This document shows, in pieces, positions 1-64,000 of a DNA stretch of 64,000 nucleotides. Positions within the stretch are counted from its first letter, which is position 1. Each line of letters starts with the position of its first letter. The stretch is from Acidobacteriota bacterium (GTDB lineage Bacteria > Acidobacteriota > UBA890 > WLXD01), in assembly GCA_965205505.1 (NCBI GenBank), contig CBDBHB010000009.1, positions 512,001 to 576,000 of the forward strand, written 5' to 3'. The position numbers and the translations under genes were made by a program. Below the pieces are notes generated by a model. That model was not told where the DNA came from and searched no databases. It saw nothing but the letters and a program-made list of their open reading frames with translations.

Positions 1-4
1 CACT

Positions 5-1855
5 GTGCTGATGCTGGTCATGCTGGCGCCGGGCGCACCCTCCGCCGCGCCGGAGCAATCGCACTCGCAGTGGGTGCGAGAGCACTATTCCAAGACCGAG
101 CTCATGGTTCCCATGCGTGACGGGATCCGCTTATACACCGTTGTCTATGCTCCGCGAGACAGGTCACAGGAAGTCCCTATCCTGCTTCTGAGGACGCCGT
201 ACTCTGCCGGACCGTACGGGCCCGACAGCTACCGCGCCTTGCTGGGCCCCTCGGCGCAGTTCGACCGTGCCGGCTACGTGTTCGTGTTCCAAGACGTGCG
301 CGGCAAGTTCCGTTCCGAGGGGGAGTTCGAGGTGATCCGGCCGCTTGCGTCACGCCCGCTCGGTCGCCTGGACACCGACGAGAGCACCGATAACTACGAC
401 ACCATCGAGTGGCTGCTGCGCAACCTCGGCGGGCACAATGGGCGCGTTGGCCAGTGGGGCATCTCTTACCCGGGCTGGCAGACTGTCTTGGGTCTGGTGG
501 AGCATCACCCGGCACTGCGTGCCGCCTCTCCCCAAGCATCGCCGGCCGACATGTTCATCGGCGACGATTGGCACCATAACGGTGCCTTCCGCATCATGTA
601 TGCCTTCTCGTGGCTGGCCGGCAACGCACGTCGTCGTGACGGGCCTACCGACCAGCGTCCCGAAGCCTTCGACTACGGCACTCCGTGGGGGTACGAGTTC
701 TTCTTGCGAGCCGGATCGGCGGCCAATATCGACGAGATGTTCTTCGGAGGCGATGTCCCAGCGTGGCGTGACTTCATGCGACATCCTGACTACGACGAGT
801 ATTGGCAACGTCAGAACGTCTTGGCCGACCTGCGCAATATCGACCTGCCGGTGCTGAACGTTGCCGGCTGGTTCGACACCGAAGACTTCTACGGTCCGAT
901 GGCCACCTATCGCGCCATAGAGATGGCCAATCCGGGGATCGAAAACACCCTCGTTGTGGGGCCTTGGCTACACGGTGGCTGGCGCAGCATGGATGGCGAC
1001 CATCTCGGCTGTGTCGACTTTGGTTCCAAGACATCCCACACCTTCCAGCAGGAGATACAGCTGCCCTTCTTCGAGCATCATCTGCGCGGCGTTGGCGAGT
1101 GGGGCGCCACCGAGGCGGTGGTGTTTGTCACCGGGGCCAACGAATGGCGACGGCATCATCGTTGGCCGCCGGCCGGAATCGAGCCGCGGGCGCTGTATCT
1201 GCATGCCGGAGGGCGATTGGAGTTCCGCCCACCCGATGTTGAGGACGGAGCCGACCGCTACGTCAGCGATCCTGACAGACCGGTGCCATTCTCGACCGAG
1301 CTGCGCACCACACTAGGCCATCTATGGAAGGTCGAGGACCAGCGGTTCGCTTCCACCCGGCCCGATGTGCTGGTGTACGAATCGGACGTACTGGATGAGG
1401 ATCTCACCATTGCCGGGCCCATTCTCGCCAGCATGTTCGTTTCGACCACGGGCACCGATTCCGACTGGGTCGTGAAGCTCATCGATGTGTACCCGGGCGA
1501 CGCGCCAGACAGCAACACCTGCGATGTGCGCATGGGCGGTTACCAGATGCATCTCGCCGGCGAGGTCATGCGAGGTCGATATCGCAACGGTCTCACGAAG
1601 CCGGAAGCGATGGTGCCGGGTGAGATCACACCGATCACGATCGACCTGCGCGATCGATACCATACATTCAAGGCCGGGCATCGGTTCATGGTTCAGGTGC
1701 AGAGCTCATGGTTCCCGGCCTACGATCGGAATCCGCAGAGCTTCGTCGATATCTACCACGTCCGAGCGGAGGACTATCAGGTTGCCACGCAGGCGGTCTT
1801 TCGCTCGGCCGAGCACCCGTCGCACCTGGTTCTCGGCGTTCTCGACGCCCGATAA
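5..1855 (+). CDS. CocE/NonD family hydrolase (peptidase S15 / glutaryl-7-ACA acylase-like), secreted; start may lie before the window
   Basis: MRDGIRL, RTPY, QDVRG, nucleophile motif GISYPG, GPWLHG, C-terminal PepX_C-like FPAYDRNPQ; signal-like N-terminus. Confidence 0.92.
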   Translation: MLMLVMLAPGAPSAAPEQSHSQWVREHYSKTELMVPMRDGIRLYTVVYAPRDRSQEVPILLLRTPYSAGPYGPDSYRALLGPSAQFDRAGYVFVFQDVRGKFRSEGEFEVIRPLASRPLGRLDTDESTDNYDTIEWLLRNLGGHNGRVGQWGISYPGWQTVLGLVEHHPALRAASPQASPADMFIGDDWHHNGAFRIMYAFSWLAGNARRRDGPTDQRPEAFDYGTPWGYEFFLRAGSAANIDEMFFGGDVPAWRDFMRHPDYDEYWQRQNVLADLRNIDLPVLNVAGWFDTEDFYGPMATYRAIEMANPGIENTLVVGPWLHGGWRSMDGDHLGCVDFGSKTSHTFQQEIQLPFFEHHLRGVGEWGATEAVVFVTGANEWRRHHRWPPAGIEPRALYLHAGGRLEFRPPDVEDGADRYVSDPDRPVPFSTELRTTLGHLWKVEDQRFASTRPDVLVYESDVLDEDLTIAGPILASMFVSTTGTDSDWVVKLIDVYPGDAPDSNTCDVRMGGYQMHLAGEVMRGRYRNGLTKPEAMVPGEITPITIDLRDRYHTFKAGHRFMVQVQSSWFPAYDRNPQSFVDIYHVRAEDYQVATQAVFRSAEHPSHLVLGVLDAR

Positions 1856-1886
1856 CGGAGCAAAGCGCCGACGCCCCGTCGGGAGC

Positions 1887-1904
1887 CCTGACTCAGGACA
1901 CTAG
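1887..1904. repeat. CTAGTGTCCTGAGTCAGG repeat (family A, reverse orientation)
   Basis: Reverse complement is identical over 18 nt to 51140-51157 and shares CTAGTGTCCTG with 15420-15430. Confidence 0.7.
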
Positions 1905-1944
1905 TGAATCGAATGCGGAAAGTGGTGCAGGCTAGAATCCAACC

Positions 1945-2574
1945 ATGACCGAGCTGGTTCTGGAACGTAGCGCGCTGGTGCGGCGCGGGCTGCTGCTGAG
2001 CTGGGCGACGCTGGCGTACAACGGCATTGAGGCCGGGTTGGCGCTGGCGGCCGCCGCCATTGCAGGGTCGGTTGCCCTGGTGGGCTTCGGAGCCGACAGC
2101 ACCATCGAGGTCTCGGCGGCCGCCGTAGCCCTCTGGCGTTTGCACGCCGATGGCGACCCCGATCGCCGCGCGCACGCCGAGAGAGTCTCATTACGGCTAA
2201 TCGGTGGGAGCTTTTTGGTGCTGGCCGTCTATGTGACCGTCGAGGCGCTGCGTATGTTGTGGCTTCGCCATGCGCCGGAGCAGAGCTTGCTAGGTATCGC
2301 TGTGGCCGCCGGCTCGGTACTGGTGATGCCGCTGCTGGCGCGTGCCAAGCGCAAGGTAGCGTTGGCGATGTCCAGTAGCGCACTGCACCTCGAGGCGAAC
2401 CAGACGATGCTGTGTACGTACCTGTCGGCCATTCTCCTCGGCGGGCTGCTGTTGAACGCGCTGTTCGGCTGGTGGTGGGCAGATCCAGTGGCCGCCCTCG
2501 TGATGGCGCCAATCATCGTACGCGAGGGATGGCACGCCTTCCGCTGCCACTCGTGCCCGTGCTGTCCTCGCTAG
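1945..2574 (+). CDS. Cation diffusion facilitator-type transporter (short, transmembrane domain only)
   Basis: YNGIE, GSVALVGFGADS, WWWADPVAAL motifs; ~6 hydrophobic helices; Cys-rich tail. Confidence 0.85.
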   Translation: MTELVLERSALVRRGLLLSWATLAYNGIEAGLALAAAAIAGSVALVGFGADSTIEVSAAAVALWRLHADGDPDRRAHAERVSLRLIGGSFLVLAVYVTVEALRMLWLRHAPEQSLLGIAVAAGSVLVMPLLARAKRKVALAMSSSALHLEANQTMLCTYLSAILLGGLLLNALFGWWWADPVAALVMAPIIVREGWHAFRCHSCPCCPR

Positions 2575-3269
2575 GGGGCTCGCGCACGATCGACGTATGG
2601 TCGTTCTCCCTCGACGGAGCCCTGGCGGCGCCCGATACGCTCGACCGCGTCGAGCACGCTCGTCTGCGGCGAATGCGCTCACCGTCGAAGCGACTCGAGT
2701 TCCTCGTCGGGCGGTCAATGTTGCGGCGCATTCTCGGCGAGGTTCTCGACATCAATCCAGGCGAAGTGCAGCTTGCCTACGGGGCGCCCGGCAAGCCGCT
2801 ATTGCCCGGCGATGAGCTGACGTTCAATCTCTCGCACTCCGGACACCGCGCCCTGGTGGCCGTAGCGGCGGGTGGACGAGTGGGTGTGGACATCGAACAG
2901 CGGCAAGTGCGGCGACCGTTCCAACAGCTGTCGCGGCGCTTCTTCTCGGAGGCGGAGGATCGCTGGCTGCGCGCGCTGCCGGCGCCCGCCCGTGCCGAGG
3001 GCTTCTATCGGGCCTGGACGTTGAAAGAGTCGTACCTGAAGGCGATCGGTACGGGGCTGGCCTTCTCGTCTCGCGGCTTCACCTTGGACCTGATGTGCGC
3101 ACCGCCACGTCTGATTGCGACGGAGTACCCGGGCGACGAGCCCGCCCGGTGGCGCTTTGCCACCCCCGAGCTGTGCGGCAGCTACGCCGCCGCGCTGTGC
3201 TGGGACGGCGAGGGGCGCCGGGTCTGTCCGCACGATATTTCGGAGTTGTCCCGGCGCGGCGGCGTATGA
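2529..3269 (+). CDS. 4'-phosphopantetheinyl transferase (Sfp/HetI type); start uncertain
   Basis: GKP, FNLSHS, VGVDIE, WTLKESYLKAIGTGL motifs. Confidence 0.92.
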   Translation: MARLPLPLVPVLSSLGGSRTIDVWSFSLDGALAAPDTLDRVEHARLRRMRSPSKRLEFLVGRSMLRRILGEVLDINPGEVQLAYGAPGKPLLPGDELTFNLSHSGHRALVAVAAGGRVGVDIEQRQVRRPFQQLSRRFFSEAEDRWLRALPAPARAEGFYRAWTLKESYLKAIGTGLAFSSRGFTLDLMCAPPRLIATEYPGDEPARWRFATPELCGSYAAALCWDGEGRRVCPHDISELSRRGGV

Positions 3270-3336
3270 GGTTTGCCACCCGCTACACTTGCAAGACAAG
3301 CTGCTGGGGACACCTCGGATGGCGCAAGGAGGGGAC

Positions 3337-3918
3337 ATGAAGTGGCTCAAACCGCTGCTGTTGCTTGCCGCGCTCGGCCATATAGCGGTCGGGCTTTACT
3401 TTCTCTATGCGGTCGATGCGGTTGCGCGCCTGGTGGGGTTTGACCTGCTCAACACCGGTTCCCGCGGCGAGCTCCGCTCGATGGAAGGCGGCCTCGTAGT
3501 GGCGATCGGCGCAATGATACTGAGGGGCGCTTTCGGAGGGAGGTTCGGGCGGCAGTGGCTCTATGCCGCAGGGATTATCTATACGGGGTTGCTCGCTGGC
3601 CGCGTCGTCAGCCTCGGTATGGATGGGTTGGCCGCCCACACTGTGTTCGCCGGGCTATTCGAGGCGGCGCTGGTGGTGTTGTTCTTCTGGTCCGGAGCCG
3701 AGGTCGGTCGATCTGCAACCATCGCCGGAGATGCCCCCGAACTGGGGGGCTCCAGCGAGTCGGTTGAGACGCCGGCGACGCCCAGGTCGCTCGTACCACC
3801 GCTGCAGGCGGAGACCCTACCGGAGTCGCCGCCGATAGCGAAAGACGATGTGGCGCCGGACGTTGACGGGCAGGACGCATCGGACCGCCCGCCGGGGTCA
3901 GCTGGGAGCGGCGAGTAG
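3337..3918 (+). CDS. DUF4345-like membrane protein with acidic/Pro-rich tail
   Basis: AAGGAGG SD before ATG 3337; 4 hydrophobic segments; ELRSMEGG and GRVVSLGMDG patterns. Confidence 0.65.
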   Translation: MKWLKPLLLLAALGHIAVGLYFLYAVDAVARLVGFDLLNTGSRGELRSMEGGLVVAIGAMILRGAFGGRFGRQWLYAAGIIYTGLLAGRVVSLGMDGLAAHTVFAGLFEAALVVLFFWSGAEVGRSATIAGDAPELGGSSESVETPATPRSLVPPLQAETLPESPPIAKDDVAPDVDGQDASDRPPGSAGSGE

Positions 3919-4626
3919 TTCCGTCACGAACGTCAGAATCTGCCGCGGGTGCTCGGCGCGGTAGTGGGGTTCGGCGGACCAGTGCGAGTCGTCTGACCAA
4001 GGCCCATAGACGGCACTGATGCCGATCACCTCGACCGGAACCTTCTGGCTGGCGTAGTGGAGGTTGGTGTTGTGAACGCACTCGATATCCGATTCGTGAT
4101 CACCGACGTAGATGATGCGGCCGGGCCGAGTTCCGGTCAGCCGGTCGACGCACGCCACCAGCGCGTCCGGCTTAGGTTTTTGTCGCCCGGCATCGACGGT
4201 TTCGAACCCCATTACTTCGTCGAAGTGTGCTCTCAGCTGCAGTCGTTCGAGAAAGCGGATGATGTTTTGAGTTGCGTTGAGCGACACGATGCCGTGCGGT
4301 AGGTGCGCCAGCCCTTCCAGGACCTCGAGAATGCCGTCGTAGGAGGTCGTAGCAGTCTCGTCGGCGAGTTGCTCATCCAGCCAACTCGCCTCGGCCAGCC
4401 GGATCTGATCGTCCGTCATTTCAAGTTCCTGTCGATAGAAGTCCTTCCAATGCCGGTGCCGATGGAGGGCGCGCTCGTAGCGCTGCAGTGAGCGCAGCGC
4501 ATCAAAGACGTCGGGCGGCTCTCCCTTGATGCGCTCGACCAGCGCCCGCGTGACGTTGAAGTTCTTCTGGCGCGTGTCGACCAGCGTGCCGTCGAAATCC
4601 CAGATGACTGCCTGCACCTCGCGCAT
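3898..4626 (-). CDS. HAD family hydrolase (phosphoglycolate phosphatase-like)
   Basis: DFDGTLVD motif I, KPKPD, YVGDHESD motif IV. Confidence 0.9.
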   Translation of the reverse strand: MREVQAVIWDFDGTLVDTRQKNFNVTRALVERIKGEPPDVFDALRSLQRYERALHRHRHWKDFYRQELEMTDDQIRLAEASWLDEQLADETATTSYDGILEVLEGLAHLPHGIVSLNATQNIIRFLERLQLRAHFDEVMGFETVDAGRQKPKPDALVACVDRLTGTRPGRIIYVGDHESDIECVHNTNLHYASQKVPVEVIGISAVYGPWSDDSHWSAEPHYRAEHPRQILTFVTELLAAPS

Positions 4627-4635
4627 GCGGTGAGC

Positions 4636-4672
4636 CTAGCAGGCCGTGGTGGAAGTGTGGCGGGCCTGGTTA
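4636..4672. repeat. CTAGCAGGCCGTGGTGGAAGT palindromic repeat (family B)
   Basis: First 21 nt identical to the reverse complement of the 15391-15423 copy; similar copy at 29283. Confidence 0.65.
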
Positions 4673-4704
4673 CGGCAATACGGTCTGCCGATCGCCCGGC
4701 GCGC

Positions 4705-4744
4705 TTGACGGGAGATTGGCGTGTGTATTAAACGATGTTTAATA
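4705..4744 (+). promoter_or_regulatory. Putative promoter with palindromic PadR operator TATTAAAC-GAT-GTTTAATA
   Basis: TTGACG at 4705-4710; perfect 8-bp AT-rich inverted repeat at 4726-4744 directly upstream of padR. Confidence 0.65.
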
Positions 4745-4768
4745 AATCAGGAGACCGAAGCGATCCCA

Positions 4769-5107
4769 ATGGGCAAGAAGGGCTATCTAGGGGAGTTTGA
4801 GCACATCGTCTTGTTGGCGCTAGTGCGTCTCCACGGTGAGGCCGCTGGCCGAGCCATCTACGAGGAGATCGACCGGCTGGCCAGCACTTCGGTGGCCATC
4901 ACGGCGGTTTATGTGACCCTCTCGCGGCTCGAAAAGAAGAGCTATGTCTCCGCGAAGCTCTCCGCGCCCACCCCCGTGCGCGGCGGGCGAGCCACCAAGA
5001 ACTTTCGGATCGAGGCCGCCGGCCTGGCGGCGCTGCGGCGCTCACGCCAACAGCTCGAACGGTTCTGGGATGGGGTCGAGATCGGCTCCGAGGCCGAAGG
5101 TCGATGA
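4769..5107 (+). CDS. PadR family transcriptional regulator
   Basis: LGEFEHIVLLAL, VYVTLSRLEKK, RGGR wing; overlaps the permease start. Confidence 0.9.
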   Translation: MGKKGYLGEFEHIVLLALVRLHGEAAGRAIYEEIDRLASTSVAITAVYVTLSRLEKKSYVSAKLSAPTPVRGGRATKNFRIEAAGLAALRRSRQQLERFWDGVEIGSEAEGR

Positions 5108-7812
5108 TGCCGCCGGTGTGGGCTGGCTGCCTGAGGGTCTTATTGCCGCCGAGACTGCGCTTTGCGGTGATGCGGGATACCGGCACGACGTTCGAGAACC
5201 TCGAGGCGCGCCTCGGGCGTCGAGCAGCGCTGCGATGGCTACGCAGCCAGGTGCGTGGCGCGGTCGGGCCCTCCCTGCGATATCGGCTCGAATCGGGCGC
5301 TGCATCGATGCGGCATATCGGGTGCGCCGTAACGAGTCTCGGCGCGGATGTTCGCCAGGCGGTGCGCGGTGCAGTGCATCAGCCAGGCTTCGGCGTTGCA
5401 GTCGTGCTCACCCTCGGTCTGGGAATTGGGGGCACCGTTGCAATCTTCAGTGTTGTCGACGCGGTGTTGTTGCGCCCGCTGCCGTATCTGGACGCCGAAC
5501 GGCTTGTTCGGGTCTGGGAGTCGAACGCCACGCTCGGATTTCTCGAAGATGGCCCGTCGCCGGCCAATTTCCTCGACTGGGAAGCGCGCAACGAGGTGTT
5601 CGACGGCATTGCGGCGTGGTGGCCGGAGACCGCGATATACAAGTCCGCCAACCGCGCCGAACAGGTAGAGGTAGCTCATGTTTCTGGCGATTTCTTTCGC
5701 CTTCTAGGCACCGAGCCGCTAGTCGGTCGCCTGCTCTCGCCCGACGATGCGGTCGGCTCGTGGTACGACAACAGCGGCAATCATTACGGCGCTGAGCCGG
5801 TGATCGCGGTGAGCCACCAGTTCTGGAGCTCCCGCCTCGGGGCTGACCCGCAGACCGTCGGACGAGTCATCGAGGTGAATCGGGTGCTGTGGCGGATCAT
5901 CGGCGTGATGCCGGCGAGCTTCGCCCTACCCAGGGCGGATATCGACCTGTGGAACTCTTGGGATCTCGGGGCGCGCGCCGAATCGACGGACGGCCAGCCT
6001 TCACGTGACTCGCGGTTTCTTGGTGTGGTCGCGCGGCTTCGTGAGGGGTTGGACATGTCGGCAGCCCAACTAAGGCTGGACGGTCTTGCTGCCGCGCTCG
6101 CCACCGAATATCCGGCCACCAACGCTGGTTGGGGTATCCGCGTTACGCCGCTCATCGGTCAACTGATCGACCCGGCGCGGCGGCCGCTCGGGGTGCTGTC
6201 GGGCGCTGTCGGACTTCTTTTGTTGACGGCCTGCGCGAACGTTGCGGGATTGCTGTTGGCGCGGTCCACGGCGCGCCGCGGCGAGATCAGCGTGCGGCGC
6301 GCACTCGGCGCCACGCGGGCGCGATTGGTACGCCTGCCGGTTACCGAGAGCGTGTCGCTGGCGCTTGTTGGTGGTTTAGTCGGTATCGGCGTGGCGATCA
6401 TCGGCGTCGATGCGCTCATGGCGCTCCAGCCCGGAAACCTTCCCCTCGCTGCAGAGATCGGCATCGATCGCCGGGCGCTCGCCTTCGGGTTGGTGCTGTC
6501 GCTGGTGGCCGGGGTATTGGCGGGCGGGGTGCCGGCGTGGATAGCGTCGAGCGCTGCCGGCGTCGATCGAAGCACCCGGCGGAGCTCCGACGGCGTGCGC
6601 CGGACACGGCTGCGCGCCTCCCTGGTGGTGGCAGAGATCGCCGTAACGCTGGTGCTCCTCGTCGGCGCGCTGTTGCTCGCCCGGAGCTTCGCTCGTCTGA
6701 TGGCGGTGGATCCCGGCTTCGATCTCGACAACGTGATCGTCATACGTGTGCCGCTGGAGAGCGGTGTGGCCTCGTCTTCGGGAAACGGCCGCGTGGCGTT
6801 CTTCGAGCAGCTCACGCAACGCCTCGGCGAGATGCCCGGCGCCGAGGCGGTCGGTGCCACGACGGCACTGCCGATGAGCTCGGTCGGAGCGGACTTCGAT
6901 CGTCCGTTCTGGCGCTTCGGCGAGCCCGATCCCGGGGCGGCGGCAGCTGAGGCTTGGATTCGCATGACCACGCCCGGATACTTCCGCGCCCTGGGCCGGC
7001 CCCTGATGGCGGGGCGCGACTTCGCGGTCGACGATCGCTTTGATTTCAGCGACTCCGATTGGCGGCAGGCCGAGCGTGTCATTATCGTCAGCGCTGGCCT
7101 GGCCGCGTCGAGTTGGCCAAACGAGGATCCGCTCGGCAAGCGGCTCGAGATGAGCTATCCAGGCGGCGTCTATGCATACCGGGTCGTCGGTGTAGTAGGT
7201 GACGTTCGCCACCACGACTTGCGCCAGGGGCCACAGCCCGAGATTTTCCTTCCCTACGCCCAGAACTCCTATCCAGCGCTCAACGTGGTGTTGCGCACCC
7301 GCCCGGGTGAGGCGCCCAGTGTCGCCGGGATCGAGGCGCTGGTGACGGAGATCAATCCGGATCAACCTGTGCACAGCGTGGTGGCGATGCGCGACTTGGT
7401 CGCTGCCACGCTGGCACGGCAACGCTTTGCCGCCACGCTGCTGATCGTCTTCGCTGGCATCGCGCTGCTGTTGACGACCGTCGGGACCTACGGGCTCGTC
7501 GCCTGGTCGGTGAGCCGTCGCGTGCGTGAGCTGGGTATCCGATCGGCGCTCGGCGCACGCTCCTCGGAGGTGCGCGCGATGGTCGTCCGCGAGGGCCTGG
7601 GTCTTGGCGTGATGGGTGTGCTTGTGGGTCTCGGTACCTCGCTGTTGCTCATCCGGTCGCTAGACGGATTGCTGTACGAAGTGCGCAGTGACGACGCTGC
7701 GGCGCGCTTCATAGTGGGTGCGGGACTGCTTGTGGTCACCGCCGTCGCGAGCTACTTGCCGGCGCGGCGTGCCTCGGCGGTGGAACCGATCGAGGCCCTG
7801 CGGTCGGAGTAG
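5104..7812 (+). CDS. ADOP-type duplicated MacB/FtsX ABC permease
   Basis: TLGLGIG..AIFSVVDAVLLRPLPY, ACANVAGLLLAR, EISVRRALGA, ELGIRSALGA, PARRAS..P.EALRSE. Confidence 0.93.
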   Translation: MMPPVWAGCLRVLLPPRLRFAVMRDTGTTFENLEARLGRRAALRWLRSQVRGAVGPSLRYRLESGAASMRHIGCAVTSLGADVRQAVRGAVHQPGFGVAVVLTLGLGIGGTVAIFSVVDAVLLRPLPYLDAERLVRVWESNATLGFLEDGPSPANFLDWEARNEVFDGIAAWWPETAIYKSANRAEQVEVAHVSGDFFRLLGTEPLVGRLLSPDDAVGSWYDNSGNHYGAEPVIAVSHQFWSSRLGADPQTVGRVIEVNRVLWRIIGVMPASFALPRADIDLWNSWDLGARAESTDGQPSRDSRFLGVVARLREGLDMSAAQLRLDGLAAALATEYPATNAGWGIRVTPLIGQLIDPARRPLGVLSGAVGLLLLTACANVAGLLLARSTARRGEISVRRALGATRARLVRLPVTESVSLALVGGLVGIGVAIIGVDALMALQPGNLPLAAEIGIDRRALAFGLVLSLVAGVLAGGVPAWIASSAAGVDRSTRRSSDGVRRTRLRASLVVAEIAVTLVLLVGALLLARSFARLMAVDPGFDLDNVIVIRVPLESGVASSSGNGRVAFFEQLTQRLGEMPGAEAVGATTALPMSSVGADFDRPFWRFGEPDPGAAAAEAWIRMTTPGYFRALGRPLMAGRDFAVDDRFDFSDSDWRQAERVIIVSAGLAASSWPNEDPLGKRLEMSYPGGVYAYRVVGVVGDVRHHDLRQGPQPEIFLPYAQNSYPALNVVLRTRPGEAPSVAGIEALVTEINPDQPVHSVVAMRDLVAATLARQRFAATLLIVFAGIALLLTTVGTYGLVAWSVSRRVRELGIRSALGARSSEVRAMVVREGLGLGVMGVLVGLGTSLLLIRSLDGLLYEVRSDDAAARFIVGAGLLVVTAVASYLPARRASAVEPIEALRSE

Positions 7813-8022
7813 CATCCCGGCCGGCGTTCGACTCTCCCCTGAAACCAGCATACTGGGTGGTGTCGGCGGCGTAGCGGAACGAAACGCGGATGCCCGCCGA
7901 CACGCTTGGCACGGCGTGTGCTTTACATTCTGTGTGTTTGCCCGAGTATTGCCGGATCTCTCAGGCCTCCGGTGTCGAGTATATCGTCCGCGTTGCGGCG
8001 GCACGGGTGATCCCGGGAAGCC

Positions 8023-8613
8023 ATGATTGAATCGCTCGCACATTGGATCGAGGGTTCGGGGGCCCTCGTGTACGCGCTCGCACCGCTGTTTACCTTGCTC
8101 GTGGCAATCTTGCCGATTCCGGCCGAGATCCCCGCCCTGCTGAACGGCATGGTATTCGGCCCGCTTTGGGGCACGCTCATCACCTGGTTCTTCGCTCTTG
8201 CGGGGGCACAGATCAGCTTTGAGCTAGCCCGTCGCTTCGGACGCCCCCTGGGCGACCGGCTCGTGCCGGCAGGCGTTCTGCACCGTGCCGATCGCGCCGT
8301 GCAGTCGGCTGGCTGGCCAATGCTGTTGACCCTGCGCCTCCTCCCTACAGTTGCTTTCACCGCGGTCAACTGGGCCGCCGGGCTGACGATGGTTCCCCGG
8401 TCGACGTTCGTGTGGACCACCGCGCTAGGCATTCTCCCCGGCGCGATTGTCTTCACTCTTACTGGGACGGGGCTCGGCGCGCTACTTCGCGGCGGCTCCG
8501 CAGAGCCCATGGGCGTCTGGCTGTGGATCGCCGCCGCCATGCTGACGGTGGTACTGACGGCGTGGCTCTGGCGCCGCAGGGGGCGTTCGGATGCGGACAC
8601 GTCGTCCCGCTAG
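8023..8613 (+). CDS. TVP38/TMEM64 (DedA/VTT) family membrane protein
   Basis: LPIPAE, GMVFG, FELARRFGRP, LRLLP, NWAAGL, TALGILPG. Confidence 0.88.
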   Translation: MIESLAHWIEGSGALVYALAPLFTLLVAILPIPAEIPALLNGMVFGPLWGTLITWFFALAGAQISFELARRFGRPLGDRLVPAGVLHRADRAVQSAGWPMLLTLRLLPTVAFTAVNWAAGLTMVPRSTFVWTTALGILPGAIVFTLTGTGLGALLRGGSAEPMGVWLWIAAAMLTVVLTAWLWRRRGRSDADTSSR

Positions 8614-8656
8614 TGGAACAGTCGCGACCAAGTGCTCTTCTGTGTCGCGCGGCAGA

Positions 8657-11324
8657 CTACTCGCCGCGTAATGACACCGCCGGGTCGATTGAGGCCGCGC
8701 GTCGCGCCGGGAGCGCCGAGGCCACAACAGCGGCGACCAAGAGACAGGACACGACGGCGAGGTAGGTTTTGGGCTCCGTCGGACTCACGCCGAACAGTAG
8801 TGCCGCGATCCAGCGCGACGCGACGACGGCGAGCAACAGGCCAATCACCAGCCCGCCCCCGACCATCCAGCTGCTCTGGCCTACCACCATGCGCACCACA
8901 TCGCTGCTGCTTGCCCCGAGCGCCATCCGCACGCCGACTTCGTGCTGTCGCTGCGACACTAGGTAGCTGAGGACCCCGTACACTCCGAGAGCTGCCAGAA
9001 ACAGCGCAATGAGCGAGAAGATCCCCAGGATCATCGACGCGAAGCGCTCACGCGCCACCGAGTTCGCCAGCGTCGACGTCATCGTGTCGATGTTGTAGAC
9101 GGCGAGCTCTCTGTCGAGCGACCAGATACGCGAGCGCACCGACGCAACTGCATCGAGCGGGTCGCCGTTGGTGCGCACCATCAGAGTGACCACTCCGACC
9201 GCCGGTGCTTGTAGCAGGTTCACATACATCGCCGGAGGCGCGTCGCGATCCAGTCCCAGCGTTCTTTCGTTCTCGATCACGCCGAGGACGCGGCGTGGTA
9301 TCCCGGCCCACGGCAGCTCGAGCTGGTGCTCGAGTGGCTCGAGTCCGTCGAAGTAGCGCTCTCGGGCGGCGCGGTTGATGACCACCACGGGCTCGCTTTG
9401 CGCGTCGTCGGTCGCATCCATCAGTCGACCGTGGAGAAGCGTTGCACCGACCGTGTCGAAGTAGGTCGGGGTCACGAGGCGTAGGGTGATCTCGCCTTGC
9501 CCTACGTCGTAGGGGATGCCGACGATCCCGAAGCTGTTGGTGAAGCCAGCCTGGAGTGGGTGATTCGAGGCCAGCGCGGCCGCACGCACGCCCGGCAGAG
9601 CCTGTACGCGCGCCAACAGAGCATCGTAGAAGTTGAGTCGTTCGGGCCAGCTGGGCCAATTCCGGAAGTCGCGCGGATAGCGGGAGTCGGGAAGCTGGAG
9701 ATCGGCTCGGAGCACGTTTGCGGCACGAAACCCAGGGTCGACTCCTTGGAGGTTCCACAACGTTCCGACGAGCAACGCGGCAGCGACCAGCAACACCACC
9801 GCCAGAGCGGTCTGCCCCGCTACCAGGCAGCGACGCATGAACAGCTTCAACACGGCCGCCGCTTCGGCCTGTGAACGCCCCGCCTTGAGGGCGTTCTGTA
9901 TGTCTACCCGGCGCGCTTGGAGGGTGGGTAGCAGCCCGCAACCGACGCCGATGAGCGCACTCGTCGCGGCTGCAAACAGCAACACTCGGGAGTCGATGCC
10001 GACTACTGCCTGGCCGAGCAACTGCGGCGGTGCCAACGCCAGGAGCGCGCCCAAGCCGACGGTCGATAGCATTCCGCCGGCCAACAGCGCCAAGCCCGTC
10101 AGCAGCAACCCCTCTGCCAGGAAGCGGCGTGCCAGACGCGCATCGCTGGCCCCGAGCGCCACGTAGACGGCGGTCTCCTGTGCTCGTGCTGCGCCCCGTG
10201 CCAGCAACAGGTTGGCGACGTTGGCGCAAGCGATCGCTAGCACGGTTGTCACAGCCGCAAACAGCAGCCACAACGTCGTCTCGGCACCGCCACGCCGATA
10301 GTCGGTCAGGGGCTCTACGAAGACGCCACGATTGGCGTTCTCCCGGTAGCTGGCCTCCAGATCTGCCGCAATCGACGCGAGCTCCTCAGAAGCGTTGGCG
10401 AACGACGATGCGGCGGCAAGTCGCCCGAGCACTCTCACGTCGTGTCGGGCGCGCGCCGAGTTGGTTGAGTCGGCGCTGCAACGGTATCCACAGGTCGTAG
10501 TCGAGGTCGGGAAAGTCGAAACCGGGTGGAAGGACGCCGATGACCGTATGACTTCGATCGTTGAGCTCGATTAACGTGCCGATCACCTCCGGCGCCGCGG
10601 CGAACGCGTCCTGCCAAAAGGCGTGGGTGAAGAGCGCAACCGGCTCCCCGCCCGGGACGTCCTCGGCCGCCGTGATCGCTCGCCCGAGAGCAGGGGCTAC
10701 ACCGAGCACCCTCAAGAGATCTGCGCTCGCCGTTACTACCCTGAGCCGCCGTGGCTCGCCGCCGGCTCGCGTCAGGTTGAGGCTGCCAGTGGCGTACATC
10801 GCCATGCCGTCGAAGGCCTGGCTACGCTCGCGGAAGTCGAAGAAATCCAGTACCGACGCCGGCTCGCGGACAGTTCCGGTGGCGCGGTCGTTCTCCCAGA
10901 TCATTGCTAATCGGGCAGCGTCCTCGTAGGGAAGCGGGCGCAGCAGAACACCGTTGACGACACTGAAGATAGCGGTTGTCGTACCGATTCCGAGCGCCAG
11001 CGTGAGCACAATCACGGCGCTCAGGCCAGGCTGCCTGCTCAAGGATCGGCCTGCCATACGTACGTCATGCCAGAGATTGTCGATCACCATGCTCCATTCC
11101 TCGCGCTCGATTCGTTGCAGGCCCATCCGATGGCAGTCTTCACGCACCTGCGTCCGATCGCCGAACCTTTTCATCACCTCGTGCCGCGCCTTTTCTCCGG
11201 TCAGCCCGCGTCGTATGAGCTCCGCTACGCGCCCGTCGATGTGGAAGTCGAGCTCGTCGTCGATATCAGACCGAAGCACTTGACGTGGGAACAGACGGCG
11301 CCAGACATCGCGCCAATCACGCAT
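8657..11324 (-). pseudogene. ADOP-type duplicated permease split by a single frameshift near 10475 (real lesion or assembly error)
   Basis: ORFs 10386-11324 and 8657-10438 join as LWIPLQ|ADSTNSARARHDVRVLGRL if one base at ~10475 is removed; N-terminal DELDFH permease-prefix domain. Confidence 0.85.
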
Positions 11325-11327
11325 GCC

Positions 11328-11675
11328 TCAGACGCTCCATTCCGGAGCAACGTCGAGCACGGCCGCGACCGCGTTGGCGTGGCGTAGCCAGCGGCGCGTA
11401 TCGCGGCGCAGCCGCTCGTGACCCGTTTTGGTGAGCTCATAGAGCTTGGCTCGTCTTTGCGTATCCGACATTCCCCACGAGCTGATCAACAAACCGTCGC
11501 GTTCCAACCGGTGCAGCGCCGGGTAAAGGGCCCCCTCCTCTATGCGCAGGGCATTGCCGGCAAGTTCTTCGATGCGACGGCTGACCCCCAGTCCGTGCGA
11601 CGGGCCGTGGGTCAGCGCCTGAAGGATGAGTAGGCTCAGGGAGCCGTAAAGCGTTCCCGCGTCGACGTTGCCCAT
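11328..11675 (-). CDS. PadR family transcriptional regulator (acidobacterial type)
   Basis: GSLSLLILQAL, HG.GV, EEGALYPALHRLE, RRAKLYELT; AGGAG SD. Confidence 0.93.
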   Translation of the reverse strand: MGNVDAGTLYGSLSLLILQALTHGPSHGLGVSRRIEELAGNALRIEEGALYPALHRLERDGLLISSWGMSDTQRRAKLYELTKTGHERLRRDTRRWLRHANAVAAVLDVAPEWSV

Positions 11676-11717
11676 GGTCTCCTCCTGCGAACTCCGGCTG
11701 CCGCCAGCGTCCTTTTA

Positions 11718-11765
11718 CCTAATCTGTTTAGGAGATAGAAAAATAGCATACCTAAGCTGCTGAGG
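11718..11765. promoter_or_regulatory. Two CCTAA-N5-T(T/G)AGG palindromes, putative PadR operators
   Basis: CCTAATCTGTTTAGG at 11718-11732 and CCTAAGCTGCTGAGG at 11751-11765 in the AT-rich divergent promoter region. Confidence 0.6.
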
Positions 11766-11844
11766 ACAGATGCTGGCGCGAGCGATCCCGCGCGTACCCT
11801 GCTGCGGCGCGTCGCCCACACGACCAGCGACGTAGACTGATGAG

Positions 11845-12870
11845 ATGATCGGCGAATCAGTGTTGATTCCAGAACTGGAGGGCGTCGACGGGCTGGTGTT
11901 CGACTTGGAGGGGACCCTGTACGTGGGGGACCGTCCGGTCGCCGGCGCTGCCGCATCGATTGCCACGCTTCGCGCCCGCGGCATGCCGCTGCGCTTCCTT
12001 ACCAACACCACCACGTGCGCCCACGATGCGCTGACCGTCAAGCTCGAGGGCATGGGATTCGAGGTATCGGGCGACGAGGTGTTCTGTGCTCCCACCGTCG
12101 CCGGCCGTTTCCTGCTAGAGAACGACGCAAGCGCCTGGCTACTCGTGTCGCCGGCCGCGCTGCCGGACTTCGATGGCGTGCGCACCGACCCCGACAATCC
12201 CGACTACGTGGTGGTGGGCGATCTGGGCGATGATTGGACGTTTGCGCTGCTGAACCGCGCCTTCGTCCTGGTGCGTGAGCGTGGCGCAGGTCTCATCGGA
12301 TTGGTACGAAGCCGATACTGGCTGTCGGCAGATGGCGCGCGACTCGACGTGGGGCCCTTCGTCGTAGCGCTGGAGTACGCCACGGGGCGGGCCGCCACGA
12401 TCTTCGGCAAGCCGGAGCGCGCCATCTTCGAGACCGTGCTTCGCACGATGGGGCTACAGGCAGGATCGGTTGCCATGGTCGGCGACGATCCGATCACCGA
12501 CGTCGCCGCCGCGGCGGCAGTCGGGATGCGGACCGTGCTCGTACGTACCGGCAAGTATCGGGAAGGGGCCGAGGACCCGAGTGAGTCGGCTGGTGAGGCC
12601 ATTGGTAGTGCCGACGTAGTGGTCGACTCGGTGGCCGGCCTGCTAGCGTCAGCTCGTCTGCGGCGCCTTCAGAGCAGCCTTGCGGTTCCGGTAAAGCTGC
12701 TGGTCCACGACCGCAGCCATCGCCTCGGCGTCGAGCCCGTGCTCGAGGAATTCGTCGATCGCGCGAACGAATGTGGCTGGATCCTCGAGCGCGTCCTTGT
12801 AGTGCACCTCGATCATCTGGAAGTTGGGGCGATCGCGCACCAGGAACTGGACCTGCACCAGATGTCGTAG
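11845..12870 (+). CDS. HAD-IIA hydrolase (LHPP/HDHD2-like); family homology appears to end near 12645
   Basis: FDLEGTLY, FLTNTT, GKP, MVGDD, LVRTGKY; remaining ~75 codons overlap the opposite-strand sulfotransferase. Confidence 0.85.
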   Translation: MIGESVLIPELEGVDGLVFDLEGTLYVGDRPVAGAAASIATLRARGMPLRFLTNTTTCAHDALTVKLEGMGFEVSGDEVFCAPTVAGRFLLENDASAWLLVSPAALPDFDGVRTDPDNPDYVVVGDLGDDWTFALLNRAFVLVRERGAGLIGLVRSRYWLSADGARLDVGPFVVALEYATGRAATIFGKPERAIFETVLRTMGLQAGSVAMVGDDPITDVAAAAAVGMRTVLVRTGKYREGAEDPSESAGEAIGSADVVVDSVAGLLASARLRRLQSSLAVPVKLLVHDRSHRLGVEPVLEEFVDRANECGWILERVLVVHLDHLEVGAIAHQELDLHQMS

Positions 12871-13287
12871 GAAGAACTGTTTCGTTTGCAGATCGTCGAG
12901 CGGATTGTCCTCGGCGCGCCGCTCGAGCATCTTGTTCTGCGATGCGACGACCTCGTCGAGGTCGCGACGCATGAAGATCACCTTGTAGAAGTGCTCCGCC
13001 GGCAAGTCCTTGAGCAAGTGCGAGATGACCTTCAAGACCTTGCCGCGCGCCTCACCGACCCACGATTTATCGGTCTCGCTCTCGAGGTCCTTGACCCGCT
13101 CGTGCTCGTAGTAGCCCTTGGGATTGTCGACATCGGCGGCGCGCTCGTTGTCCGTGAGGATGGGCAGTCCGGCGGCATCGAGCATGCGCATCATCATCGA
13201 GGTGCCAGAACGCGGTAGCCCGGACACGATGATGACCTCGTTGCCGTACTTGCGACGGCGGAGAGCTCTCTTGATCGACGTCAGCAA
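12649..13287 (-). CDS. Sulfotransferase-family P-loop protein
   Basis: IVSGLPRSGTSMMM PAPS-binding loop, NPKGYYE, FMRR..EVVASQ. Confidence 0.85.
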   Translation of the reverse strand: MLTSIKRALRRRKYGNEVIIVSGLPRSGTSMMMRMLDAAGLPILTDNERAADVDNPKGYYEHERVKDLESETDKSWVGEARGKVLKVISHLLKDLPAEHFYKVIFMRRDLDEVVASQNKMLERRAEDNPLDDLQTKQFFLRHLVQVQFLVRDRPNFQMIEVHYKDALEDPATFVRAIDEFLEHGLDAEAMAAVVDQQLYRNRKAALKAPQTS

Positions 13288-13425
13288 GCGAATCTCTCAA
13301 CACACAGGAGTGAATAATCGGGTCATTGTAGCAAGGCGACCACTCCGGTCCTTGCGGCGCCCTCGCCCATCTTCGTGGTCGCGGCGAGCGTCAGGGACCG
13401 TGTCGTTACGTGTACACTGCGGCCC

Positions 13426-14610
13426 ATGAAATGGGCCTCGTTCTTGTCGGAGGAAGCCTGTCTCGACGTCGCCGTGCAGCAAGCGTCTGGCGAGATCGAT
13501 CGGGCTCTGGGGGGGCGCCAGCCCAACTTACTATTGCTGTTCGCCTCCGAACATCACGCCGATGACTATCCGGAGGTGCCTCAGGAAGTCCGGCGATATT
13601 TCCCGTCCGCACGCCTGTTGGGTTGTTCCGGCGGCGGAGTAGTGGGCGGTGGGCGCGAGATCGAGCACTCTCCCGCATTGTCGATGACCGCCGCCGTCCT
13701 TCCGGATGTGCGCATAGAGCCTTTTCACCTGGACTCTGACGAGAGCGACCAGTTGATCGAGGAGCCCCTGCGGTGGCATCGGTGTCTCGACGTTGACGTG
13801 TCTCGGCCGGCGCACTTCGTGCTGCTGGCCGACCCCTTCAGCTGTGATGTGCGCGGGCTACTGGCATCGCTCGACTCGGTGTATCCGGAGAGTCGCAAGG
13901 TGGGTGGGCTTGCCAGCGGCGCGAGCCGTCCCGGCGACAACGCACTGTTCATCGATGACGGCGTGCGGACCGAGGGAGTTGCCGGCCTGTTGCTCAACGG
14001 CGACATCGCTATGGACACGATAGTTGCGCAGGGCTGCCGACCGATCGGTCCGCTGCTGTTCATCACCAGCGCCGTACGTAATCGGATTCTCGAGCTTGAT
14101 GGAAGACGTCCGACAGAGCTGCTCGGTGAGCTCTACGACGAGCTGCCGGTAGCAGACCGGAAGCTCTTTCGCCACTCATTGTTCATCGGCGTAGTGATGA
14201 CGGAGGGGCGCGACGTCTATTCCCGCGGTGATTTCCTGGTGCGCAATCTCGTGGGGGTGGAGCCCGAGACTGGCGTCATTACAGTGGGCGAGCTCGTGAA
14301 GCCGGGGCAGGTGGTGCAGTTTCACCTGCGTGATGCCGACACATCGGCAGAGGATCTCGATGCTTTGCTGCGTGAATACAAGACCAGCAATGGTGCGACG
14401 CCCGACGGAGCGCTGCTGTTCTCTTGCCTGGGTCGCGGCGAGACACTCTATGGGGAGCCTGATCACGACAGCCGCATGATCAATACTCGTTTGGGTGAGA
14501 TGCCTATCGGTGGTTTCTTCTGCAGTGGCGAGATCGGCCCGGTTGACCGCCGCACGTTCGTACATGGTTACACCAGCTCGATCGCTCTGTTCCGGCAGCA
14601 GGAGCGCTGA
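13426..14610 (+). CDS. FIST N/C-domain signal transduction protein
   Basis: LLGCSGGG, LLADPF, GGLASG, QGCRPIG, QFHLRDA, FSCLGRG, GFFCSGEIGP. Confidence 0.92.
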   Translation: MKWASFLSEEACLDVAVQQASGEIDRALGGRQPNLLLLFASEHHADDYPEVPQEVRRYFPSARLLGCSGGGVVGGGREIEHSPALSMTAAVLPDVRIEPFHLDSDESDQLIEEPLRWHRCLDVDVSRPAHFVLLADPFSCDVRGLLASLDSVYPESRKVGGLASGASRPGDNALFIDDGVRTEGVAGLLLNGDIAMDTIVAQGCRPIGPLLFITSAVRNRILELDGRRPTELLGELYDELPVADRKLFRHSLFIGVVMTEGRDVYSRGDFLVRNLVGVEPETGVITVGELVKPGQVVQFHLRDADTSAEDLDALLREYKTSNGATPDGALLFSCLGRGETLYGEPDHDSRMINTRLGEMPIGGFFCSGEIGPVDRRTFVHGYTSSIALFRQQER

Positions 14611-14613
14611 GAC

Positions 14614-15390
14614 GTGGGCCCGTCGGCGATCGGGACGCTGGTGGCGGCGTTGTGCTGCGGCGCCAGCGCGATACAGGCGACGCTGTCCATCGAGTACATC
14701 GCTCACGCCAGCTTCTTGATCGAGTCACCGGGCGGCGCCCGCGTCCTGGTGGATCCGTTCGCCAGCCGTGTGTGGATCGGCTACGATTTTCCTGAGGGTC
14801 TGCATCCCGACGCGGTCGTGATCACCCATCCGCACTATGACCACGACGCCGGGCGGTTCCGTGGATCGCCGTTCCCGTGGCCTGAGGCGCGCGTCTTCGA
14901 CGCGCCCGGCGAGTTCTTGGTCGACGACGTCCGTCTGATCGGGCTGCGCGGAAAGCACGCTGATCCGTACGGCGAGGAGTTCGGCCAGCGCAACACGATC
15001 TGGGTGATCGAGACGGCCGGGCTCCGAATCGCACACATCGGCGACAACGGCCCACTGACGCGCGACAACGTTCGCGATCTCGGCGCCATCGACATTCTCA
15101 TGTTGCCGATCGATGCCCAGTACCACATCCTGGCGCGCGAGGAGGCCGCCGCGATCGTCACGGAGGTGCAACCACGGCATCTGGTACCGATGCACTATCG
15201 GCTGCCGGAGCTGGAGCCGGATCCCGACTCGCCCGATGACCTCGGCACCATCGAGCCCTGGCTGCAGAGCCGCGCCGGAGTTGTGCGGCTCGGTTCTCAC
15301 CGGTGGCAGGTGGGGCTCGATACGCTGCTCCCTGCCGGCAGCACAATCGTCTTCGAGCCTTCGCCGCTGATGGCACGGCCATCGCGCTAG
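14614..15390 (+). CDS. Secreted MBL-fold metallo-hydrolase
   Basis: HASFLI, THPHYDHD, HIGDNG, VPMHY; signal peptide. Confidence 0.88.
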   Translation: MGPSAIGTLVAALCCGASAIQATLSIEYIAHASFLIESPGGARVLVDPFASRVWIGYDFPEGLHPDAVVITHPHYDHDAGRFRGSPFPWPEARVFDAPGEFLVDDVRLIGLRGKHADPYGEEFGQRNTIWVIETAGLRIAHIGDNGPLTRDNVRDLGAIDILMLPIDAQYHILAREEAAAIVTEVQPRHLVPMHYRLPELEPDPDSPDDLGTIEPWLQSRAGVVRLGSHRWQVGLDTLLPAGSTIVFEPSPLMARPSR

Positions 15391-15423
15391 CTAGCAGGCC
15401 ATACTTCCACCACGGCCTGCTAG
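15391..15423. repeat. Family B palindromic repeat CTAGCAGGCC...GGCCTGCTAG
   Basis: 10-bp perfect terminal inverted repeats including CTAG, directly after a TAG stop. Confidence 0.7.
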
Positions 15424-15621
15424 TGTCCTGTAACAGAGGTTCGTTGCATATCGCTCCTGCCCTCCGGGTGGCCGCGGGACCGGCCACCTTGGGCGTCGCG
15501 GCGCCTCGACCTTGGGCGTCGCGGCGCCGATACACCCAGCATCGCCCTCGCCGCCGCTCCTACAATTCGCCCCGGTCGCGCGCGCCACAAACGTCACCGT
15601 ACTTATGATCAGGAGCACTAG
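15420..15621. mobile_element. MITE-like non-coding element bounded by CTAG
   Basis: 15588-15621 is the exact reverse complement of 42776-42809; 15446-15460 matches 42809-42823; internal 20-nt duplication at 15486 and 15509. Confidence 0.6.
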
Positions 15622-16348
15622 GGATCGGAGTCGAACGGCGCTCCCAGTGCTGTCGCGAACGCGCGGATGCGCGCCGCGTTCGCTCCCAGATCGCTTCGGC
15701 CCACGCGCGACGTCGAGCGTACGTCAACGACCGATCCCGACGAGGCCGGACGGACGCGCACGACGAAATCGTCCACGAAAGCGAAAACACCCGATACCGC
15801 ATAAGCCTCGATGCGGCCGTCGGCACGGTTGCTGAAGGCAATGGTTAGGCCGATCTCCTCCACTGCCCGGATGGCCGCCGCGTGAGCGGCACCGGGGTCG
15901 AGGTCGAGCTCGATGGGTCGCAAATCGGGATAAGCGCGTCGTTGCTCGACGATGACCTCGGCGCCGCCGTGCGGATAGGTCAAATCGCGGCTGGCGTTAT
16001 CGTCGTGGTCGAGGGCGACACGGTAAGCGGGCGCGTCGTCGGGTGACGTGGTGATGTCGTGAATCGGCGGCGCGTTCATCTGCAGAATGGTGGCCAGCAG
16101 CGCAATGATCAGCGCCGTGCCGCCGAAGAGTCCGCGTTGGCCTGCCGCCGGCGAGCGCGAATCCCTCCGTGCTCTTCGCCAGGCGAGCAGGCCGAGGGCG
16201 ATGCTGAGCAGCCCCCTAGGGCCCAAGTGAGCACGAAGACTCCGACCCCGCTCAACGGCCTGGCGGCGCCGACATGGATCGCGGCAATTGCGCCCGCCAT
16301 GATACCGACGGTAACGATGGGGGAGTATGCTGCACTCTGCGTCAACAT
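15618..16348 (-). CDS. DUF1499 domain membrane protein, frameshifted in a homopolymer at ~16212-16216
   Basis: PPIHDITT, QRRAYPDL, GRIEA, FVDDFVVRV, VDVRSTSRVGRSDLGANAARI; N-terminal helices lie in another frame starting at ATG 16348 with AGGAG SD. Confidence 0.8.
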
Positions 16349-16541
16349 TCTTTGCTCCTGCAGCGTCGGCAGACGCGCCGAGAATGCGTTTCAGAGTCTT
16401 GATCGGCTCGCTATCGAGCTCCTCGAGTCCGACCTCGACGAGACGTCCGCCGGCATTGCCGGCCCGCTGTCGACGTACGCAGAGTACAAGAGCCTCTGCC
16501 GCCGCGCCCCTGCCAGCTCGTTCGACTCCAGGTAGACTCTT

Positions 16542-17294
16542 GTGATGGCTGAAGACTGCGAAGAGCTCGTGGCGATCATTGCGGCGAGGGAGGACGAGCT
16601 CGTGCCGCTGCGCGAGCGTGTACTAGTTTCCGAGGAAATCAAGGACGGGCCCCGCTACTACGTACGAGGCACGTTGCGCGGCGTGCAGGTCGTACTCGCG
16701 GTGACCGGCGATGGCAAGCGTAACGCCGATCTCGGAATCCGACGGTTGATCCAGGTGTGCGCGCCGACGCGCGTCCTGGCGGTCGGGATGGGAGGTGCGC
16801 TATCGGCGGACCTTGCGGTTGGCGACCTGGTGGTTTCCAGCGAGGTGATGGAGGGAGAACGCACGCTGGCCTGTCCGGATCTGCAGTGGCTGGAGGAGGC
16901 GTCGCTTCATCTGGACTATGACCTCGGGCGGCTGGTTACCGTCGACGAGATACTGGCGACGCCATCCAGCAAGTCGGAGTGGTACGGAAGGACATGGCGC
17001 GATCAGCCCGCTGCCGCTGATATGGAGTCAGCCTGCTTCGCCAGGGTGGCCGTGGCCTACAAGCTTCCATACTTGATCGCGCGGGCTATCAGCGACGCCG
17101 CCAACGAGGTGCTGCCAGACTACCTTGAGGACTGCCGTGCGCAGGACGGCAGCATCGACAAGCGGCAGGTGTTTTGGAAGACAGTCTGGCGACCACGCTC
17201 GTGGGGCAGCATCGTACGCTTGCGCTCGCGCATGCGGCGGTGCGCTAGCACACTGGCCGATTTCGCCGAAGGGCTCGTTGCCGCATTGGCGTAG
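16542..17294 (+). CDS. Nucleoside phosphorylase family protein, HpnG-like (hopanoid-associated phosphorylase)
   Basis: TGDGK, GMGGAL, GDLVV, DMESA, RAISD, and a C-terminal DGSID...WRP...VRL extension as in HpnG-type proteins. Confidence 0.7.
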   Translation: MMAEDCEELVAIIAAREDELVPLRERVLVSEEIKDGPRYYVRGTLRGVQVVLAVTGDGKRNADLGIRRLIQVCAPTRVLAVGMGGALSADLAVGDLVVSSEVMEGERTLACPDLQWLEEASLHLDYDLGRLVTVDEILATPSSKSEWYGRTWRDQPAAADMESACFARVAVAYKLPYLIARAISDAANEVLPDYLEDCRAQDGSIDKRQVFWKTVWRPRSWGSIVRLRSRMRRCASTLADFAEGLVAALA

Positions 17295-17471
17295 GTAGCT
17301 ACGTTCCCACCGTTCACGGTGCGCGTCGCCAGTATGCGGCATTGACATGCCCCGAGGTGTCAAGGACACTCGGAACCCTACGCCCTCAGTGCGCTGCGCT
17401 GGTCTTGAACGCCGCGCGCCCGCCTCTCGTGCGTCGCTATTGCCGGCGCCGATGCCGCGTTGCGAGTACGC

Positions 17472-18518
17472 ATGAGCAGTACCGATTCACCGGCCGCCAA
17501 GCCACCGGCGGCGCGCGACCGCAAGGCCGAGCACATCCAACTGGCGCTCGAAGAGCGAATGCAACACGGCAGTCGCGGCTTCGATGCCTGGCAGCTCGAG
17601 CATTGCGCGCTTCCCGAGCTCGACCTGGCCGAGGTCGACCTCAGCACCGAATTCCTCGGCAAGCAGCTGATGGCGCCGCTGCTTATCTCCTGCATGACCG
17701 GTGGCACCGCTGACGCGGCCGGGATCAACCGCAACCTGGCAGTCGGGGCCGAGCGTGCGGGTGTTGCGGTTGGCGTGGGGTCGCAGCGCAAGGCGCTGGA
17801 GGATCCTACGCTCCAAGCTACCTTCCAGGTTCGCGAGCACGCCCCCACGGTACCCCTGTTGGCCAATCTGGGTGCGGTGCAACTGAACTGCGGGTACGGC
17901 GTCGCCGAGTGTCGGGCGGCCGTTCGTATGATCGATGCGGACGCTCTCGTGTTGCACCTGAACCCTCTGCAGGAGGCAATTCAGCCCGAGGGCGATGTCA
18001 ACTTCGCCAACCTGTTGCCCAAGATCGAAGCGATTGTTCATCAACTCGAGGTGCCGGTCATCGTCAAGGAGATCGGCATGGGCATATCGCTGTCGGTGGC
18101 CGAGCGGCTCGCCGAAGCCGGCGTCCGTATCATCGACACGGCGGGACATGGGGGCACCAACTGGGCCCGTATCGAAGCACAGCGTGCCGACGATCTCGAG
18201 CTCGGCGCGATGTTCGCCGACTGGGGAATTCCAACGCCCGACAGCATCCGCGCCGTCGCCAGCGTGCCGGGAGTCACCGTTATTGGCAGCGGCGGGGTCC
18301 GTACTGGAATCGACGTGGCCAAGGCGGTAGCGCTCGGCGCTGACATGGTCGGCCTGGCGTATCCGTTCCTCAAAGCGGCCCTGGAGTCGGCCGATGCGGT
18401 GGTGGCGCGGATCGACCGTACTCTGACCGAGCTCAGGGTGTCGATGTTCTGCGCCGGCATCCGTACAATGGCCGATCTGCGTGCGGCGAATCTGACCGAC
18501 CGAGCGCCCCGCCGATGA
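17472..18518 (+). CDS. fni: Type 2 isopentenyl-diphosphate delta-isomerase
   Basis: RKAEHI, SCMTGG, GSQR, ANLGAVQL, HLNPLQE, VIVKEIGMG, GGTNW, SGGVR. Confidence 0.96.
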   Translation: MSSTDSPAAKPPAARDRKAEHIQLALEERMQHGSRGFDAWQLEHCALPELDLAEVDLSTEFLGKQLMAPLLISCMTGGTADAAGINRNLAVGAERAGVAVGVGSQRKALEDPTLQATFQVREHAPTVPLLANLGAVQLNCGYGVAECRAAVRMIDADALVLHLNPLQEAIQPEGDVNFANLLPKIEAIVHQLEVPVIVKEIGMGISLSVAERLAEAGVRIIDTAGHGGTNWARIEAQRADDLELGAMFADWGIPTPDSIRAVASVPGVTVIGSGGVRTGIDVAKAVALGADMVGLAYPFLKAALESADAVVARIDRTLTELRVSMFCAGIRTMADLRAANLTDRAPRR

Positions 18519-19762
18519 ACGACACGGCCGAGCCGGTCGACCAGGACGCCCTCGTCGACGAGATTGCAGCCGGTACCCGGCGCTTTCATCAGCTGCCGCC
18601 CGAGCTCAGCGCTGCTGATGCAGCAGCCATTCGACGGCAGGCCCTCGAGCGCCTCGCCGGAGCAACTCTGACACACACCGGCAAGTACTCGTTCGACGCG
18701 ACGCGCGCCGCCGGCAGCCATTGCGAGAATCTGATCGGTGTGACACAGGTGCCGGTCGGCATAGCAGGGCCACTGCTCGTGCGGGGTGATTACGTCGACG
18801 GTGAGGTCTATGTCCCTCTGGCCACGACGGAGGGAGCGCTCGTCGCCAGCATAAACCGAGGCTGTGCGGCCATCCGGGCCGCTGGCGGGGCCACCGTGTA
18901 TGTGGAGGACGTCGGCATGACCCGGGCGCCGGTGTTTCGCTCCAGCGGGCTGGCGCAGACACGTGAATTCCTCCGGTGGGTTACCGACAACGAGGATGAG
19001 ATCCGCTCCGTGGCAGAGGGCACGAGCCGTTTCCTGCAGCTCGTGGATATCCGCCCCTATGCTTTCGGTACCACGATCTTCCTGCGCTTCAGGTTCCGCT
19101 CAGGCGACGCGATGGGAATGAACATGGCAACCATCGCCTGCGATCAGCTAGTACGCGAGCTGATCGAGCCAGCGACCGGCGTGCGTTGCGTCGCTCTTTC
19201 CGGAAACTACTGTACCGACAAGAAGCCCGCAGCGATCAACTTTCAGGAAGGCCGCGGCAAGCGCATACATGCGCAGGTCAGACTCGACGCCGATGTGCTG
19301 GCGCGCCTGAAGACGAGCTCGGCCGAGCTGCTCGAGGTGCAGTACCGCAAGAACCTGCTGGGCTCGATCGCTGCCGGTTCGATAGGTTTCAACGCCCACG
19401 TCGCCAATGTCCTCGCGGCAGTGTTTCTCGCCACTGGGCAGGATCCGGCACACGTAGTGGAAGGGTCGATGGGAATCACCTCCATCGAGCCTGGCGACGA
19501 GGGTGGCGTGGTGGCATCGATGTACCTGCCTGCTGTCCCGCTGGCGGCGATCGGCGGTGGTACTGCGCTCGATACGCAACGCGAGGCGCTCGCTTTGCTC
19601 GGCGTCGCGCCGGAGCCGGACCGGCCTGGCGTCGCGGTGTTGCGATTGGCCGAGATCCTCGGCGCCGCCGTTCTCGCAGGCGAGCTGTCGCTGCTGGCCG
19701 CCCTTACCTCTCAGGACCTCGCCGGCGCCCACAAGCGGCTGGGGCGCGCCCAGGCCGGCTAG
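18515..19762 (+). CDS. hmgA: Class I (NADPH-type) HMG-CoA reductase
   Basis: CENLIG, PLATTEGALVASINRG, GMTRAP, GDAMGMNM, SGNYCTDKK, TGQD.AH, GGGT, C-terminal catalytic His. Confidence 0.96.
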   Translation: MNDTAEPVDQDALVDEIAAGTRRFHQLPPELSAADAAAIRRQALERLAGATLTHTGKYSFDATRAAGSHCENLIGVTQVPVGIAGPLLVRGDYVDGEVYVPLATTEGALVASINRGCAAIRAAGGATVYVEDVGMTRAPVFRSSGLAQTREFLRWVTDNEDEIRSVAEGTSRFLQLVDIRPYAFGTTIFLRFRFRSGDAMGMNMATIACDQLVRELIEPATGVRCVALSGNYCTDKKPAAINFQEGRGKRIHAQVRLDADVLARLKTSSAELLEVQYRKNLLGSIAAGSIGFNAHVANVLAAVFLATGQDPAHVVEGSMGITSIEPGDEGGVVASMYLPAVPLAAIGGGTALDTQREALALLGVAPEPDRPGVAVLRLAEILGAAVLAGELSLLAALTSQDLAGAHKRLGRAQAG

Positions 19763-19774
19763 GCGGTCACACCG

Positions 19775-20893
19775 ATGGATGCAGCGCGGTCGCTCGAACG
19801 GCGCTTGCTAGCACGCGTTTCAGTGCCTGGAAAGCTCATCCTCATGGGTGAACATGCCGTCGTCTACGGTCGACCGGCGCTGGTGGCCGCCACCAGCCTG
19901 CGCCTACGGATCGACCTGTACCGCAGCCACCGGGCCGGCGTGGAAGTGGAGCTGCCGGAGCTCCAGTACCAAGACCATGTCTCGTGGCAGGAGATCCTGC
20001 GTTATGCGAGCCGAATGCGGCAACGGTGGGAACGCTACGATGCGAGCCCGACGCCCGAGGTGTTCGCTAGCCTTCAGGACGACCGCGCCGACCGGCTGGT
20101 GCTGCTCGCACTGGGCGAGGCCATCACGGCGCTGGGTGAGGATCCGGGCGCGAAGGGCCATCCGCTGAGCGCGCTGCGGCTTCGGGTGGACTCGGCGGTG
20201 CCGATGCAGGCCGGCTTCGGGAGCTCCGCCGCCATCGCTGTGGCGGTGGTGACGGCGGTTTGTGCGCTCTTCGGCCGGGCGGAGAGGTGGTCGCTGATCG
20301 GGCCGATCGCGGGCGAGGTGGAGCGCCGGCAGCATGGCGCGCCGTCTGGTGTAGACGTCGCGACCGTGTTTCACGGCGGCATGTTGCGCGCCCGCCGCGC
20401 CGGCGAAGAGCTATCGATCGAGCCGCTGGCGGCGCGCCCTGACACCCTGCGGCGGCTGCGCCTCTTCGATACGGGTCGCTCGGCCGAGCCGACCGGCACG
20501 GTGGTCGCGGCAGTACGAGCACAGCATGACCTTCACCCAGGCAGCTTCGAGGAGTCGTTGGACGCCGCCGAAACCGCAACCCTGGCCTTCCAGGCTGCGG
20601 TTACCGCCTCGGCCGACCGGATCGACTTAGTGCCACCGATCCGCGATGCTCAGCGCTACCTGGAGTCTCTCGGGGTGGTGCCCGAGCCAGTATGCGACGC
20701 TGTCCGCGCTATCGAAGCGCTGGGTGGCGCTGCCAAAATCTCTGGTTCGGGTTCGCTCGCAGGTCCAGGGGCCGGGTCCTTGTTGGTACTGCTGCCGGAT
20801 GGCATCGAGAATCTCCCCGAGCCGCTGGCGAGGTTTCCGGAGCACGAAGTGTCGCTGGGCGCCGAGGGTGTGTGGGTAGAGGTGGTGTCATGA
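19775..20893 (+). CDS. mvk: Mevalonate kinase (GHMP)
   Basis: PGKLILMGEHAVVYG, GFGSSAA, HG.PSGVD, KISGSG. Confidence 0.9.
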   Translation: MDAARSLERRLLARVSVPGKLILMGEHAVVYGRPALVAATSLRLRIDLYRSHRAGVEVELPELQYQDHVSWQEILRYASRMRQRWERYDASPTPEVFASLQDDRADRLVLLALGEAITALGEDPGAKGHPLSALRLRVDSAVPMQAGFGSSAAIAVAVVTAVCALFGRAERWSLIGPIAGEVERRQHGAPSGVDVATVFHGGMLRARRAGEELSIEPLAARPDTLRRLRLFDTGRSAEPTGTVVAAVRAQHDLHPGSFEESLDAAETATLAFQAAVTASADRIDLVPPIRDAQRYLESLGVVPEPVCDAVRAIEALGGAAKISGSGSLAGPGAGSLLVLLPDGIENLPEPLARFPEHEVSLGAEGVWVEVVS

Positions 20894-21915
20894 GTCGCAG
20901 CGCCACCGTCGAAGCACCTTCCAATATTGCGTTTGTGAAGTACTGGGGTGCCGCTGACCTGGAGAAGGCCATCCCACTCAACGCCTCGATCTCGATGTCG
21001 TTGCGGGCGTGCGTTACAAGGACGAGCGTCGAGACGCTCGCGGCCGGCGCCGACGACGAGATCTGGATATGTGTCGAGGGTCAATGGCGTCGCGCCGAAG
21101 GGGCGTTCGAGCATCGCGCCGCAGCGCATCTGGAGGGTATGCGGCGCTGGGCCAAAGTCGACGTGGGTTTTAGGGTTGCCACGGAGAACAGCTTTCCCGC
21201 CGCCGCCGGTATTGCCTCGTCGGCTTCCGGCTTTGCGGCACTTACCATGGCAGTGCTGGCGGCGCTCGAGCGAGAGCCGGCGGGCGATGAGCTATCGAAT
21301 CTGGCGCGGTTGTCTGGCTCGGGCTCCGCATCGCGGTCGGTTTTCGGCGGCTACGTGCAGTGGCCGCACGGCGACGAGGCGGACCCGTGGCGCGCCGCGC
21401 CGCTGGCGACAGCCTCGCATTGGGACCTGCGCGACGTAATCGCCATTGTGCAGACCGGTCCCAAGGCAGTGTCGTCTCTCGAGGGGCACGCCGGTGCCAC
21501 CACCAGCCCCCATTTCGCGCGCCGGCAGGAGCTGATCCCGTCGCGACTTCAACGGGTGCGCGACGCCATCGCGGCGCGCGACCTGGACCGACTCGGTCCG
21601 GTCGTCGAAGAAGACGCAATTGAGCTCCACCTGGTAGCGATGTCCTCGCAGCCCCCGATCTTCTACTGGCGGCCGGCGACGCTTCGCGTGCTGGACCATG
21701 TTCGCGTTCTGCGCAACGGCGGCACGTCGGCGTGGGCAACGATGGACGCCGGGGCGAACGTGCATGTGATTTGCTCTGCCGATGACGAGGAGGACGTCGC
21801 CGCCGGGCTGGAGGCGCTGGATGGTGTCCAAGCCGTGATCCGCGACGGCGTGGGCTCGGGCCCGCGGGCCCTGCCGGTATCGTTGTTCGACGCTCTCGAT
21901 CGAGCGCGACCGTGA
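20890..21915 (+). CDS. mvaD: MvaD-family decarboxylase, by context probably phosphomevalonate decarboxylase
   Basis: SNIAFVKYWG, NSFPAAAGIASSASGFAAL, SGSASRS, TMDAGANVH. Confidence 0.9.
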   Translation: MSRSATVEAPSNIAFVKYWGAADLEKAIPLNASISMSLRACVTRTSVETLAAGADDEIWICVEGQWRRAEGAFEHRAAAHLEGMRRWAKVDVGFRVATENSFPAAAGIASSASGFAALTMAVLAALEREPAGDELSNLARLSGSGSASRSVFGGYVQWPHGDEADPWRAAPLATASHWDLRDVIAIVQTGPKAVSSLEGHAGATTSPHFARRQELIPSRLQRVRDAIAARDLDRLGPVVEEDAIELHLVAMSSQPPIFYWRPATLRVLDHVRVLRNGGTSAWATMDAGANVHVICSADDEEDVAAGLEALDGVQAVIRDGVGSGPRALPVSLFDALDRARP

Positions 21916-22712
21916 ACGATCTGGTGGTGATCAAGCTGGGCGGCAGCTTGATCACCCACAAGCGCCGCCATCGAACGGTAAGGCGGGCTGAGCTTTCGCG
22001 ACTCGCCGGCGAGATCGCGGCGCTGACCCGCGGCTCTCGATTCCCGGTGCTGCTAGGGCACGGCAGCGGGTCCTTCGGGCACGTCGCGGCAGCGCAGTCG
22101 GGCGTCCATGAGGGGATGGCCGGGCGTGGCGCGCGGGTCGGTGTTTCGCAGACGCAGGCTGCCGCTTCCGAGCTGCACGCGATTGTCATGAGCGCTCTGC
22201 GTGAGGCCGGCGTGGCTGCCTACTCGGTGGCTCCGTCGAGCGCCATTGTTGCCCGAGGCCCCGGTCTTCGGCCGAGCGTGCACCTGGAGCCAGTGCGGCG
22301 AGCGCTCGACAGTGGACTGCTACCCGTTATGTATGGCGACATCGTCATGGACCGGCAACGTGGCTGTTCGATCTGCTCCACCGAAACGGCACTGCTTGCA
22401 TTCGCTCGCTCGCTAGGCTCGTCGAATCGGTGTGTCTCCGATGCCATCTGGCTCGGAGACACCGACGGCATTCTTGATGGAGATGGGGTGAGCGTTGCTC
22501 GCGTCCGCTTGCGAGATGCCAGGCGCGTCCGTCGCCTGGTGAGCGGCGCGGCCGCGACCGATGTGACCGGCGGCATGCGCCATCGCCTCGAGGCTGCGTT
22601 GGCGCTAGCCCGCATCGGCGTGCGGTCCTATCTGCTCGATGGCCGTCGGCCGGGCATCCTGCGACGTGCGCTGCGAGGCGCCACGGTGCCGGGGACGATC
22701 GTCGAGCCCTGA
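21912..22712 (+). CDS. Isopentenyl phosphate kinase (amino acid kinase fold)
   Basis: KLGGSLITHK, HGSGSFGH with the IPK-diagnostic His, YGD, DVTGGM. Confidence 0.88.
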   Translation: MNDLVVIKLGGSLITHKRRHRTVRRAELSRLAGEIAALTRGSRFPVLLGHGSGSFGHVAAAQSGVHEGMAGRGARVGVSQTQAAASELHAIVMSALREAGVAAYSVAPSSAIVARGPGLRPSVHLEPVRRALDSGLLPVMYGDIVMDRQRGCSICSTETALLAFARSLGSSNRCVSDAIWLGDTDGILDGDGVSVARVRLRDARRVRRLVSGAAATDVTGGMRHRLEAALALARIGVRSYLLDGRRPGILRRALRGATVPGTIVEP

Positions 22713-22760
22713 GCAGCGGCGGCTTTCGTCGCCTGGGCCGCGCCGCCGCCAAGGTGGATA

Positions 22761-23714
22761 ATGGTCCTCGGCCAGCCAAAGCCAGGCGCACGCATGGACC
22801 GCATCGAAGACCTTCTCGAGAAGACCAGCCGCACGTTCGCGCTATCGATCCCGTTGCTGCCGGAGCCGACCCGCCGCGAGCTCGGGATCGCCTACCTGCT
22901 ATTCCGCATTGCGGACACCTTCGAGGATGCGTCCGAATGGGGCCGACAGCGGCGGATCGATGCCCTCGAGGAGTTCATGAGCCTGGTTCGACATCCAGAC
23001 GAGCAGCGAGCCGCGAAGCTCGGACGCAGCTGGGCCACTTCCGTACCGATTGATCATCCCGGCTATCTCGAGCTACTCCGCGAATCGGCAACCGTGATCC
23101 GGGAGTACCAGCGTCTGCAGCCTGGCGCACGGGGGATCATCCGCAAGCACACGTTGCGGACCGCTGCCGGCATGGCCGGATTCGTCAATCGCTCTGTCGA
23201 TGGTGTGCTCAAGCTCGAGTCTCTAGCTGACCTACGCGAGTATTGTTACGTGGTTGCCGGTATTGTCGGTGAGCTCAGCACCGACTTGTTCCTTCTCGAG
23301 CGCCCGCAGCTGGCGTCGTCGATCGAGTTCTTGCAACAGCGCGCTGCGCGGTTTGGTGAGGCGCTGCAGCTGGTCAACATCCTCAAGGATGCTGCCGACG
23401 ACCGGCGTGAGGGGCGGTGTTACCTGCCCGCGGCGCTGAAGCGCAGGGAGATCTTCCGGTTGGCCCATGAAGATCTCCGAGTAGCGGCGCACTACACCAA
23501 CGCACTGCAGGCGGCGAGCGCGCCGCGCGGCATCATCGCGTTCTGCGCCCTGCCGACACGGCTTGCCGTCGTTGCCCTCGACGTCGTCGAGCGATGCGGG
23601 CCCGGCGCAAAGATCTCCCGCGAAGAGGTTGCCGAGATCGTCCAGGCCATGAACCTAGATCTCGAGGCCGGTGCTCCAGCGGTGCCGATTCCAGCAACCG
23701 CGAAACCGACGTGA
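22761..23714 (+). CDS. Squalene synthase-like (squalene/phytoene synthase family)
   Basis: SRTFALSI, YLLFRIADTFED, YCYVVAGIVG, FGEALQLVNILKD, GRCYLP. Confidence 0.88.
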   Translation: MVLGQPKPGARMDRIEDLLEKTSRTFALSIPLLPEPTRRELGIAYLLFRIADTFEDASEWGRQRRIDALEEFMSLVRHPDEQRAAKLGRSWATSVPIDHPGYLELLRESATVIREYQRLQPGARGIIRKHTLRTAAGMAGFVNRSVDGVLKLESLADLREYCYVVAGIVGELSTDLFLLERPQLASSIEFLQQRAARFGEALQLVNILKDAADDRREGRCYLPAALKRREIFRLAHEDLRVAAHYTNALQAASAPRGIIAFCALPTRLAVVALDVVERCGPGAKISREEVAEIVQAMNLDLEAGAPAVPIPATAKPT

Positions 23715-23743
23715 CCAAGCCGGCGGCTGGCGCGGTTGCGAGA

Positions 23744-24565
23744 TCATTTTCCGGCGCCTTCGGGGTTAGCTCTCGTGGCGCGGTCGATCCAGGCGTCGGC
23801 GTCCGGATGGCCGCGTTGCTGCCATTCCCGGGCTCGATCGATGGTCCGCCGATAAGCGTCGCGGCTTGCCGCGTCGTCTTCGACTTCGGCGTAGGCCTCG
23901 GCTAGCGCGAGGAGGTTTGGCGGGTACTCGGGGTAGAGCTCGACGGCCCGTTGCGCCTGCTCCAGGCCCTCGTCCGCGTTGCCGGGACCGGTGGGCCAAC
24001 CGGGCGCTTGCACCAGCATCTGCGATAGCACGCGTCGGGGTCCGGCGTAGTCGAGGCGTTCGTGCCCGGCGATGGCAGCGCGGAGCTCGCGTTCCATTAT
24101 GCGTAGCCCGTCCGAAGCCGTGGCGCGACGCTGGTTGGCTTGTACGCCGATGGCGATCGCCAGCCAGTAATGACAGTCCGGGTTTGTTGGCTCCCGTCTT
24201 CGACACCACTGGGCTGTTTGCACTGCCTCGGTGGCCTTGTCCCTGCGTGCCTGCGGATCGTCCAGATGCTCCCCAAGCCAGGTCTGTGCCCTCACGGCAC
24301 CGATGACTGCCAGCGCGCTGGACGGACGGGCGATGGCAGATCGGATCCAAAGAGCCTCGGCCTGGCGCACCGCGTCGACATTGGGGCGTCGCCCGAATTC
24401 TCCCTCGGCGTCGGCCGCCAGACGGGCAGCCTCCTGCGCGTCGACGCGTTCCGGATCGACGTGGCCGAGCGCCGAACTCGTGTCAAGCGGCTGGAGTGCA
24501 GCGGCACACGCGGACGAAGTAAGGGCTGCGGCAGCTAGCAAGGCGGCGCCACGACGAAGCCTCAT
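23744..24565 (-). CDS. TPR-like lipoprotein (BstC/TatT-like)
   Basis: Lipobox-like LTSSAC; helical repeats; YWLAIAIG, LDYAGPRRVL..QAPGWP.GPG; last gene of the MMPL operon. Confidence 0.6.
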   Translation of the reverse strand: MRLRRGAALLAAAALTSSACAAALQPLDTSSALGHVDPERVDAQEAARLAADAEGEFGRRPNVDAVRQAEALWIRSAIARPSSALAVIGAVRAQTWLGEHLDDPQARRDKATEAVQTAQWCRRREPTNPDCHYWLAIAIGVQANQRRATASDGLRIMERELRAAIAGHERLDYAGPRRVLSQMLVQAPGWPTGPGNADEGLEQAQRAVELYPEYPPNLLALAEAYAEVEDDAASRDAYRRTIDRAREWQQRGHPDADAWIDRATRANPEGAGK

Positions 24566-25434
24566 TGAGCCGCCGAGTATGCCGCCCGGGCAAGGCCCAG
24601 CGCCTCAGCGTCCAGGGCTTCGAAGCGCTGTAGCTGCATGGTTTCGAGCACGTCAGCGAAGCTCGCCGACTCGTGGACACCGAGTAGCCCCTTGACCAGC
24701 TGCTGGCGCACCGGCTCGGGGACGCGGTCGCCCAGGGCGACGACGAGCCAGGCCAAGAGAGGCGGCGACGTTGCCACCACCTCGAGCGACTCCGCGCCCG
24801 GAAACGAAGCCAACGCGGCGGTCTGGGGGCCATCGAGAAGTACGGCAACTTCCTCGCCGGCGGCCACTCGGCGTATGCCGGCAAGCACCCGCCGCGTGAA
24901 CTTGACCGAAAGCGAATCCGGGAGCGCTCCCCAATCCGCCAGCGCCGGCCCGCGTACGAAACTGGGTGCGTATGCCGGAAGCCCTAATAGCTCCCAGCCA
25001 GCGAGCGACTCGGGCCCGGTGATCACCCCGGCGGAAGCCACCAGGCTCCAACGCTCGGTAGCGCTCCCGGACGCCTGCACCGCCTGCGCCACCGCGGTGA
25101 GCGCCAGCTCCTGCTCGTACTTCAGATACAAGGGCAGTGGCACCAGCGCCAACGACGTGGCGTTGTCGCGTAGACGACTCACCCCGGCTTCCTCGCTCGG
25201 ATGGTATTCGGCCGTCAAGGTCCCTGCCGGCCACCCGGAGGCGTCCGAGACCATCGCCGCGAAATCGTTCATCGTCGGCTGCGCCTGCTCGGTGTTGCTC
25301 GGATACCCTGGCGCGCAGGCCACCAGCCGCAGAGTGTCCAGGCCGGCGAATGCGCCACCCCGACTCCCGCCGCCGGCCGGCGGTACAGTTGCCGTCGTTG
25401 CAAACAGCGCCACCGCGAAGAGAAGCTTGTTCAT
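24562..25434 (-). CDS. Periplasmic binding protein, phosphonate-binding-like fold (BstB-like); alternative start 25455
   Basis: Signal peptide MNKLLFAVAL; CAPGYP...AQPTM..FA N-terminus; two-lobe binding-protein pattern; 4-nt overlap with the lipoprotein gene. Confidence 0.6.
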   Translation of the reverse strand: MNKLLFAVALFATTATVPPAGGGSRGGAFAGLDTLRLVACAPGYPSNTEQAQPTMNDFAAMVSDASGWPAGTLTAEYHPSEEAGVSRLRDNATSLALVPLPLYLKYEQELALTAVAQAVQASGSATERWSLVASAGVITGPESLAGWELLGLPAYAPSFVRGPALADWGALPDSLSVKFTRRVLAGIRRVAAGEEVAVLLDGPQTAALASFPGAESLEVVATSPPLLAWLVVALGDRVPEPVRQQLVKGLLGVHESASFADVLETMQLQRFEALDAEALGLARAAYSAAQ

Positions 25435-25502
25435 CGTCGGCGCGGATCCGTTCACCTGTGGCGAAGGTTGTCAGTAGTCTTCGAAAGAATACCCGCGACC
25501 CT

Positions 25503-28196
25503 TCAGCGGCGCGCGATCCCGCTCACGATCAGCAGGTTCGGCAGCACGATCAAGGCGGCGATCGTGCAAGCGCCGACCCCCAGCAACAGCAGGGCCCCGA
25601 GGCTCGCCATGCCACGATGTGTAGCGAACACGAGGCTCCCGAATCCCACCATGGTCGTAAGCGAAGCGATGAGGATCGCCCGCCCGGTATGCGAAACGAC
25701 CGTCATGATGCCGGCGCTGCCCTCCAGTCGCAGTCGGTGGATGATGTGGACTCCGGCATCGATGCCAACACCCAGGACGATCGGTACCGCCACCAGGTTG
25801 GCGAAATTGAACGACAGGCCGAGTGCCCACATGAGTCCGAGCATCCATACCGTCCCGAAGAAGACGGGTACGAGTGCCAGGGCCGTGTGTTGCGTGTTAC
25901 GCAGATCCAGTAGCAACACCAGGAACACGAGCAACGCGGCGCTCGCGAATGCTAGCCCGAACCCCGAGGTGATCAAGGCAGAATGGCTCTCGAAAAGCAC
26001 CGGAAAGCCGATGGCATTGCTGGCGACGCGGCGCGACGCGACGTTGAACTGTCCCAGGAAGCCGGTGTCATAGATGTCGCCCGCCGGGAACAGATAGCCG
26101 ACGTATCGACCGTCCTCGGTCATGAACCGATCGACGATCTCGGAAGGCAAGGATGCGCGGGTCGGGAGCGGCACGCTGGCGGCGTCGCGCAGCTGCTGTA
26201 GGGCGCTGAACGCCACGACGCGCAGCGCCTCCTGCGCTTCGGCCCACTCGGCGAGCCTCTCCGGGCTCGCCGCCATCGCTAGCTCGATGGCTCCTGCGGT
26301 CGCCTGACGGGCCTTCTCCAGGGCTCCGGACACCCCTCCCAGCCCGGCAACGAATGCGTCGTCGGCGGCGGTGGCGAGGGCAGACTCGAGTCGCAACAGC
26401 GAGTCACTCAGTCGGCGCCCGTCGAACGCGGCCACGGTCAGCTCGATGACTTCCAGAGTCCTACGGGCGCGCGCCGCGGCGGCCTCCGACGCGAGCGGTT
26501 GATCGGGCAGGAATGTGAGTATCGATTCGAACCGACGGATGCTGGCCTCGTCCTCGGCGCGCGAGCGTAGCGCGCGGAGCTGCTCCAGATCCTCGGCGAC
26601 GACGAGGTTGAAGTCGTGGCTGAGCGCCGACTCGTCGTTGATGATCTCCAGATAATGGATTGACTCGGAACCTGCCGGGAGAAGCTCTAGCAGGCTCGGC
26701 TCCAGCTCCACGCGGCTCGCTGCGAGCCCGGCGATCGCGGTCAGGCCGATCGCCAGCGCGACGACGAGGCCCGGTGACGCGCAGACCCAACGGGCCGCCC
26801 GATCGTCCCAGATCTGGTCAACGGCGGCACGCGCTGCCGCGTTGTCGTGTTCGGGGGCACCGCGCAACAGCAGCAGTGCCGGTAGCACTAGCAGGGCGGC
26901 AAGCAGGCACAGCAGCACGCCGACGCTGGTAACCAGGCCCAGCTGGGAAAAACCACGAAAATCCATGAGCAGCAGACAGGCGAACGCGGCCGAGGTGGTG
27001 AACGCAGACGCGACGACCGCGGCACTCGTCGTTCGAAGCGTGGCGCGCACGGCCTCCCGGCGACCCTTGTTCTGCCGTTCGAGCTCGTACTGCGATAGGG
27101 GGTGCACTGCGTAGTCGATACCCATGCCGACGAGAATGGGGATCAGTGCCGTGGTGATGATGTTGAGCGACCCGATCTCCAGCTGCACCGCGCCAATCGA
27201 CCAGGTGACTCCGGCCGCCAGGGTCGCCAGGCCGAGCAGAGCGTGGCGTCGCCGGCGGAACACCAGCAACGAGATTCCGAGCACGCCGACGATGGCGATC
27301 AACGAGGTGCGGCGGGTGTCCCGTCCTATGGCATTCATCTCTTCCACGGCCATCGCGGCCGGGCCGGTGAGTCCATAGCGAACGCCTGCACGCTCCGACA
27401 ACACGGCCGCGACGGCCACCCGGACGCTATCCACCAGCGCCCGCTGAGCTTCCAGGCTGTCATCGAAATACGCAGGGCTGACCAGTACGAACACGACACG
27501 CTCATCGCTGGTCGACAGGTAGCCATCGCCGGTCAACGATCCGCGCCGCCCGCTGTCTATCAGCATTAGCGGCACCTGCTTCAGCCGATCGACAAACCCA
27601 TGAGGATCGGTGAGGAAGTCGCGCTCGGCGTCGACGAGGTCGAGCAGCCAGGCGGCCGCTACGGCGGCATCGTCGGACGGCAAGACACTGCCTGATTCGA
27701 GCGAATCCTCGATGTCAGTGGCGCTGCGCAGGTTCAGATCGGCCCAGCTCGTCAGGATCAGCTTGCCGTCGACGGCAAGTAGCCGCTGCACCATCTCGAA
27801 CGCTTGTTCGACCATGTCCGCCGGTGCCAGGGCAAGCGCATGATCGGCAAGCCAATCGAAGTCGACGCGGTAGAACACGCTACGTACCTGCGGGTCCGCT
27901 TGCAGGTGCTCGGCGATCTCGCGTGCTGTGGTTTCCAGGTCCTCGACCGATACGCCGCTTGCGCTTGCTTCCAGCGCGATAATGAGCGGCTCGGCGCTGG
28001 CGAACTGTGAGCGCAGCGAGTTCCATCGCGCCTGGCTCACGTCATCTTCCGGCACCAGCTCTTGTCGGGAGGTCAGAAGCTCGATTCCCGTCCCCAGCCA
28101 AATGGAGATCGCGCCCAGCGCTAGAGCGACGGTAAGCACGGCGCGTGGATGGTCCAGAACCAGCGACTCGGCGCGCCTGAGCACAAGGCGTATCAT
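25503..28196 (-). CDS. MMPL/RND lipid transporter (HpnN/BstA-like)
   Basis: Duplicated halves with GLTGP, GMGIDYAVH and GVGIDAGVH, SLTTMVGFGSL; ~12 TM helices. Confidence 0.92.
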   Translation of the reverse strand: MIRLVLRRAESLVLDHPRAVLTVALALGAISIWLGTGIELLTSRQELVPEDDVSQARWNSLRSQFASAEPLIIALEASASGVSVEDLETTAREIAEHLQADPQVRSVFYRVDFDWLADHALALAPADMVEQAFEMVQRLLAVDGKLILTSWADLNLRSATDIEDSLESGSVLPSDDAAVAAAWLLDLVDAERDFLTDPHGFVDRLKQVPLMLIDSGRRGSLTGDGYLSTSDERVVFVLVSPAYFDDSLEAQRALVDSVRVAVAAVLSERAGVRYGLTGPAAMAVEEMNAIGRDTRRTSLIAIVGVLGISLLVFRRRRHALLGLATLAAGVTWSIGAVQLEIGSLNIITTALIPILVGMGIDYAVHPLSQYELERQNKGRREAVRATLRTTSAAVVASAFTTSAAFACLLLMDFRGFSQLGLVTSVGVLLCLLAALLVLPALLLLRGAPEHDNAAARAAVDQIWDDRAARWVCASPGLVVALAIGLTAIAGLAASRVELEPSLLELLPAGSESIHYLEIINDESALSHDFNLVVAEDLEQLRALRSRAEDEASIRRFESILTFLPDQPLASEAAAARARRTLEVIELTVAAFDGRRLSDSLLRLESALATAADDAFVAGLGGVSGALEKARQATAGAIELAMAASPERLAEWAEAQEALRVVAFSALQQLRDAASVPLPTRASLPSEIVDRFMTEDGRYVGYLFPAGDIYDTGFLGQFNVASRRVASNAIGFPVLFESHSALITSGFGLAFASAALLVFLVLLLDLRNTQHTALALVPVFFGTVWMLGLMWALGLSFNFANLVAVPIVLGVGIDAGVHIIHRLRLEGSAGIMTVVSHTGRAILIASLTTMVGFGSLVFATHRGMASLGALLLLGVGACTIAALIVLPNLLIVSGIARR

Positions 28197-28326
28197 GCGC
28201 GGCAGTCTACCGAATGCGGCTGGCGGCGACTGGCGAGCGAAGAGCGCGCAACCGGCACTATGCCGTGTCCACGAGCACCTGTAGCATCGCTCACCTGGCC
28301 AGCCCCGCCGCTCTTGCGAGAATGCC

Positions 28327-29286
28327 GTGAAGTCACTGATCCTGACCCAGTCCGATATTCACTCCGTGGTGAAGATGAGCGCCGTAGTGCCCGCGATCGA
28401 GGCAGCGTTCGAAGCGCACGGGCGCGGCGAAACGCAAATGCCGGTCAAGGTCTACCTCGATCTACCTGAGTACCACGGCGACTTCCGGGCCATGCCCGCC
28501 TACCTGGACGGATCGGCGGGGGTGAAGTGGGTCAACTCGCACCCGCGGAACCCGGAGGACCACGGGTTGCCATCGGTTCTCGGCATGTACATTCTCAGCG
28601 ACCCGTCCACTGCTGTGCCGTTGGCGGTCATGGATGCAACGCTGCTGACCGCGCTGCGCACCGGCGCGGCTGCGGCTGTCGCCGCCAAGCACCTGGCGCG
28701 GCCGGATGCCCGCACCGTCGGCTTCGTCGGCTGTGGCGTGCAGGCGCGTGCGCTGCTCGACGCACTACGCGTTGTTTTCGGCAATCTACAGATCGTGGCT
28801 GCCGATCAACACCCCGACGCGGCTGCTACTTTTGCCGCTGAGATTGGCGGAACTGTCGGCGACGTGGCGGATGCGTCAGGCTGCGACATCGTCTGCACCG
28901 CAACCCCTTCGCGCACACCGATCGTGCGTCACGAGTGGGTTAAGCCGGGCACACACATCAATGCCGTGGGTGCCGATGCGCACGGCAAACAGGAGCTCGA
29001 GTCGAGCCTGATGACGGCCGCCAAGGTGGTCATTGACGACTGGCAGCAGGCCTGTGAGAGCGGCGAGGTGAACGTGCCCTTGCACGAAGGCTCGCTTGCT
29101 CGAGACGACATTCACGCCGCCCTGGGGGAGATTGTTGCGGGGTTGGCGCCGGGCCGCGAGACGGATGACGAGATTACGGTATTCGATTCCACCGGGCTCG
29201 CCGTGCAAGACGTCGCGTTGGCACGCCTGGTATACGAACAAGCCCGCGCCGCCGAGGTCGGTCTGGAGGTCGATTTTCTCGGCTAA
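28327..29286 (+). CDS. Ornithine cyclodeaminase/mu-crystallin family; archaeal-type alanine dehydrogenase-like
   Basis: MPVKVYL, GDFRAMPAY, GVKWVNSHP, RTGAA, GCGVQA, FDSTGLAVQD. Confidence 0.88.
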   Translation: MKSLILTQSDIHSVVKMSAVVPAIEAAFEAHGRGETQMPVKVYLDLPEYHGDFRAMPAYLDGSAGVKWVNSHPRNPEDHGLPSVLGMYILSDPSTAVPLAVMDATLLTALRTGAAAAVAAKHLARPDARTVGFVGCGVQARALLDALRVVFGNLQIVAADQHPDAAATFAAEIGGTVGDVADASGCDIVCTATPSRTPIVRHEWVKPGTHINAVGADAHGKQELESSLMTAAKVVIDDWQQACESGEVNVPLHEGSLARDDIHAALGEIVAGLAPGRETDDEITVFDSTGLAVQDVALARLVYEQARAAEVGLEVDFLG

Positions 29287-29310
29287 CAGGCCGTGGTGAA
29301 AGTGTGGTGG
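29283..29310. repeat. Degenerate family B repeat
   Basis: CTAACAGGCCGTGGTGAAAGTGTGG versus CTAGCAGGCCGTGGTGGAAGTGTGG at 4636; overlaps the TAA stop. Confidence 0.55.
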
Positions 29311-29361
29311 GGGCCGGCCGTACAGGTGGACCCGGCGCGTACCCATACGAGTGAAGGAGCG

Positions 29362-30492
29362 ATGGCCATGAAAACGCGCGGATTTCAACCGACCAGCCGG
29401 TGGTTTGCCCTGTTGCTGCTCGTCGCCACGGCATGCGGGCCGACGACCGTCGCTGCTCCGGCAGCGATGCAGTACGCGCAGCTGCATCACTCCGAGTACG
29501 GAGCCGCCATCGAGGCTGCGCGCGCTGTTGTTCAGGAGCGCCTGCTCGAGTACCCCGGACTGTCGATCGCCGTTGGAATCGACGACCGGATCGTCTGGGC
29601 AGAGGGATTCGGCTGGGCCGATATCGAGCAGCGTGTTCCGGTGCGACCCACGTCTCGGTTTCGCGTCGGCAGCGTCGCCAAGCCGATGACCGCGTCGCTT
29701 CTCGGCCTGCTCTACGAGGAAGGCAAGATCGATCTCGACGCGCCGGTGCAGACGTACGTGCGGACGTTTCCAGAGAAGAGCCACCCGATCTCTACGCGCC
29801 TGCTCGCCGAGCACCTGGCCGGCATTCGCGACTACGAAGGCGACGAGTTCCTCAGTGCCGTTCGCTACGACACCGTGTCGGATGGGCTGGAAATCTTCGC
29901 TGCCGACCCGTTGCGGTTCGAGCCGAGCACCGAGTACTTGTACTCGAGCTACGGATGGAACCTGATCAGCGCCATCATCGAGGGTGAGAGCGGCGAGGAG
30001 TTTCTATCGCAAATGCAGAGCCGCGTATTCGAGCCGCTCGGCATGCTCGACACAACTTCGGATCAGAATGCCTTGATTGTCCGCGAGCGGGTACGACCTT
30101 ATGAGCGCGGGGATGACGGACTCCTGTACAACGCCCCTCATGTCGACAACAGCTACAAGTGGGCCGGCGGGGGCTTTCTCTCTACTGCACAGGACCTCGT
30201 GCGCTTCGGTATGGCGCACATGAAGCCCGGCTTCTTGCAGATGGCGACCCTGCAGGAGTGGCAGACGTCGCAGCGAACGAACGATGGCGTGGAGACCGGC
30301 TACGGAATGGGTTGGAGCGTTGGCACGGACGCGTCGGGCCGCCGAAGCGTCGGTCACGGCGGCGGCTCGGTGGGTGGAACCACCGGGCTCATGCTGCTGC
30401 CGGATGACTGCTTGGTGATTGCCATCACCAGCAACATGAGCGGCGCGCCAGGTTTTCCCACTCAGGAAATCGTCGATCTGTTCCTGCAGTAG
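29362..30492 (+). CDS. Serine hydrolase (beta-lactamase/AmpC-like family), probable lipoprotein
   Basis: SVAK (SxxK), YSS, HGG; lipobox VATAC; GAAGGAG SD. Confidence 0.9.
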   Translation: MAMKTRGFQPTSRWFALLLLVATACGPTTVAAPAAMQYAQLHHSEYGAAIEAARAVVQERLLEYPGLSIAVGIDDRIVWAEGFGWADIEQRVPVRPTSRFRVGSVAKPMTASLLGLLYEEGKIDLDAPVQTYVRTFPEKSHPISTRLLAEHLAGIRDYEGDEFLSAVRYDTVSDGLEIFAADPLRFEPSTEYLYSSYGWNLISAIIEGESGEEFLSQMQSRVFEPLGMLDTTSDQNALIVRERVRPYERGDDGLLYNAPHVDNSYKWAGGGFLSTAQDLVRFGMAHMKPGFLQMATLQEWQTSQRTNDGVETGYGMGWSVGTDASGRRSVGHGGGSVGGTTGLMLLPDDCLVIAITSNMSGAPGFPTQEIVDLFLQ

Positions 30493-30544
30493 CCGCCGCG
30501 ATCATGGCTGATCCCGAGGTCGGCTACGTCGTTCCGGCAGAAAA

Positions 30545-30602
30545 TGCTGGAAAAACAGCAAATGCTCTTGATCGTCTCCGCGAAAATGCTAGATTTGCAG
30601 CA
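30545..30602 (+). promoter_or_regulatory. Promoter with two TGCT-N8-AGCA boxes (putative BlaI operators)
   Basis: TGCTGGAAAAACAGCA at 30545-30560 and TGCTAGATTTGCAGCA at 30587-30602; -35 TTGATC at 30568 and extended -10 TGcTAGATT. Confidence 0.65.
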
Positions 30603-30644
30603 GTTTCAGCGCGCCATCGAGCGCGCACCCGCCCGATTCCCCTC

Positions 30645-31043
30645 GTGGCTTTCAGCGTGGCCGGCCGATCTCACGACCATTTGACGCGGCGCGAGCGTCA
30701 GATCATGGACGTCGTCTTTCGAACGGGGAGCGCCACGGCCGCGGAGATCCACGCGGAGATGCCGGATCCGCCGAGCTACTCTGCCGTGCGCGCCGCCCTT
30801 CGGGTGCTCGAGCAGAAGGGGCACCTGCGCCACGAACGTCGCAGTCATCACTACGTGTTCTGGCCAACCGTCTCGCGGCGCTCGGCGCAGCAGGATGCGG
30901 CACGCCGGCTGCTGACGACGTTCTTCGAGGGTTCCGCGAGCGGTGCGGTGGCGGCGCTGCTCGAGTGTGCCGACGATCTCCCTGACGAGGAGATCGAGGA
31001 ACTGCGAAAGATGATCGCCGTGGCGCGGCGCGAGGGTCGCTGA
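30645..31043 (+). CDS. BlaI/MecI/CopY family repressor; start approximate
   Basis: LTRRERQIMD, PPSYSAVRAALRVLEQKG, TFFEGS. Confidence 0.9.
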   Translation: MAFSVAGRSHDHLTRRERQIMDVVFRTGSATAAEIHAEMPDPPSYSAVRAALRVLEQKGHLRHERRSHHYVFWPTVSRRSAQQDAARRLLTTFFEGSASGAVAALLECADDLPDEEIEELRKMIAVARREGR

Positions 31044-31044
31044 G

Positions 31045-32916
31045 ATGTTCCTGCTGGCCGATCTGACCGTCAAGGCAACGGTGGTGCTGGCTACCACTGC
31101 TGGTATCGTCTGGGCGATGCGTCGCAGCTCGTCCGGAGCCCGAGCTTTGGTCTGGAGCTGCGGGATCGTGGCGGTACTGGCGCTGCCGGTGGTGTCGGCG
31201 CTGGTTCCAGCCTGGCAGATTCCGCTGCTCCCGGCGTCGGCGATCGCGAGCCCGTCAGCCGGCCCACTGGCGGCAGTGCCGCCCGGGGAGGCATCGCGCT
31301 TGCAGAAGCCTCCCGAGCTGTTGAGGGCGACGCTACATGGTGCCGGCGAAGCGCTTCGGCCCGATACCCCATCGGAGCCCGCACGGCGCGCCGCACTGAT
31401 TGGCCTGCGTGCTACCGGCGTGGACGGAGCACCGCCAACCGAGGGTGAGCAGGCACATCGCGGAGAGCTCCTTCTGGTGGCGTGGGCCACCGGCGCCGTA
31501 CTGCTGCTTGGGCAGCTGCTTGCTGGGCTCGCTCGAGTCGCCTGGATCGATCGCCGGGCTTGCCCGGTGACCAACGGGCCACTCCACTCGCGTCTGCGCA
31601 GTGCGGCGCGGCGCCTCGGCATCCGGCAGCGCGTGATCTTGCTCGAGAGCGACGCGATCGCGGTACCGGTGACCTGGCAGCTATTCCATCCGCGTGTGCT
31701 CGTGCCGCGTGGAATGCAGAGCTGGTCCGCGGACTGTCAGACCGCTGTGCTGTTGCACGAGCTCGCGCACGTGCGTCGCCGCGACTACGGCACGCAGCTG
31801 GCCGCGCATCTTGCCGTCACGCTCTACTGGTTCAACCCCTTGGTCTGGCTGGCGCGCCGCGGCCTGTACAGCGAGCGCGAGCACGCCTGCGACGACGCCG
31901 TGCTACACGCCGGTGTCAGACCGTCGACGTACGCCGCCCATCTTGTCGAGGTGGCGCGGTCGGTGCGACAGGACCCGCAGCCGAGCGTCGCCATCGCGCT
32001 GATGCGCTCCAGCCGCTTACACCAACGTGTACAAGCAATTCTCGACCCCGCCACCGGCAGAACCTCCCCGAACCGGAGAACCATCGTGTCCTTTGCATCT
32101 GTGGCCCTTGCCTTGGTCATCCCGCTCGCTGCGCTACAGCCCATGCCACTCGAGGCCGGGGCATCGCCGCGAGCAGAAACGCCCACGATGGCCCCGGTCC
32201 CGGCGACCCCGGTGCAGCAGCCGGATCCCACGCTCGAGCAGCTGATCAAGATGCGAATCCACGGCATCAGTCCGGGTTTCATCGAGGAGATGAGCGACGT
32301 GTTCGGGCCCGGATTGGACATCGAGCAGCTCGTGAAGCTGCGTATTCATGGTGTCTCGGGAGAGTTTGCGCGCGACATGCGGAGTGCCTTCGGCGCCGAC
32401 ATGCAGATGCAAGACTTGATCACCGCGCGCATTCACGGCGTTTCGGCGGAGTTCGCCGGAGGCATGTCGACGCTGCTTGGAGAAGCGCTCGATTTCGAGC
32501 AGCTCAAGACAATGCGCATTCACGGAGTAAGTGCCGAGCTCGTCGACGAGATGAACGACGTGTTCGGCACCCAGCTCGATGTCGACGACCTCGTCAAGCT
32601 GCGTATTCACGGCGTATCGGGCTCCTACGCGCGCGCTATGCGCAGCGCGTTCGGGGAGGACCTTCAGCTCGAACACCTCGTTGCAGCTCGCATTCACGGG
32701 ATTTCCCCCGAATACGCCGCGGCCATGTCGTCGTCGCTCGCCGAGGACCTGTCGTTCGACACGCTCAAGCGCCTGCGGATTCATGGTGTCAGCACCGAGC
32801 TGCTCCAGGAGCTACGCGACGCCGGTTACGACAACCTCACGGCCAAGGACCTCATCGATATCAGAACTCACGGCATGGAGCGCATCCTCCTCAAGCGCAA
32901 CGGAGACCAGCAATGA
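31045..32916 (+). CDS. M56 (BlaR1-like) metallopeptidase with C-terminal 29-aa repeats
   Basis: LLHELAHVRRRD, WFNPLVW, EHACDD, TM helices; 8 repeats of the R(I/T)HG unit. Confidence 0.9.
   Translation: MFLLADLTVKATVVLATTAGIVWAMRRSSSGARALVWSCGIVAVLALPVVSALVPAWQIPLLPASAIASPSAGPLAAVPPGEASRLQKPPELLRATLHGAGEALRPDTPSEPARRAALIGLRATGVDGAPPTEGEQAHRGELLLVAWATGAVLLLGQLLAGLARVAWIDRRACPVTNGPLHSRLRSAARRLGIRQRVILLESDAIAVPVTWQLFHPRVLVPRGMQSWSADCQTAVLLHELAHVRRRDYGTQLAAHLAVTLYWFNPLVWLARRGLYSEREHACDDAVLHAGVRPSTYAAHLVEVARSVRQDPQPSVAIALMRSSRLHQRVQAILDPATGRTSPNRRTIVSFASVALALVIPLAALQPMPLEAGASPRAETPTMAPVPATPVQQPDPTLEQLIKMRIHGISPGFIEEMSDVFGPGLDIEQLVKLRIHGVSGEFARDMRSAFGADMQMQDLITARIHGVSAEFAGGMSTLLGEALDFEQLKTMRIHGVSAELVDEMNDVFGTQLDVDDLVKLRIHGVSGSYARAMRSAFGEDLQLEHLVAARIHGISPEYAAAMSSSLAEDLSFDTLKRLRIHGVSTELLQELRDAGYDNLTAKDLIDIRTHGMERILLKRNGDQQ
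32230..32875 (+). repeat. Intragenic 87-nt (29-aa) tandem repeat, about 8 units
   Basis: L..L.K/A.RIHG(V/I)S..F...M...FG recurring every 29 aa. Confidence 0.85.
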
Positions 32917-33587
32917 TGGCGCAGCGCATGCTGCTGGGTGTTGGGGTCGTCGCCCTCACGACGGCCCTGGTCGTGCCCGGAGTCGCCCGGGCGCAGGAGA
33001 TCAGCGGTATCTGGGAGTCTCGTTCCTGGGGCGGCGATGGCGATGCTGACCGGGCTCCGCGGGTGCATTTGAACCTCAAGCTCGATCGCCAGCGGGACCA
33101 CGGCAGCTGGCAGATGGGCTTCGGTATCGAGGTCGCCGAGCTCAGCGGTGTTTCGCTGTCACAGCTTCGTGGCTCGGCGAGCGACGTCAGCTTCCGTCTG
33201 GTGCGCGAGGCGGGCGCAGTCTCGTTCGAGGGCGATATCCGCGACGGTCGCGGCACCGGCTTCTTCAGCTTCATCGCCGATGCGGCATACGTGCGCCGCA
33301 TGGCGGAGCTCGGATATGCGGGTCTGTCCGACGAGCGGCTGTTTCTCTTCGTCACCCAGGACGTCACCACCGAGTACGTCGTGGCGCTGCGCGCCCTCGG
33401 CTACGCCGATTTGCCGGAGGAGGATCTGGTGAAGTTCGCTATTCACGGCGTGTCCGCGGACTTCATCCGCGGCATGAACAGCCTCGGCTACACCGGCATT
33501 CCGGTCGAACAGCTGGTGACGCTGCGTATCCACGGCGTCGGCCCGGACTACGTGCGCCGCGTGCGCGAGGCACTCGGAGTGCGCTGA
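32913..33587 (+). CDS. Secreted protein with C-terminal RIHG-type repeats
   Basis: ATGA overlap with the M56 gene; signal peptide ending ARA-Q; LVKFAIHGVS and LVTLRIHGVG repeats. Confidence 0.8.
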   Translation: MMAQRMLLGVGVVALTTALVVPGVARAQEISGIWESRSWGGDGDADRAPRVHLNLKLDRQRDHGSWQMGFGIEVAELSGVSLSQLRGSASDVSFRLVREAGAVSFEGDIRDGRGTGFFSFIADAAYVRRMAELGYAGLSDERLFLFVTQDVTTEYVVALRALGYADLPEEDLVKFAIHGVSADFIRGMNSLGYTGIPVEQLVTLRIHGVGPDYVRRVREALGVR

Positions 33588-33611
33588 TAGTCGTTGGACG
33601 ACTTTGAGTGG

Positions 33612-33768
33612 AGCTCGGCGGGGCAGACACGCACACCCCCCTTGTGCAACGAGCGGCGTCTGTAGTTGATGGGTGTTCGTGCTGGCGCGTCTTGGGCGTC
33701 GATAGTCGAGCGCCAGTGGTGGCGAGGTTGCCGGCGGGGGGTGTGCGTGTCTGCCCCGCCGCCGAGCT
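33612..33768. repeat. Long inverted repeat with 26-bp perfect arms (REPIN/MITE-like)
   Basis: CGGCGGGGCAGACACGCACACCCCCC at 33616-33641 and its reverse complement at 33736-33761. Confidence 0.85.
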
Positions 33769-33957
33769 ATCGAGGTGGTCAGACGGCAGCGTGCGCAACC
33801 GTTGCTCGGGTGAGGCGTTGACCCAGTCGATCGTGACGGCCTAGGTGGAGACGTAGCATCGAGGTCGCGGGGCTCGTTGAAATCCCGACCGCTGCGCGGT
33901 CGACTCGTTGTCGCTGACGACGGCGACGCCAGAAACTCGATGGTCGCATAGGGCGGT

Positions 33958-34087
33958 GGCGGTGTGGTACCCGCCGTAGACAGCCTCACCAAACCCCACG
34001 CCCGTCAACCTGCACCCAACACGTGCGAGCAGCAAACGCTCATCGAGCACCAAGCGGTGACGCTGTCCGAGGCGGGTGCCACACCGC
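33958..34087. repeat. Second long imperfect inverted repeat (~33-bp arms)
   Basis: GGCGGTGTGGTACCCGCCGTAGACAGCCTCACC pairs with ~34056-34087 with about 5 mismatches. Confidence 0.75.
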
Positions 34088-34107
34088 CAGCGGCGTTAGC
34101 GGGTCGA

Positions 34108-34902
34108 TCAGGAAGCCCGGCGGAGTTTGATGTCTCCGTTCATCGTGGATAACGAGATCGAGCGCCCTCCGGAGCCGATCGTGCCGCTCGCCTTGTTGCG
34201 GATCCAGCCTGACTTCTCCAACGGCCAGTCAGACTCGACACTGCCGTTCATGGTCGAGGCGCTCACGTCGGCGTTCGCACCGACCGGCAGCACCACCTCG
34301 ATGGCCCCGTTCATCGACTTCAGCTCGAGATCTCCCGACCAGTCGGTCGAACCGATGCGTGCCCACACCTCGCCGTTCATCGTCGAGGCGCGCGCCCAGC
34401 CCGTCGTCCATACCTCGATGGCACCGTTCATCGTCAGCAACTCGACGTCACTGCGCAGGTTGTCGGCGCCGATGTGGCCATTCATCGTCTCGCCGACGAA
34501 CCGTACTCCGGCCGGGACGCGCACGGTGAAGGTCACCTTGGTCTTGTTCTTGTTGCTGCTCATGTGCCCCGAGTCGGGCTCGCAGTCGTTACTCGACCAC
34601 AGTCGCCCTGGATAGATCGAGCAGATGGTCATGCCATCGTCGTGCTCGACGACCTCGAAGGTAACCTCGTCTCGGTCATCGGCGGGCCCCTCCTTAACGG
34701 CCTTTACCTCGACGCGGTCGCCGTCGCTGTATTCGGCTATCAACGGGCCGTTGGCGTTCTTGATCTGCAGCGTCTTGCCTTGGGCGACACTGCCCGACCA
34801 GCTGAATTCGTCGTCGTTCTGGACGGCGGCCGGGCCCATGCCGGTCAACAGAACGGCGGCAAAGCCGGTCGCCAAGGCGAGTCGAAGGCGAGTGCTCATC
34901 AC
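34108..34902 (-). CDS. DUF4097 beta-strand repeat secreted protein
   Basis: Signal peptide; repeated (S/T)MNG motifs; AAGGAG SD. Confidence 0.85.
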   Translation of the reverse strand: MMSTRLRLALATGFAAVLLTGMGPAAVQNDDEFSWSGSVAQGKTLQIKNANGPLIAEYSDGDRVEVKAVKEGPADDRDEVTFEVVEHDDGMTICSIYPGRLWSSNDCEPDSGHMSSNKNKTKVTFTVRVPAGVRFVGETMNGHIGADNLRSDVELLTMNGAIEVWTTGWARASTMNGEVWARIGSTDWSGDLELKSMNGAIEVVLPVGANADVSASTMNGSVESDWPLEKSGWIRNKASGTIGSGGRSISLSTMNGDIKLRRAS

Positions 34903-35081
34903 GGGGCGCTGCTCCTTACGAGGGGATTGCTGATCGTAGGACGTGGGGCCTCCACGGGTGGTCGGAGACTCTTGCTCTGCCCTTCTCTACGGTTGGACGC
35001 CACCCGAAGTTGCGCGGTTGCCACATCAACGCGATAACGAGTGCGACGCCCACGACCAATTCGGGCTCTCGGGGTTCCGTC

Positions 35082-35501
35082 CTATGTCGCTCGAGCGCGG
35101 ATCTGATCGACGAAGAGATGGGCTTTCGACGTCGAGAACCTGCATTCGACTTTTCCCGACGCGTCGTCGTCGAACGCCGCTGCTTCAAACGCCACGAGTA
35201 GCCTGGCGTTGCCCTCGAGCTCGCAGCGGAGCTTCTCCAGCACTTCGGCTTTCAGTGGGATGTTGACGATCGGCTTGGAGAACGTGAACGCCGCGAAACG
35301 CTCTTGCGTGACCACCAGGGAGCCGACGAACCAGCTAGCCCGATAGAGGGAGCGTTTGCCGGGTGCACGAAAGTTCCGATAGGTAACCCAGCCGCTGACG
35401 CCCTCCTCCATCAACACCAGCCCCTCCTCACGCAGCACCGGCAGCAGGGCCGCCGGCACGCTGCCGATTCCGAACAGCCGGTGGAGGAAGCTCTTCGCCA
35501 C
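35082..35501 (-). CDS. Hypothetical protein
   Basis: 139-aa ORF with coding-like codon usage; YRNFRAPGKR. Confidence 0.65.
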   Translation of the reverse strand: MAKSFLHRLFGIGSVPAALLPVLREEGLVLMEEGVSGWVTYRNFRAPGKRSLYRASWFVGSLVVTQERFAAFTFSKPIVNIPLKAEVLEKLRCELEGNARLLVAFEAAAFDDDASGKVECRFSTSKAHLFVDQIRARAT

Positions 35502-35550
35502 TGCTCTGATCGCCTCGAGCGGTCAGGCTGGCAGGCCGGCCGCGGTTGAT

Positions 35551-35889
35551 CTATTGAATCTCACTCAAGAAGCCTCTGACCGCTTCGTGAAACGCACTGG
35601 GCTGCTCGATGAACTGGAAGTGCCCGGCTTCCGGGATCAGCGTGAGCCGTGATCCCGGCATGCTGTCGTGCAGTGCCTTTCCACCGAGCTCCACCGCCGG
35701 CTCGTCGGCCCCGTAAAGGATCAGCGTCGGTACCGACACCTCTGCGAGGCGCTCATGGAGGTCGAAGCTCGTCAGGTCCACCATCATTGCACCGAACTGC
35801 TCGCTGCGCAGCGAGTAGTCGTCGGGAACGTATAGGTCGAGCTCGGCGAGTCGTTCCGGATCGTGGAACTGCGGCCTGAACGACAGGCG
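35551..35889 (-). pseudogene. C-terminal remnant of an alpha/beta hydrolase
   Basis: Open frame RLSFRPQF...VPTLILYGADE...EAGHFQFIEQP; no nucleophile elbow; in-frame TGA upstream at ~35905. Confidence 0.65.
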
Positions 35890-36051
35890 TGCCCGGCGAC
35901 AGCTTCATGATCGGTGCTTCCTTCAAGGCCAAGAAGGTCGGCAGCGCCAGCGGCCTGCTAGCGGTCCTGAGAGGCGAAAGAGCTCGGCCGATAAGGTACC
36001 TCCGGTCATACGTCATTCCGCGCAGGAAGTAGTGGCGACCACCGGCGAAAG

Positions 36052-38861
36052 CTACTGCGACACGACCACGGCAGGTACGTCCGCGCTCTCTACCATGGCG
36101 TTGAACGCGTCCAGGTCGGTGTCGACGATCTCCTGCAGCTGGCTCATTAATGACGCCAGCTGAGGCTTGAGGTCCTCGAAGCGCTCGTGAGCGCCATCGG
36201 TGGGACGGTTGTCACCACCGCCGAAGCCACCGAGCGCGTAGCCGTAGACGTTGATGATCTGATTGTCGAGCATCGGCGGGAAGTTGAGCGGATCCTGGCT
36301 CGACCTGCTCTTGACCTGCGTGATCTGCTCTTCGATTGCCGTCAGCTTCTCGGCCATCGCTTTCTGGGCGGCGGTGATCTCCTCGTTGTCGATACCGGCC
36401 CGATCCATCTGGGCGACGACCTCTGCGCCCTGCTTCTTGATGTCGCGAAGCCTGCGTAGCCCGTCGTACATCTCGCCGATGGCGTCGCCGACGTCGCCGA
36501 GAAACTCGTGCTGCAGGCGCAGATCCTCGGCGGTCACACCCGGCTTCGGGTTGATGCCGACGACGATCTGTTGCTCTTGGCTCCAGTCGCCGCGCGACAG
36601 TTGAACGGTGTAGGTACCGGGCAAAACCGGCCGTCCGGGTGCGATGCCCCACAGGGTCACGTCGTCGGGCACATCCGGCGCCTCCTCGCGCAGGCGCCAG
36701 GTGAACGTGTTCAGCCCGGGCTCCGCGGTGAGCGTGGCGGGGCCACTGCCGAGCGGGGCGAAGAACCCACCCGCGCCCGACTGCTGTGCGTCATCCTCGC
36801 CCGGACTGCCCGTGACCTCCTCCAGGATCTCGCCGTCGGCGTCGAGAATGGTGAGGGTGACCTCGCCATCCGTCTCTTCGCTTTCCGTCTCTTCGGCGAG
36901 GTAGTAACGGATGCGGGTGGGACCGAAGTTGCCCACCCGGTAGGCTTTGCGCGGCGCGAACAGGTAGCTGCCCGATACCGCCATCGCCTCGTCGGCCTGA
37001 CGCAGCATGGTCATATCGTCGAGGACCCAGAACCCACGACCCTGCGTCGATACCACCAGATCGCCGCGATGAACTCGCAGGTCGGTGACCGGCGTCACCG
37101 GCAGGTTGAGCTACAGCTCTTGCCAGTGGGAGCCGTCGTCGAACGACGCGTACATGCCGTACTCGGTACCGGCGAAGAGCAGGCCTTGCTGTTCGGGGTC
37201 CTCGCGTACGGCGCGCACGAAGTTGGTGGCCGGTATGCCGTTGTCGCCCGCGGTCAGCAGGCGCCAGCTGTCGCCGTAGTCGCTGGTCTGGAAGATGTAC
37301 GGACGGAAGTCGCCCTCGCGGTAGCGGTAGACGGCGACGTGGGCCCGCCCCGGATCGTGGGCGGACAGATCGATGACGTTCACCGTGCCGCCGGGCGGCA
37401 TGTCGTCGGGAGTGATGTCGGTCCAGCTGCCACCGTTGTTGCGCGACAGGTGGATCTTGCCGTCGTCGGAGCCCGCCCACAGAAGCCCTGCAGTGTGGGG
37501 CGATTCCTCGAACGCGAAGATGGTGTTGTAAACCTCGACGCCGGTCGAGTCGTGGCTGATCGGGCCGCCGGCGTAGTCCTGAGTCTCGGGGTTGTCGGTG
37601 GTCAGGTCGGGGCTGATCACCTCCCAGCTCTGGCCGCCGTCGCCGGTGCGGTGAACTACCTGGGAGGTGTGGTAGACGACGTCGGGGTCGTGCGGCGAGA
37701 TACGGATGGGTGCGTTCCATTGGAAGCGATACTCGAGGTCACGCGGCGCCTGGCCCAGCTGCAGCTGTGGGTAGGCGAGGACCTGACGCGAGGAACCGGC
37801 ATCGCGATCGAGGCGTGAGATCGCCCCACCGTAGCAACCCGCGTAGACCACCGAGTTGTCGCGTGGGTCGATGGCGATATGGCCAGACTCACAGCCGCCG
37901 ACCGCAAACCAGTCCGGGAATACGCGGTTGCGACCAGTGAAGCTCGGTATCGAGATCGTGCTGTTGTCCTGCTGCGGGCCGTAGATGCGGTACGGCCAGT
38001 CGTCGTCGACGAAGACGCGGTAGATCTCCGCGGTAGGCTGGTTCATCTGTGACGACCACGACTCGCCGCCGTTGAACGATACGTTGGCGCCGCCGTCGTT
38101 GGCGTTGATCATGATCTGCGGCGAGCCCGGGTTGATCCAGAGGTCGTGGTTGTCGCCGTGCGGCACGTCGATCTGCTGGTCGAATCCAACCCCCCCGTCG
38201 ATCGATCGGTATAGGCCGGTGTTGAGAGCGTAGACGGTGTTCTCGTCCTTGGGATCGGCGTAGATGTGAGTGTAGTACCAGGGCCGCTGGCGGAGGTTGG
38301 CGGCGCTGTTGATGCGGCTCCAGCTGTCGCCGGCGTCGTCGGAGCGATACACGCCGCCACGCTCTCCCTCAGCCTCGATCAGTGCCCAGAGCCGGTCGGA
38401 GTTGGCAGCCGAAACGGTCACGTCGATCTTGCCGACCAGCCCGGTGGGGAGTCCGCCGTCGAGCTGGGTCCAGGTATCGCCACCATCGGTGCTCTTCCAG
38501 ATGCCGCCGTTGTCGTTGCCCGAGATCAGCGTCCAGGGCTTGCGCTCTACGCGCCAGGCGGCCGCATACAGGATGCGCGGGTTGTTGACGTCCATGGCGA
38601 CCTGGTTGAAGCCGGTGGCGTCGTCGATGTAGAGGACCTTGTCCCAGGTGTCGCCGCCGTCGATCGACCGCCACGCGCGAAGCCGGACGAACGGTACTCG
38701 AGGCCCTCGAACAACAGCGGGTCGACGGTAACGTTGGTCGCGTCCTCTTGCAGATCACGGCGGCTGCCCTGGGCGAGTGCGGCTGCGGTCGGCTGCGTGA
38801 TGACCGCCACGAGCAAGAGGATCGCGAACGAGACACCGGTGATGTGCCGATCAGGCTGCAT
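36052..38861 (-). pseudogene. Secreted VPS10/BNR (Asp-box) glycosyl-hydrolase-like beta-propeller, disrupted by an internal deletion (~38660) and a TAG (37111-37113)
   Basis: Many S.DGG.(T/S)W boxes; HWQEL*LNLPVTPV in one frame; signal peptide and LEYRS.G..RGGR in a different frame from ATG 38861 with CAGGAG SD. Confidence 0.85.
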
Positions 38862-39076
38862 GGGGTTCTCCTGCGATGATGACGGCCGGGTCCGGCTGGG
38901 AGAGCTGGCGCAGCGGCGGGGGCGCGGCCGCTCGTCGCCGACGCGCGGGCGCCAGGCGCTGGCCGCGCCAAGTGAACCGAGAAAGGCTGATGTGGTCAAG
39001 CCCGCGGCGCTGAGCACACTTGCGGCGCGTCGGTGGTTGAAGACCGCACCACTTTGGCAGGACCTGGCGCCGAGGC

Positions 39077-40441
39077 TCAGGCGCTCCTGCGGCCGTACCC
39101 TCCGAAGACCGCGATCAGCACGATCGACAGGAGCAACCACGAGTGCAGATTGGCCATGCCGACCTGCATGGCGCCCAGTCGGGGCATCCCGGTTGCTGAG
39201 CCGGAAGCCGTCAGCGAGGCGGCCAGAATTGTGGGAATGAACCACGGGAGCAGAAACGGATAAGTGCACACGGTGGTATCGAGCAGGTTGGCCCGGCATA
39301 TCGGCCCGACGCCGAGTTGCTCGCCGGTCTGACGTGCGAATCTTCCCACCGCGAGAATCGCCACGACGGAATGTGTGGTGAGCATGACGGCGCCGGATAC
39401 TGCTGCGAAGATCCAGGCCTCTGCGCCGCGCTCCGAACGCACCGATCGGCTCGTCGTACGCACCAGGCGATCGAGCAGACCGCTGGCTTCGATGCCGGCC
39501 ACCAGTCCCATCAACAGCAGCGTGAAGATCGAGATGCCGAGGGCACGCTCGATGCCCTCTACCACCAGCCCACCCGCCGCGAAGGCTCCAGGCTCGATTC
39601 GAAGCACGTCGCTTAGCTGGATCAACCCTCCGATCCAGCCCACCGCGAACGTTGCGGCGATCCCCGCCAGCAAGCCCTCCACCAGATGGTGCCGCCGTAG
39701 CAGCATGACGAACACGAGAGCCGGAGCGACGAGCAACACCAGCGGTGCGGTACTGCCGGTGGTCTCCGACGCAATCGGCAGGCTGTCGCCGCCGCCGAGT
39801 ACCGGGTAGCCGAGCAGCGCGATTCCGGCGGCGGGAAGGGCGTAGCGCAAGCGTGACCGCACCACCTCGCCGATCGGTGCTCCCTGTGTGGTGGCCGAGG
39901 CGATGGTCGTATCGGAGACGGGAGAGATGTTGTCGCCGAAGGTCGCACCGCCGATGATCGCGCCGGCGAGGATCACCGGGTCAGCGCCGAGCGCTGCTCC
40001 TGCCGGGTAGAGCACCGGAAGGCACAAGATCAGCGTCCCCAGGCTCGTGCCCGTCGAGGCGGAGAACAGGCAGCAGACGAGAAACGCTGCCGCCGCGTAG
40101 CCGCCGCCGTGCAGGCCACTGGCCTGCGCTGCCCCAGCGAGCGCGCCTACCAAGCCGCCCCCGGTAAGCAGTGCACCGAGGATTCCGGCGAGCATCCACG
40201 CCATCAGCATGAGCATGACGATCGGTTGGCTCATCCCGCGGAGCAACGTGTTGCAATACCGATCGCGGTCGCGCGCCAGCAGCAAAGCCACCAGGATGGA
40301 GGCAATCAGCACTGGCCACAGGCCGCGCTCATCCGGTGCTCCCGAGAGCCCCAGCCAGGTGACACCGGTGATGAACACGACGAACGGCGCCAGCGCTCCG
40401 GCACTGCCGCCGAAGAACCCGAGTGGAGGCGGTTCTTGCAT
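39077..40441 (-). CDS. NhaC family transporter (MetT-like amino acid/Na+ transporter)
   Basis: STGTSLGT, GATFGDNISPVSDTTIASA, RANLLD; many TM helices. Confidence 0.85.
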   Translation of the reverse strand: MQEPPPLGFFGGSAGALAPFVVFITGVTWLGLSGAPDERGLWPVLIASILVALLLARDRDRYCNTLLRGMSQPIVMLMLMAWMLAGILGALLTGGGLVGALAGAAQASGLHGGGYAAAAFLVCCLFSASTGTSLGTLILCLPVLYPAGAALGADPVILAGAIIGGATFGDNISPVSDTTIASATTQGAPIGEVVRSRLRYALPAAGIALLGYPVLGGGDSLPIASETTGSTAPLVLLVAPALVFVMLLRRHHLVEGLLAGIAATFAVGWIGGLIQLSDVLRIEPGAFAAGGLVVEGIERALGISIFTLLLMGLVAGIEASGLLDRLVRTTSRSVRSERGAEAWIFAAVSGAVMLTTHSVVAILAVGRFARQTGEQLGVGPICRANLLDTTVCTYPFLLPWFIPTILAASLTASGSATGMPRLGAMQVGMANLHSWLLLSIVLIAVFGGYGRRSA

Positions 40442-40522
40442 CTGCGCTCCCGGCAGCGTAACCAGAGCCTTCAGAGTTCCCGTGGCCTGCCAGAGACCAA
40501 CCTTACAGTGGGAGAGGTCAGC

Positions 40523-40867
40523 ATGAACGAACACGACGACGAGTTCACCCTGTACGACTTGCGTGTCGAGGTGGTCGCAGGCGATCGGGCGATGGTCTGT
40601 GCTCATCGGGAAGGCGACTACTTCGAGCTGCGCGGGGAGAGCCTGTCGTTTCCCGCGGGTCAGACGTTCCCGATCTATCCGTTGGCCGCTTTGTTGCCGT
40701 TGCTTCCAGCCAAGCAACGCGAGACGCACCCACACGACTGGATGACCACCGACATGGAGGTCGCCTGTCCGGATCCTCTTTGCGGCGGCCGCTTCCGAAT
40801 CACTCGCCAGGGTTGCACCACCTTCCGTCATCGGGACGTCACTGCCGTGCCGCTGTCCAACGAGTGA
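40523..40867 (+). CDS. TIGR04076-like small Cys-containing protein
   Basis: LYDLRVEV, C.H..GDYFEL, LLPLLPAKQR, ACPDPLCG; GGAGAGG SD. Confidence 0.75.
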   Translation: MNEHDDEFTLYDLRVEVVAGDRAMVCAHREGDYFELRGESLSFPAGQTFPIYPLAALLPLLPAKQRETHPHDWMTTDMEVACPDPLCGGRFRITRQGCTTFRHRDVTAVPLSNE

Positions 40868-40874
40868 TGCCGGC

Positions 40875-41924
40875 GTGAGGAAGCCACAAATCGAGATCGC
40901 CCCCGGGTATGCGGTGCCGCCAATCATTATCGGGCTCTGGCAGCGTTCGGCCGGACATGCTCGGAGCGGCGTCGAGGATCGATCCCGGGTGCTTGCTGAT
41001 CTCGAGCGGTTCGTCGAGGCGGGACTGTGCACGTTCGATTGCGCCGACATCTACACCGGCGTGGAAGAGTTGCTGGGCGACCTTCGCAGAAGGTTGTCGA
41101 GCCGTGCCGCGCCGATCCGCGTGCATACGAAGTTCGTGCCCGACCGCGATGCCCTCGCAACGATCAATCGCGGCTACGTGGAGCGCGTCATCGATCGCTC
41201 ACTGCGCCGCCTCGGAGTCGAGTGCCTCGACATGGTGCAGTTCTACTGGTGGGACGACGACATTCCAGGGTGCCTCGAGACGGCCGGTTGGCTGTGCGAT
41301 TCTCAGCGCGCCGGAAAGATCGGCCTGATCGCGGCCACCAACCTGGATGTTGCCCACTTGAGCGAGCTCGCCTCAGCCGGCATCCACCTGGTGTGCAACC
41401 AGGTGCAGTACTCGGTGCTCGACCGCCGTCCAGAACACGCGATGGCCGACTACTGTGCTACGAACGGTGGGCATCTGCTTTGCTATGGCACCGTCGCAGG
41501 TGGGTTTCTGTCGAACCGCTGGCTGGGCATTCCAGATCCGGGCGCCCCGTGGACCAATCGGTCGCTCGAGAAGTACCGACTCATCATCGACGAGTTCGGC
41601 GGCTGGGAAGCTTTGCAGAAGCTGTTGCGGGTGCTTGCCGATATCGGCAAGCGTCACGAGGCAACGGTCGCCAACGTCGCGACGCGATGGGTTCTAGGGC
41701 GCCCAGAGGTCGCGGCAGCGATCGTCGGCGCGCGCAACGCCGACTACCTGGGCGAAATAGCGCGGACCCTCGAGCTCACGCTCGACGCCGAGGATTGCTC
41801 GCGAATCGAGGACGTACTGGTTCGGCACCGGGGTCCCGCCGGCGATGTGTTCTCGCTCGAGCGCGACTTCGAGGGCCCGCACGCGGCCATCATGCGCACC
41901 AATCTGAGCCACGAATCGGGTTGA
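40875..41924 (+). CDS. Aldo/keto reductase
   Basis: FDCADIYTG, HTKF, SLRRLG...LD, NQVQYSVLDRR, IVGAR. Confidence 0.92.
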   Translation: MRKPQIEIAPGYAVPPIIIGLWQRSAGHARSGVEDRSRVLADLERFVEAGLCTFDCADIYTGVEELLGDLRRRLSSRAAPIRVHTKFVPDRDALATINRGYVERVIDRSLRRLGVECLDMVQFYWWDDDIPGCLETAGWLCDSQRAGKIGLIAATNLDVAHLSELASAGIHLVCNQVQYSVLDRRPEHAMADYCATNGGHLLCYGTVAGGFLSNRWLGIPDPGAPWTNRSLEKYRLIIDEFGGWEALQKLLRVLADIGKRHEATVANVATRWVLGRPEVAAAIVGARNADYLGEIARTLELTLDAEDCSRIEDVLVRHRGPAGDVFSLERDFEGPHAAIMRTNLSHESG

Positions 41925-42023
41925 ACCCCGGCGCGAAGCGGCTACGATACGGTGGCTCGGGCGTGGAGGCTCGGGAATGTATCCACACGGCTCGCCCCGG
42001 TTGCCTCACTTGAGGGCAAGTAT

Positions 42024-42779
42024 ATGAACGGCGACATCAGAGTGGTCACCTTCGACGCTCGCGGCACCCTCTTGAAGGTGCGATTCTCAGTAGGCGAGAC
42101 CTACGCCGCTGTGGCCAGGCGGCACGGCGCTGACCTGTCGACAATTGCGATCGAGACGGCGTTCTTCGCGGTGTTTCCCGGCATGCCGCCGCTAGCGTTC
42201 CCGCCCATGCACGATGAGCAGCTGCGCGAGCGTGAGCATCAGTGGTGGCGGACTTTGGTAGAGCGCGTCGTCGAATCCGCCGATCAGCGGGTCGACGACT
42301 TCGACGAGTTCTTCGCCGAGCTGTATTCGCTATACCGCGGCGCCGAGGGGTGGAAGCCATATCGCGAGGCAGCGTCGGTGCTGTGCTTGCTGCGCTCGGC
42401 AGGCTACAAGCTGGGCGTTGTCTCCAACTTCGACTCGCGCATCGAGGAAGTGCTGGTAGCTCTCAACATGAGCATCTGGTTCGACTCGGTGGTCTTCTCC
42501 TCGCGCGCCGGTGTCGCCAAGCCGGGTGCCGGGATCTTCCAGAGGGCACTGGCCGAGCTCGATGTCGAGGCGGAGCAAGCGTTGCACGTCGGCGACAGCC
42601 TCCGTAAGGACTGGGAAGGCGCCCGCAGCATCGGAATGAAGGCCATCCTGCTCGACCGCACCGATCGTTACGCTGTCAACGCGCCCTCGGATTGCGATGT
42701 GGTCCCCAGCCTCGAGGCAGTGCTCGAACGCCTTGGCGTGGCTGGTTTTTCCGAGTTGGCGCGCGCCCACGCCAGCTAG
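42024..42779 (+). CDS. HAD-IA hydrolase (REG-2/HDHD3-like)
   Basis: FDARGTL, VVSNFD, KP..GIF, HVGDS. Confidence 0.88.
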   Translation: MNGDIRVVTFDARGTLLKVRFSVGETYAAVARRHGADLSTIAIETAFFAVFPGMPPLAFPPMHDEQLREREHQWWRTLVERVVESADQRVDDFDEFFAELYSLYRGAEGWKPYREAASVLCLLRSAGYKLGVVSNFDSRIEEVLVALNMSIWFDSVVFSSRAGVAKPGAGIFQRALAELDVEAEQALHVGDSLRKDWEGARSIGMKAILLDRTDRYAVNAPSDCDVVPSLEAVLERLGVAGFSELARAHAS

Positions 42780-42823
42780 TGCTCCTGATCATAAGTACGG
42801 TGACGTTTGCAGGAGCGATATGC
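42776..42823. repeat. Short 48-bp version of the 15446-15621 element
   Basis: Equals the two ends of the 15.5-kb element joined; GCTCCTG/CAGGAGC inverted ends; starts on a TAG stop. Confidence 0.75.
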
Positions 42824-42831
42824 GGGCGATC

Positions 42832-43728
42832 TCAGCCCCCGACGTCGTCCGATACGAGCGCGATCTGGTCACCCCCCGGGCTTACTGCCAGCCGCGTGAT
42901 CGAGGTTATCCCCGCCGCCGATAGGTCCGCCGCTGGCATCCAGGCGTCGTCCTGGAAGGGGTCGCGTATGAACACCCGCGAGTCTGTAGCCATCAGCATG
43001 CGGCCGTCCGGAGTCCACGCCAGGTCCTGGCTCCCGGGCAGAGCGTCGACGAGCTCGAACACCGCTCCGTTGGTCGGGTTCACCAGCCGGATCGCCCAGT
43101 GGTCGCCTTCGCGCTGCAGGAAGCTGAAGAAGTCGGGGTCGTGGCGTGCCTGTAGGGAGCGGCCGATGTCCTGCGCCACCGTCGTGGTTGTATCCGTGTG
43201 GAGGTTGGCCAGCTCTAACGTCGGCGGCTCGCCGAGGACGAACAGAATCAACGAGCCGTACCGGTTCCAAGCGTGGTAGCCGACCGGGGCAACGTCGGGG
43301 AGCAGCAGTCGCGGCGAGGTGCCGTCGCGACGGAATGTCCACAGTCGTTGAGTCCCGTCCGACTCGACTCGCACAACCGACATGTCTTCGTTGGCCGGCC
43401 ATACGACGCTGGGCGAGTATTCCGACTCGGGGGTAGCGGTGACTTGTGTGTGCTGTCCCGACAACAGATCCACCCGGAAGATGTCGGTCTGCTCGCCGCG
43501 CTGCGACGTGTACAGCAGGCCGCCGCCCTCGGGCTCGAAGTGGGGTTGGTTGTCGTAGCCCGGGCGGTTGGTGAGGTTGCGTGGTGCACCCAAGGTCGGC
43601 GGGTTCGAGGCAAGATCCAGCTCGACGAGGAAGATGTCGGTGCCCGGCGCTGCCTGCCTGGCGCCCGCGGGGGCCGCTAACGCGGCCCCCGCCAGCAGAA
43701 TGATCAGCCCCGAGACAACAGTTCGCAT
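42832..43728 (-). CDS. Secreted TolB-like (PD40) beta-propeller protein
   Basis: Signal peptide; TNRPGYDNQPHF, ESEYSP, VGYHAW, WTPDG, VSPGG. Confidence 0.8.
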   Translation of the reverse strand: MRTVVSGLIILLAGAALAAPAGARQAAPGTDIFLVELDLASNPPTLGAPRNLTNRPGYDNQPHFEPEGGGLLYTSQRGEQTDIFRVDLLSGQHTQVTATPESEYSPSVVWPANEDMSVVRVESDGTQRLWTFRRDGTSPRLLLPDVAPVGYHAWNRYGSLILFVLGEPPTLELANLHTDTTTTVAQDIGRSLQARHDPDFFSFLQREGDHWAIRLVNPTNGAVFELVDALPGSQDLAWTPDGRMLMATDSRVFIRDPFQDDAWMPAADLSAAGITSITRLAVSPGGDQIALVSDDVGG

Positions 43729-43756
43729 AGCTTTCCCGGCAAGCGGTCCCCCGGTG

Positions 43757-44074
43757 CTAGGTCGCGCCGTCGCCACCGAGGCACGGCGGCGACTCGACGC
43801 GTGCGGCTTCGGTTTCGGCGAACTCCTCGGGAGTCAACGTCTGGATCCCGAGCGCGTGGATGCCATCCTGCCGCTCGGCGTCAAGCAGCTGGTAGATTCG
43901 TTGGTGACGTCGCACCCGCGTCTCGCCGCTGAAGGCGGCCGACACTACGAAGACGCGAAAGTGGGTCTCCGATCCGGGCGCCACGTTGTGCATGCCGCTC
44001 TCGTTCACGACCTCGAGACGCTCGGGGTGGAGCGCGTCCTGTAGCTTGCTTTCAATTCGACTCTGCAATTGCAT
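43757..44074 (-). CDS. bolA: BolA family protein
   Basis: VNESGMH, ETHFRV, RHQRIY, IHAL, SPPCLGG. Confidence 0.92.
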   Translation of the reverse strand: MQLQSRIESKLQDALHPERLEVVNESGMHNVAPGSETHFRVFVVSAAFSGETRVRRHQRIYQLLDAERQDGIHALGIQTLTPEEFAETEAARVESPPCLGGDGAT

Positions 44075-44127
44075 CAGGAGCACCTGCTTCACAGGGAGTG
44101 GCTATTGTAGAGGCTCGGAGGTGGCGA

Positions 44128-44616
44128 ATGGGACGATCGATGCTGCGACTGGCACTCCCGATTTTGTTTGTCGCGGTCGGTGCGGGCTTGTCGGGAGCCT
44201 CGTCGTCGGTGATCCAGGGACGCGTCGAGGGAGTGTGGGAGGCGCAAACTTACCTGCTTGCCGACGGCACCCTGCATCCGGTTCGCGGCCGCATCTTCTT
44301 CCAAGGTAGGCACTGGCAGGTGTTGTTCTTCGTCGTTGATGCGTCGTCGAGTCGCCCGCACCGGGGTTCCGCGGAGGGAGGCACCTACACGCTTGCAGGC
44401 GATCAACTCACGTTTCGTCCCGAGCTCAACCTGTCGGTTGGTGACGCGATCCCGGGCCTGCCAGAGGCGCCGCTACGGATGATCGCACGACATCCGGAAC
44501 AGGCGGTTCCCGAGACGGCTCGCGTGACGGTCGAAGGAGACGCCCTGACGCTCCTGTTCCCGAGCGGTAACCGCCTCCACTTCGAGCGTGCGACGATGCC
44601 GTCGGGTCAACGATGA
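44128..44616 (+). CDS. Secreted hypothetical protein (possible lipocalin-like beta-barrel)
   Basis: Signal peptide; EGVW, GGTYTL; ATGA overlap with the next gene. Confidence 0.6.
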   Translation: MGRSMLRLALPILFVAVGAGLSGASSSVIQGRVEGVWEAQTYLLADGTLHPVRGRIFFQGRHWQVLFFVVDASSSRPHRGSAEGGTYTLAGDQLTFRPELNLSVGDAIPGLPEAPLRMIARHPEQAVPETARVTVEGDALTLLFPSGNRLHFERATMPSGQR

Positions 44617-45173
44617 AAGTTCTCGTCGGCTCGACGAACCCGGTCAAGCGTGCCTCGGTGGAGGAGGCGTTCGGACTCTTCTTCGATACCCCTCACGTGC
44701 GGGGCGTCGCGGTTCCCTCGGGGGTGCCCGACCAGCCGGTCAACGACGAGACGTTGATCGGCGCACGCAATCGGGCTACGGCGCTGCGCGCGCTTCGCGC
44801 AGCCCGTGGGGTCGACTACTTCGTTGGTATCGAGGGTGGAATCGTCGAGCAAGCCGAGCGGGTGTTCGCGTTCGGCGGCATGTGCGTGGTCGATCGACAG
44901 GGTCGCGAGGCTTTGGGCAGCTCGCCTCACTTCGAGCTGCCGCCTGACGTCGCCCGCGAAGTGCTGGCGGGACGCGAGCTGGGCATGGTGATGGACGAAA
45001 TGACCGGCCAGCAAAACAGCAAGCACAAGGGCGGAGCGATCGGACACTTCACGCGTGGCGTGATGGACCGTCGCGCACTGTACGTAGCCGGCCTCGTGGT
45101 CACGCTGGTGCCATTCTTGAATCATGCCTTGTACTTCAACGACAGCTCGGTGCAATCGGTGTGCGGAACGTGA
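44613..45173 (+). CDS. yjjX: Inosine/xanthosine triphosphatase
   Basis: GSTNPVK, SGVPDQP, GARNRA, GIEGG, ELG, GAIG. Confidence 0.9.
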   Translation: MKVLVGSTNPVKRASVEEAFGLFFDTPHVRGVAVPSGVPDQPVNDETLIGARNRATALRALRAARGVDYFVGIEGGIVEQAERVFAFGGMCVVDRQGREALGSSPHFELPPDVAREVLAGRELGMVMDEMTGQQNSKHKGGAIGHFTRGVMDRRALYVAGLVVTLVPFLNHALYFNDSSVQSVCGT

Positions 45174-45598
45174 GCGCCGTGCCGGCCCCGAGTGTCGGTG
45201 GCATCGTGGAGACGTCGCTCTACGTGTCGGACCTCGATCGCGCCGAGCGCTTCTATCGACGCCTGTTCGGCTTCGAGCGGCTTGTCGGGGACGATCGTAT
45301 TCGAGCGCTGGCCGTCTGCGAGCGGCAGGTACTGCTGCTGTTTCGTCGCGGTGGCTCTCTGGAGGCCATTGAAACGCCTGAGGGCACGATCCCGTCTCAT
45401 GACGGCGTCGGGCAGCTACACGTGGCGTTTGCCTCTCGAGCCGACGAGCTCGACGATTGGGCGCGCCGCCTGGCGGCCGAGGGCATCGAGGTCGAGAGTC
45501 GGATGTGCTGGCCGGCCGGGGGAGAGAGCGTGTTCTTCCGCGACCCCGATGGCCATCTGGTTGAGCTGGTCACTCCGGGTGTGTGGGCGGTGTACTGA
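45170..45598 (+). CDS. VOC/glyoxalase family protein
   Basis: ETSLYVSDL, HVAF, FFRDPDGHLVEL. Confidence 0.9.
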   Translation: MSAVPAPSVGGIVETSLYVSDLDRAERFYRRLFGFERLVGDDRIRALAVCERQVLLLFRRGGSLEAIETPEGTIPSHDGVGQLHVAFASRADELDDWARRLAAEGIEVESRMCWPAGGESVFFRDPDGHLVELVTPGVWAVY

Positions 45599-45610
45599 GG
45601 TAACGCATCG

Positions 45611-46546
45611 ATGCTTGGCGAACGGAGCTTGGGCTGGCTGGCGATTGCGGTGTGCTCGATCGCCGCCTGTGGCCCCGCAGATGGGGACCCTGAGCCGCTC
45701 GTTCCGGGCGCTGTGCATCGCTTCGAGACGGTTGGCGAAGAGCGCTGGCATTGGGTGGAGTCGGGTTCTGGTCCGGCGCTCGTCGTCCTGCACGGCTTCC
45801 CCGAGAGCTGGTACGCCTGGAGCGAGCTTGTCGAGACGATGGCCTCTGATTTCCGGGTGTTGGCTATCGATCTCAAGGGCGCGGGGCTCTCTAGCACCAG
45901 CGACGGCGACTACAGCGTTGCGGCGATGGCCAATGAGTTGGCCGCGCTGCTCGAGCAGATAGGTGTCGATCGGTTCTACCTCGCAGGCCACGACTGGGGC
46001 GGGCTGGTCGGGGCGCGGCTGGCGGGCGAGCATCCGCAGCGAGTCATCGCCTACGCGCACGTCAGCGCGCCGGTCGAACGCTACGACCTGAGCCGCATGC
46101 CCGATCTGCGCGACTTGCACAACGATCCCGAATCGGCGACCGCCCTGATGTTGAACGCCGAGCTGTTCGTAAAGCGGATGCTCGGTCTCACCGTGGCGGG
46201 CGGAGTCGAGGCACTCTCAGCACAGCGCGTACAGCACCATATCGACTCCTTCGGTCGGGGCGACGTCCGCGCCGCAATGGCGCGCTATTTCCGTGACCTG
46301 GACCTTGACGAGGGTTGGCGCCTCGGCCGTCGCGCGCGAGCCGACTGGTCGCGCATGAGCTTCCCGGTCCTTGTGCTGGCCGGCGGCCGCGATCTGATGG
46401 TGCCGCTGGAGGAATACCTCGGTGTGCGCGAACGCGCGCCCGGCCTCGAACGTGTGGCGGTGATCGACGGGGCAGGGCACTATCCGCACGAGGAACGGCC
46501 CCTCGAGGTCATCGATATCCTGCAGGAGTTCTTCGAGCGAACATGA
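45611..46546 (+). CDS. Alpha/beta hydrolase, epoxide hydrolase-like, with lipoprotein signal
   Basis: HGFPES, DLKGAG, GHDWGG, GHYPHEE; IAAC lipobox. Confidence 0.85.
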   Translation: MLGERSLGWLAIAVCSIAACGPADGDPEPLVPGAVHRFETVGEERWHWVESGSGPALVVLHGFPESWYAWSELVETMASDFRVLAIDLKGAGLSSTSDGDYSVAAMANELAALLEQIGVDRFYLAGHDWGGLVGARLAGEHPQRVIAYAHVSAPVERYDLSRMPDLRDLHNDPESATALMLNAELFVKRMLGLTVAGGVEALSAQRVQHHIDSFGRGDVRAAMARYFRDLDLDEGWRLGRRARADWSRMSFPVLVLAGGRDLMVPLEEYLGVRERAPGLERVAVIDGAGHYPHEERPLEVIDILQEFFERT

Positions 46547-47523
46547 GCGAGTTTTCCGTCGTCCGCGCGGCTGTCGTGCAGGCTGCTCCGGTGCTGTTCG
46601 AGCGTGATGCCACTATCGACAAGCTTGCCGATCTGGTTGCCGACGCCAGCTCAGAGGGAGCGCGTCTCGTGGTGCTGCCAGAGGCGTTCATCCCCGCCTA
46701 CCCACGCGGTCTCTCGTTTGGCGCTGTCGTCGGCAGCCGTAGCGAGGAAGGACGCGACCTGTGGGCTCGCTACTGGGCGAACTCCGTCGACCTGGATGGG
46801 CCGGAGGGCCAGCGAGTCGCCGATATCGCCGCCCAAAACAGCGTCTATCTGGCAGTCGGAATGATCGAGAAGGACTCCGAGTTCGGTGCCGGAACGCTTT
46901 ATTGCACGGTGGCTTACTTCGGCCCCGATGGCACACTGCTCGCCAAGCATCGGAAGCTGAAACCGACCGGGTCAGAGCGCCTGATCTGGGGCGAGGGCGA
47001 CGGCAGCACGCTGAGCACAGTGCACACTGAGTGGGCAACTCTTGGCGGTCTCATCTGCTGGGAGAACTACATGCCGCTCGCCCGGGCGACGATGTACGCC
47101 AAAGGTGTCGAGATCTACATTGCGCCGACCGCCGACTGCCGAGATACGTGGCAGGCGACGATGCGACACATCGCCGTAGAAGGTCGCTGCTTCGTGCTTG
47201 GCTGCAATCAGTTCGTTACGCGCGCCATGTATCCGGACGACCTGCGCGCCAGCGCTGAGATTCAAGACCTTCCGGAAGAGGTGTGCCGCGGCGGCAGCGT
47301 CGTGTACTCGCCACAGGGAGAGCTTCTTGCCGGACCGCTATACGGTGCTGAGGGAACGCTGGTCGTCGAGCTGGACATGCGCGAGACAACCCGCGGCAAG
47401 TACGCTTTCGACTCGGTGGGACACTACGGTCGCCACGACGTGTTTCGTTTGAGCGTCGACGAGCGGCCACAGCGCCCGTTGCACGGGGGCGATCCCGAAA
47501 ACCGTGCCCAGGGCGATTCATGA
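46543..47523 (+). CDS. Nitrilase (carbon-nitrogen hydrolase)
   Basis: PEAFIPAYP, HRKLKPT, ICWENYMP (E-K-C triad). Confidence 0.92.
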   Translation: MSEFSVVRAAVVQAAPVLFERDATIDKLADLVADASSEGARLVVLPEAFIPAYPRGLSFGAVVGSRSEEGRDLWARYWANSVDLDGPEGQRVADIAAQNSVYLAVGMIEKDSEFGAGTLYCTVAYFGPDGTLLAKHRKLKPTGSERLIWGEGDGSTLSTVHTEWATLGGLICWENYMPLARATMYAKGVEIYIAPTADCRDTWQATMRHIAVEGRCFVLGCNQFVTRAMYPDDLRASAEIQDLPEEVCRGGSVVYSPQGELLAGPLYGAEGTLVVELDMRETTRGKYAFDSVGHYGRHDVFRLSVDERPQRPLHGGDPENRAQGDS

Positions 47524-48485
47524 GCGAGCTAGCAATTAGCTACGACGACGTGGTGGCCGCCGCCTGGCGCCTGCGCGGTGTCGCGCATCGGACGCCCGTG
47601 TTGAGCTCGCGCAGTTTCAACGAGCGCTGCGGCGGCACCGTGTTCTTCAAGTGCGAGAGCTTCCAGCGCACCGGGGCATTCAAGTTTCGTGGGGCGTACA
47701 ACGCGCTGTCGAAGTTATCTCCAGATGAGGCGGCCCGCGGGGTGGTGGCCTACTCGAGTGGCAACCACGCGCAGGCGATGGCGCTTGCCGGCAAGCTCCT
47801 CGAAATCCCGGTTACGATCGTCATGCCCGACGACGCAGCGCAGGTGAAGGTCGACGCGACGCGCGGCTACGGGGCAGAGATCGTCACGTACGACCCGCAC
47901 ACCGAGCAACGCGAGGAGCTCGGGGCGGCGATCCGCGACGAGCGTGGCTTGGTGCTGGTGCCGCCCTTCGATCACCCCGACATCGTCGCGGGGCAGGGGA
48001 CAGCCGCGCTCGAGCTGCTTCGAGAGACGGGAGAGCTCGACATGCTCCTGACACCGTGTGGCGGTGCTGGCCTGCTGTCGGGGTGTGCTATCGCCGCTAC
48101 CGCGATGGCGCCCGGCTGCCGGGTGATCGGGGTTGAGCCCGAGGCCGGGGACGACGCCAATCGCTCGTTTCGTAGCGGCAAGCTCGAGCGCGTCGAGTAT
48201 CCTGACACCATCGCTGACGGTGCCCGAACGCTGTCGCTCGGGCAGATCACCTTCGCGATCGTTTGCTCCAAGGTAGCCGACATGGCGACAGTATCGGACG
48301 AAGCGTTGCTGCGAACGATGCGGTTCTTGTTCGAGCGTCTCAAGATCGTCGTCGAGCCCACTGGCGCGCTTGCGGCGGCGGCCGTCCTGGAGCACGTCGT
48401 CGATGTGCATGACCTTCGCGTCGGGGTCGTGCTCAGTGGCGGCAACGTCGATCCGACAAGAATCGGCGCATGGTTCAGCGACTGA
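47520..48485 (+). CDS. PLP-dependent threo-3-hydroxyaspartate ammonia-lyase / serine-threonine dehydratase
   Basis: GAFKFRGA, SSGNHAQ, GQGT, GGAGL, EPTGA, SGGN. Confidence 0.9.
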   Translation: MSELAISYDDVVAAAWRLRGVAHRTPVLSSRSFNERCGGTVFFKCESFQRTGAFKFRGAYNALSKLSPDEAARGVVAYSSGNHAQAMALAGKLLEIPVTIVMPDDAAQVKVDATRGYGAEIVTYDPHTEQREELGAAIRDERGLVLVPPFDHPDIVAGQGTAALELLRETGELDMLLTPCGGAGLLSGCAIAATAMAPGCRVIGVEPEAGDDANRSFRSGKLERVEYPDTIADGARTLSLGQITFAIVCSKVADMATVSDEALLRTMRFLFERLKIVVEPTGALAAAAVLEHVVDVHDLRVGVVLSGGNVDPTRIGAWFSD

Positions 48486-48617
48486 ACCCCGAAGGCACAA
48501 CCGGCCGCCCCTTCGCGTACCTCGTCGTGGCGAGCTAACGGTCTGGTGCAATGGCGCATGGTGGCCCTGTACACTCTGTTTGCCAATTGCTGGGTGTGCG
48601 TAGGGGGGGGGTTGCAT

Positions 48618-48965
48618 GTGAGTCAAGCACAGGATGATCGCCGGACTCATGATCGGCGGCCAATGGCGCTGCCGATTGTTCTCGACGTCGAGATACACGG
48701 CTACGATGGCGCCGAAAACCCCTTTCGCGCCACCGGCGAGACCGTCAACGTAGGCTGCGGCGGGCTCATGGCGCATCTCGATCAAGGAGTGTCGCCGGGG
48801 GTACGCTGCTTGACACATTTTCCGCGCGGGGCTGGCAAGATCGGCCGCACGATGATCTACGGTACGGTGAGTCGGTCGGAGCTCAGCGGCTCGGGTCACG
48901 AGGTCGCCGTCGTGTTCGACACAGCGCTACGGCAGGTGGAGATGCCAGCAACAGCGAAGCCCTGA
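48618..48965 (+). CDS. Stand-alone PilZ-like domain protein
   Basis: RRTHDR (RxxxR) and NVGCGG motif; ends VAVVF. Confidence 0.6.
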   Translation: MSQAQDDRRTHDRRPMALPIVLDVEIHGYDGAENPFRATGETVNVGCGGLMAHLDQGVSPGVRCLTHFPRGAGKIGRTMIYGTVSRSELSGSGHEVAVVFDTALRQVEMPATAKP

Positions 48966-49018
48966 TTGCTCCGGACGACCGGCGTGCTTGCTGGTCGCGC
49001 CGCCGGTTCTCGGTGGCG

Positions 49019-49425
49019 TCAGTTTGTCGCCGGAGCCTGCATGAAGTTCCCGTTCCACACCACCAAGTCGCATTCGAACGGGTCGCCGTTCCATCCAGCC
49101 GGCGCAGCCGGCCCCGACACACCGTCGGATCCCAGCGACGACAGCGTGTAGGAGTCGGTGGTGTGCTCGTAGCTCCAGGCGAAGCCCCAGCGGTCGAGCG
49201 GAAGCACTACGGCCAGGTAGTACGGCTGCAGGTCGGCGAAGGTGAGGTGTCGGCATGGTCGCCCTTGTCGACTGCGTGCGCGCCGTTGGCGCCGGCGATG
49301 GTGCGCAGATCGGCCAGCGTGCCTCGCTGGCGGGCGCGATCGTGGGCGGTAATGAACTGCGCTACGCCTATCATTGATAGGACCATCACCATTGCCATGA
49401 TGACGAGCAACTCGATGAGCGAGAA
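49019..49425 (-). pseudogene. Degenerate type IV pilin / GspG-like pseudopilin
   Basis: FSLIELLVIMAM N-methylation motif, RARQR.T.ADL, frameshift at ~49246, then D.WG..WSY...YTLSSLGSDG. Confidence 0.7.
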
Positions 49426-49920
49426 TCAGTCCGTACCGGTCGCTTTTAGTCGCGCTTCCTGTGACGGCGTTCCGTGGCGCGCCTTCAGCGTCTCCGAAAG
49501 CTTGTTCAGGTCGTCGACGACCTCTACGAACTCGTCCTCGGCGCGCAGCTGCGAATGCATGTCGTAGTCGCCTTCGGTGAGCCTGCGGATGTGTCGGCTG
49601 ATGGGCACCAGCGGTCCGACAAAAATGTGCAGAACGACAACCGTAAACACGGCCGTGGCGATGCCGAGGATCGGTAGTATCCAAACGACGCGCAACAGCT
49701 CGGCGCGGATGGTGACGTCGATCACCTGAGCGAGCGCTGCAGCGCTGGCGCCCGCTTCGCTGAGGATGCGTTCAAGGACACGGCGAACAGTTAGGTAGGA
49801 GACTAGCTGAGCGACTCCGGCGCCGATCGAGGCGAGGAAGAAGAACATCAGCGCGTAGCGGAGCTGCAGGCGCGGTCGGAACAGGTAGTTGCGCAGTCGT
49901 CGTCTGCTGTCTCTGGCCAT
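49426..49920 (-). CDS. Small two-TM HAMP-domain membrane protein
   Basis: RRLRNYLF..RLQLRY, two TM helices, GPL...GDY...LRAEDEF HAMP pattern. Confidence 0.75.
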   Translation of the reverse strand: MARDSRRRLRNYLFRPRLQLRYALMFFFLASIGAGVAQLVSYLTVRRVLERILSEAGASAAALAQVIDVTIRAELLRVVWILPILGIATAVFTVVVLHIFVGPLVPISRHIRRLTEGDYDMHSQLRAEDEFVEVVDDLNKLSETLKARHGTPSQEARLKATGTD

Positions 49921-50111
49921 CGAGCCCTCGTAGGTATCAGTACCGACAAGTACTGACCGTTTGATGGTTGAATCAGAAGACGAAAATCATCTGGAGTCAT
50001 TTTTACCTATGTTTACGTATTAGAAATGTACCGTGATCAGGTGAGGCCGGCCCAGGACTAGGTTGCGCCGGCGCCGACTCACTCCTCGGCGACGTCCTTG
50101 GCGGCGGGACT

Positions 50112-51005
50112 CTACCCGTGACCGGCCTCGCGCTTGACGACGCGCTCGAGCGGCTGCAGGGTCGCTTGTGGTCGAAACGCCTCCCGTGCCGCCAAGTCGT
50201 AGCGATCTCCAGGGGCGAGGAAGTAAAAGTCGCCACCGCTGTCGATGCGGCGCTGCGAATCGTAGATTGCCACGTAGCTGCGACCGATCACCTCGAACCG
50301 GTTGCCGCGCACGACGATGGCGGTGTGCTCGTCGATCCCGATGCCGAGCAGGTCCGGCCGTGCTGCGACGATCTCGAGTAGGTCGAACTGGCGGTTGCGT
50401 TGCAGCAGATGCTGATCGATCGCAACTCCGGTGACGAACGCGAAGCCCTCCTCATGATCGCCCATCATGATGGTGTTCCCGTTTGTATCGCCGCGCGCTA
50501 GATACTCGCCCTGGATCGTTGCTCCGGCCGACGAGCCGCCGATCACGCCGCCCCGACCAAGCAAGGCGCGTAGCTCGGCCTCGACCCGTGTCCCCAGGTA
50601 CGCATCGGCGAGCCGCCATTGCCGGCCACCGGTGAACCATACGCCCCGTGCCCGTCGGATGGGTGCCGCGAAGCCATCGCGGTTGGCGATGTCGGGATCG
50701 TAAGTGTGCAGCAGCGTAAGCCGCGACGCCCCGGCCTCGCGAAAGGCGGCCATGCCGTCCCAGCTGAGGTCATAGTCGGGGGCGCCCCCGGCGGTGGGGA
50801 TTACCACGATCGGGGCGTCGTTGCCGCCCGCGAGCTGCATGAAACGCTCCAGGATCTGTGGGTCGCGCATGCCGCCGCCGACGATGACCAGTGCGCCGCG
50901 CTCGGGGCCTCGCTGGGCGGTTGCCGGCGCGGCCAGCAGCAGCAAAGCTGCCGACGTGGCGGCAATGAGCGCGACGGTACGTATCTGGCGTGTGGCTCGC
51001 AACAT
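50112..51005 (-). CDS. Secreted cyanophycinase-like peptidase (S51)
   Basis: IVGGG, IPTA, FTGGRQ, GSSAGA, IDQH, GIDEHTA; signal peptide. Confidence 0.9.
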   Translation of the reverse strand: MLRATRQIRTVALIAATSAALLLLAAPATAQRGPERGALVIVGGGMRDPQILERFMQLAGGNDAPIVVIPTAGGAPDYDLSWDGMAAFREAGASRLTLLHTYDPDIANRDGFAAPIRRARGVWFTGGRQWRLADAYLGTRVEAELRALLGRGGVIGGSSAGATIQGEYLARGDTNGNTIMMGDHEEGFAFVTGVAIDQHLLQRNRQFDLLEIVAARPDLLGIGIDEHTAIVVRGNRFEVIGRSYVAIYDSQRRIDSGGDFYFLAPGDRYDLAAREAFRPQATLQPLERVVKREAGHG

Positions 51006-51139
51006 GGGCTGCTCCTTCCTCGATGGAGGGGTGAGCCCGCAATGCTAACGCGCCGTCGCGGCGGTGGTCCGATGTAGATTCGCCGGTGCCCCGCCCACGG
51101 TGTCGTCGACTTCGAGAGCCGTGTGCGAACCGCTTGGTG

Positions 51140-51163
51140 CTAGTGTCCTGAGTCAGGACACTA
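51140..51163. repeat. Family A palindrome TAGTGTCCTGAGTCAGGACACTA
   Basis: 11-bp perfect arms; supplies the stop codon of the CPBP gene; copy at 1887. Confidence 0.75.
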
Positions 51164-52822
51164 AATGTGTGTGGCGGCCGTGGGGCCGGATCGCCTACGG
51201 CCGGCGAAGAAGCCCACCACTCCTGGCACCAGCGCCAGCCCGATGATGGCCAGTCCACTTATCAGATAGGTCGAGTTGCCGCTCGTGACCAACGGAATCC
51301 CGAGCGCCACCGCGTCGATCACATAGTGGGCAACAATGCATGTCACCAGGCCATAGTGCAGGAACGCGATCCCGAAGAGGACGCCCGCGATAGTCAACTC
51401 GATGCCGCGGATGTATACCGGAAACACCGGGTATGTCGAGTGGCCGAAGGCCCAGATTGCAGCAGGGACGATCAACGCCACGGTGGTCGACCCCGATAGC
51501 TTCTTAAACAGTGAGATCCCGAACAGGCGGTAGATGGTTTCCTCGGAGATCGCGGCAACGAGAGAGATGGTCAGCGGTGTGAGAAACGGGAACAGGTTGT
51601 TGAAGATCTCCGAGTAGGGGCCCTCGGCGGGTAGCCAAGCGCCCATGTAGCGTTGTGCAAACCAGTAGAAGCCGGTGAGGAAGCCGAGCAGCGCGGCCGC
51701 CAGCGCATAGCCGCGTAGCGCCGCCGCGCTGAATTCTCTACTAAAGAGTTTTCCGCGGGCCGTGGCGGCGAGCCCACGGACGCTGTCGGGGAAGTGGTCG
51801 CGTGCCATCGACTCACCTGCCGCAGCGCAGAACACGATTGGCACGAAATAGATTAGTAGACCGAGCACAAGTAACCCGATCGCACCGACGCCAACGTAGA
51901 CAGGGAACGAGATTTGTGTTTGGTACGCGAATGCAAACATTGGCCAGGTGGTGGCCATGGCTGCCCAGAACGCGACCGTCACCACGCCGGCAAACACGAC
52001 GGAAAGGCGCCAATCGATGGCATCCGTACGGAAGCGACGAATTGCGATGAAACCGGCCGCGACGGCCATCGCAATCATGAGCCCGATGGCACCAAGCGCC
52101 AGGAACTGACCGACGCTCAGTGTTCTTTGCAGTTCCCGCGAAAACTGTTCCGGAACGCGAACCGTACGCACATAGCCCCCGATCTCATCTCCGAGTACCC
52201 GAATAGATACACGCGAGTAGCCAGTGCCAACGTCGGAGCCGTCTTCCTTCCATACGATGTCGGTACCGCTGACCTTCCATACAAAGAGATGGTCAGTGCG
52301 ATTGTCTTTCCTGTCGGCAGAGGAGGACACCGCCTCGAGTTGCGATAGATTCCACTCGTGCTCTCCGAGGAAGGCCTCAGCAATGCTGCGTGCCGTGCTC
52401 TCGTCGAGATCGGCCCCGGGAGCCGCTTCCTCGACGATGTGGCGAAAGCCCACGAGCTCACCATCAACTCCGACTTCCGCGAGCCATTCCTCGGTCTCGA
52501 GTGGCTTGAACCAGCGCACATTCCACAACCAGATCGGGACTTCCTCCCTGGCCCAGCGTCCGGCTTCGTCGTCACCCACGGTGCGCTGAAGGAAGATCAG
52601 CGCCTCGCTCTCGCCCGAGAAGATCGCCGCGTGTCGGAAATCGCTTAGCTCGGCGCCCAGTCCCTCGACAAACTCGGTGGCCTTGGCTACAGCTTCTTCG
52701 CGAGTGACCTGCATCTCTACCAGCGCCAGCGGGAACGCCGACTGATAGAGCGAGACGACCACCGCCAAACCGACCACGCCGAGGACGGTCAGCACGAGAT
52801 CGGAGCGGCTGAGCTTCAGCAT
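51161..52822 (-). CDS. CPBP (Abi/CAAX) intramembrane glutamic endopeptidase with large extracytoplasmic domain
   Basis: SEETIYR, WAFGH, AHYVID motifs; multiple TM helices. Confidence 0.88.
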   Translation of the reverse strand: MLKLSRSDLVLTVLGVVGLAVVVSLYQSAFPLALVEMQVTREEAVAKATEFVEGLGAELSDFRHAAIFSGESEALIFLQRTVGDDEAGRWAREEVPIWLWNVRWFKPLETEEWLAEVGVDGELVGFRHIVEEAAPGADLDESTARSIAEAFLGEHEWNLSQLEAVSSSADRKDNRTDHLFVWKVSGTDIVWKEDGSDVGTGYSRVSIRVLGDEIGGYVRTVRVPEQFSRELQRTLSVGQFLALGAIGLMIAMAVAAGFIAIRRFRTDAIDWRLSVVFAGVVTVAFWAAMATTWPMFAFAYQTQISFPVYVGVGAIGLLVLGLLIYFVPIVFCAAAGESMARDHFPDSVRGLAATARGKLFSREFSAAALRGYALAAALLGFLTGFYWFAQRYMGAWLPAEGPYSEIFNNLFPFLTPLTISLVAAISEETIYRLFGISLFKKLSGSTTVALIVPAAIWAFGHSTYPVFPVYIRGIELTIAGVLFGIAFLHYGLVTCIVAHYVIDAVALGIPLVTSGNSTYLISGLAIIGLALVPGVVGFFAGRRRSGPTAATHI

Positions 52823-52882
52823 CGTTTACTCCGGCGGAAAACAAGAACGCTCGCTACGGATTTTGGCTACCGACAGAGAATA

Positions 52883-52926
52883 GCCTGGCCCCCCCGTCGG
52901 GCCGAAGCCCTTAGCGGGGTCAGGCC
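52883..52926 (-). terminator. GC-rich hairpin with UUCG tetraloop between ABC permease and CPBP genes
   Basis: GGGC-TTCG-GCCC on the minus strand inside a larger GCCTGACCCC...GGGGCCAGGC stem; U-tract weak. Confidence 0.35.
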
Positions 52927-52927
52927 A

Positions 52928-53782
52928 CTAGCCGCCACCGGGGGCGCGGGTCATTTGGAACGCCGGCGCTATCAACGCCGCCACCACGTAGACGGCCCCG
53001 ATCACCGCTACGGTCACCAGCAGGTTACGTCGATCGATGGGCTCGCTGCTCTCCCAGCGGAACAGACGACTATTGGCCCAGATGCCGACGCCCATGGTCG
53101 CAAAAAGCACGGCGATGGGGCCCGCCAGCTCGGGCAATCCATATCCTCTGACCATCACGCCGTGGAGCGACTCGACAAGGTAGCTCGAGGGGATGAGCCG
53201 CGATGCTGTTTGCGCCCACTCTGGAAGCATGAAGGCGGGCAATGCGGCACCCGATCCGAACACCAGGGGAAAGAACAGCAGGTTGGTGATGGCGGGAGCG
53301 CTGCGCATGTCCTGCGCCACGCTGCCGACAAATAGCCCCAGCGGCACGAACGCCGCCGCGCCGATCAACAGCACCAACACGGTGAGCAACAGCGAGCCGT
53401 CGACTTGATAGCGGAACACCAGCCAACCCACGGTCGCCTGCGTGGCGATGGCCAACGACATGGTGACAACGGCCCGAATGCCGTTCGCTAACACGATCGT
53501 CGTAGGCGATACCGGTGTGGCGCGATAGCGTCGTAGGATGCCGGACTCGCGTTCCTTCACCATCAAGTACGAGACGCCGAAAAACGCTCCTGACATGATG
53601 GTGATGGTGAACAAACCCGGCATCATCAGCACCTTGTCTCCGACGCTGCGGAAGAAGATGAAGCCGTAGAGGAAGAGCCAGATGAGCGGGAACAGGAGGT
53701 TCCAGAACAGCGAGGTCGGTGAGCGGAAAGCCTGCAGCAGCCCGGCGTGCGTAAGCGGGCCCAATCCGCGCAAGTAGCTCAC
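52928..53782 (-). CDS. ABC-2 type exporter permease
   Basis: FWNLLFP, ERESGILRRYRATP, FGSGA..P..LP.W. Confidence 0.9.
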   Translation of the reverse strand: MSYLRGLGPLTHAGLLQAFRSPTSLFWNLLFPLIWLFLYGFIFFRSVGDKVLMMPGLFTITIMSGAFFGVSYLMVKERESGILRRYRATPVSPTTIVLANGIRAVVTMSLAIATQATVGWLVFRYQVDGSLLLTVLVLLIGAAAFVPLGLFVGSVAQDMRSAPAITNLLFFPLVFGSGAALPAFMLPEWAQTASRLIPSSYLVESLHGVMVRGYGLPELAGPIAVLFATMGVGIWANSRLFRWESSEPIDRRNLLVTVAVIGAVYVVAALIAPAFQMTRAPGGG

Positions 53783-54711
53783 GGCAAGACCTCCTCCGCG
53801 CGCTCTTCTTTGATGTCGCCTCCCATCAGCTCCAGATAGACGTCCTCAAGCGTTGGGCGCTTGAGCCGGAGGTCGATCAATCGCAGGCGCTGCGATCTCA
53901 GCATGTCGCCCAGGGCCAGAATCGTGGCGGTAGGATCGCCGGTCGAGAACTTGTGATGAACGCCCTGCTGCCCGAGTGCCTCCACGCCGGCGGCCAACAT
54001 CGGTGCAGGATCCATGGTGCCGTCCACCTGGATCCAGATAGTAGAGGATTCCTTCGACTTGCCGACCAGATCAAAGGGTGTGCCGTCGGCCACGATCTCG
54101 CCCTGTCGCAGCATGATGACGCGATCGCACAGGTGCTCGGCCTCCTCGATGTAATGCGTGGTCAGCAGGGTGGTACGCCCCTGGTCACGCAGCTCTCGAA
54201 CAATCTGGTGCAGGTCTCGGCGCGCTTTCGGATCGAGACCTGTCGTGGGCTCGTCGAGCATCACCAGCTCGGGGTCATGGATGAGCGCGATGCCGACCAC
54301 CAGCCGTTGCTTCTGGCCGCCCGACAGGGTGTCGGCCTTCTGGCCGGCCAGCCCCTCGAGGTCAACTCGCTCGAGGATGGCATCCGCAGATTGCGCCGAC
54401 TCGTAGAACGACGCGAACAGCCGGAGCACCTCGCGCACCGTGAGCTCCGTCGGCAGCGCCGTAGTTTGCAGCTGTACCCCGAGTCGCTCCTTCAGCTTGC
54501 GGCTCTGTGTCGCGGGATCGAGTCCGAGCACCGAGACGCTGCCCGACGTCGGCTGCCGGAGCCCCTCGAAGATCTCCACGAGCGTCGTCTTGCCGGCGCC
54601 ATTGGGACCCAAGATCCCCACCACCCCGCCGCTGTCGATGTCGAGATCAATGCCACGGAGCGCTGCCGTCGAGCCGTACTCTTTCCGCAGCCCTGCTGCC
54701 TGGATCACCAT
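53779..54711 (-). CDS. ABC transporter ATP-binding protein
   Basis: GPNGAGKTT, LSGGQ, LDEPTTGLD, TTH. Confidence 0.95.
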   Translation of the reverse strand: MVIQAAGLRKEYGSTAALRGIDLDIDSGGVVGILGPNGAGKTTLVEIFEGLRQPTSGSVSVLGLDPATQSRKLKERLGVQLQTTALPTELTVREVLRLFASFYESAQSADAILERVDLEGLAGQKADTLSGGQKQRLVVGIALIHDPELVMLDEPTTGLDPKARRDLHQIVRELRDQGRTTLLTTHYIEEAEHLCDRVIMLRQGEIVADGTPFDLVGKSKESSTIWIQVDGTMDPAPMLAAGVEALGQQGVHHKFSTGDPTATILALGDMLRSQRLRLIDLRLKRPTLEDVYLELMGGDIKEERAEEVLP

Positions 54712-54718
54712 GCGTGGG

Positions 54719-55987
54719 TCAGCGTGTCGCCGTGCTCGATGTCGACCGTGGTGCCACCAACACCGGAAAACCGGCGTCTCTGAGCGCCAGATAAATACCG
54801 CCGATTCCGAGAATGATCGCCACCATCCGGATCAAGAAACCGACGTAGGGGATCGCCGCGACGAGGACGAGCAGCAGCAAGCCCACGGCGAGCGAAAGGT
54901 ACTCTGACGAGCCCTCTCGGCCCAGGCGGCTCAGCAACCAGTCGCCGACGAACTGCGCCGCTACCAATCGCGCGATGAACGCGCCGAGCCCGAATAGCAG
55001 TAGCCCGACGACGCCCAAGGGCAGGGTTACGATGAGGGCGATAGCGACAAGACACGCGCCCGGGAAGACCACCGCCACTACGAAGCCGAAACCGAGCCCC
55101 GGCGCCGGGTTGTTGCGCAAGCTCGTTGCCGGCGCACGCGCCGCGGGGCCGCCCAACAGCAGAAATACGGCGCCGACGATCAGGTTGCTCAGATACGTCC
55201 AGGCCGTCCAGGCGATGCCCCAGAAGCTGAAGCGCGCCACCTCGTCGGCCTCTGCGTCATCGGAGTCTACCTCGCGGTTCCAGCTCAGCGCGCCGCCGAT
55301 CTGCGCCGTGTCGGCGATCTCGGCCTCCTCGTTCGACTCGTAGGTGACGTCGCCGTGGACGATGGCGGATTCCGCCAGCGCCAGCTTGCCGACCTCCATG
55401 TCGATGGCGTACGCAGTGCCGCCGATGTTGGCACTGCCGGCGCTGCCGAGAATTGCTCCGTGCACCATTCCGTCCAAGTTGATCGAGCCGCAGAAACAAA
55501 TCACGTTGCCATGGATGATCGCGCCCTCGAGGATCGAGACGCCGCCAGTGCCCACGTAAAGATCGCCGTCGATTTCTCCCGACACCATGACGCCTCCTGC
55601 CCACGCGAAGACGTCGCCCTCGACGTGTCCGGAGACGGTGCCCGTTTGTGCACCGAAGAAGGCGTTGTGCCCGACACGTCCGGCCAAGGTGACACTTTGG
55701 CCCCACAGAAAGATGTCGCCGCCGACGTCGCGGACGCGCTCGCTCAGCACGCTGGCGAACCGCGGTCGTTCCGGGGGCTCGACGGCCGCTGCCGCAGGTG
55801 CTTGCGCTACGGAGGTCGCGGCCGGCGGCTCCGTGGGGTCCTGTGCCGGCAACGGAGCGGTTGTCGCGGCGGCACCCTCCTCGATCCCGGCCGCCATCGG
55901 TGCCAGCCACAGAAACATGCCGACGCATACGAGGCACACGGTGGTCGAAGCGGCGGCGGGGATCCTCAGCCGAGTGGCGATTCTCAT
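54719..55987 (-). CDS. Bactofilin-like beta-helix repeat membrane protein
   Basis: Signal peptide; repeated V.GD/I.G.V Gly-rich units; five C-terminal TM helices ending IPYVG. Confidence 0.7.
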   Translation of the reverse strand: MRIATRLRIPAAASTTVCLVCVGMFLWLAPMAAGIEEGAAATTAPLPAQDPTEPPAATSVAQAPAAAAVEPPERPRFASVLSERVRDVGGDIFLWGQSVTLAGRVGHNAFFGAQTGTVSGHVEGDVFAWAGGVMVSGEIDGDLYVGTGGVSILEGAIIHGNVICFCGSINLDGMVHGAILGSAGSANIGGTAYAIDMEVGKLALAESAIVHGDVTYESNEEAEIADTAQIGGALSWNREVDSDDAEADEVARFSFWGIAWTAWTYLSNLIVGAVFLLLGGPAARAPATSLRNNPAPGLGFGFVVAVVFPGACLVAIALIVTLPLGVVGLLLFGLGAFIARLVAAQFVGDWLLSRLGREGSSEYLSLAVGLLLLVLVAAIPYVGFLIRMVAIILGIGGIYLALRDAGFPVLVAPRSTSSTATR

Positions 55988-56150
55988 GCGTAGTTTCCGA
56001 CGTTCTGCAGGCAACGTAGCAGGGCAGTCTGCAGTATCGCAGCCTCGTGGGGACACGCCCACGGAATGAAGCGGAATGGCCGGGTGGCCGTGCCACTGGT
56101 CGATAGCATCGTTCGAGTGGCCACCCCGGTGGCGGCTGCCGCGGTTGTAG

Positions 56151-56924
56151 CTACCATCCGAGCAGCTCGCGCAGCTGGCGCGCGCGGCGCCGCGACACGT
56201 GAACCTGGATGCCGACCGCCGGCCGCAACACGGCGGTATAGGTGGCCGAGAACATGGGCGCCAGGTGATCGACCCACTCCAGGTTGACGATTGCGGCGCG
56301 AGAGACGCGAACGAAGGGCGGCGAGGGCAGCCGCTCCTCGGCCTCGTGGAGCGCCTGCTTGAGGCGGTAGCGTCCCTGTGGCGTGTCGACCCAGGTGATG
56401 GTGTCCTCAACGCTCACACAAGCGATGTCCTCGAGCTGGAGGTTGACGATCTTGCCGGCTCGATGACCTGCCAGATGGCCACTCACGCGGCGGGTGTCTT
56501 CTGGCGTCGGGGTTGGCGTTGCCGCCTGATCTAGCGGCGGGCGCCGCTGCCACAGCCCCTGTCGCACGCGCCTCAATGCTCGCGACAACTGCTCGCGATC
56601 GATCGGCTTGACAAGATAGTCGGTACCTTCGAGGGCGAAGGCGTCGACGGCGTGTTCCTCGTAGGCCGTCGTAAAGACGGCCAGCGGTCGCACCCTCTCG
56701 GGAAGATGCTCGTGCAGCGCGCGCAAGGTCTCTAGACCGTCCTTGTCGGGCATGCGGACGTCGAGAAAGACTACGTCGGGACGTTTCTCGAGCACCACCT
56801 TGATCGCTTCGGTGCCGCTTGCGGCCACCCCGACGAGCTCGACGTCGCTGTGCTCCGCAAGCAGGCGTTTCAGGCGGCGGCGAGCGAGCGGCTCATCGTC
56901 GACAGTTACGACGCGGATGTTCAT
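56151..56924 (-). CDS. LytTR family response regulator
   Basis: DDEPLAR, FLDVRMP, FTTAY, DYLVKP, FVRVSRAAIVN, VSRRR. Confidence 0.95.
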   Translation of the reverse strand: MNIRVVTVDDEPLARRRLKRLLAEHSDVELVGVAASGTEAIKVVLEKRPDVVFLDVRMPDKDGLETLRALHEHLPERVRPLAVFTTAYEEHAVDAFALEGTDYLVKPIDREQLSRALRRVRQGLWQRRPPLDQAATPTPTPEDTRRVSGHLAGHRAGKIVNLQLEDIACVSVEDTITWVDTPQGRYRLKQALHEAEERLPSPPFVRVSRAAIVNLEWVDHLAPMFSATYTAVLRPAVGIQVHVSRRRARQLRELLGW

Positions 56925-58021
56925 GACGGTATCCTCATCTCGATTCGTGTGCCGGGGTTGAGCTCGGCGGCAACCAGCGTGGCAGCGCCGCGATAACGCA
57001 GCGCGAGGCGTTGCAGGACGTTGGCCAGGCCGCCGCCGGCGCCACCCGTTCCCCGGCTCAGCTCGACGGCCGCTAGCGACGAGTCGTCGGCGCTGATCGC
57101 CAGACGGCGTTGCAGCTCAGCTGGCAGTCCAGGTCCGTCGTCCTCGACGCGCACAACCAGTGTCTCGGTGGTGCACTCCACCTTGATGCGCACGGTACCT
57201 CCCTCGGCGCGCGTTGCCACCGCGTGTTGCACCGCGTTCTCCACCAGCGGTTGCAGCACCAATCCCGGAATGCTGCGCTGCAGAGCCGCCGGGTCGACGT
57301 CCTGCTCGAATCGCAGGCGCTCTCCGAGGCGCGCTTTCTCGACTCGAATGTAGTGGCCAACCGGCTCGAGCTCCCGAAACAGCGGCACGGTGCCCTCGGC
57401 GGACGAGCGCAGCGTATAGCGCAACAGATGCGCCAAGTCGCCGACCAGCTGCTCGGCAACGGCGGGTTCATCGTGGGTCAGCTCGGCGAGCGCATTGAAG
57501 GCGTTGAACAGGAAATGCGGGTTGATCTGCGCCTGCAGCGCTTTGAGGCGCGCGTGCAGCGCCGCCTCTCGCATCGCTGCCTCGCGCGAGCGGGCGGCCT
57601 CGATCTCTCGTCGCATGCGCGCGTGAGAGTAAATCACGCCGGCCAGTCCCAGGCCGAGGACCACGGCCAGAGCCGGCAAGGTAACGGCTTCCCGCCAGCG
57701 AAGCAGCCAATATGAGGGCGGTTCGCGTACCAGCGTCGCCCAGCTGGTAACGATGGTCCCGAGCAAGATCAGCGCCTTGTCTAGGGGGTTGCGAAGGTAG
57801 GCGGGAAAGCTCGCGTAGCTCGGCTCGACGAGACGACGAAAGACGATCCCGCTGAGCCCACCGCAAAGCAGGGCCCATCTCGGCTCCCAGGCGCCGTGGA
57901 GATACCAGAGCAGCAGCAACGACACCATCGCTCCGCCGAGAGCAGCGGCGAGGTCCGAGACCACACCGCGGATGCCGCGTCGGTGCGCCGGTCGCTCCGG
58001 CGCGGCTGTCTCGGTACTCAA
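56921..58021 (-). CDS. LytS-type sensor histidine kinase
   Basis: LQAQINPHFLFNAFN, LRY, QPLVENAVQH, EDDGPG, GLANV. Confidence 0.93.
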   Translation of the reverse strand: MSTETAAPERPAHRRGIRGVVSDLAAALGGAMVSLLLLWYLHGAWEPRWALLCGGLSGIVFRRLVEPSYASFPAYLRNPLDKALILLGTIVTSWATLVREPPSYWLLRWREAVTLPALAVVLGLGLAGVIYSHARMRREIEAARSREAAMREAALHARLKALQAQINPHFLFNAFNALAELTHDEPAVAEQLVGDLAHLLRYTLRSSAEGTVPLFRELEPVGHYIRVEKARLGERLRFEQDVDPAALQRSIPGLVLQPLVENAVQHAVATRAEGGTVRIKVECTTETLVVRVEDDGPGLPAELQRRLAISADDSSLAAVELSRGTGGAGGGLANVLQRLALRYRGAATLVAAELNPGTRIEMRIPS

Positions 58022-59228
58022 GTGGTGAGCTCGAGCGGTCGTACGACGAGCAGCGTTAGGTCGTCGGCCTGCTCCGCATCGGGTCCGGTGTGGCCATGGA
58101 GCGCGTCGAGCACCGCAGCGCTGATGTCGGCTGCGGTACCATGGCGGTGGGCTCGTGTCACCTGCTCCAGGCGCCCCTCGCCGAACTCCTCGGCGCGGCC
58201 GTCGACAGCCTCGGTGACGCCGTCGGTATATATCAACAGGATCTCATCGAGCTCCATGGTGCGCTCTTGTAGCTCGTACTCGCTGTTGGCGAACAGCCCC
58301 AGCGGTAGCCCACCGCCGAACAACCGGTGCGCCGCGGCTGGGCCGATGATCAGCGGGGGGTTGTGGCCGGCGTTCACGTAGCGCAAGGTTCCACCCGGTG
58401 TCAGATGCCCGACGAAGAAGGTCGCGTGCCGTTCGGGTGCCGTGCGCTCGACCAGGAATCGGTTCACGAGGCGGCAGATTTCGGCGAGGTCGTCATGCAC
58501 CGAGTGGGCGGCAAGAAACGCGGATTGTAGCGATGACATGAGCAACGCGGCAGGCACACCCTTGCCGGACACGTCACCCACGGCGAAACAGATGCCGTGA
58601 TCGCCGCGGTCGAGAACCTCGTAGTAGTCGCCACCCACCTGCCGCGAGGCGATGTTGACCGCATGCGTCTCTACCCACGACCGGGTCGGCACTCGTCCGC
58701 GCAGCAAGCTTTGCTGAATTCGACTGGCGATCTGAAGGTCGTCCTCCAGCTGCTGCTTGGCCTCGATCTCCCGCTCCAGGCGCCGGTAGGTATAGATCAA
58801 CGACGCCACCCCGAGGCCTACGCTCACACCCAATACCGGCAGGGTGATCGCCTCGCGCCAGCGCAGCAGCCAGTACGATGCCGGCTCGCGAGCGAGCGTG
58901 GCCCAGGTGGCAAACACCGTCCCCAGCGTGATTACCCCGGCGCTCAGCAGACGTCGCACGTAGGGGGGAACGTCGAGTAGCTGGGGCGCACGAACCGTCG
59001 CGTCGCCACGCCGCCCAGGCCGTCGCAGACAAGCGCCCAGATCCAACCCGGATGTCGCTCGCCGTGCAGATAGAGCAGGAGGACGTATGCTAGCAGCGTG
59101 CCGATGGTGGCCGCCAGCAGGTCGGCAGCGAGACGCCGCCCGATGGCCGGGTCGGAGGCTGATTCGCCGATTGACGCCGATACGGTCGTCATCTGGCGGC
59201 GATCCGTGGATCCCGCGGTGCGGTTCAA
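58018..59228 (-). CDS. Membrane PP2C/SpoIIE phosphatase, frameshifted in a 6-base homopolymer at ~58963-58968
   Basis: IQQSLL, VGGDYY, GDVSGKGVPAA, NAGHNPP, YTDGVTEA, DDLT; N-terminal helices lie in ORF 58944-59228. Confidence 0.85.
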
Positions 59229-59794
59229 TTCGCCCGCGTCAAGTACTCGCCGGTGCTCGTATCGACCCGAACACGGTCGCCCTGGTTGATGAACGGAGGA
59301 ACCTGGATCACCAGACCAGTCTCTAACGTCGCCGGTTTCGTCTGCGCCGCGGCGGTGGCGCCCTTGATGGCCGGATCCGTCTGCGTGACCTCCATCTCGA
59401 CGGTACCCGGCAGCTCGACCCCGAGGGCCTCTGTACCCACGAAGGTGACTTTGACCTCGGTGTTCGCCAGCAAGTAGGGCAGCTCCTCCTGGAGCTTGTC
59501 AGCGGTCATGCCGGACTGCTCGTAGGTCTCAAGGTCCTGGTCCATGAAAGTGTAGAGATCGCCGTCCAAGAAAAGGTATTGCATGGTGCGCCGGTCAACG
59601 TGTGCCGTTTCCAACGTCTCGGCCGAGCGGAAGCGTTTGTCGATCAGCGTCCCAGTGCGCATGTTGCGCAGCTTCGTCTGCATCACCGCTTGACCTTTCC
59701 CCGGTGTGACGTGGGTGAACCCCTGGACACGTAGCAGCTCACCGTCGACTTCCAGGACCATGCCTCGCTTGATCTTTGTAGCCGAAATGCCCAA
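59225..59794 (-). CDS. efp: Elongation factor P
   Basis: HVTPGKGQA, KPATLETG, VPPFI, GEY; CAGGAG SD before TTG. Confidence 0.96.
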   Translation of the reverse strand: MGISATKIKRGMVLEVDGELLRVQGFTHVTPGKGQAVMQTKLRNMRTGTLIDKRFRSAETLETAHVDRRTMQYLFLDGDLYTFMDQDLETYEQSGMTADKLQEELPYLLANTEVKVTFVGTEALGVELPGTVEMEVTQTDPAIKGATAAAQTKPATLETGLVIQVPPFINQGDRVRVDTSTGEYLTRAN

Positions 59795-59928
59795 ACGATG
59801 GCTCTCCTGGTGAGGTGACTGGCCGTCTGGTGCCCACTGTAGGCTCGACGCCCTCCGCGGCCGCCCGGGTTCCCCAGAGCGTACCGTGCGTCCGAGGGGA
59901 TTTCGACCGCCGCTGCGGTGCCGCGACT

Positions 59929-60852
59929 TCAGCCGAACAGGTGGCGCAAGAAGAAACCGATGTTGGCGGGGCGCTCCGCCAATCGCCGCATGAACCACGG
60001 ATACCAGCTCGGGCCATAGCTCACGTAGACGCGCACCGAGTAGCCGTCGTCAACGAGCTGGCGCTGTAGCTGACGCCCGATGCCATACAGCATCTGGAAT
60101 TCCCAGCCGTCGAGCTTCAGCCGGTCGATGAGCTCGCGGGCATGGGCCACGAGCGCGCCGTCGTGCGAGGCGACCGCCACGCATACGCCGTTGCCCCGTG
60201 CGTCATCCTGCGCCAGTCGATCGAGGATACGAGCGTAGTTGTGGTCGACGTCGCGCTTGGAGGCAAACGCCACATGTTCGGGCTCGTTGTAGGCACCCTT
60301 GACGATTCGCAGCGGAGTTCCGGTTCGTACCAACGCCTCGACGTCGTCCTCGGTGCGCAGCAAGTAGCTTTGCAGGACGAGTCCGAAGTTGTTGAAGCGA
60401 CGTCGCAGGATCTGATAGATGGACAGCGTAGCCTCGACGTACTCAGATGCTTCCATGTCGATACGCACGAAGTTGCCGTGCTCGGCTGCCTTCGACAGCA
60501 CGCGCTCGAGATTGGCGGTCGCCAGCTCAGTTTCCAGGTCGAGGCCCAGGAGCGTGAGCTTGACGGAGATATTGCAATCTAGCCGCTCGCCAGCAACCCG
60601 CTCCAGGATCTCGATGTACGCATCGGTCGCAGCGGTTGCTTCCTTGGGGCCGGCCACAGTCTCTCCGAGCGGGTTCAGCGTTGCCATCATGCCGTTGTTG
60701 TTGAGTTGCCGAGCTGCCGCGAGCGCCTCTTCGAGAGTCTCGCCAGGGACGAAGCGGGCGACAACGCGATGGGTGACCGACCATCCGGTTAGCAGCCGTT
60801 TCCAGGTCGGGGAGTCAGCCATCCCGAGCAGCAGCAGGCGAATGGGGTTCAT
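59929..60852 (-). CDS. Monofunctional proline dehydrogenase
   Basis: RFVPGE, SVKLT, RIDME, RIVKGAY, ASHD, EFQMLYG, RRLAERPAN. Confidence 0.93.
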   Translation of the reverse strand: MNPIRLLLLGMADSPTWKRLLTGWSVTHRVVARFVPGETLEEALAAARQLNNNGMMATLNPLGETVAGPKEATAATDAYIEILERVAGERLDCNISVKLTLLGLDLETELATANLERVLSKAAEHGNFVRIDMEASEYVEATLSIYQILRRRFNNFGLVLQSYLLRTEDDVEALVRTGTPLRIVKGAYNEPEHVAFASKRDVDHNYARILDRLAQDDARGNGVCVAVASHDGALVAHARELIDRLKLDGWEFQMLYGIGRQLQRQLVDDGYSVRVYVSYGPSWYPWFMRRLAERPANIGFFLRHLFG

Positions 60853-60975
60853 GCGCTGATCATACCTCTGTGATGGCGACCGCCTGATCGATGCTGACAG
60901 TGCCGGGGGCATGGTTAAATGGTGCACTGTTCAACCCGGTGGCCTGGCTCGAGCTGCCCATCCCCGGATATCTCG

Positions 60976-62142
60976 GTGCAGAAATCCCGTCTTGGCCGCG
61001 CCGCGCTCATTCTCCTGATGGTGTGCTCGTCGTGCGCCCAGGAGGAGATCGTTCCCGAGCCGTACCGACCGAGTAGCGCCTGGGATGCGTACCGGCACGG
61101 CCTTTCCGAGGCGGGCCTGGCGTCGACGGCCCTGGCGCGCGAGTGGGTCGCGATCGCCGCGAGCGTCGCCAAAGACCCGGTTCGACTGCAGCTGCCGTAC
61201 CGCGAGCGAGGGGCATTCGATGCTCGTGCCGCGCATGCCTCCGGCTATCACTTCGCGGCGCTTCGTGGCCAGCGTATCGAGGTAGTGGTCGGTCTCGAGG
61301 CGGATAAGCCGGTTCGTGTCTTCCTCGATTTGTTTCGCATTGAGGAAGACGCCGAGCCGTTGCACGTGGCCAGCGCTCCGGCGACCGAAACTCGCCTGGC
61401 GTTCGAGCCACGGCGCGACGCCGACTACCTGGTCAGATTACAGCCTGAGCTACTGCGGGGCGGCGAGTTTGAGCTCGAGATGCGCCTGGTCGCTTCGCTC
61501 GAGTTCCCGGTACAGGAACACGACGTCACCGATATACAGAGCGCGTTCGGTGCACCGCGCGACGCCGGTCGCCGCAGCCATCACGGGGTCGACATCTTTG
61601 CCCCACGTGGCACTCCGGCGCTGGCGACCTCGCGTGCGTATGTGCGGCGAGTCAGCGAGCAGCGCCTTGGCGGCAACGTCGTATGGCTGCACGACCGCGA
61701 GCGAGACCTGAGCCTCTACTACGCCCATCTCGATTCGCAGGCGGTCGTGGAGGGCAGCTGGGTAGGGCCGGGCGACGTGGTCGGCTATGTCGGCAACAGT
61801 GGCAACGCGCGCACGACGCCACCACACCTGCACTTCGCCATCTACTCCCGCGGACCGATCGATCCGATGAACTTCCTGCGTCAGCCGGGCAGCGACCCCA
61901 CGGCGGTGAGCGCCGACGCCAGCAGGCTCGGCAGCTGGGGAGTCACCAACGCCGACGAGACATTGCTTCACGAGCGCCCCAGCCGCCGGTCCGACACCTT
62001 GCGCCGGCTCGACGCGGGCACGCCGCTACGCATTTGGGCTGCGACCGGAAGCTACTATCGAGTCGCCCTGGCTGATGGGACCCCGGGTTTCCTGCGTGAC
62101 GCGCTGATCGGCCAGAGCCCGCCTACGACCGCCACACAGTAA
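60976..62142 (+). CDS. M23 family peptidase lipoprotein with C-terminal SH3-like domain
   Basis: HHGVDIFA, YYAHL, GNSGNA, PHLHF; lipobox-like CSSC; start approximate. Confidence 0.88.
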   Translation: MQKSRLGRAALILLMVCSSCAQEEIVPEPYRPSSAWDAYRHGLSEAGLASTALAREWVAIAASVAKDPVRLQLPYRERGAFDARAAHASGYHFAALRGQRIEVVVGLEADKPVRVFLDLFRIEEDAEPLHVASAPATETRLAFEPRRDADYLVRLQPELLRGGEFELEMRLVASLEFPVQEHDVTDIQSAFGAPRDAGRRSHHGVDIFAPRGTPALATSRAYVRRVSEQRLGGNVVWLHDRERDLSLYYAHLDSQAVVEGSWVGPGDVVGYVGNSGNARTTPPHLHFAIYSRGPIDPMNFLRQPGSDPTAVSADASRLGSWGVTNADETLLHERPSRRSDTLRRLDAGTPLRIWAATGSYYRVALADGTPGFLRDALIGQSPPTTATQ

Positions 62143-62145
62143 CGG

Positions 62146-64000
62146 CTAGCCGAGCTCGAATAGCCGACCGAGCAGTATCTGGAGTGGGAAGCGACCCAGC
62201 GCGCCCACCGCTGCCGCCGACTCGTCGAAGCGTTCCGCGCTGTCGGCCTCGAAGCCGGCACCCCACAGCAATACCGGCAGCGGATCGGCGGCATGTTGGC
62301 CGCTCTCGGACAACGTTGCATGGTCCGAGGCCACACCTACCCGCAGTGGCTTGTCGGCGTAGGCGTCGAGAAGTACGCCGAGCTCCCGGTCGAGTCTCTC
62401 GAGAAACTGCACCTTGAGGTCGGGTCGACGGTCATGGGCGGCGATGTCTGCACCCTTGACGTGCAGGATAGTCAGGTCGCCTTGCTCGAGGGCGCTCATC
62501 GCTGCCGCGATTTTTGCGGACAGGTCGGTATCGAGATTGGCGGTCATCTGCGGCTCGTAGACGGTCTCCGCACCCAGCCATCGCGCCAGGCCGATCACCG
62601 TCCGATCCCCGCTGATGCACGAGACGTGCAGCGGTATCCCAGCCTCTTCGAGGGACACCAGCCGGTGCAGTCGTCCGGCGCCGCGGCTCAGCAGCGCGTT
62701 TGCGGGGGGTTCTCCCCGTCGTCGCCGACTCTCGTTGATCGGGTGAATCTCCAGTACCGCACGTGCTTCGGCCTCGAACGCCGAGAGTAGGCGCGCGGTA
62801 TGAGCGGCGGCCTCGTTGGCGCTGTCAATGGGCTCCACGGTCAGCGGCGATCCGGTCGGTGCTCCGTCGCCGGGGTCGCTGCCGGTGATTGCGGGCGACA
62901 GGTTGGGTCCGTGGGCGACGATCGCCAACCGGTGCTCGGTCGCCGCCTTGACGCGCAGCTGCACGCCGCGGGTGACGCTCTCGGGCATTCGAATCGCGTC
63001 CAGGGCGTCAGCCAACGCCGCCGCGCCGTCGCGTATCCGCCCCGCTCGTCGATCGACCACGTTGCCGTCGTCGTCGACTGTCGACAGGTTGGCGCGTAAG
63101 GCGATGTCCCCGGGCAACATCTCCAGGCCGGCACCGAGTGCCTCGACGGGACCGCGCTTCAGTGCACGCGGCGATTGCCCGAACAGGGCCAGGGTTCCGG
63201 CCGCGGTGTCCGGTACCACGCCCGGCGCTACCGGATCCGCCAGGCCGAGCGTTCCCTCCCGGGCAAGCCGGTCGAGGTTCGGCGTGTTGGCCGCCTGCAG
63301 CGGCGTACGACCCCCGAGGGCACGCACGGCGCGGTCAGCAACGCCATCGATGATCAGCAGCAGCGTTGCGGTGTCGCTGTGCGCATCAACCCAGTCGGCA
63401 TGCGCCAAGGCCGGCACCTGTCGTTCGAGCTCGGCGGTTACCAATTGCACCGCGTGGACCTCGGGGTCGCCATCACGGGATGTGTCGAGAAATGGAATGT
63501 CGTGTGCCTCGGCCATTTGCATCAAGTGATCATTGATGGCGCGAATGTCGTCGAACGCGTCGAGGTACCGCTCGGCGCGGCGTGAACCCGCCGGCGCGCG
63601 GGTGAGGATACGAGTGCGGAGCGACTCCTCGTCGGGGGTCCCGAGCATGATGGCGACCTGGTACGCCTCGCCGGCGAGGTCCGCGAACGGCACGATGCCC
63701 GGCAACAGGTGTACGCCCTCCACGATGATGCTGACGTTCTCCTGGATGGTGCGCTCGATGACCGCGCGCGTGCCAACACAGACTCGTCTTGCCTGTTCCT
63801 GGTAGCTCTCGAGCAGCGTGTCGGGGTTGTCGGCGAAGGAGTGGTCAGCGGTCACGTTTGCCTCGTGGGTAAGCTCGAAGCTCGAGTGGTGCAGCGCCGG
63901 CAAGATCTCGGGCGTGAACACCATACGCATCACCTGTCGGATCGTGTCAGTGGAGGAGACGCGGTAGATGCGAAGAAGCCGGGCAAGCTGCAGCGCCAGG
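62146..64000 (-). CDS. 2-phosphoglycerate kinase-like domain fused to ApgM-type 2,3-BPG-independent phosphoglycerate mutase; 5' end outside the window
   Basis: STDTIRQVMR, LHHSSF, IVEGVHLLP, then DGVADR, TPLQAA.TPNLD, DIALRAN, DRRAGRI, HVKGADIAAHD, SDHAT. Confidence 0.85.
   Translation of the reverse strand, partial: LALQLARLLRIYRVSSTDTIRQVMRMVFTPEILPALHHSSFELTHEANVTADHSFADNPDTLLESYQEQARRVCVGTRAVIERTIQENVSIIVEGVHLLPGIVPFADLAGEAYQVAIMLGTPDEESLRTRILTRAPAGSRRAERYLDAFDDIRAINDHLMQMAEAHDIPFLDTSRDGDPEVHAVQLVTAELERQVPALAHADWVDAHSDTATLLLIIDGVADRAVRALGGRTPLQAANTPNLDRLAREGTLGLADPVAPGVVPDTAAGTLALFGQSPRALKRGPVEALGAGLEMLPGDIALRANLSTVDDDGNVVDRRAGRIRDGAAALADALDAIRMPESVTRGVQLRVKAATEHRLAIVAHGPNLSPAITGSDPGDGAPTGSPLTVEPIDSANEAAAHTARLLSAFEAEARAVLEIHPINESRRRRGEPPANALLSRGAGRLHRLVSLEEAGIPLHVSCISGDRTVIGLARWLGAETVYEPQMTANLDTDLSAKIAAAMSALEQGDLTILHVKGADIAAHDRRPDLKVQFLERLDRELGVLLDAYADKPLRVGVASDHATLSESGQHAADPLPVLLWGAGFEADSAERFDESAAAVGALGRFPLQILLGRLFELG

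Follow-up and report, generated by a model that had tools for sequence, protein, structure and literature searches.

A squalene synthase-like gene that lies tail to tail with the genes of a putative lipid transporter raises the question of which lipid is made by the first set of genes and whether this lipid is carried by the second. The stretch of DNA analyzed here, referred to as the window, comprises 64,000 nucleotides (positions 512,001-576,000 of contig CBDBHB010000009.1, assembly GCA_965205505.1) from an uncultured soil acidobacterium (Acidobacteriota bacterium; GTDB UBA890; WLXD01), whose genome is 96.3% complete, with approximately 4% unassembled. ORF calling combined with Pfam and NCBIfam profiles assigns ten genes to positions 16542-28196, and the genes, coordinates, 4-bp overlaps and 29-bp convergent gap reported in a preliminary description of the locus are all reproduced. 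The island is made up of two convergent operons: start and stop codons overlap by 4 bp at IDI2/HMGR, MK/MDD (ATGA at 20890), MDD/IPK and BstB/BstC, and the convergent stops of the SQS and BstC genes are 29 bp apart (23715-23743). Scans of the stretch for promoter and terminator consensus sequences return sites no more commonly than in shuffled sequence.

Isoprenoid supply and the squalene synthase

The plus-strand operon encodes a type 2 isopentenyl-diphosphate isomerase (IDI2; 17460-18518; 396 bits with TIGR02151, cut-off 281), a class I NADPH HMG-CoA reductase (HMGR; 18515-19762; 444.4 bits with TIGR00533, cut-off 441.8), a mevalonate kinase-like GHMP kinase (MK; 19775-20893), a mevalonate phosphate/diphosphate decarboxylase (MDD; 20890-21915) and an isopentenyl phosphate kinase (IPK; 21912-22712; 153 bits with NF040647, cut-off 120). 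TIGR00549 is the top-scoring family of the GHMP kinase, at 132 bits and below the cut-off of 163. No paralogues of MK, MDD or IPK are detected in the genome by tblastn with the proteins of the window. HMG-CoA synthase, FPP synthase and a long-chain prenyl synthase are encoded in the same genome outside the window, which itself contains no cyclase, squalene epoxidase, HMG-CoA synthase or FPP synthase gene, as had been described. In the whole-genome search that had been proposed for MEP genes, IspH is not found in the 96.3%-complete genome and DXS has no match above cut-off, which indicates that the mevalonate operon is the only IPP route of the cell; the earlier view of a "dedicated" mevalonate pathway is thus abandoned.

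The decarboxylase scores 220 bits with the diphosphate-type model TIGR01240 (cut-off 171) and 153 bits with the phosphate-type (PMD) model NF040704, which is below the cut-off of 475. PMK is not found with TIGR01220, a search of low power in which every control genome fell short of the cut-off. The neighboring IPK gene and the lack of a detected PMK suggest that the substrate may be mevalonate 5-phosphate, in which case the enzyme would serve as a phosphomevalonate decarboxylase. An alternative mevalonate pathway that proceeds via isopentenyl phosphate occurs in Chloroflexota and haloarchaea. The island shares with it the presence of MK, an MDD-family decarboxylase, IPK and IDI2, with PMK undetected, whereas the decarboxylase scores favor the diphosphate type and the operon is joined to an SQS gene. 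The sole route to IPP and DMAPP would accordingly be ordered as HMGR, MK, decarboxylation of mevalonate 5-phosphate and IPK, together with the type 2 isomerase.

The operon ends in a synthase gene (SQS; 22761-23714; 129 bits with the Pfam SQS_PSY family) of a divergent bacterial clade, and the genome has no other PF00494 gene. Both Asp-rich motifs are present in the protein (DTFED and DAADD), which scores 94 bits with the SQS model TIGR01559, below the cut-off of 287. A profile of the clade compared with the PDB matches solved squalene synthases with an E-value of 2e-23 over positions 6-265 and CrtM/PSY with an E-value of 2e-12 over positions 116-216; a phytoene synthase identity is rejected on the basis of this far better fit to solved squalene synthases. 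The orthologue is also the only SQS/PSY-family gene in three SHC-bearing relatives, G005 (91% complete), G008 (71%) and G047 (unpublished), which likewise argues for squalene synthase, in agreement with the earlier assignment as squalene synthase-like. By sequence, the enzyme appears closest to the eukaryote-type squalene synthases (human, fungal and trypanosomal; PDB 3vj8, 7wgh and 3wca), which are the best profile matches and with which the alignment spans both Asp-rich motifs, the YCYxVAG segment and the F-x-A-x-P segment. In contrast to these enzymes, the acidobacterial synthase has only 317 residues, of which the last ~50 are unaligned, and lacks a membrane anchor. Its product would be expected to be squalene.

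The transporter triad

The minus-strand genes encode a TPR/TatT-type lipoprotein (BstC-like; 23744-24565), a periplasmic binding protein of the PhnD fold (BstB-like; 24562-25455) and an MMPL (RND) inner-membrane pump (HpnN/BstA-like; 25503-28196), a co-oriented operon with the architecture of BstABC. The only PDB sequence match of the BstB-like protein is BstB (7t1m, E 4e-9), which is also the top fold match of its AF2 model (pLDDT 88.9, TM 0.83), and its N-terminus resembles a signal peptide. Similarly, the BstC-like protein matches only BstC in the PDB (7t1s, E 9e-16), and its AF2 model (pLDDT 88.6) has the same structure as its top fold match (TM 0.74). Cys20, which follows a hydrophobic leader, is a candidate for lipidation and is conserved without exception in 15 homologues, as are Cys121 and Cys131. 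The best PDB sequence match of the pump is HpnN of Burkholderia multivorans (6wu0/5khn, E 1e-44). The BstABC-like character proposed earlier for the transporter is therefore upheld, and the triad appears to be a true but distant relative of BstABC and HpnN, as judged from sequence and predicted fold.

None of the three proteins reaches a curated cut-off for BstA, BstB, BstC or HpnN, which indicates that the cargo is not readable from family membership. The BstC-like protein scores 81 bits with NF045602 and the BstB-like protein 65 bits with NF045601 (cut-off 350 for each), and the pump scores 350 bits with the BstA model NF045600 over its full length (cut-off 1400), 372 bits with TIGR03480 (cut-off 752) and 233 bits with the HpnN model NF052374 (cut-off 1100).

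The BstABC system of Methylococcus capsulatus (PMC10942540, PMC11713862; PDB 7t1m, 7t1s) is, in the accessible parts of these papers, a three-gene operon, and triterpenoid synthesis genes are adjacent in both systems; the bst genes of Methylococcus adjoin sterol genes (PMC10942540). The two systems differ in that identity to the solved BstB and BstC chains is 21-26% in Foldseek alignments, and the neighbors here are mevalonate and SQS genes (hopanoid genes in relatives) rather than osc or sdmAB, in a genome of the Acidobacteriota that has no sterol pathway. With regard to HpnN, the pump genes of G005 and G008 form part of an island that also includes shc and hpnH, both of which are missing from the host genome. 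The pump is accompanied here by BstB-like and BstC-like proteins, not by the MlaC-like HpnM, the MlaA-like HpnS or the lipocalin HpnT. HpnM/HpnS and HpnT are proposed as HpnN partners in a recent preprint (bioRxiv 10.1101/2025.07.29.667474), the available text of which does not mention "Bst".

Ancestry and linkage of the island

The whole-genome search for cyclases with PF13243 returns only two 22-bit matches, to membrane-anchored CxxCH proteins of 420-435 aa with a single sub-threshold QW-like repeat, and PF13249 returns no match. The SHC and HpnH sequences of the family itself, used as tblastn queries, detect nothing in the genome; HpnA and squalene epoxidase (PF08491) are also missing from it, and no cyclase relic is present upstream of the PNP gene. 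A strong PF13243 match is lacking in all nine genomes of genera g1, g3 and g4 (the host and eight others; one of the nine consists of two contigs and is 97% complete). With no SHC/OSC, HpnH or squalene epoxidase found, no polycyclic triterpenoid is expected.

In two early-branching genera of the host's family, represented by G005 and G008, shc-hpnH(-hpnA) immediately precedes the HpnG-like gene. The order is SHC-HpnH-HpnA-PNP-IDI2 on one strand in G008 and SHC-HpnH-IS481-PNP-IDI2 in G005, where the SQS gene further along faces BstC-BstB-BstA. In a BstA+B+C tree of 15 rows, which is a gene tree of the transporter and not a species tree, G005 branches first, followed by G008, and the seven cyclase-less rows, the host included, form one clade (SH-aLRT 98). 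The island thus appears to descend from a hopanoid island, of which it would be a remnant without the cyclase module. The ancestral island would have read shc-hpnH-hpnA-hpnG-MVA-SQS facing the transporter, as retained by the two early-branching genera, and a single loss of the cyclase module would have taken place in the ancestor shared by the host genus and two sister genera.

The system, put forward earlier as a candidate for an undescribed one, is for this reason not wholly undescribed, and a related gene set is reported for the SD22 acidobacterial MAG "Mor1", which has mevalonate genes, shc, hpnH and a squalene-synthase-like gene and no MEP pathway (PMC5462960). Mor1 shares with the host its phylum, the mevalonate rather than the MEP pathway and a single SQS-type enzyme in place of HpnCDE, and it resembles the SHC-bearing G005 and G008, whereas shc and hpnH are missing from the host genome. 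In the accessible part of the same paper, no transporter triad is described for Mor1 and hpnN is not mentioned. We regard the island as a variant of the hopanoid and BstABC-type systems already known, in which the cyclase is missing and squalene is possibly made and moved.

The order of the island is colinear in 8 of the 10 other genomes of the host's family, with protein identities of 45-95% and the convergent adjacency kept tight; a ninth genome has an 8-kb insert between the two halves. This recurrence indicates more than chance. The SQS gene, the triad and the HpnG-like gene are under purifying selection in the cyclase-less genus: dN/dS against three congeners is 0.05-0.32 for PNP, SQS and BstA/B/C, the same range as for the mevalonate genes. 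As these genes are intact and constrained, squalene is most likely still made and is moved either as such or as an uncyclised derivative. The predicted linkage of the triad to the mevalonate and SQS genes is conserved within the family and occurs almost nowhere outside it, with SQS within 10 kb of BstB at 6 of 80 BstB loci, five of them from the host's family. The BstB-BstC pair itself is widespread, with 269 relatives among GTDB species genomes and two different MMPL architectures alongside. Linkage of BstB-BstC to triterpenoid genes has also arisen independently elsewhere: SHC is present in loci L054 and L081, and HpnA, HpnH, IDI2 and SQS are present in L100. Such linkage is seen in Myxococcota loci and in Methylococcus as well.

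Cargo of the transporter and the HpnG-like gene

We consider it probable that squalene, or a derivative that is not cyclised, is produced by the cell and exported, through the genes of what appears to be a former hopanoid island. With HMG-CoA synthase and FPP synthase contributed from other parts of the genome, the squalene route that ends in SQS would be complete. The products of the minus-strand operon would form a BstABC-type relay that carries lipid across the envelope: squalene, or the uncyclised derivative, would be moved from the inner to the outer membrane by a proton-driven HpnN/BstA-like MMPL pump of the inner membrane, together with the BstB-like carrier in the periplasm and the BstC-like lipoprotein. 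Both the direction and the cargo of this transport are what we infer from the gene set.

An alternative, which is possible though rather doubtful, is that the transporter is today unrelated to squalene and carries polyprenol-type lipids, quinones, phospholipids or scavenged lipids, so that its adjacency to SQS could be left over from the hopanoid island rather than reflect a present shared function. Consistent with such a cargo, 13 of 50 BstB-bearing genomes outside the family have no SQS/PSY (PF00494) gene and 29 of 50 no SHC, which indicates that the transporter family at large is not bound to triterpenoids made by the cell itself. In Thermoanaerobaculia, six BstB-BstC loci also encode a protein of the steroid-5-alpha-reductase family and an HpnA-like SDR, in genomes that have neither SQS nor SHC. 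The rarity of SQS near BstB points the same way, as do the Mla and TonB-receptor genes found at other loci. However, the tight convergent arrangement persists in 8 of 10 relatives from the host's family, at identities as low as about 50%, and linkage to triterpenoid genes recurs in Myxococcota and, from the accessible part of PMC10942540, in Methylococcus. Moreover, in a sample of 61 relatives a PF00494 gene is present in 15 of 15 genomes with BstB and 21 of 46 without it, although these genomes are kin and not independent.

Other readings concern the product. It is improbable that a cyclase is present but was missed, being unassembled, non-homologous or very divergent, and that a polycyclic triterpenoid is still made: the assembly is incomplete and the two odd proteins carry one QW-like repeat each, but that repeat is below threshold, HpnH and HpnA are missing as well, and none of the nine genomes of three genera has a strong PF13243 match. 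A sterol transporter as in Methylococcus capsulatus is extremely unlikely; the nearest relatives of solved structure are BstB and BstC, but the scores fall far below the equivalog cut-offs, an OSC-type cyclase and squalene epoxidase are not found in the genome, and the triad is linked in relatives to genes for hopanoids rather than sterols. There is also little likelihood that C30 carotenoids are made from squalene or dehydrosqualene via a CrtI/CrtO-like flavoprotein and that the pigment is what is exported. This "squalene route" is reported from several phyla, some Acidobacteria among them, in the accessible part of PMC9907078, and the genome encodes five CrtO-like amine-oxidase paralogues. 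All five, however, score 113-149 bits with the crtI_fam subfamily model (cut-off 238), none is near the island, and their neighbors are amidase, IclR, acyl-CoA dehydrogenase, acyl-CoA ligase and Ldi-like genes; partner genes of a carotenoid pathway are lacking there.

Returning to the export of uncyclised squalene, a broader and more tentative proposal is that squalene is the end-product envelope lipid of an acidobacterial clade, carried by a BstABC-type relay from the inner to the outer membrane, with the BstB/BstC-like pair as a third non-homologous periplasmic solution. If true, this would be the first dedicated squalene-trafficking system, and BstB-like carriers and BstC-like lipoproteins would join HpnM/HpnS and HpnT as proposed means by which HpnN-type pumps cross the periplasm.

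The gene at the head of the island (16542-17294, plus strand) encodes an HpnG-like nucleoside phosphorylase/nucleosidase (PNP_UDP_1; PF01048, 85.5 bits). The protein scores 89.7 bits with the HpnG model TIGR03468 (cut-off 187) and 92 bits with the MTA/SAH nucleosidase model (cut-off 169), and its orthologues follow shc-hpnH-hpnA in G008 and shc-hpnH in G005 on the same strand. Although the genome has no HpnH, which would supply the substrate of HpnG, the HpnG-like gene is strongly constrained, with a dN/dS of 0.05-0.10 within the cyclase-less genus.

Gene order, isoprenoid supply and the squalene synthase

The ORF listing, Pfam and NCBIfam confirm the ten genes of the preliminary description in position and identity. 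On the forward strand, a PNP_UDP_1 phosphorylase gene (HpnG-like; 16542-17294) is followed by genes for a type 2 IPP isomerase (IDI2; 17460-18518), a class I HMG-CoA reductase (18515-19762), a mevalonate kinase-like GHMP kinase (19775-20893), a mevalonate (di)phosphate decarboxylase (20890-21915, the true start being the ATG at 20890, within an ATGA overlap), an isopentenyl phosphate kinase (IPK; 21912-22712) and an SQS_PSY protein (22761-23714). The reverse strand carries the genes for a BstC-like protein (23744-24565), a BstB-like protein (24562-25455) and an HpnN/BstA-like MMPL pump (25503-28196). The ORF coordinates give 4-bp overlaps at four gene junctions and 29 bp between the two convergent operons, which face each other with their SQS and BstC sides. 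Consensus scans of the island for promoters and terminators return no more sites than shuffled sequence. An ornithine cyclodeaminase/mu-crystallin family gene (28327-29286) is divergent from the pump gene and keeps this position in all of the family loci examined (71-92% identity); past it, the region 29293-32916 holds co-oriented genes for a PF00144 beta-lactamase-like protein, a BlaI-type repressor (Penicillinase_R) and a BlaR1-type M56 sensor peptidase.

The present genome (5.98 Mb, 9 contigs, 96.3% complete) contains no match to IspH and only sub-threshold, transketolase- or PDH-like matches to DXS; no MEP pathway is thus found in it. HMG-CoA synthase (244 bits on TIGR01835), FPP synthase (325 bits against a cut-off of 275) and an octaprenyl-type synthase are encoded outside the island, and tblastn reveals no paralogues of the mevalonate kinase, decarboxylase or IPK in this genome. 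Phosphomevalonate kinase (PMK) gives no match to TIGR01220 here, a search of little power because none of 14 control genomes reached the cut-off either. With IPK above its cut-off, IPP is likely to be made by the alternative route via isopentenyl phosphate; the NCBIfam scores of the decarboxylase favor the diphosphate type, so that we infer the decarboxylase step of this route. With no MEP route found, the mevalonate operon, at first regarded as dedicated to a squalene-derived lipid, is instead a housekeeping one.

The SQS_PSY gene is the sole PF00494 (SQS/PSY) gene in the present genome. The best matches of the synthase alone are solved squalene synthases (E 2e-11), and a 21-sequence profile of its clade matches these over positions 6-265 (E 2e-23), whereas the same profile matches CrtM and phytoene synthase only over positions 116-216 (E 2e-12). 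Among 8000 candidates scored, 4266 proteins are relatives at E 0.001, and those from named records belong to MAGs of Acidobacteriota, Thermoanaerobaculia and Gemmatimonadota. Orthologues with 55-60% identity occur in three genomes that bear a squalene-hopene cyclase (SHC), G005, G008 and G047, as the sole PF00494 gene of each; one part of this statement rests on G047, which is unpublished, and G008 is only 71% complete. Because the cyclase requires squalene, this gene content implies that the orthologue group must supply it. The clade profile and the SHC-bearing relatives thus both point to a squalene synthase, as had been proposed.

The transporter triad and the wider BstB-BstC family

The BstB-like and BstC-like proteins each have a single sequence match in the PDB, 7t1m (E 4e-9) and 7t1s (E 9e-16), respectively. 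The same entries are the top Foldseek matches of their AF2 models built with an alignment (BstB-like: pLDDT 88.9, TM 0.83; BstC-like: pLDDT 88.6, TM 0.74), followed by oxyanion-binding proteins for the former and lipid-binding TPR/TatT proteins for the latter. The best PDB sequence match of the pump is HpnN (E 1e-44). All three proteins score far below the NCBIfam cut-offs for BstA/B/C and HpnN and form a separate subfamily. In the BstC-like protein, Cys20, which a hydrophobic leader precedes, does not vary among 15 homologues, nor do Cys121 and Cys131; the N-terminus of the BstB-like protein resembles a signal peptide. The cargo of the triad and the direction of transport are inferred.

A word-indexed search returns 142 BstB homologues, nearly all unnamed or "hypothetical", and when 1.84 billion representatives are searched with a profile, 808 are found at E ≤ 0.001 and 548 at E ≤ 1e-10. 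GTDB species genomes yielded 269 confirmed relatives; the best 80 of these 269 loci were analyzed, their ORFs being clustered with a GC3 filter. The hosts of these best 80 loci are Acidobacteriota (Thermoanaerobaculia, Ca. Polarisedimenticola, Vicinamibacterales, Holophagae and Terriglobia), Anaeromyxobacteraceae and Steroidobacteraceae-type Gammaproteobacteria. BstB is followed by BstC in 76 of the 80, and three of the four exceptions stop at a contig edge. Two architectures are seen among them: a co-oriented 900-aa HpnN/BstA-like pump accompanies the pair in 14, and a divergently transcribed 780-aa HAE3-type MMPL protein in 59. The proposed linkage between triad and squalene synthase holds within the family but hardly ever beyond it, as a synthase gene lies within 10 kb in only six of the best 80 loci, five of them from the own family. 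SHC is a neighbor of BstB at two loci (L054 and L081), and HpnA, HpnH, IDI2 and SQS stand beside it at another (L100); other loci contain Mla genes and TonB-type receptors.

In six Thermoanaerobaculia loci (L035, L041, L045, L047, L052 and L065), the MMPL and BstB-BstC genes are followed convergently, at about 11600-13400 in each, by a gene for a steroid-5-alpha-reductase-family protein (PF02544), and five of the six also contain an HpnA/3-beta-HSD-like SDR. The genomes of these six loci contain neither SHC nor PF00494; the cargo there therefore cannot be a self-made triterpenoid, and the BstB-BstC family overall is not bound to such compounds. Gene content was also sampled for 50 of the 75 non-family loci, a non-random choice of mainly longer ones that includes the unpublished G101, and strong SHC matches are present in 21 of these genomes and a PF00494 gene in 37. 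Among the 60 relatives and the present genome, PF00494 is found in 36 of 61, every one of the 15 BstB-bearing genomes among them; as the genomes are kin, this coincidence is not a test.

Relation to the hopanoid islands of relatives

The BstB-like query matches 15 of these 61 genomes: nine of ten in the own family and a few from further families of the phylum; the sister family, represented by 15 genomes, has none. Synteny was assessed by comparing 18 window proteins with 11 fetched regions, to which loci from named records were added afterwards. The full colinear island, from the HpnG-like gene to SQS facing BstC-BstB-BstA, is present in three genomes of the same genus (G001, G003 and G004), in G007 and in G005, and the named records supply family loci from G002 (L029), G008 (L031) and G009 (L032). 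The expected linkage of the triad with the SQS and mevalonate genes is thus conserved in a tight arrangement in eight of ten family relatives and interrupted in one (G006), where the triad is present with SQS 8 kb off; G010, which is 77% complete, has neither BstB nor SQS. The insert in G006 (about 11600-19500 of L030) lies between BstC and SQS, includes a 1235-aa ORF and breaks the otherwise tight convergent junction.

Strong SHC matches are found in nine of the 61 genomes, and the two in the family are G005 and G008; four congeners, three genomes of genus g3 and G007 have none. In G008, SHC (737 bits), HpnH (363 bits), HpnA (469 bits), the orthologue of the HpnG-like gene and IDI2 lie on one strand. 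The order in G005 is SHC, HpnH, an IS481 transposase, the HpnG-like orthologue, the mevalonate genes and SQS facing the triad. These gene orders identify the phosphorylase gene, from its position, as HpnG and show that the island was ancestrally a hopanoid one. In the unpublished G047, the SQS orthologue is close to HpnH, SHC, DXS and IspH. The insertion of the IS481-family transposase in G005 (L118:1200-2204) separates hpnH from the HpnG-like gene, and it is at this very junction that the window's clade lacks the cyclase module.

The island of the window is a hopanoid island that has lost its cyclase. What stands of the initial interpretation as a make-and-export system is the genes and their linkage within the family; its pathway is a housekeeping one. 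In the present genome, tblastn with proteins of same-family relatives finds no SHC and no HpnH orthologue, the HpnA query yields just SDRs at 31% identity, and a relaxed search upstream of the HpnG-like gene (13000-17300) for relics of shc, hpnH and hpnA returns only noise (E ≥ 0.08). The cyclase model PF13249 has no match in this genome, and PF13243 has two sub-threshold matches of 22 bits each. Hidden cyclases are ruled out for these two, which are near-identical, membrane-anchored CxxCH proteins of 420-435 aa with a single QW-like repeat. They are located at C8:1121771-1121983 and C9:1747092-1747298 (L001 and L002), are the only squalene-cyclase-domain matches of this genome and are also present in congeners; CxxCH is a haem-binding motif.

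For a tree of concatenated BstA, BstB and BstC (IQ-TREE quick search on 15 rows and 1455 columns), six co-oriented triads of other Acidobacteriota served to place the root; G009, with a partial BstA, and the truncated loci L040, L051 and L073 were left out. G005 branches first and then G008, both SHC-bearing, and the seven cyclase-less rows form one clade (SH-aLRT 98), which suggests a single loss of the cyclase in the family on what is a transporter gene tree, not a species tree. SHC is patchy among the outgroup rows, where even closely related sisters differ (present in L046, absent in L050), and either loss recurs or the MAGs are incomplete. In G029, from another family of the phylum, an IDI2-HMGR-MK-IPK-SQS operon (L121, G029:C85:41000-56180) occurs without BstB or SHC, and this genome represents a second lineage with a mevalonate-linked SQS and no cyclase.

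The island genes are all intact in every genome examined. The dN/dS values (NG86, window genes against G004, G001 and G003) are 0.05-0.10 for the HpnG-like gene, 0.12-0.20 for SQS, 0.12-0.16 for BstC, 0.19-0.32 for BstB, 0.19-0.22 for BstA, 0.08-0.20 for the mevalonate genes and 0.07-0.35 for flanking genes, those against G003 being near saturation with dS up to about 1. The island is not decaying, and the retained genes are under selection. The HpnG-like gene is very strongly constrained although HpnH is absent from the present genome. A role as the sole MTA/SAH nucleosidase might explain this constraint; however, a PF01048 search shows that the genome also encodes PunA, MTAP and three MTAN-like paralogues, so that the cell has further nucleosidases besides the HpnG-like one, and this role was rejected.

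Fate of squalene

HpnN alone does not account for the way in which hopanoids and other very hydrophobic triterpenoids pass through the periplasm. Partner proteins have so far merely been proposed, for proteobacteria: a 2025-26 preprint names HpnM/HpnS and HpnT, its available text making no mention of Bst proteins (bioRxiv 10.1101/2025.07.29.667474). BstABC is described from small, Methylococcaceae-centered clusters, and no hopanoid link is described in the available portions of the two reports (PMC10942540, PMC11713862). Supplements aside, no paper was found that ties BstB/BstC-like proteins to hopanoid clusters or squalene. The BstB/BstC module, hitherto known only from a sterol-making methanotroph, is now linked to hopanoid islands of Acidobacteriota and Myxococcota and represents a sizeable, almost unstudied family. 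Three findings are new: that a BstABC-type relay is associated with islands for hopanoids instead of sterols, that the relay and SQS have persisted together in a clade lacking the cyclase, and that the BstB-BstC family is of this size and comprises two architectures.

The clade without the cyclase amounts to a natural experiment: hopanoid synthesis was lost long ago, yet selection has maintained squalene synthesis and a putative exporter. The idea that squalene serves bacteria as a functional membrane lipid and has a transporter of its own can therefore be tested directly. For biomarker work and metabolic annotation, SQS, HpnG-like and HpnN-like genes in these Acidobacteriota do not equate to hopanoid production. 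According to the passages available, one acidobacterial MAG of SD22 combines mevalonate genes with shc, hpnH and an SQS-like gene, and SD6 genomes have squalene-making potential without shc (PMC5462960); the phylum therefore offers precedents for both mevalonate-based hopanoid potential and cyclase-free squalene.

The most likely product in the present genome, judged from its gene content, is plain squalene. PF08491 detects no squalene epoxidase in it. A squalene route to carotenoids is described in the accessible part of one report (PMC9907078), and a C30 carotenoid could in principle be the end product; the five CrtO-like flavoproteins of this genome are all below the crtI_fam cut-off and all in catabolic gene contexts, and this route was rejected. 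One of these flavoprotein genes, together with genes for a zinc alcohol dehydrogenase and an acyl-CoA ligase, adjoins a gene for a linalool dehydratase/isomerase-like protein (PF18566, 264 bits; G000:C6:305565-307211, L129:9565-11211), and the neighborhood is possibly a terpenoid catabolic cluster.

Follow-up and report, generated by a model that had tools for sequence, protein, structure and literature searches.

How does a bacterium make IPP when its mevalonate genes include a mevalonate kinase, a decarboxylase of the MvaD family and an isopentenyl phosphate kinase (IPK), but no PMK, and which substrate would such a decarboxylase take? The question is raised by a gene cluster in the window, i.e., the whole analysed stretch of 64,000 nucleotides from a genome that can be assigned, by its EF-P, its ADOP permeases and its named relatives, to Acidobacteriota and not, as an earlier note on this DNA had left to be checked, to Chloroflexota. 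The published bacterial range of the mevalonate route that decarboxylates first and phosphorylates second comprises Chloroflexi only, and the distribution given in excerpts of a 2024 paper covers haloarchaea and some Chloroflexota (PMC11052028).

On the plus strand, open reading frames, Pfam and NCBIfam delimit six tightly packed genes at 17472-23714, fni-hmgA-mvk-mvaD-ipk followed by a squalene-synthase-like gene (Table 1). The first five stand in the order read previously, and mvk and mvaD are indeed the only two GHMP-fold genes within the cluster. Stop and start codons overlap as ATGA at the fni/hmgA and mvk/mvaD junctions and as GTGA at the mvaD/ipk junction; a 12-nt gap separates hmgA from mvk, and 48 nt lie between ipk and the squalene-synthase-like gene. 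An alternative TTG start of fni is found at 17460. The mvaD reading frame spans 20692-21915, but its domain begins at residue 71, and an ATG that overlaps the stop codon of mvk lies at 20890. The overlaps fit the compact operon of the earlier note; its end at 22712, however, missed the sixth gene, and because this gene is syntenic in relatives, the unit is better taken to reach 23714. A scan of 16000-24500 returned no promoter-like signals (0.6 expected) and three terminator-like signals (3.5 expected). From the sequence, we infer that the six genes are co-transcribed.

Table 1. Genes of the predicted isoprenoid operon, with positions in the window.
Gene	Product	Position	Strand	Evidence
fni	type-2 (FMN) isopentenyl-diphosphate isomerase	17472..18518	+	TIGR02151 396.2 bits (cut-off 281.3)
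hmgA	class I (NADPH) HMG-CoA reductase	18515..19762	+	PF00368 385 bits; TIGR00533 444.4 bits (cut-off 441.8)
mvk	divergent mevalonate kinase (GHMP fold)	19775..20893	+	TIGR00549 132.3 bits; PDB matches
mvaD	MvaD-family ATP-dependent decarboxylase, 341 aa	20890..21915	+	PF22700 + PF18376; TIGR01240 220.5 bits
ipk	isopentenyl phosphate kinase, 266 aa	21912..22712	+	NF040647 153.2 bits (cut-off 120)
	squalene-synthase-like (SQS_PSY family), at the end of the unit	22761..23714	+	PF00494 129 bits

We consider it about 80% probable that the six genes form one operon leading from HMG-CoA to IPP and DMAPP by the haloarchaea/Chloroflexi-type mevalonate route. The absence of PMK, the decarboxylase trees, the residues and the taxonomy agree with this predicted function, which the earlier note had put forward. 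HMG-CoA reductase would convert HMG-CoA to mevalonate, and MVK would phosphorylate mevalonate to mevalonate-5-phosphate; MvaD would phosphorylate and decarboxylate the latter to isopentenyl phosphate, from which IPK would form IPP and the type-2 isomerase, in turn, DMAPP. The product of the last gene would probably condense farnesyl diphosphate, yielding squalene or a C30 compound related to it.

The assignments of the kinases are of different quality. The best NCBIfam match of mvk, TIGR00549, stays below the curated cut-off of 163.05 bits, while the NCBIfam models for PMK reach at most 28 bits on this gene and 11 of 11 PDB matches are mevalonate kinases; despite the sub-cut-off score, the gene belongs with the mevalonate kinases as a divergent member. 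In ipk, which is present in a single copy in the genome, both motifs pointed out earlier are found (HGSGSFGH at residues 50-57, DVTGGM at 217-222), the conserved residues are K8, G10-G11, K17, H57 and D217-T219-G220, and the top seven of eight PDB matches are IPKs (best 125 bits). A function as fosfomycin kinase was considered and rejected, as FomA yields 44.5 bits against a cut-off of 550 and 50 bits in the PDB comparison, versus 125 for IPKs. The squalene-synthase-like gene has its best NCBIfam match in TIGR01559 (94.3 bits, below the cut-off of 286.75) and follows ipk in 7 of the 10 acidobacterial IPK-linked loci that were fetched.

The central enzyme is MvaD. It exceeds the cut-off of TIGR01240, the diphosphomevalonate decarboxylase model (171.35 bits), but this model cannot separate the two substrates, because it also matches in Haloferax volcanii (used as a control) and scores PMK-linked acidobacterial copies higher (258-282 bits) than the window's protein. 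With 153.1 bits against a cut-off of 475 on NF040704, the haloarchaeal phosphomevalonate decarboxylase (PMD) model, MvaD lies outside that narrow family. Its best PDB match is 6n0x/6n0y (216 bits), compared to 155 bits for the best MDD. We take 6n0x to be the PMD of Anaerolinea thermophila, an enzyme whose structure and specificity Thomas et al. reportedly described in 2019. Relative to 6n0x, the deposited variant 6n0z has K in place of N and M in place of H, and these two positions correspond exactly to Ala21 and His200 of MvaD. The discriminating residues were defined by this difference together with two publications: Lys and His at these positions are the DMD and the PMD residue, respectively, in excerpts of the 2024 paper (PMC11052028), and Lys21 is MDD-specific in Table 4 of Dellas et al. 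(PMC3857490). MvaD lacks the DMD lysine and carries the PMD histidine, and the catalytic Arg149 and Asp286 are conserved. One residue counts against the PMD reading: the basic residue of MPD, Arg83 of the Roseiflexus enzyme according to passages in Dellas et al. (PMC3857490), corresponds to Ala27, with Lys26 one place earlier. Moreover, His200 does not discriminate by itself, as 5 of 81 rows from many phyla pair Lys or Arg at position 21 with His, four of them with two GHMP kinases; and a natural IPK-MvaD fusion protein (P0133, 608 aa), whose existence as such counts in favour of the predicted route, has Arg at position 21.

Trees of the decarboxylases, drawn by a quick method from the best 80 of 578 relatives, are anchored on named Chloroflexota MAG loci and not on experimentally characterised sequences, the enzymes of Roseiflexus, Anaerolinea, Haloferax and Staphylococcus not being among these 80; a partial copy (L107, genome G042) was omitted from one of the trees. 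The acidobacterial IPK-linked copies, 18 in number, fall into a single clade (SH-aLRT 100), which is nested in a 64-row clade (97) that contains all Chloroflexota rows, while 25 of 25 PMK-linked rows fall outside it. A topology that unites the two acidobacterial types in a single clade is rejected (p-AU 0.001). In these trees, MvaD groups with decarboxylases of the Chloroflexota type, separately from every PMK-linked copy. The trees, the closest structure and the non-Lys/His signature agree in grouping it with the PMDs, and we infer that it is a phosphomevalonate decarboxylase with mevalonate-5-phosphate as its probable substrate.

This reading has to be weighed against the classical pathway, in which MvaD would be a true MDD, an unrecognised unrelated or very divergent kinase would act as PMK, and IPK would have no role beyond the salvage of isopentenyl phosphate. 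Such a salvage role has been proposed for plants and animals that possess both. The TIGR01240 score speaks for a classical enzyme, as does the name diphosphomevalonate decarboxylase that public records give to its relatives, and functional IPKs do occur in organisms with the classical pathway according to passages in Dellas et al. (PMC3857490). However, the genome offers no recognisable PMK: TIGR01220 has no match, PF04275 yields nothing, NF040957 has only a 16-bit match on the operon's own mvk, and a genome-wide census found five GHMP genes, namely mvk, mvaD, thrB, galK and one sugar-kinase-like gene. The last (L003:958-2223) has no family above cut-off and would be the candidate for a missing PMK, but it adjoins a gene for a GalU-like sugar nucleotidyltransferase. 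Three PMK families and the census having come up empty, the earlier expectation that no PMK is encoded elsewhere holds for the assembled genome; since this is 96.29% complete (1.29% contamination) and about 4% is missing, absence of PMK is likely, short of proven. In addition, the MDD lysine that contacts the second phosphate is Ala in MvaD, and ipk is translationally coupled to mvaD.

The distribution of these genes argues against the classical pathway as well. In a sample of 401 acidobacterial species, MvaD and IPK occur together in 31 (about 8%, from 10 families), and none of the 31 has a PMK match; in 30 of these species the two genes share a strand and lie no more than 500 nt apart. The same model does find PMK in all acidobacterial genomes that have MvaD without IPK (6 of 401 species), directly downstream in 6 of 6. 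The residues follow this division, with Lys21 and Met in 5 of 5 fetched PMK-linked copies and a non-Lys residue and His in 10 of 10 fetched IPK-linked copies. Across the 81-row set, which spans many phyla, no locus of the 48 non-Lys rows contains PMK or a second GHMP kinase, and no locus of the 33 Lys/Arg rows contains IPK. The classification of GHMP neighbours covered 73 of 86 candidate ORFs, leaving out 11 short ORFs with a loose motif only, one antisense to the mvk of locus L054, and the window's mvk, for which the NCBIfam scores given above were already available. Taken together, a classical pathway appears unlikely.

A dual-specific MvaD, accepting the mono- and the diphosphate, would place the operon midway in a transition from one route to the other, instead of giving it a committed PMD. 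Excerpts of the 2024 paper (PMC11052028) call Chloroflexota enzymes dual-specific and tie this to a motif without Lys but with His kept, which MvaD shares; the 6n0x and 6n0z sequences are two substitutions apart, and PMD specificity can be switched to that of DMD by mutagenesis, as stated in passages of PMC9254496. Without PMK, however, the cell has no source of the diphosphate, and the working flux would therefore still pass via mevalonate-5-phosphate and IPK. This alternative, which we regard as quite improbable, differs from the phosphomevalonate decarboxylase reading in vitro only. That MvaD is a mevalonate 3-kinase or bisphosphomevalonate decarboxylase of a Thermoplasma-type or other variant route is hardly credible. 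NF040847 and NF040848 do match it weakly, but at 29.5 and 19.9 bits they stay far below their cut-offs of 560 and 440. The catalytic Asp missing in mevalonate 3-kinases (excerpts of PMC9254496) is present as Asp286, and the Thermoplasma-type route lacks MVK (PMC9254496), whereas an MVK gene is coupled to mvaD here.

If MvaD is a PMD, the closest known system is the Chloroflexota route exemplified by MPD and IPK of Roseiflexus castenholzii, which likewise dispenses with PMK and relies on MVK, an MvaD-family decarboxylase lacking the MDD lysine, and IPK (Dellas et al., 2013, in passages of PMC3857490). In contrast to Chloroflexi, whose MVA genes are unclustered (Hoshino and Gaucher, PMC6107057) and whose fetched loci are mostly without an MVA neighbour, the acidobacterial genes lie together in a single compact operon that also holds IDI2, HMGR and the squalene-synthase-like gene. 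Further differences are the class I HMGR, the basic residue at position 26 instead of 27, Ala at position 21 where fetched Chloroflexota rows mostly have Asn or Val and the listing in Dellas et al. (PMC3857490, in part) has Leu, and an identity to Chloroflexota copies of only 39-48% among the best 80 of 578 relatives. The haloarchaeal pathway of Haloferax volcanii (PMD, NF040704, and IPK) has the same reaction order and enzyme families but belongs to a different domain of life, its model scores only 153 bits against 475, and no haloarchaeal row is among those best 80. The classical acidobacterial operons (MDD-PMK-MVK; L091-L095) share the upstream steps, the decarboxylase fold and the phylum, but have Lys21 and Met and adjoin PMK and an HMGR (class II)-MVK fusion, without IPK.

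For the organism itself, the operon is the sole visible route to IPP, because the genome has no match to Dxr or IspH and the GHMP census contains no IspE; HMG-CoA synthase is encoded elsewhere in the genome, and therefore the operon must deliver IPP. None of 11 genomes from the window's family has Dxr either, and the operon appears to be the only isoprenoid route in this family. A literature search outside subscription journals and supplementary tables found no earlier report of the route in Acidobacteriota or Thermoanaerobaculia, and on the sequence evidence this phylum is likely a new host for an already known pathway. Because public records name the key enzyme diphosphomevalonate decarboxylase, metabolic reconstructions of these bacteria, which live in soil and sediment, would show the classical pathway as incomplete. 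Moreover, the presence of both operon types in one phylum provides a natural contrast for what sets substrate choice in the decarboxylase family. More speculatively, and with considerable doubt on our part, the PMD-IPK operon might be an old trait of single origin in a wide acidobacterial radiation (one clade, 10 sampled families), which would have fully replaced the MEP pathway in the window's family and would be hard-wired there both to the squalene-synthase-like gene and to a lipid exporter of BstABC/HpnN-like type, in a genome without squalene or oxidosqualene cyclase. If so, the envelope would be supplied with acyclic C30 isoprenoid lipids by an "archaeal-style" route, and Acidobacteriota would provide a second deep bacterial branch for the question of whether PMD preceded DMD.

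In the window, six genes recognised from ORFs, Pfam and NCBIfam run head to tail (table below), and we put at about 0.8 the probability that this operon follows the established route in which decarboxylation comes before phosphorylation. From 5′ to 3′, the genes are joined by ATGA, a 12-nt gap, ATGA, GTGA, and a 48-nt gap; these overlaps and short gaps suggest one translationally coupled unit. The isopentenyl phosphate kinase (IPK) motifs named in the earlier note are present in ipk. G+C content hardly varies along the window, ordinary chromosomal genes flank the operon, and there is no sign of a recent island.

Features of the window, with supporting matches
Feature	Position	Strand	Match or remark
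ADOP-family permease, seemingly split into two overlapping ORFs	8657-11324	-	
ORF of split permease	10386-11324	-	model positions 1-206
ORF of split permease	8657-10438	-	model positions 215-803
PNP_UDP_1 nucleosidase gene	16542-17294	+	165-177 nt 5′ of fni; best matches MTA/SAH nucleosidase and HpnG-like, every one below cut-off
fni, type-2 IPP isomerase	17472-18518 (other possible start TTG 17460)	+	TIGR02151, 396 bits
hmgA, class-I NADPH HMG-CoA reductase	18515-19762	+	TIGR00533, 444.4 bits (cut-off 441.8)
mvk, divergent mevalonate kinase	19775-20893	+	TIGR00549, 132 bits (below cut-off 163); PDB matches 11/11 mevalonate kinases
mvaD, MvaD-family decarboxylase	20890-21915	+	TIGR01240, 220.5 bits
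ipk, isopentenyl phosphate kinase	21912-22712	+	NF040647, 153 bits (cut-off 120); PDB IPKs ≤125 bits
Squalene/phytoene-synthase-family gene	22761-23714	+	PF00494, 129 bits
BstC-like	23744-24565	-	below curated cut-off
BstB-like	24562-25455	-	below curated cut-off
HpnN/BstA-like RND transporter	25503-28196	-	below curated cut-off
EF-P	59225-59794	-	closest organism-named match 89% identity

Relatives of the PNP_UDP_1 gene lie near the operon in L105 (a locus from another genome of the window's own family), L097, L096 and L011; in L057, L071 and L078 such relatives are found close to classical MVA operons. The transporter trio that follows the synthase gene is shared only with the same-family genome (L105); L011 has the RND gene alone. 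No squalene-hopene or oxidosqualene cyclase was found in the genome (PF13243 best 22 bits, below the cut-off of 26.1). A frameshift, a decayed gene (pseudogene) or faulty assembly could each account for the split ADOP permease.

That the host is acidobacterial is indicated by four lines of evidence. The window (G000:C9:512001-576000) belongs to a genome of 5.98 Mb in 9 contigs (96.29% complete, 1.29% contamination). Among the best 120 EF-P matches, all four that bear organism names are Acidobacteriota/Acidobacteria, ADOP-family permeases (TIGR03434) occur in the window, and named MvaD relatives are Acidobacteriota or Thermoanaerobaculia. Chloroflexota, the affiliation that would have refuted the earlier note's claim, is not what these markers indicate.

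The genome was also searched for a phosphomevalonate kinase (PMK), as the earlier note had proposed, and none was found with three PMK families: the Gram-positive/ERG8-like model had no match, the archaeal model matched only the operon's own mvk (16 bits), and the animal-type family gave nothing. A census of GHMP N-terminal domains yielded five genes: mvk, mvaD, a homoserine kinase adjoining thrC, a galactokinase, and an unassigned sugar-kinase-like gene adjoining a GalU-like nucleotidyltransferase. If the cell indeed has no PMK, IPP is reachable only via MvaD acting on the monophosphate, followed by IPK. Dxr and IspH have no matches in the genome, IspE is absent from its GHMP census, and Dxr is missing from all 11 genomes of the family; an HMG-CoA synthase gene lies ~1.2 Mb from the operon. 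The operon is apparently the sole supply of IPP in this cell. In other acidobacterial families, three of five tested genomes (G236, G119, G363) carry Dxr in addition to the operon and two do not, so both isoprenoid routes coexist in some families.

The best PDB match of MvaD is 6n0x/6n0y (216 bits, E 6e-63), compared to 155 bits for the best diphosphomevalonate decarboxylase (MDD); 6n0x is presumably the phosphomevalonate decarboxylase (PMD) of Anaerolinea thermophila. Aligned with 6n0x, the deposited variant 6n0z shows two changes, N to K after YWG and H to M in the QGH motif. PMC9254496 credits an A. thermophila PMD structure to Thomas et al. 2019. According to Table 4 of Dellas et al. (PMC3857490), Lys21 marks MDDs, and Leu, Met or Tyr the MPD-like enzymes. 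The window MvaD has Ala21 and His200, with Arg149 and the catalytic Asp286 conserved; it departs from the pattern published for Chloroflexi in having Ala at position 27, and a Lys stands one place earlier, at 26. It is not a member of the haloarchaeal family NF040704 (153 bits, cut-off 475), and TIGR01240, which it passes, does not separate mono- from diphosphate substrates. Dual specificity in vitro is possible, and would leave flux unchanged in a PMK-free cell.

Across 401 acidobacterial species genomes, including three unpublished ones (G024, G049, G152; none a carrier), IPK scores above the cut-off in 33, MvaD has a match (E≤1e-20) in 37 and the PMK model one (E≤1e-8) in 7. MvaD and IPK occur together in 31 genomes, none with a PMK match, and in 30 of these the two matches lie <500 nt apart on one strand. 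The exception, G042 (L106, L107), has IPK alone at one site and, far away, an MvaD in two overlapping ORFs without N-terminus, possibly a decaying copy. In all six genomes with MvaD and no IPK, a PMK match lies immediately 3′ of MvaD. The one further PMK-model match is weak and lies in a genome without MvaD (G034), and two fragmented genomes (G007, G026) have IPK only. Among 17 fetched loci, PMK-linked copies carry Lys21 and Met (5/5), and IPK-linked copies with an N-terminus carry His and non-Lys (A, A, T, V, G, T, A, L, A, A; 10/10). The order fni-hmgR-mvk-mvaD-ipk recurs in eight of the ten IPK-linked loci, the other two being one at the edge of a contig and one with mvaD-ipk only, and the synthase gene lies 3′ of ipk in seven. 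Other Acidobacteriota (L091-L095, from G018, G165, G256, G346 and G192) have a second, classical MVA operon type: MDD (Lys/Met), PMK, then a ~750-aa ORF that matches the window mvk and, weakly, its HMG-CoA reductase. By analogy, this ORF is read as a putative class-II HMG-CoA reductase-MVK fusion; such fusions were confirmed by NCBIfam in Proteobacteria and Calditrichota loci (e.g., L065, L083).

Beyond the phylum, the best 80 of 578 MvaD relatives from a scan of species genomes comprise, nearest, Thermoanaerobaculia and Acidobacteriota MAGs (55-61% identity) with one Gemmatimonadota-labelled MAG, next many Chloroflexota (39-48%), and last CPR, Planctomycetota, Proteobacteria, Bacillota and a few archaea. 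Adjoining GHMP kinases were classed by NCBIfam (73/86 candidate ORFs), adjoining IPKs via phmmer. Over these 80 loci and the window (81 rows), 33 have Lys/Arg at position 21, 27 of them with PMK or a second GHMP kinase in the locus and none with IPK; the other 48 include 15 with IPK and none with PMK or a second GHMP kinase. His is a less clean marker, occurring also in 5 Lys/Arg rows. In quick maximum-likelihood trees (81 and 96 rows), the 18 IPK-linked copies from Acidobacteriota group together as a single clade (SH-aLRT 100), nested in a 64-row clade (97) with every Chloroflexota row, and all 25 PMK-linked rows, including 5 acidobacterial ones, fall outside. A single clade for all 23 acidobacterial copies, a group chosen after the tree was seen, was rejected (lnL difference 122.6, p-AU 0.001).

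Several copies stand out. Natural fusions occur: in P0133 (608 aa) an amino-acid-kinase domain resembling IPK is joined to MvaD, in P0151, P0171 and P0173 a GHMP kinase is fused to MvaD, and in P0258 MvaD to a GHMP kinase. IPK-adjacent, non-Lys/His copies in Gemmatimonadota-, Planctomycetota- and Gammaproteobacteria-labelled MAGs (L011, inside the acidobacterial clade, L029, L035) reflect wider spread of the route, gene transfer or mis-binned contigs. Three Chloroflexota copies (L046, L047, L077) have odd signatures: two from Anaerolineaceae with non-Lys at position 21 and Met replacing His, one from Anaerolineae with IPK in the locus and Asn replacing His.

The main rival holds that MvaD is a true MDD working with an unrecognised PMK, IPK serving in salvage only. 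Among the GHMP kinases, the gene beside the GalU-like gene is the sole place where a cryptic PMK could hide. Neither the absent Lys nor the phyletic pattern is easily reconciled with this proposal.

The decarboxylation-first route has been described elsewhere: Hoshino and Gaucher state that, among bacterial phyla, MPD and IPK were known together from Chloroflexi alone (PMC6107057), and a 2024 text still confines the route to haloarchaea together with certain other archaea and certain Chloroflexota (PMC11052028). A search of open-access article text pairing Acidobacteria with the pathway returned nothing relevant. With this operon, Acidobacteriota would newly join the lineages that host this known pathway.
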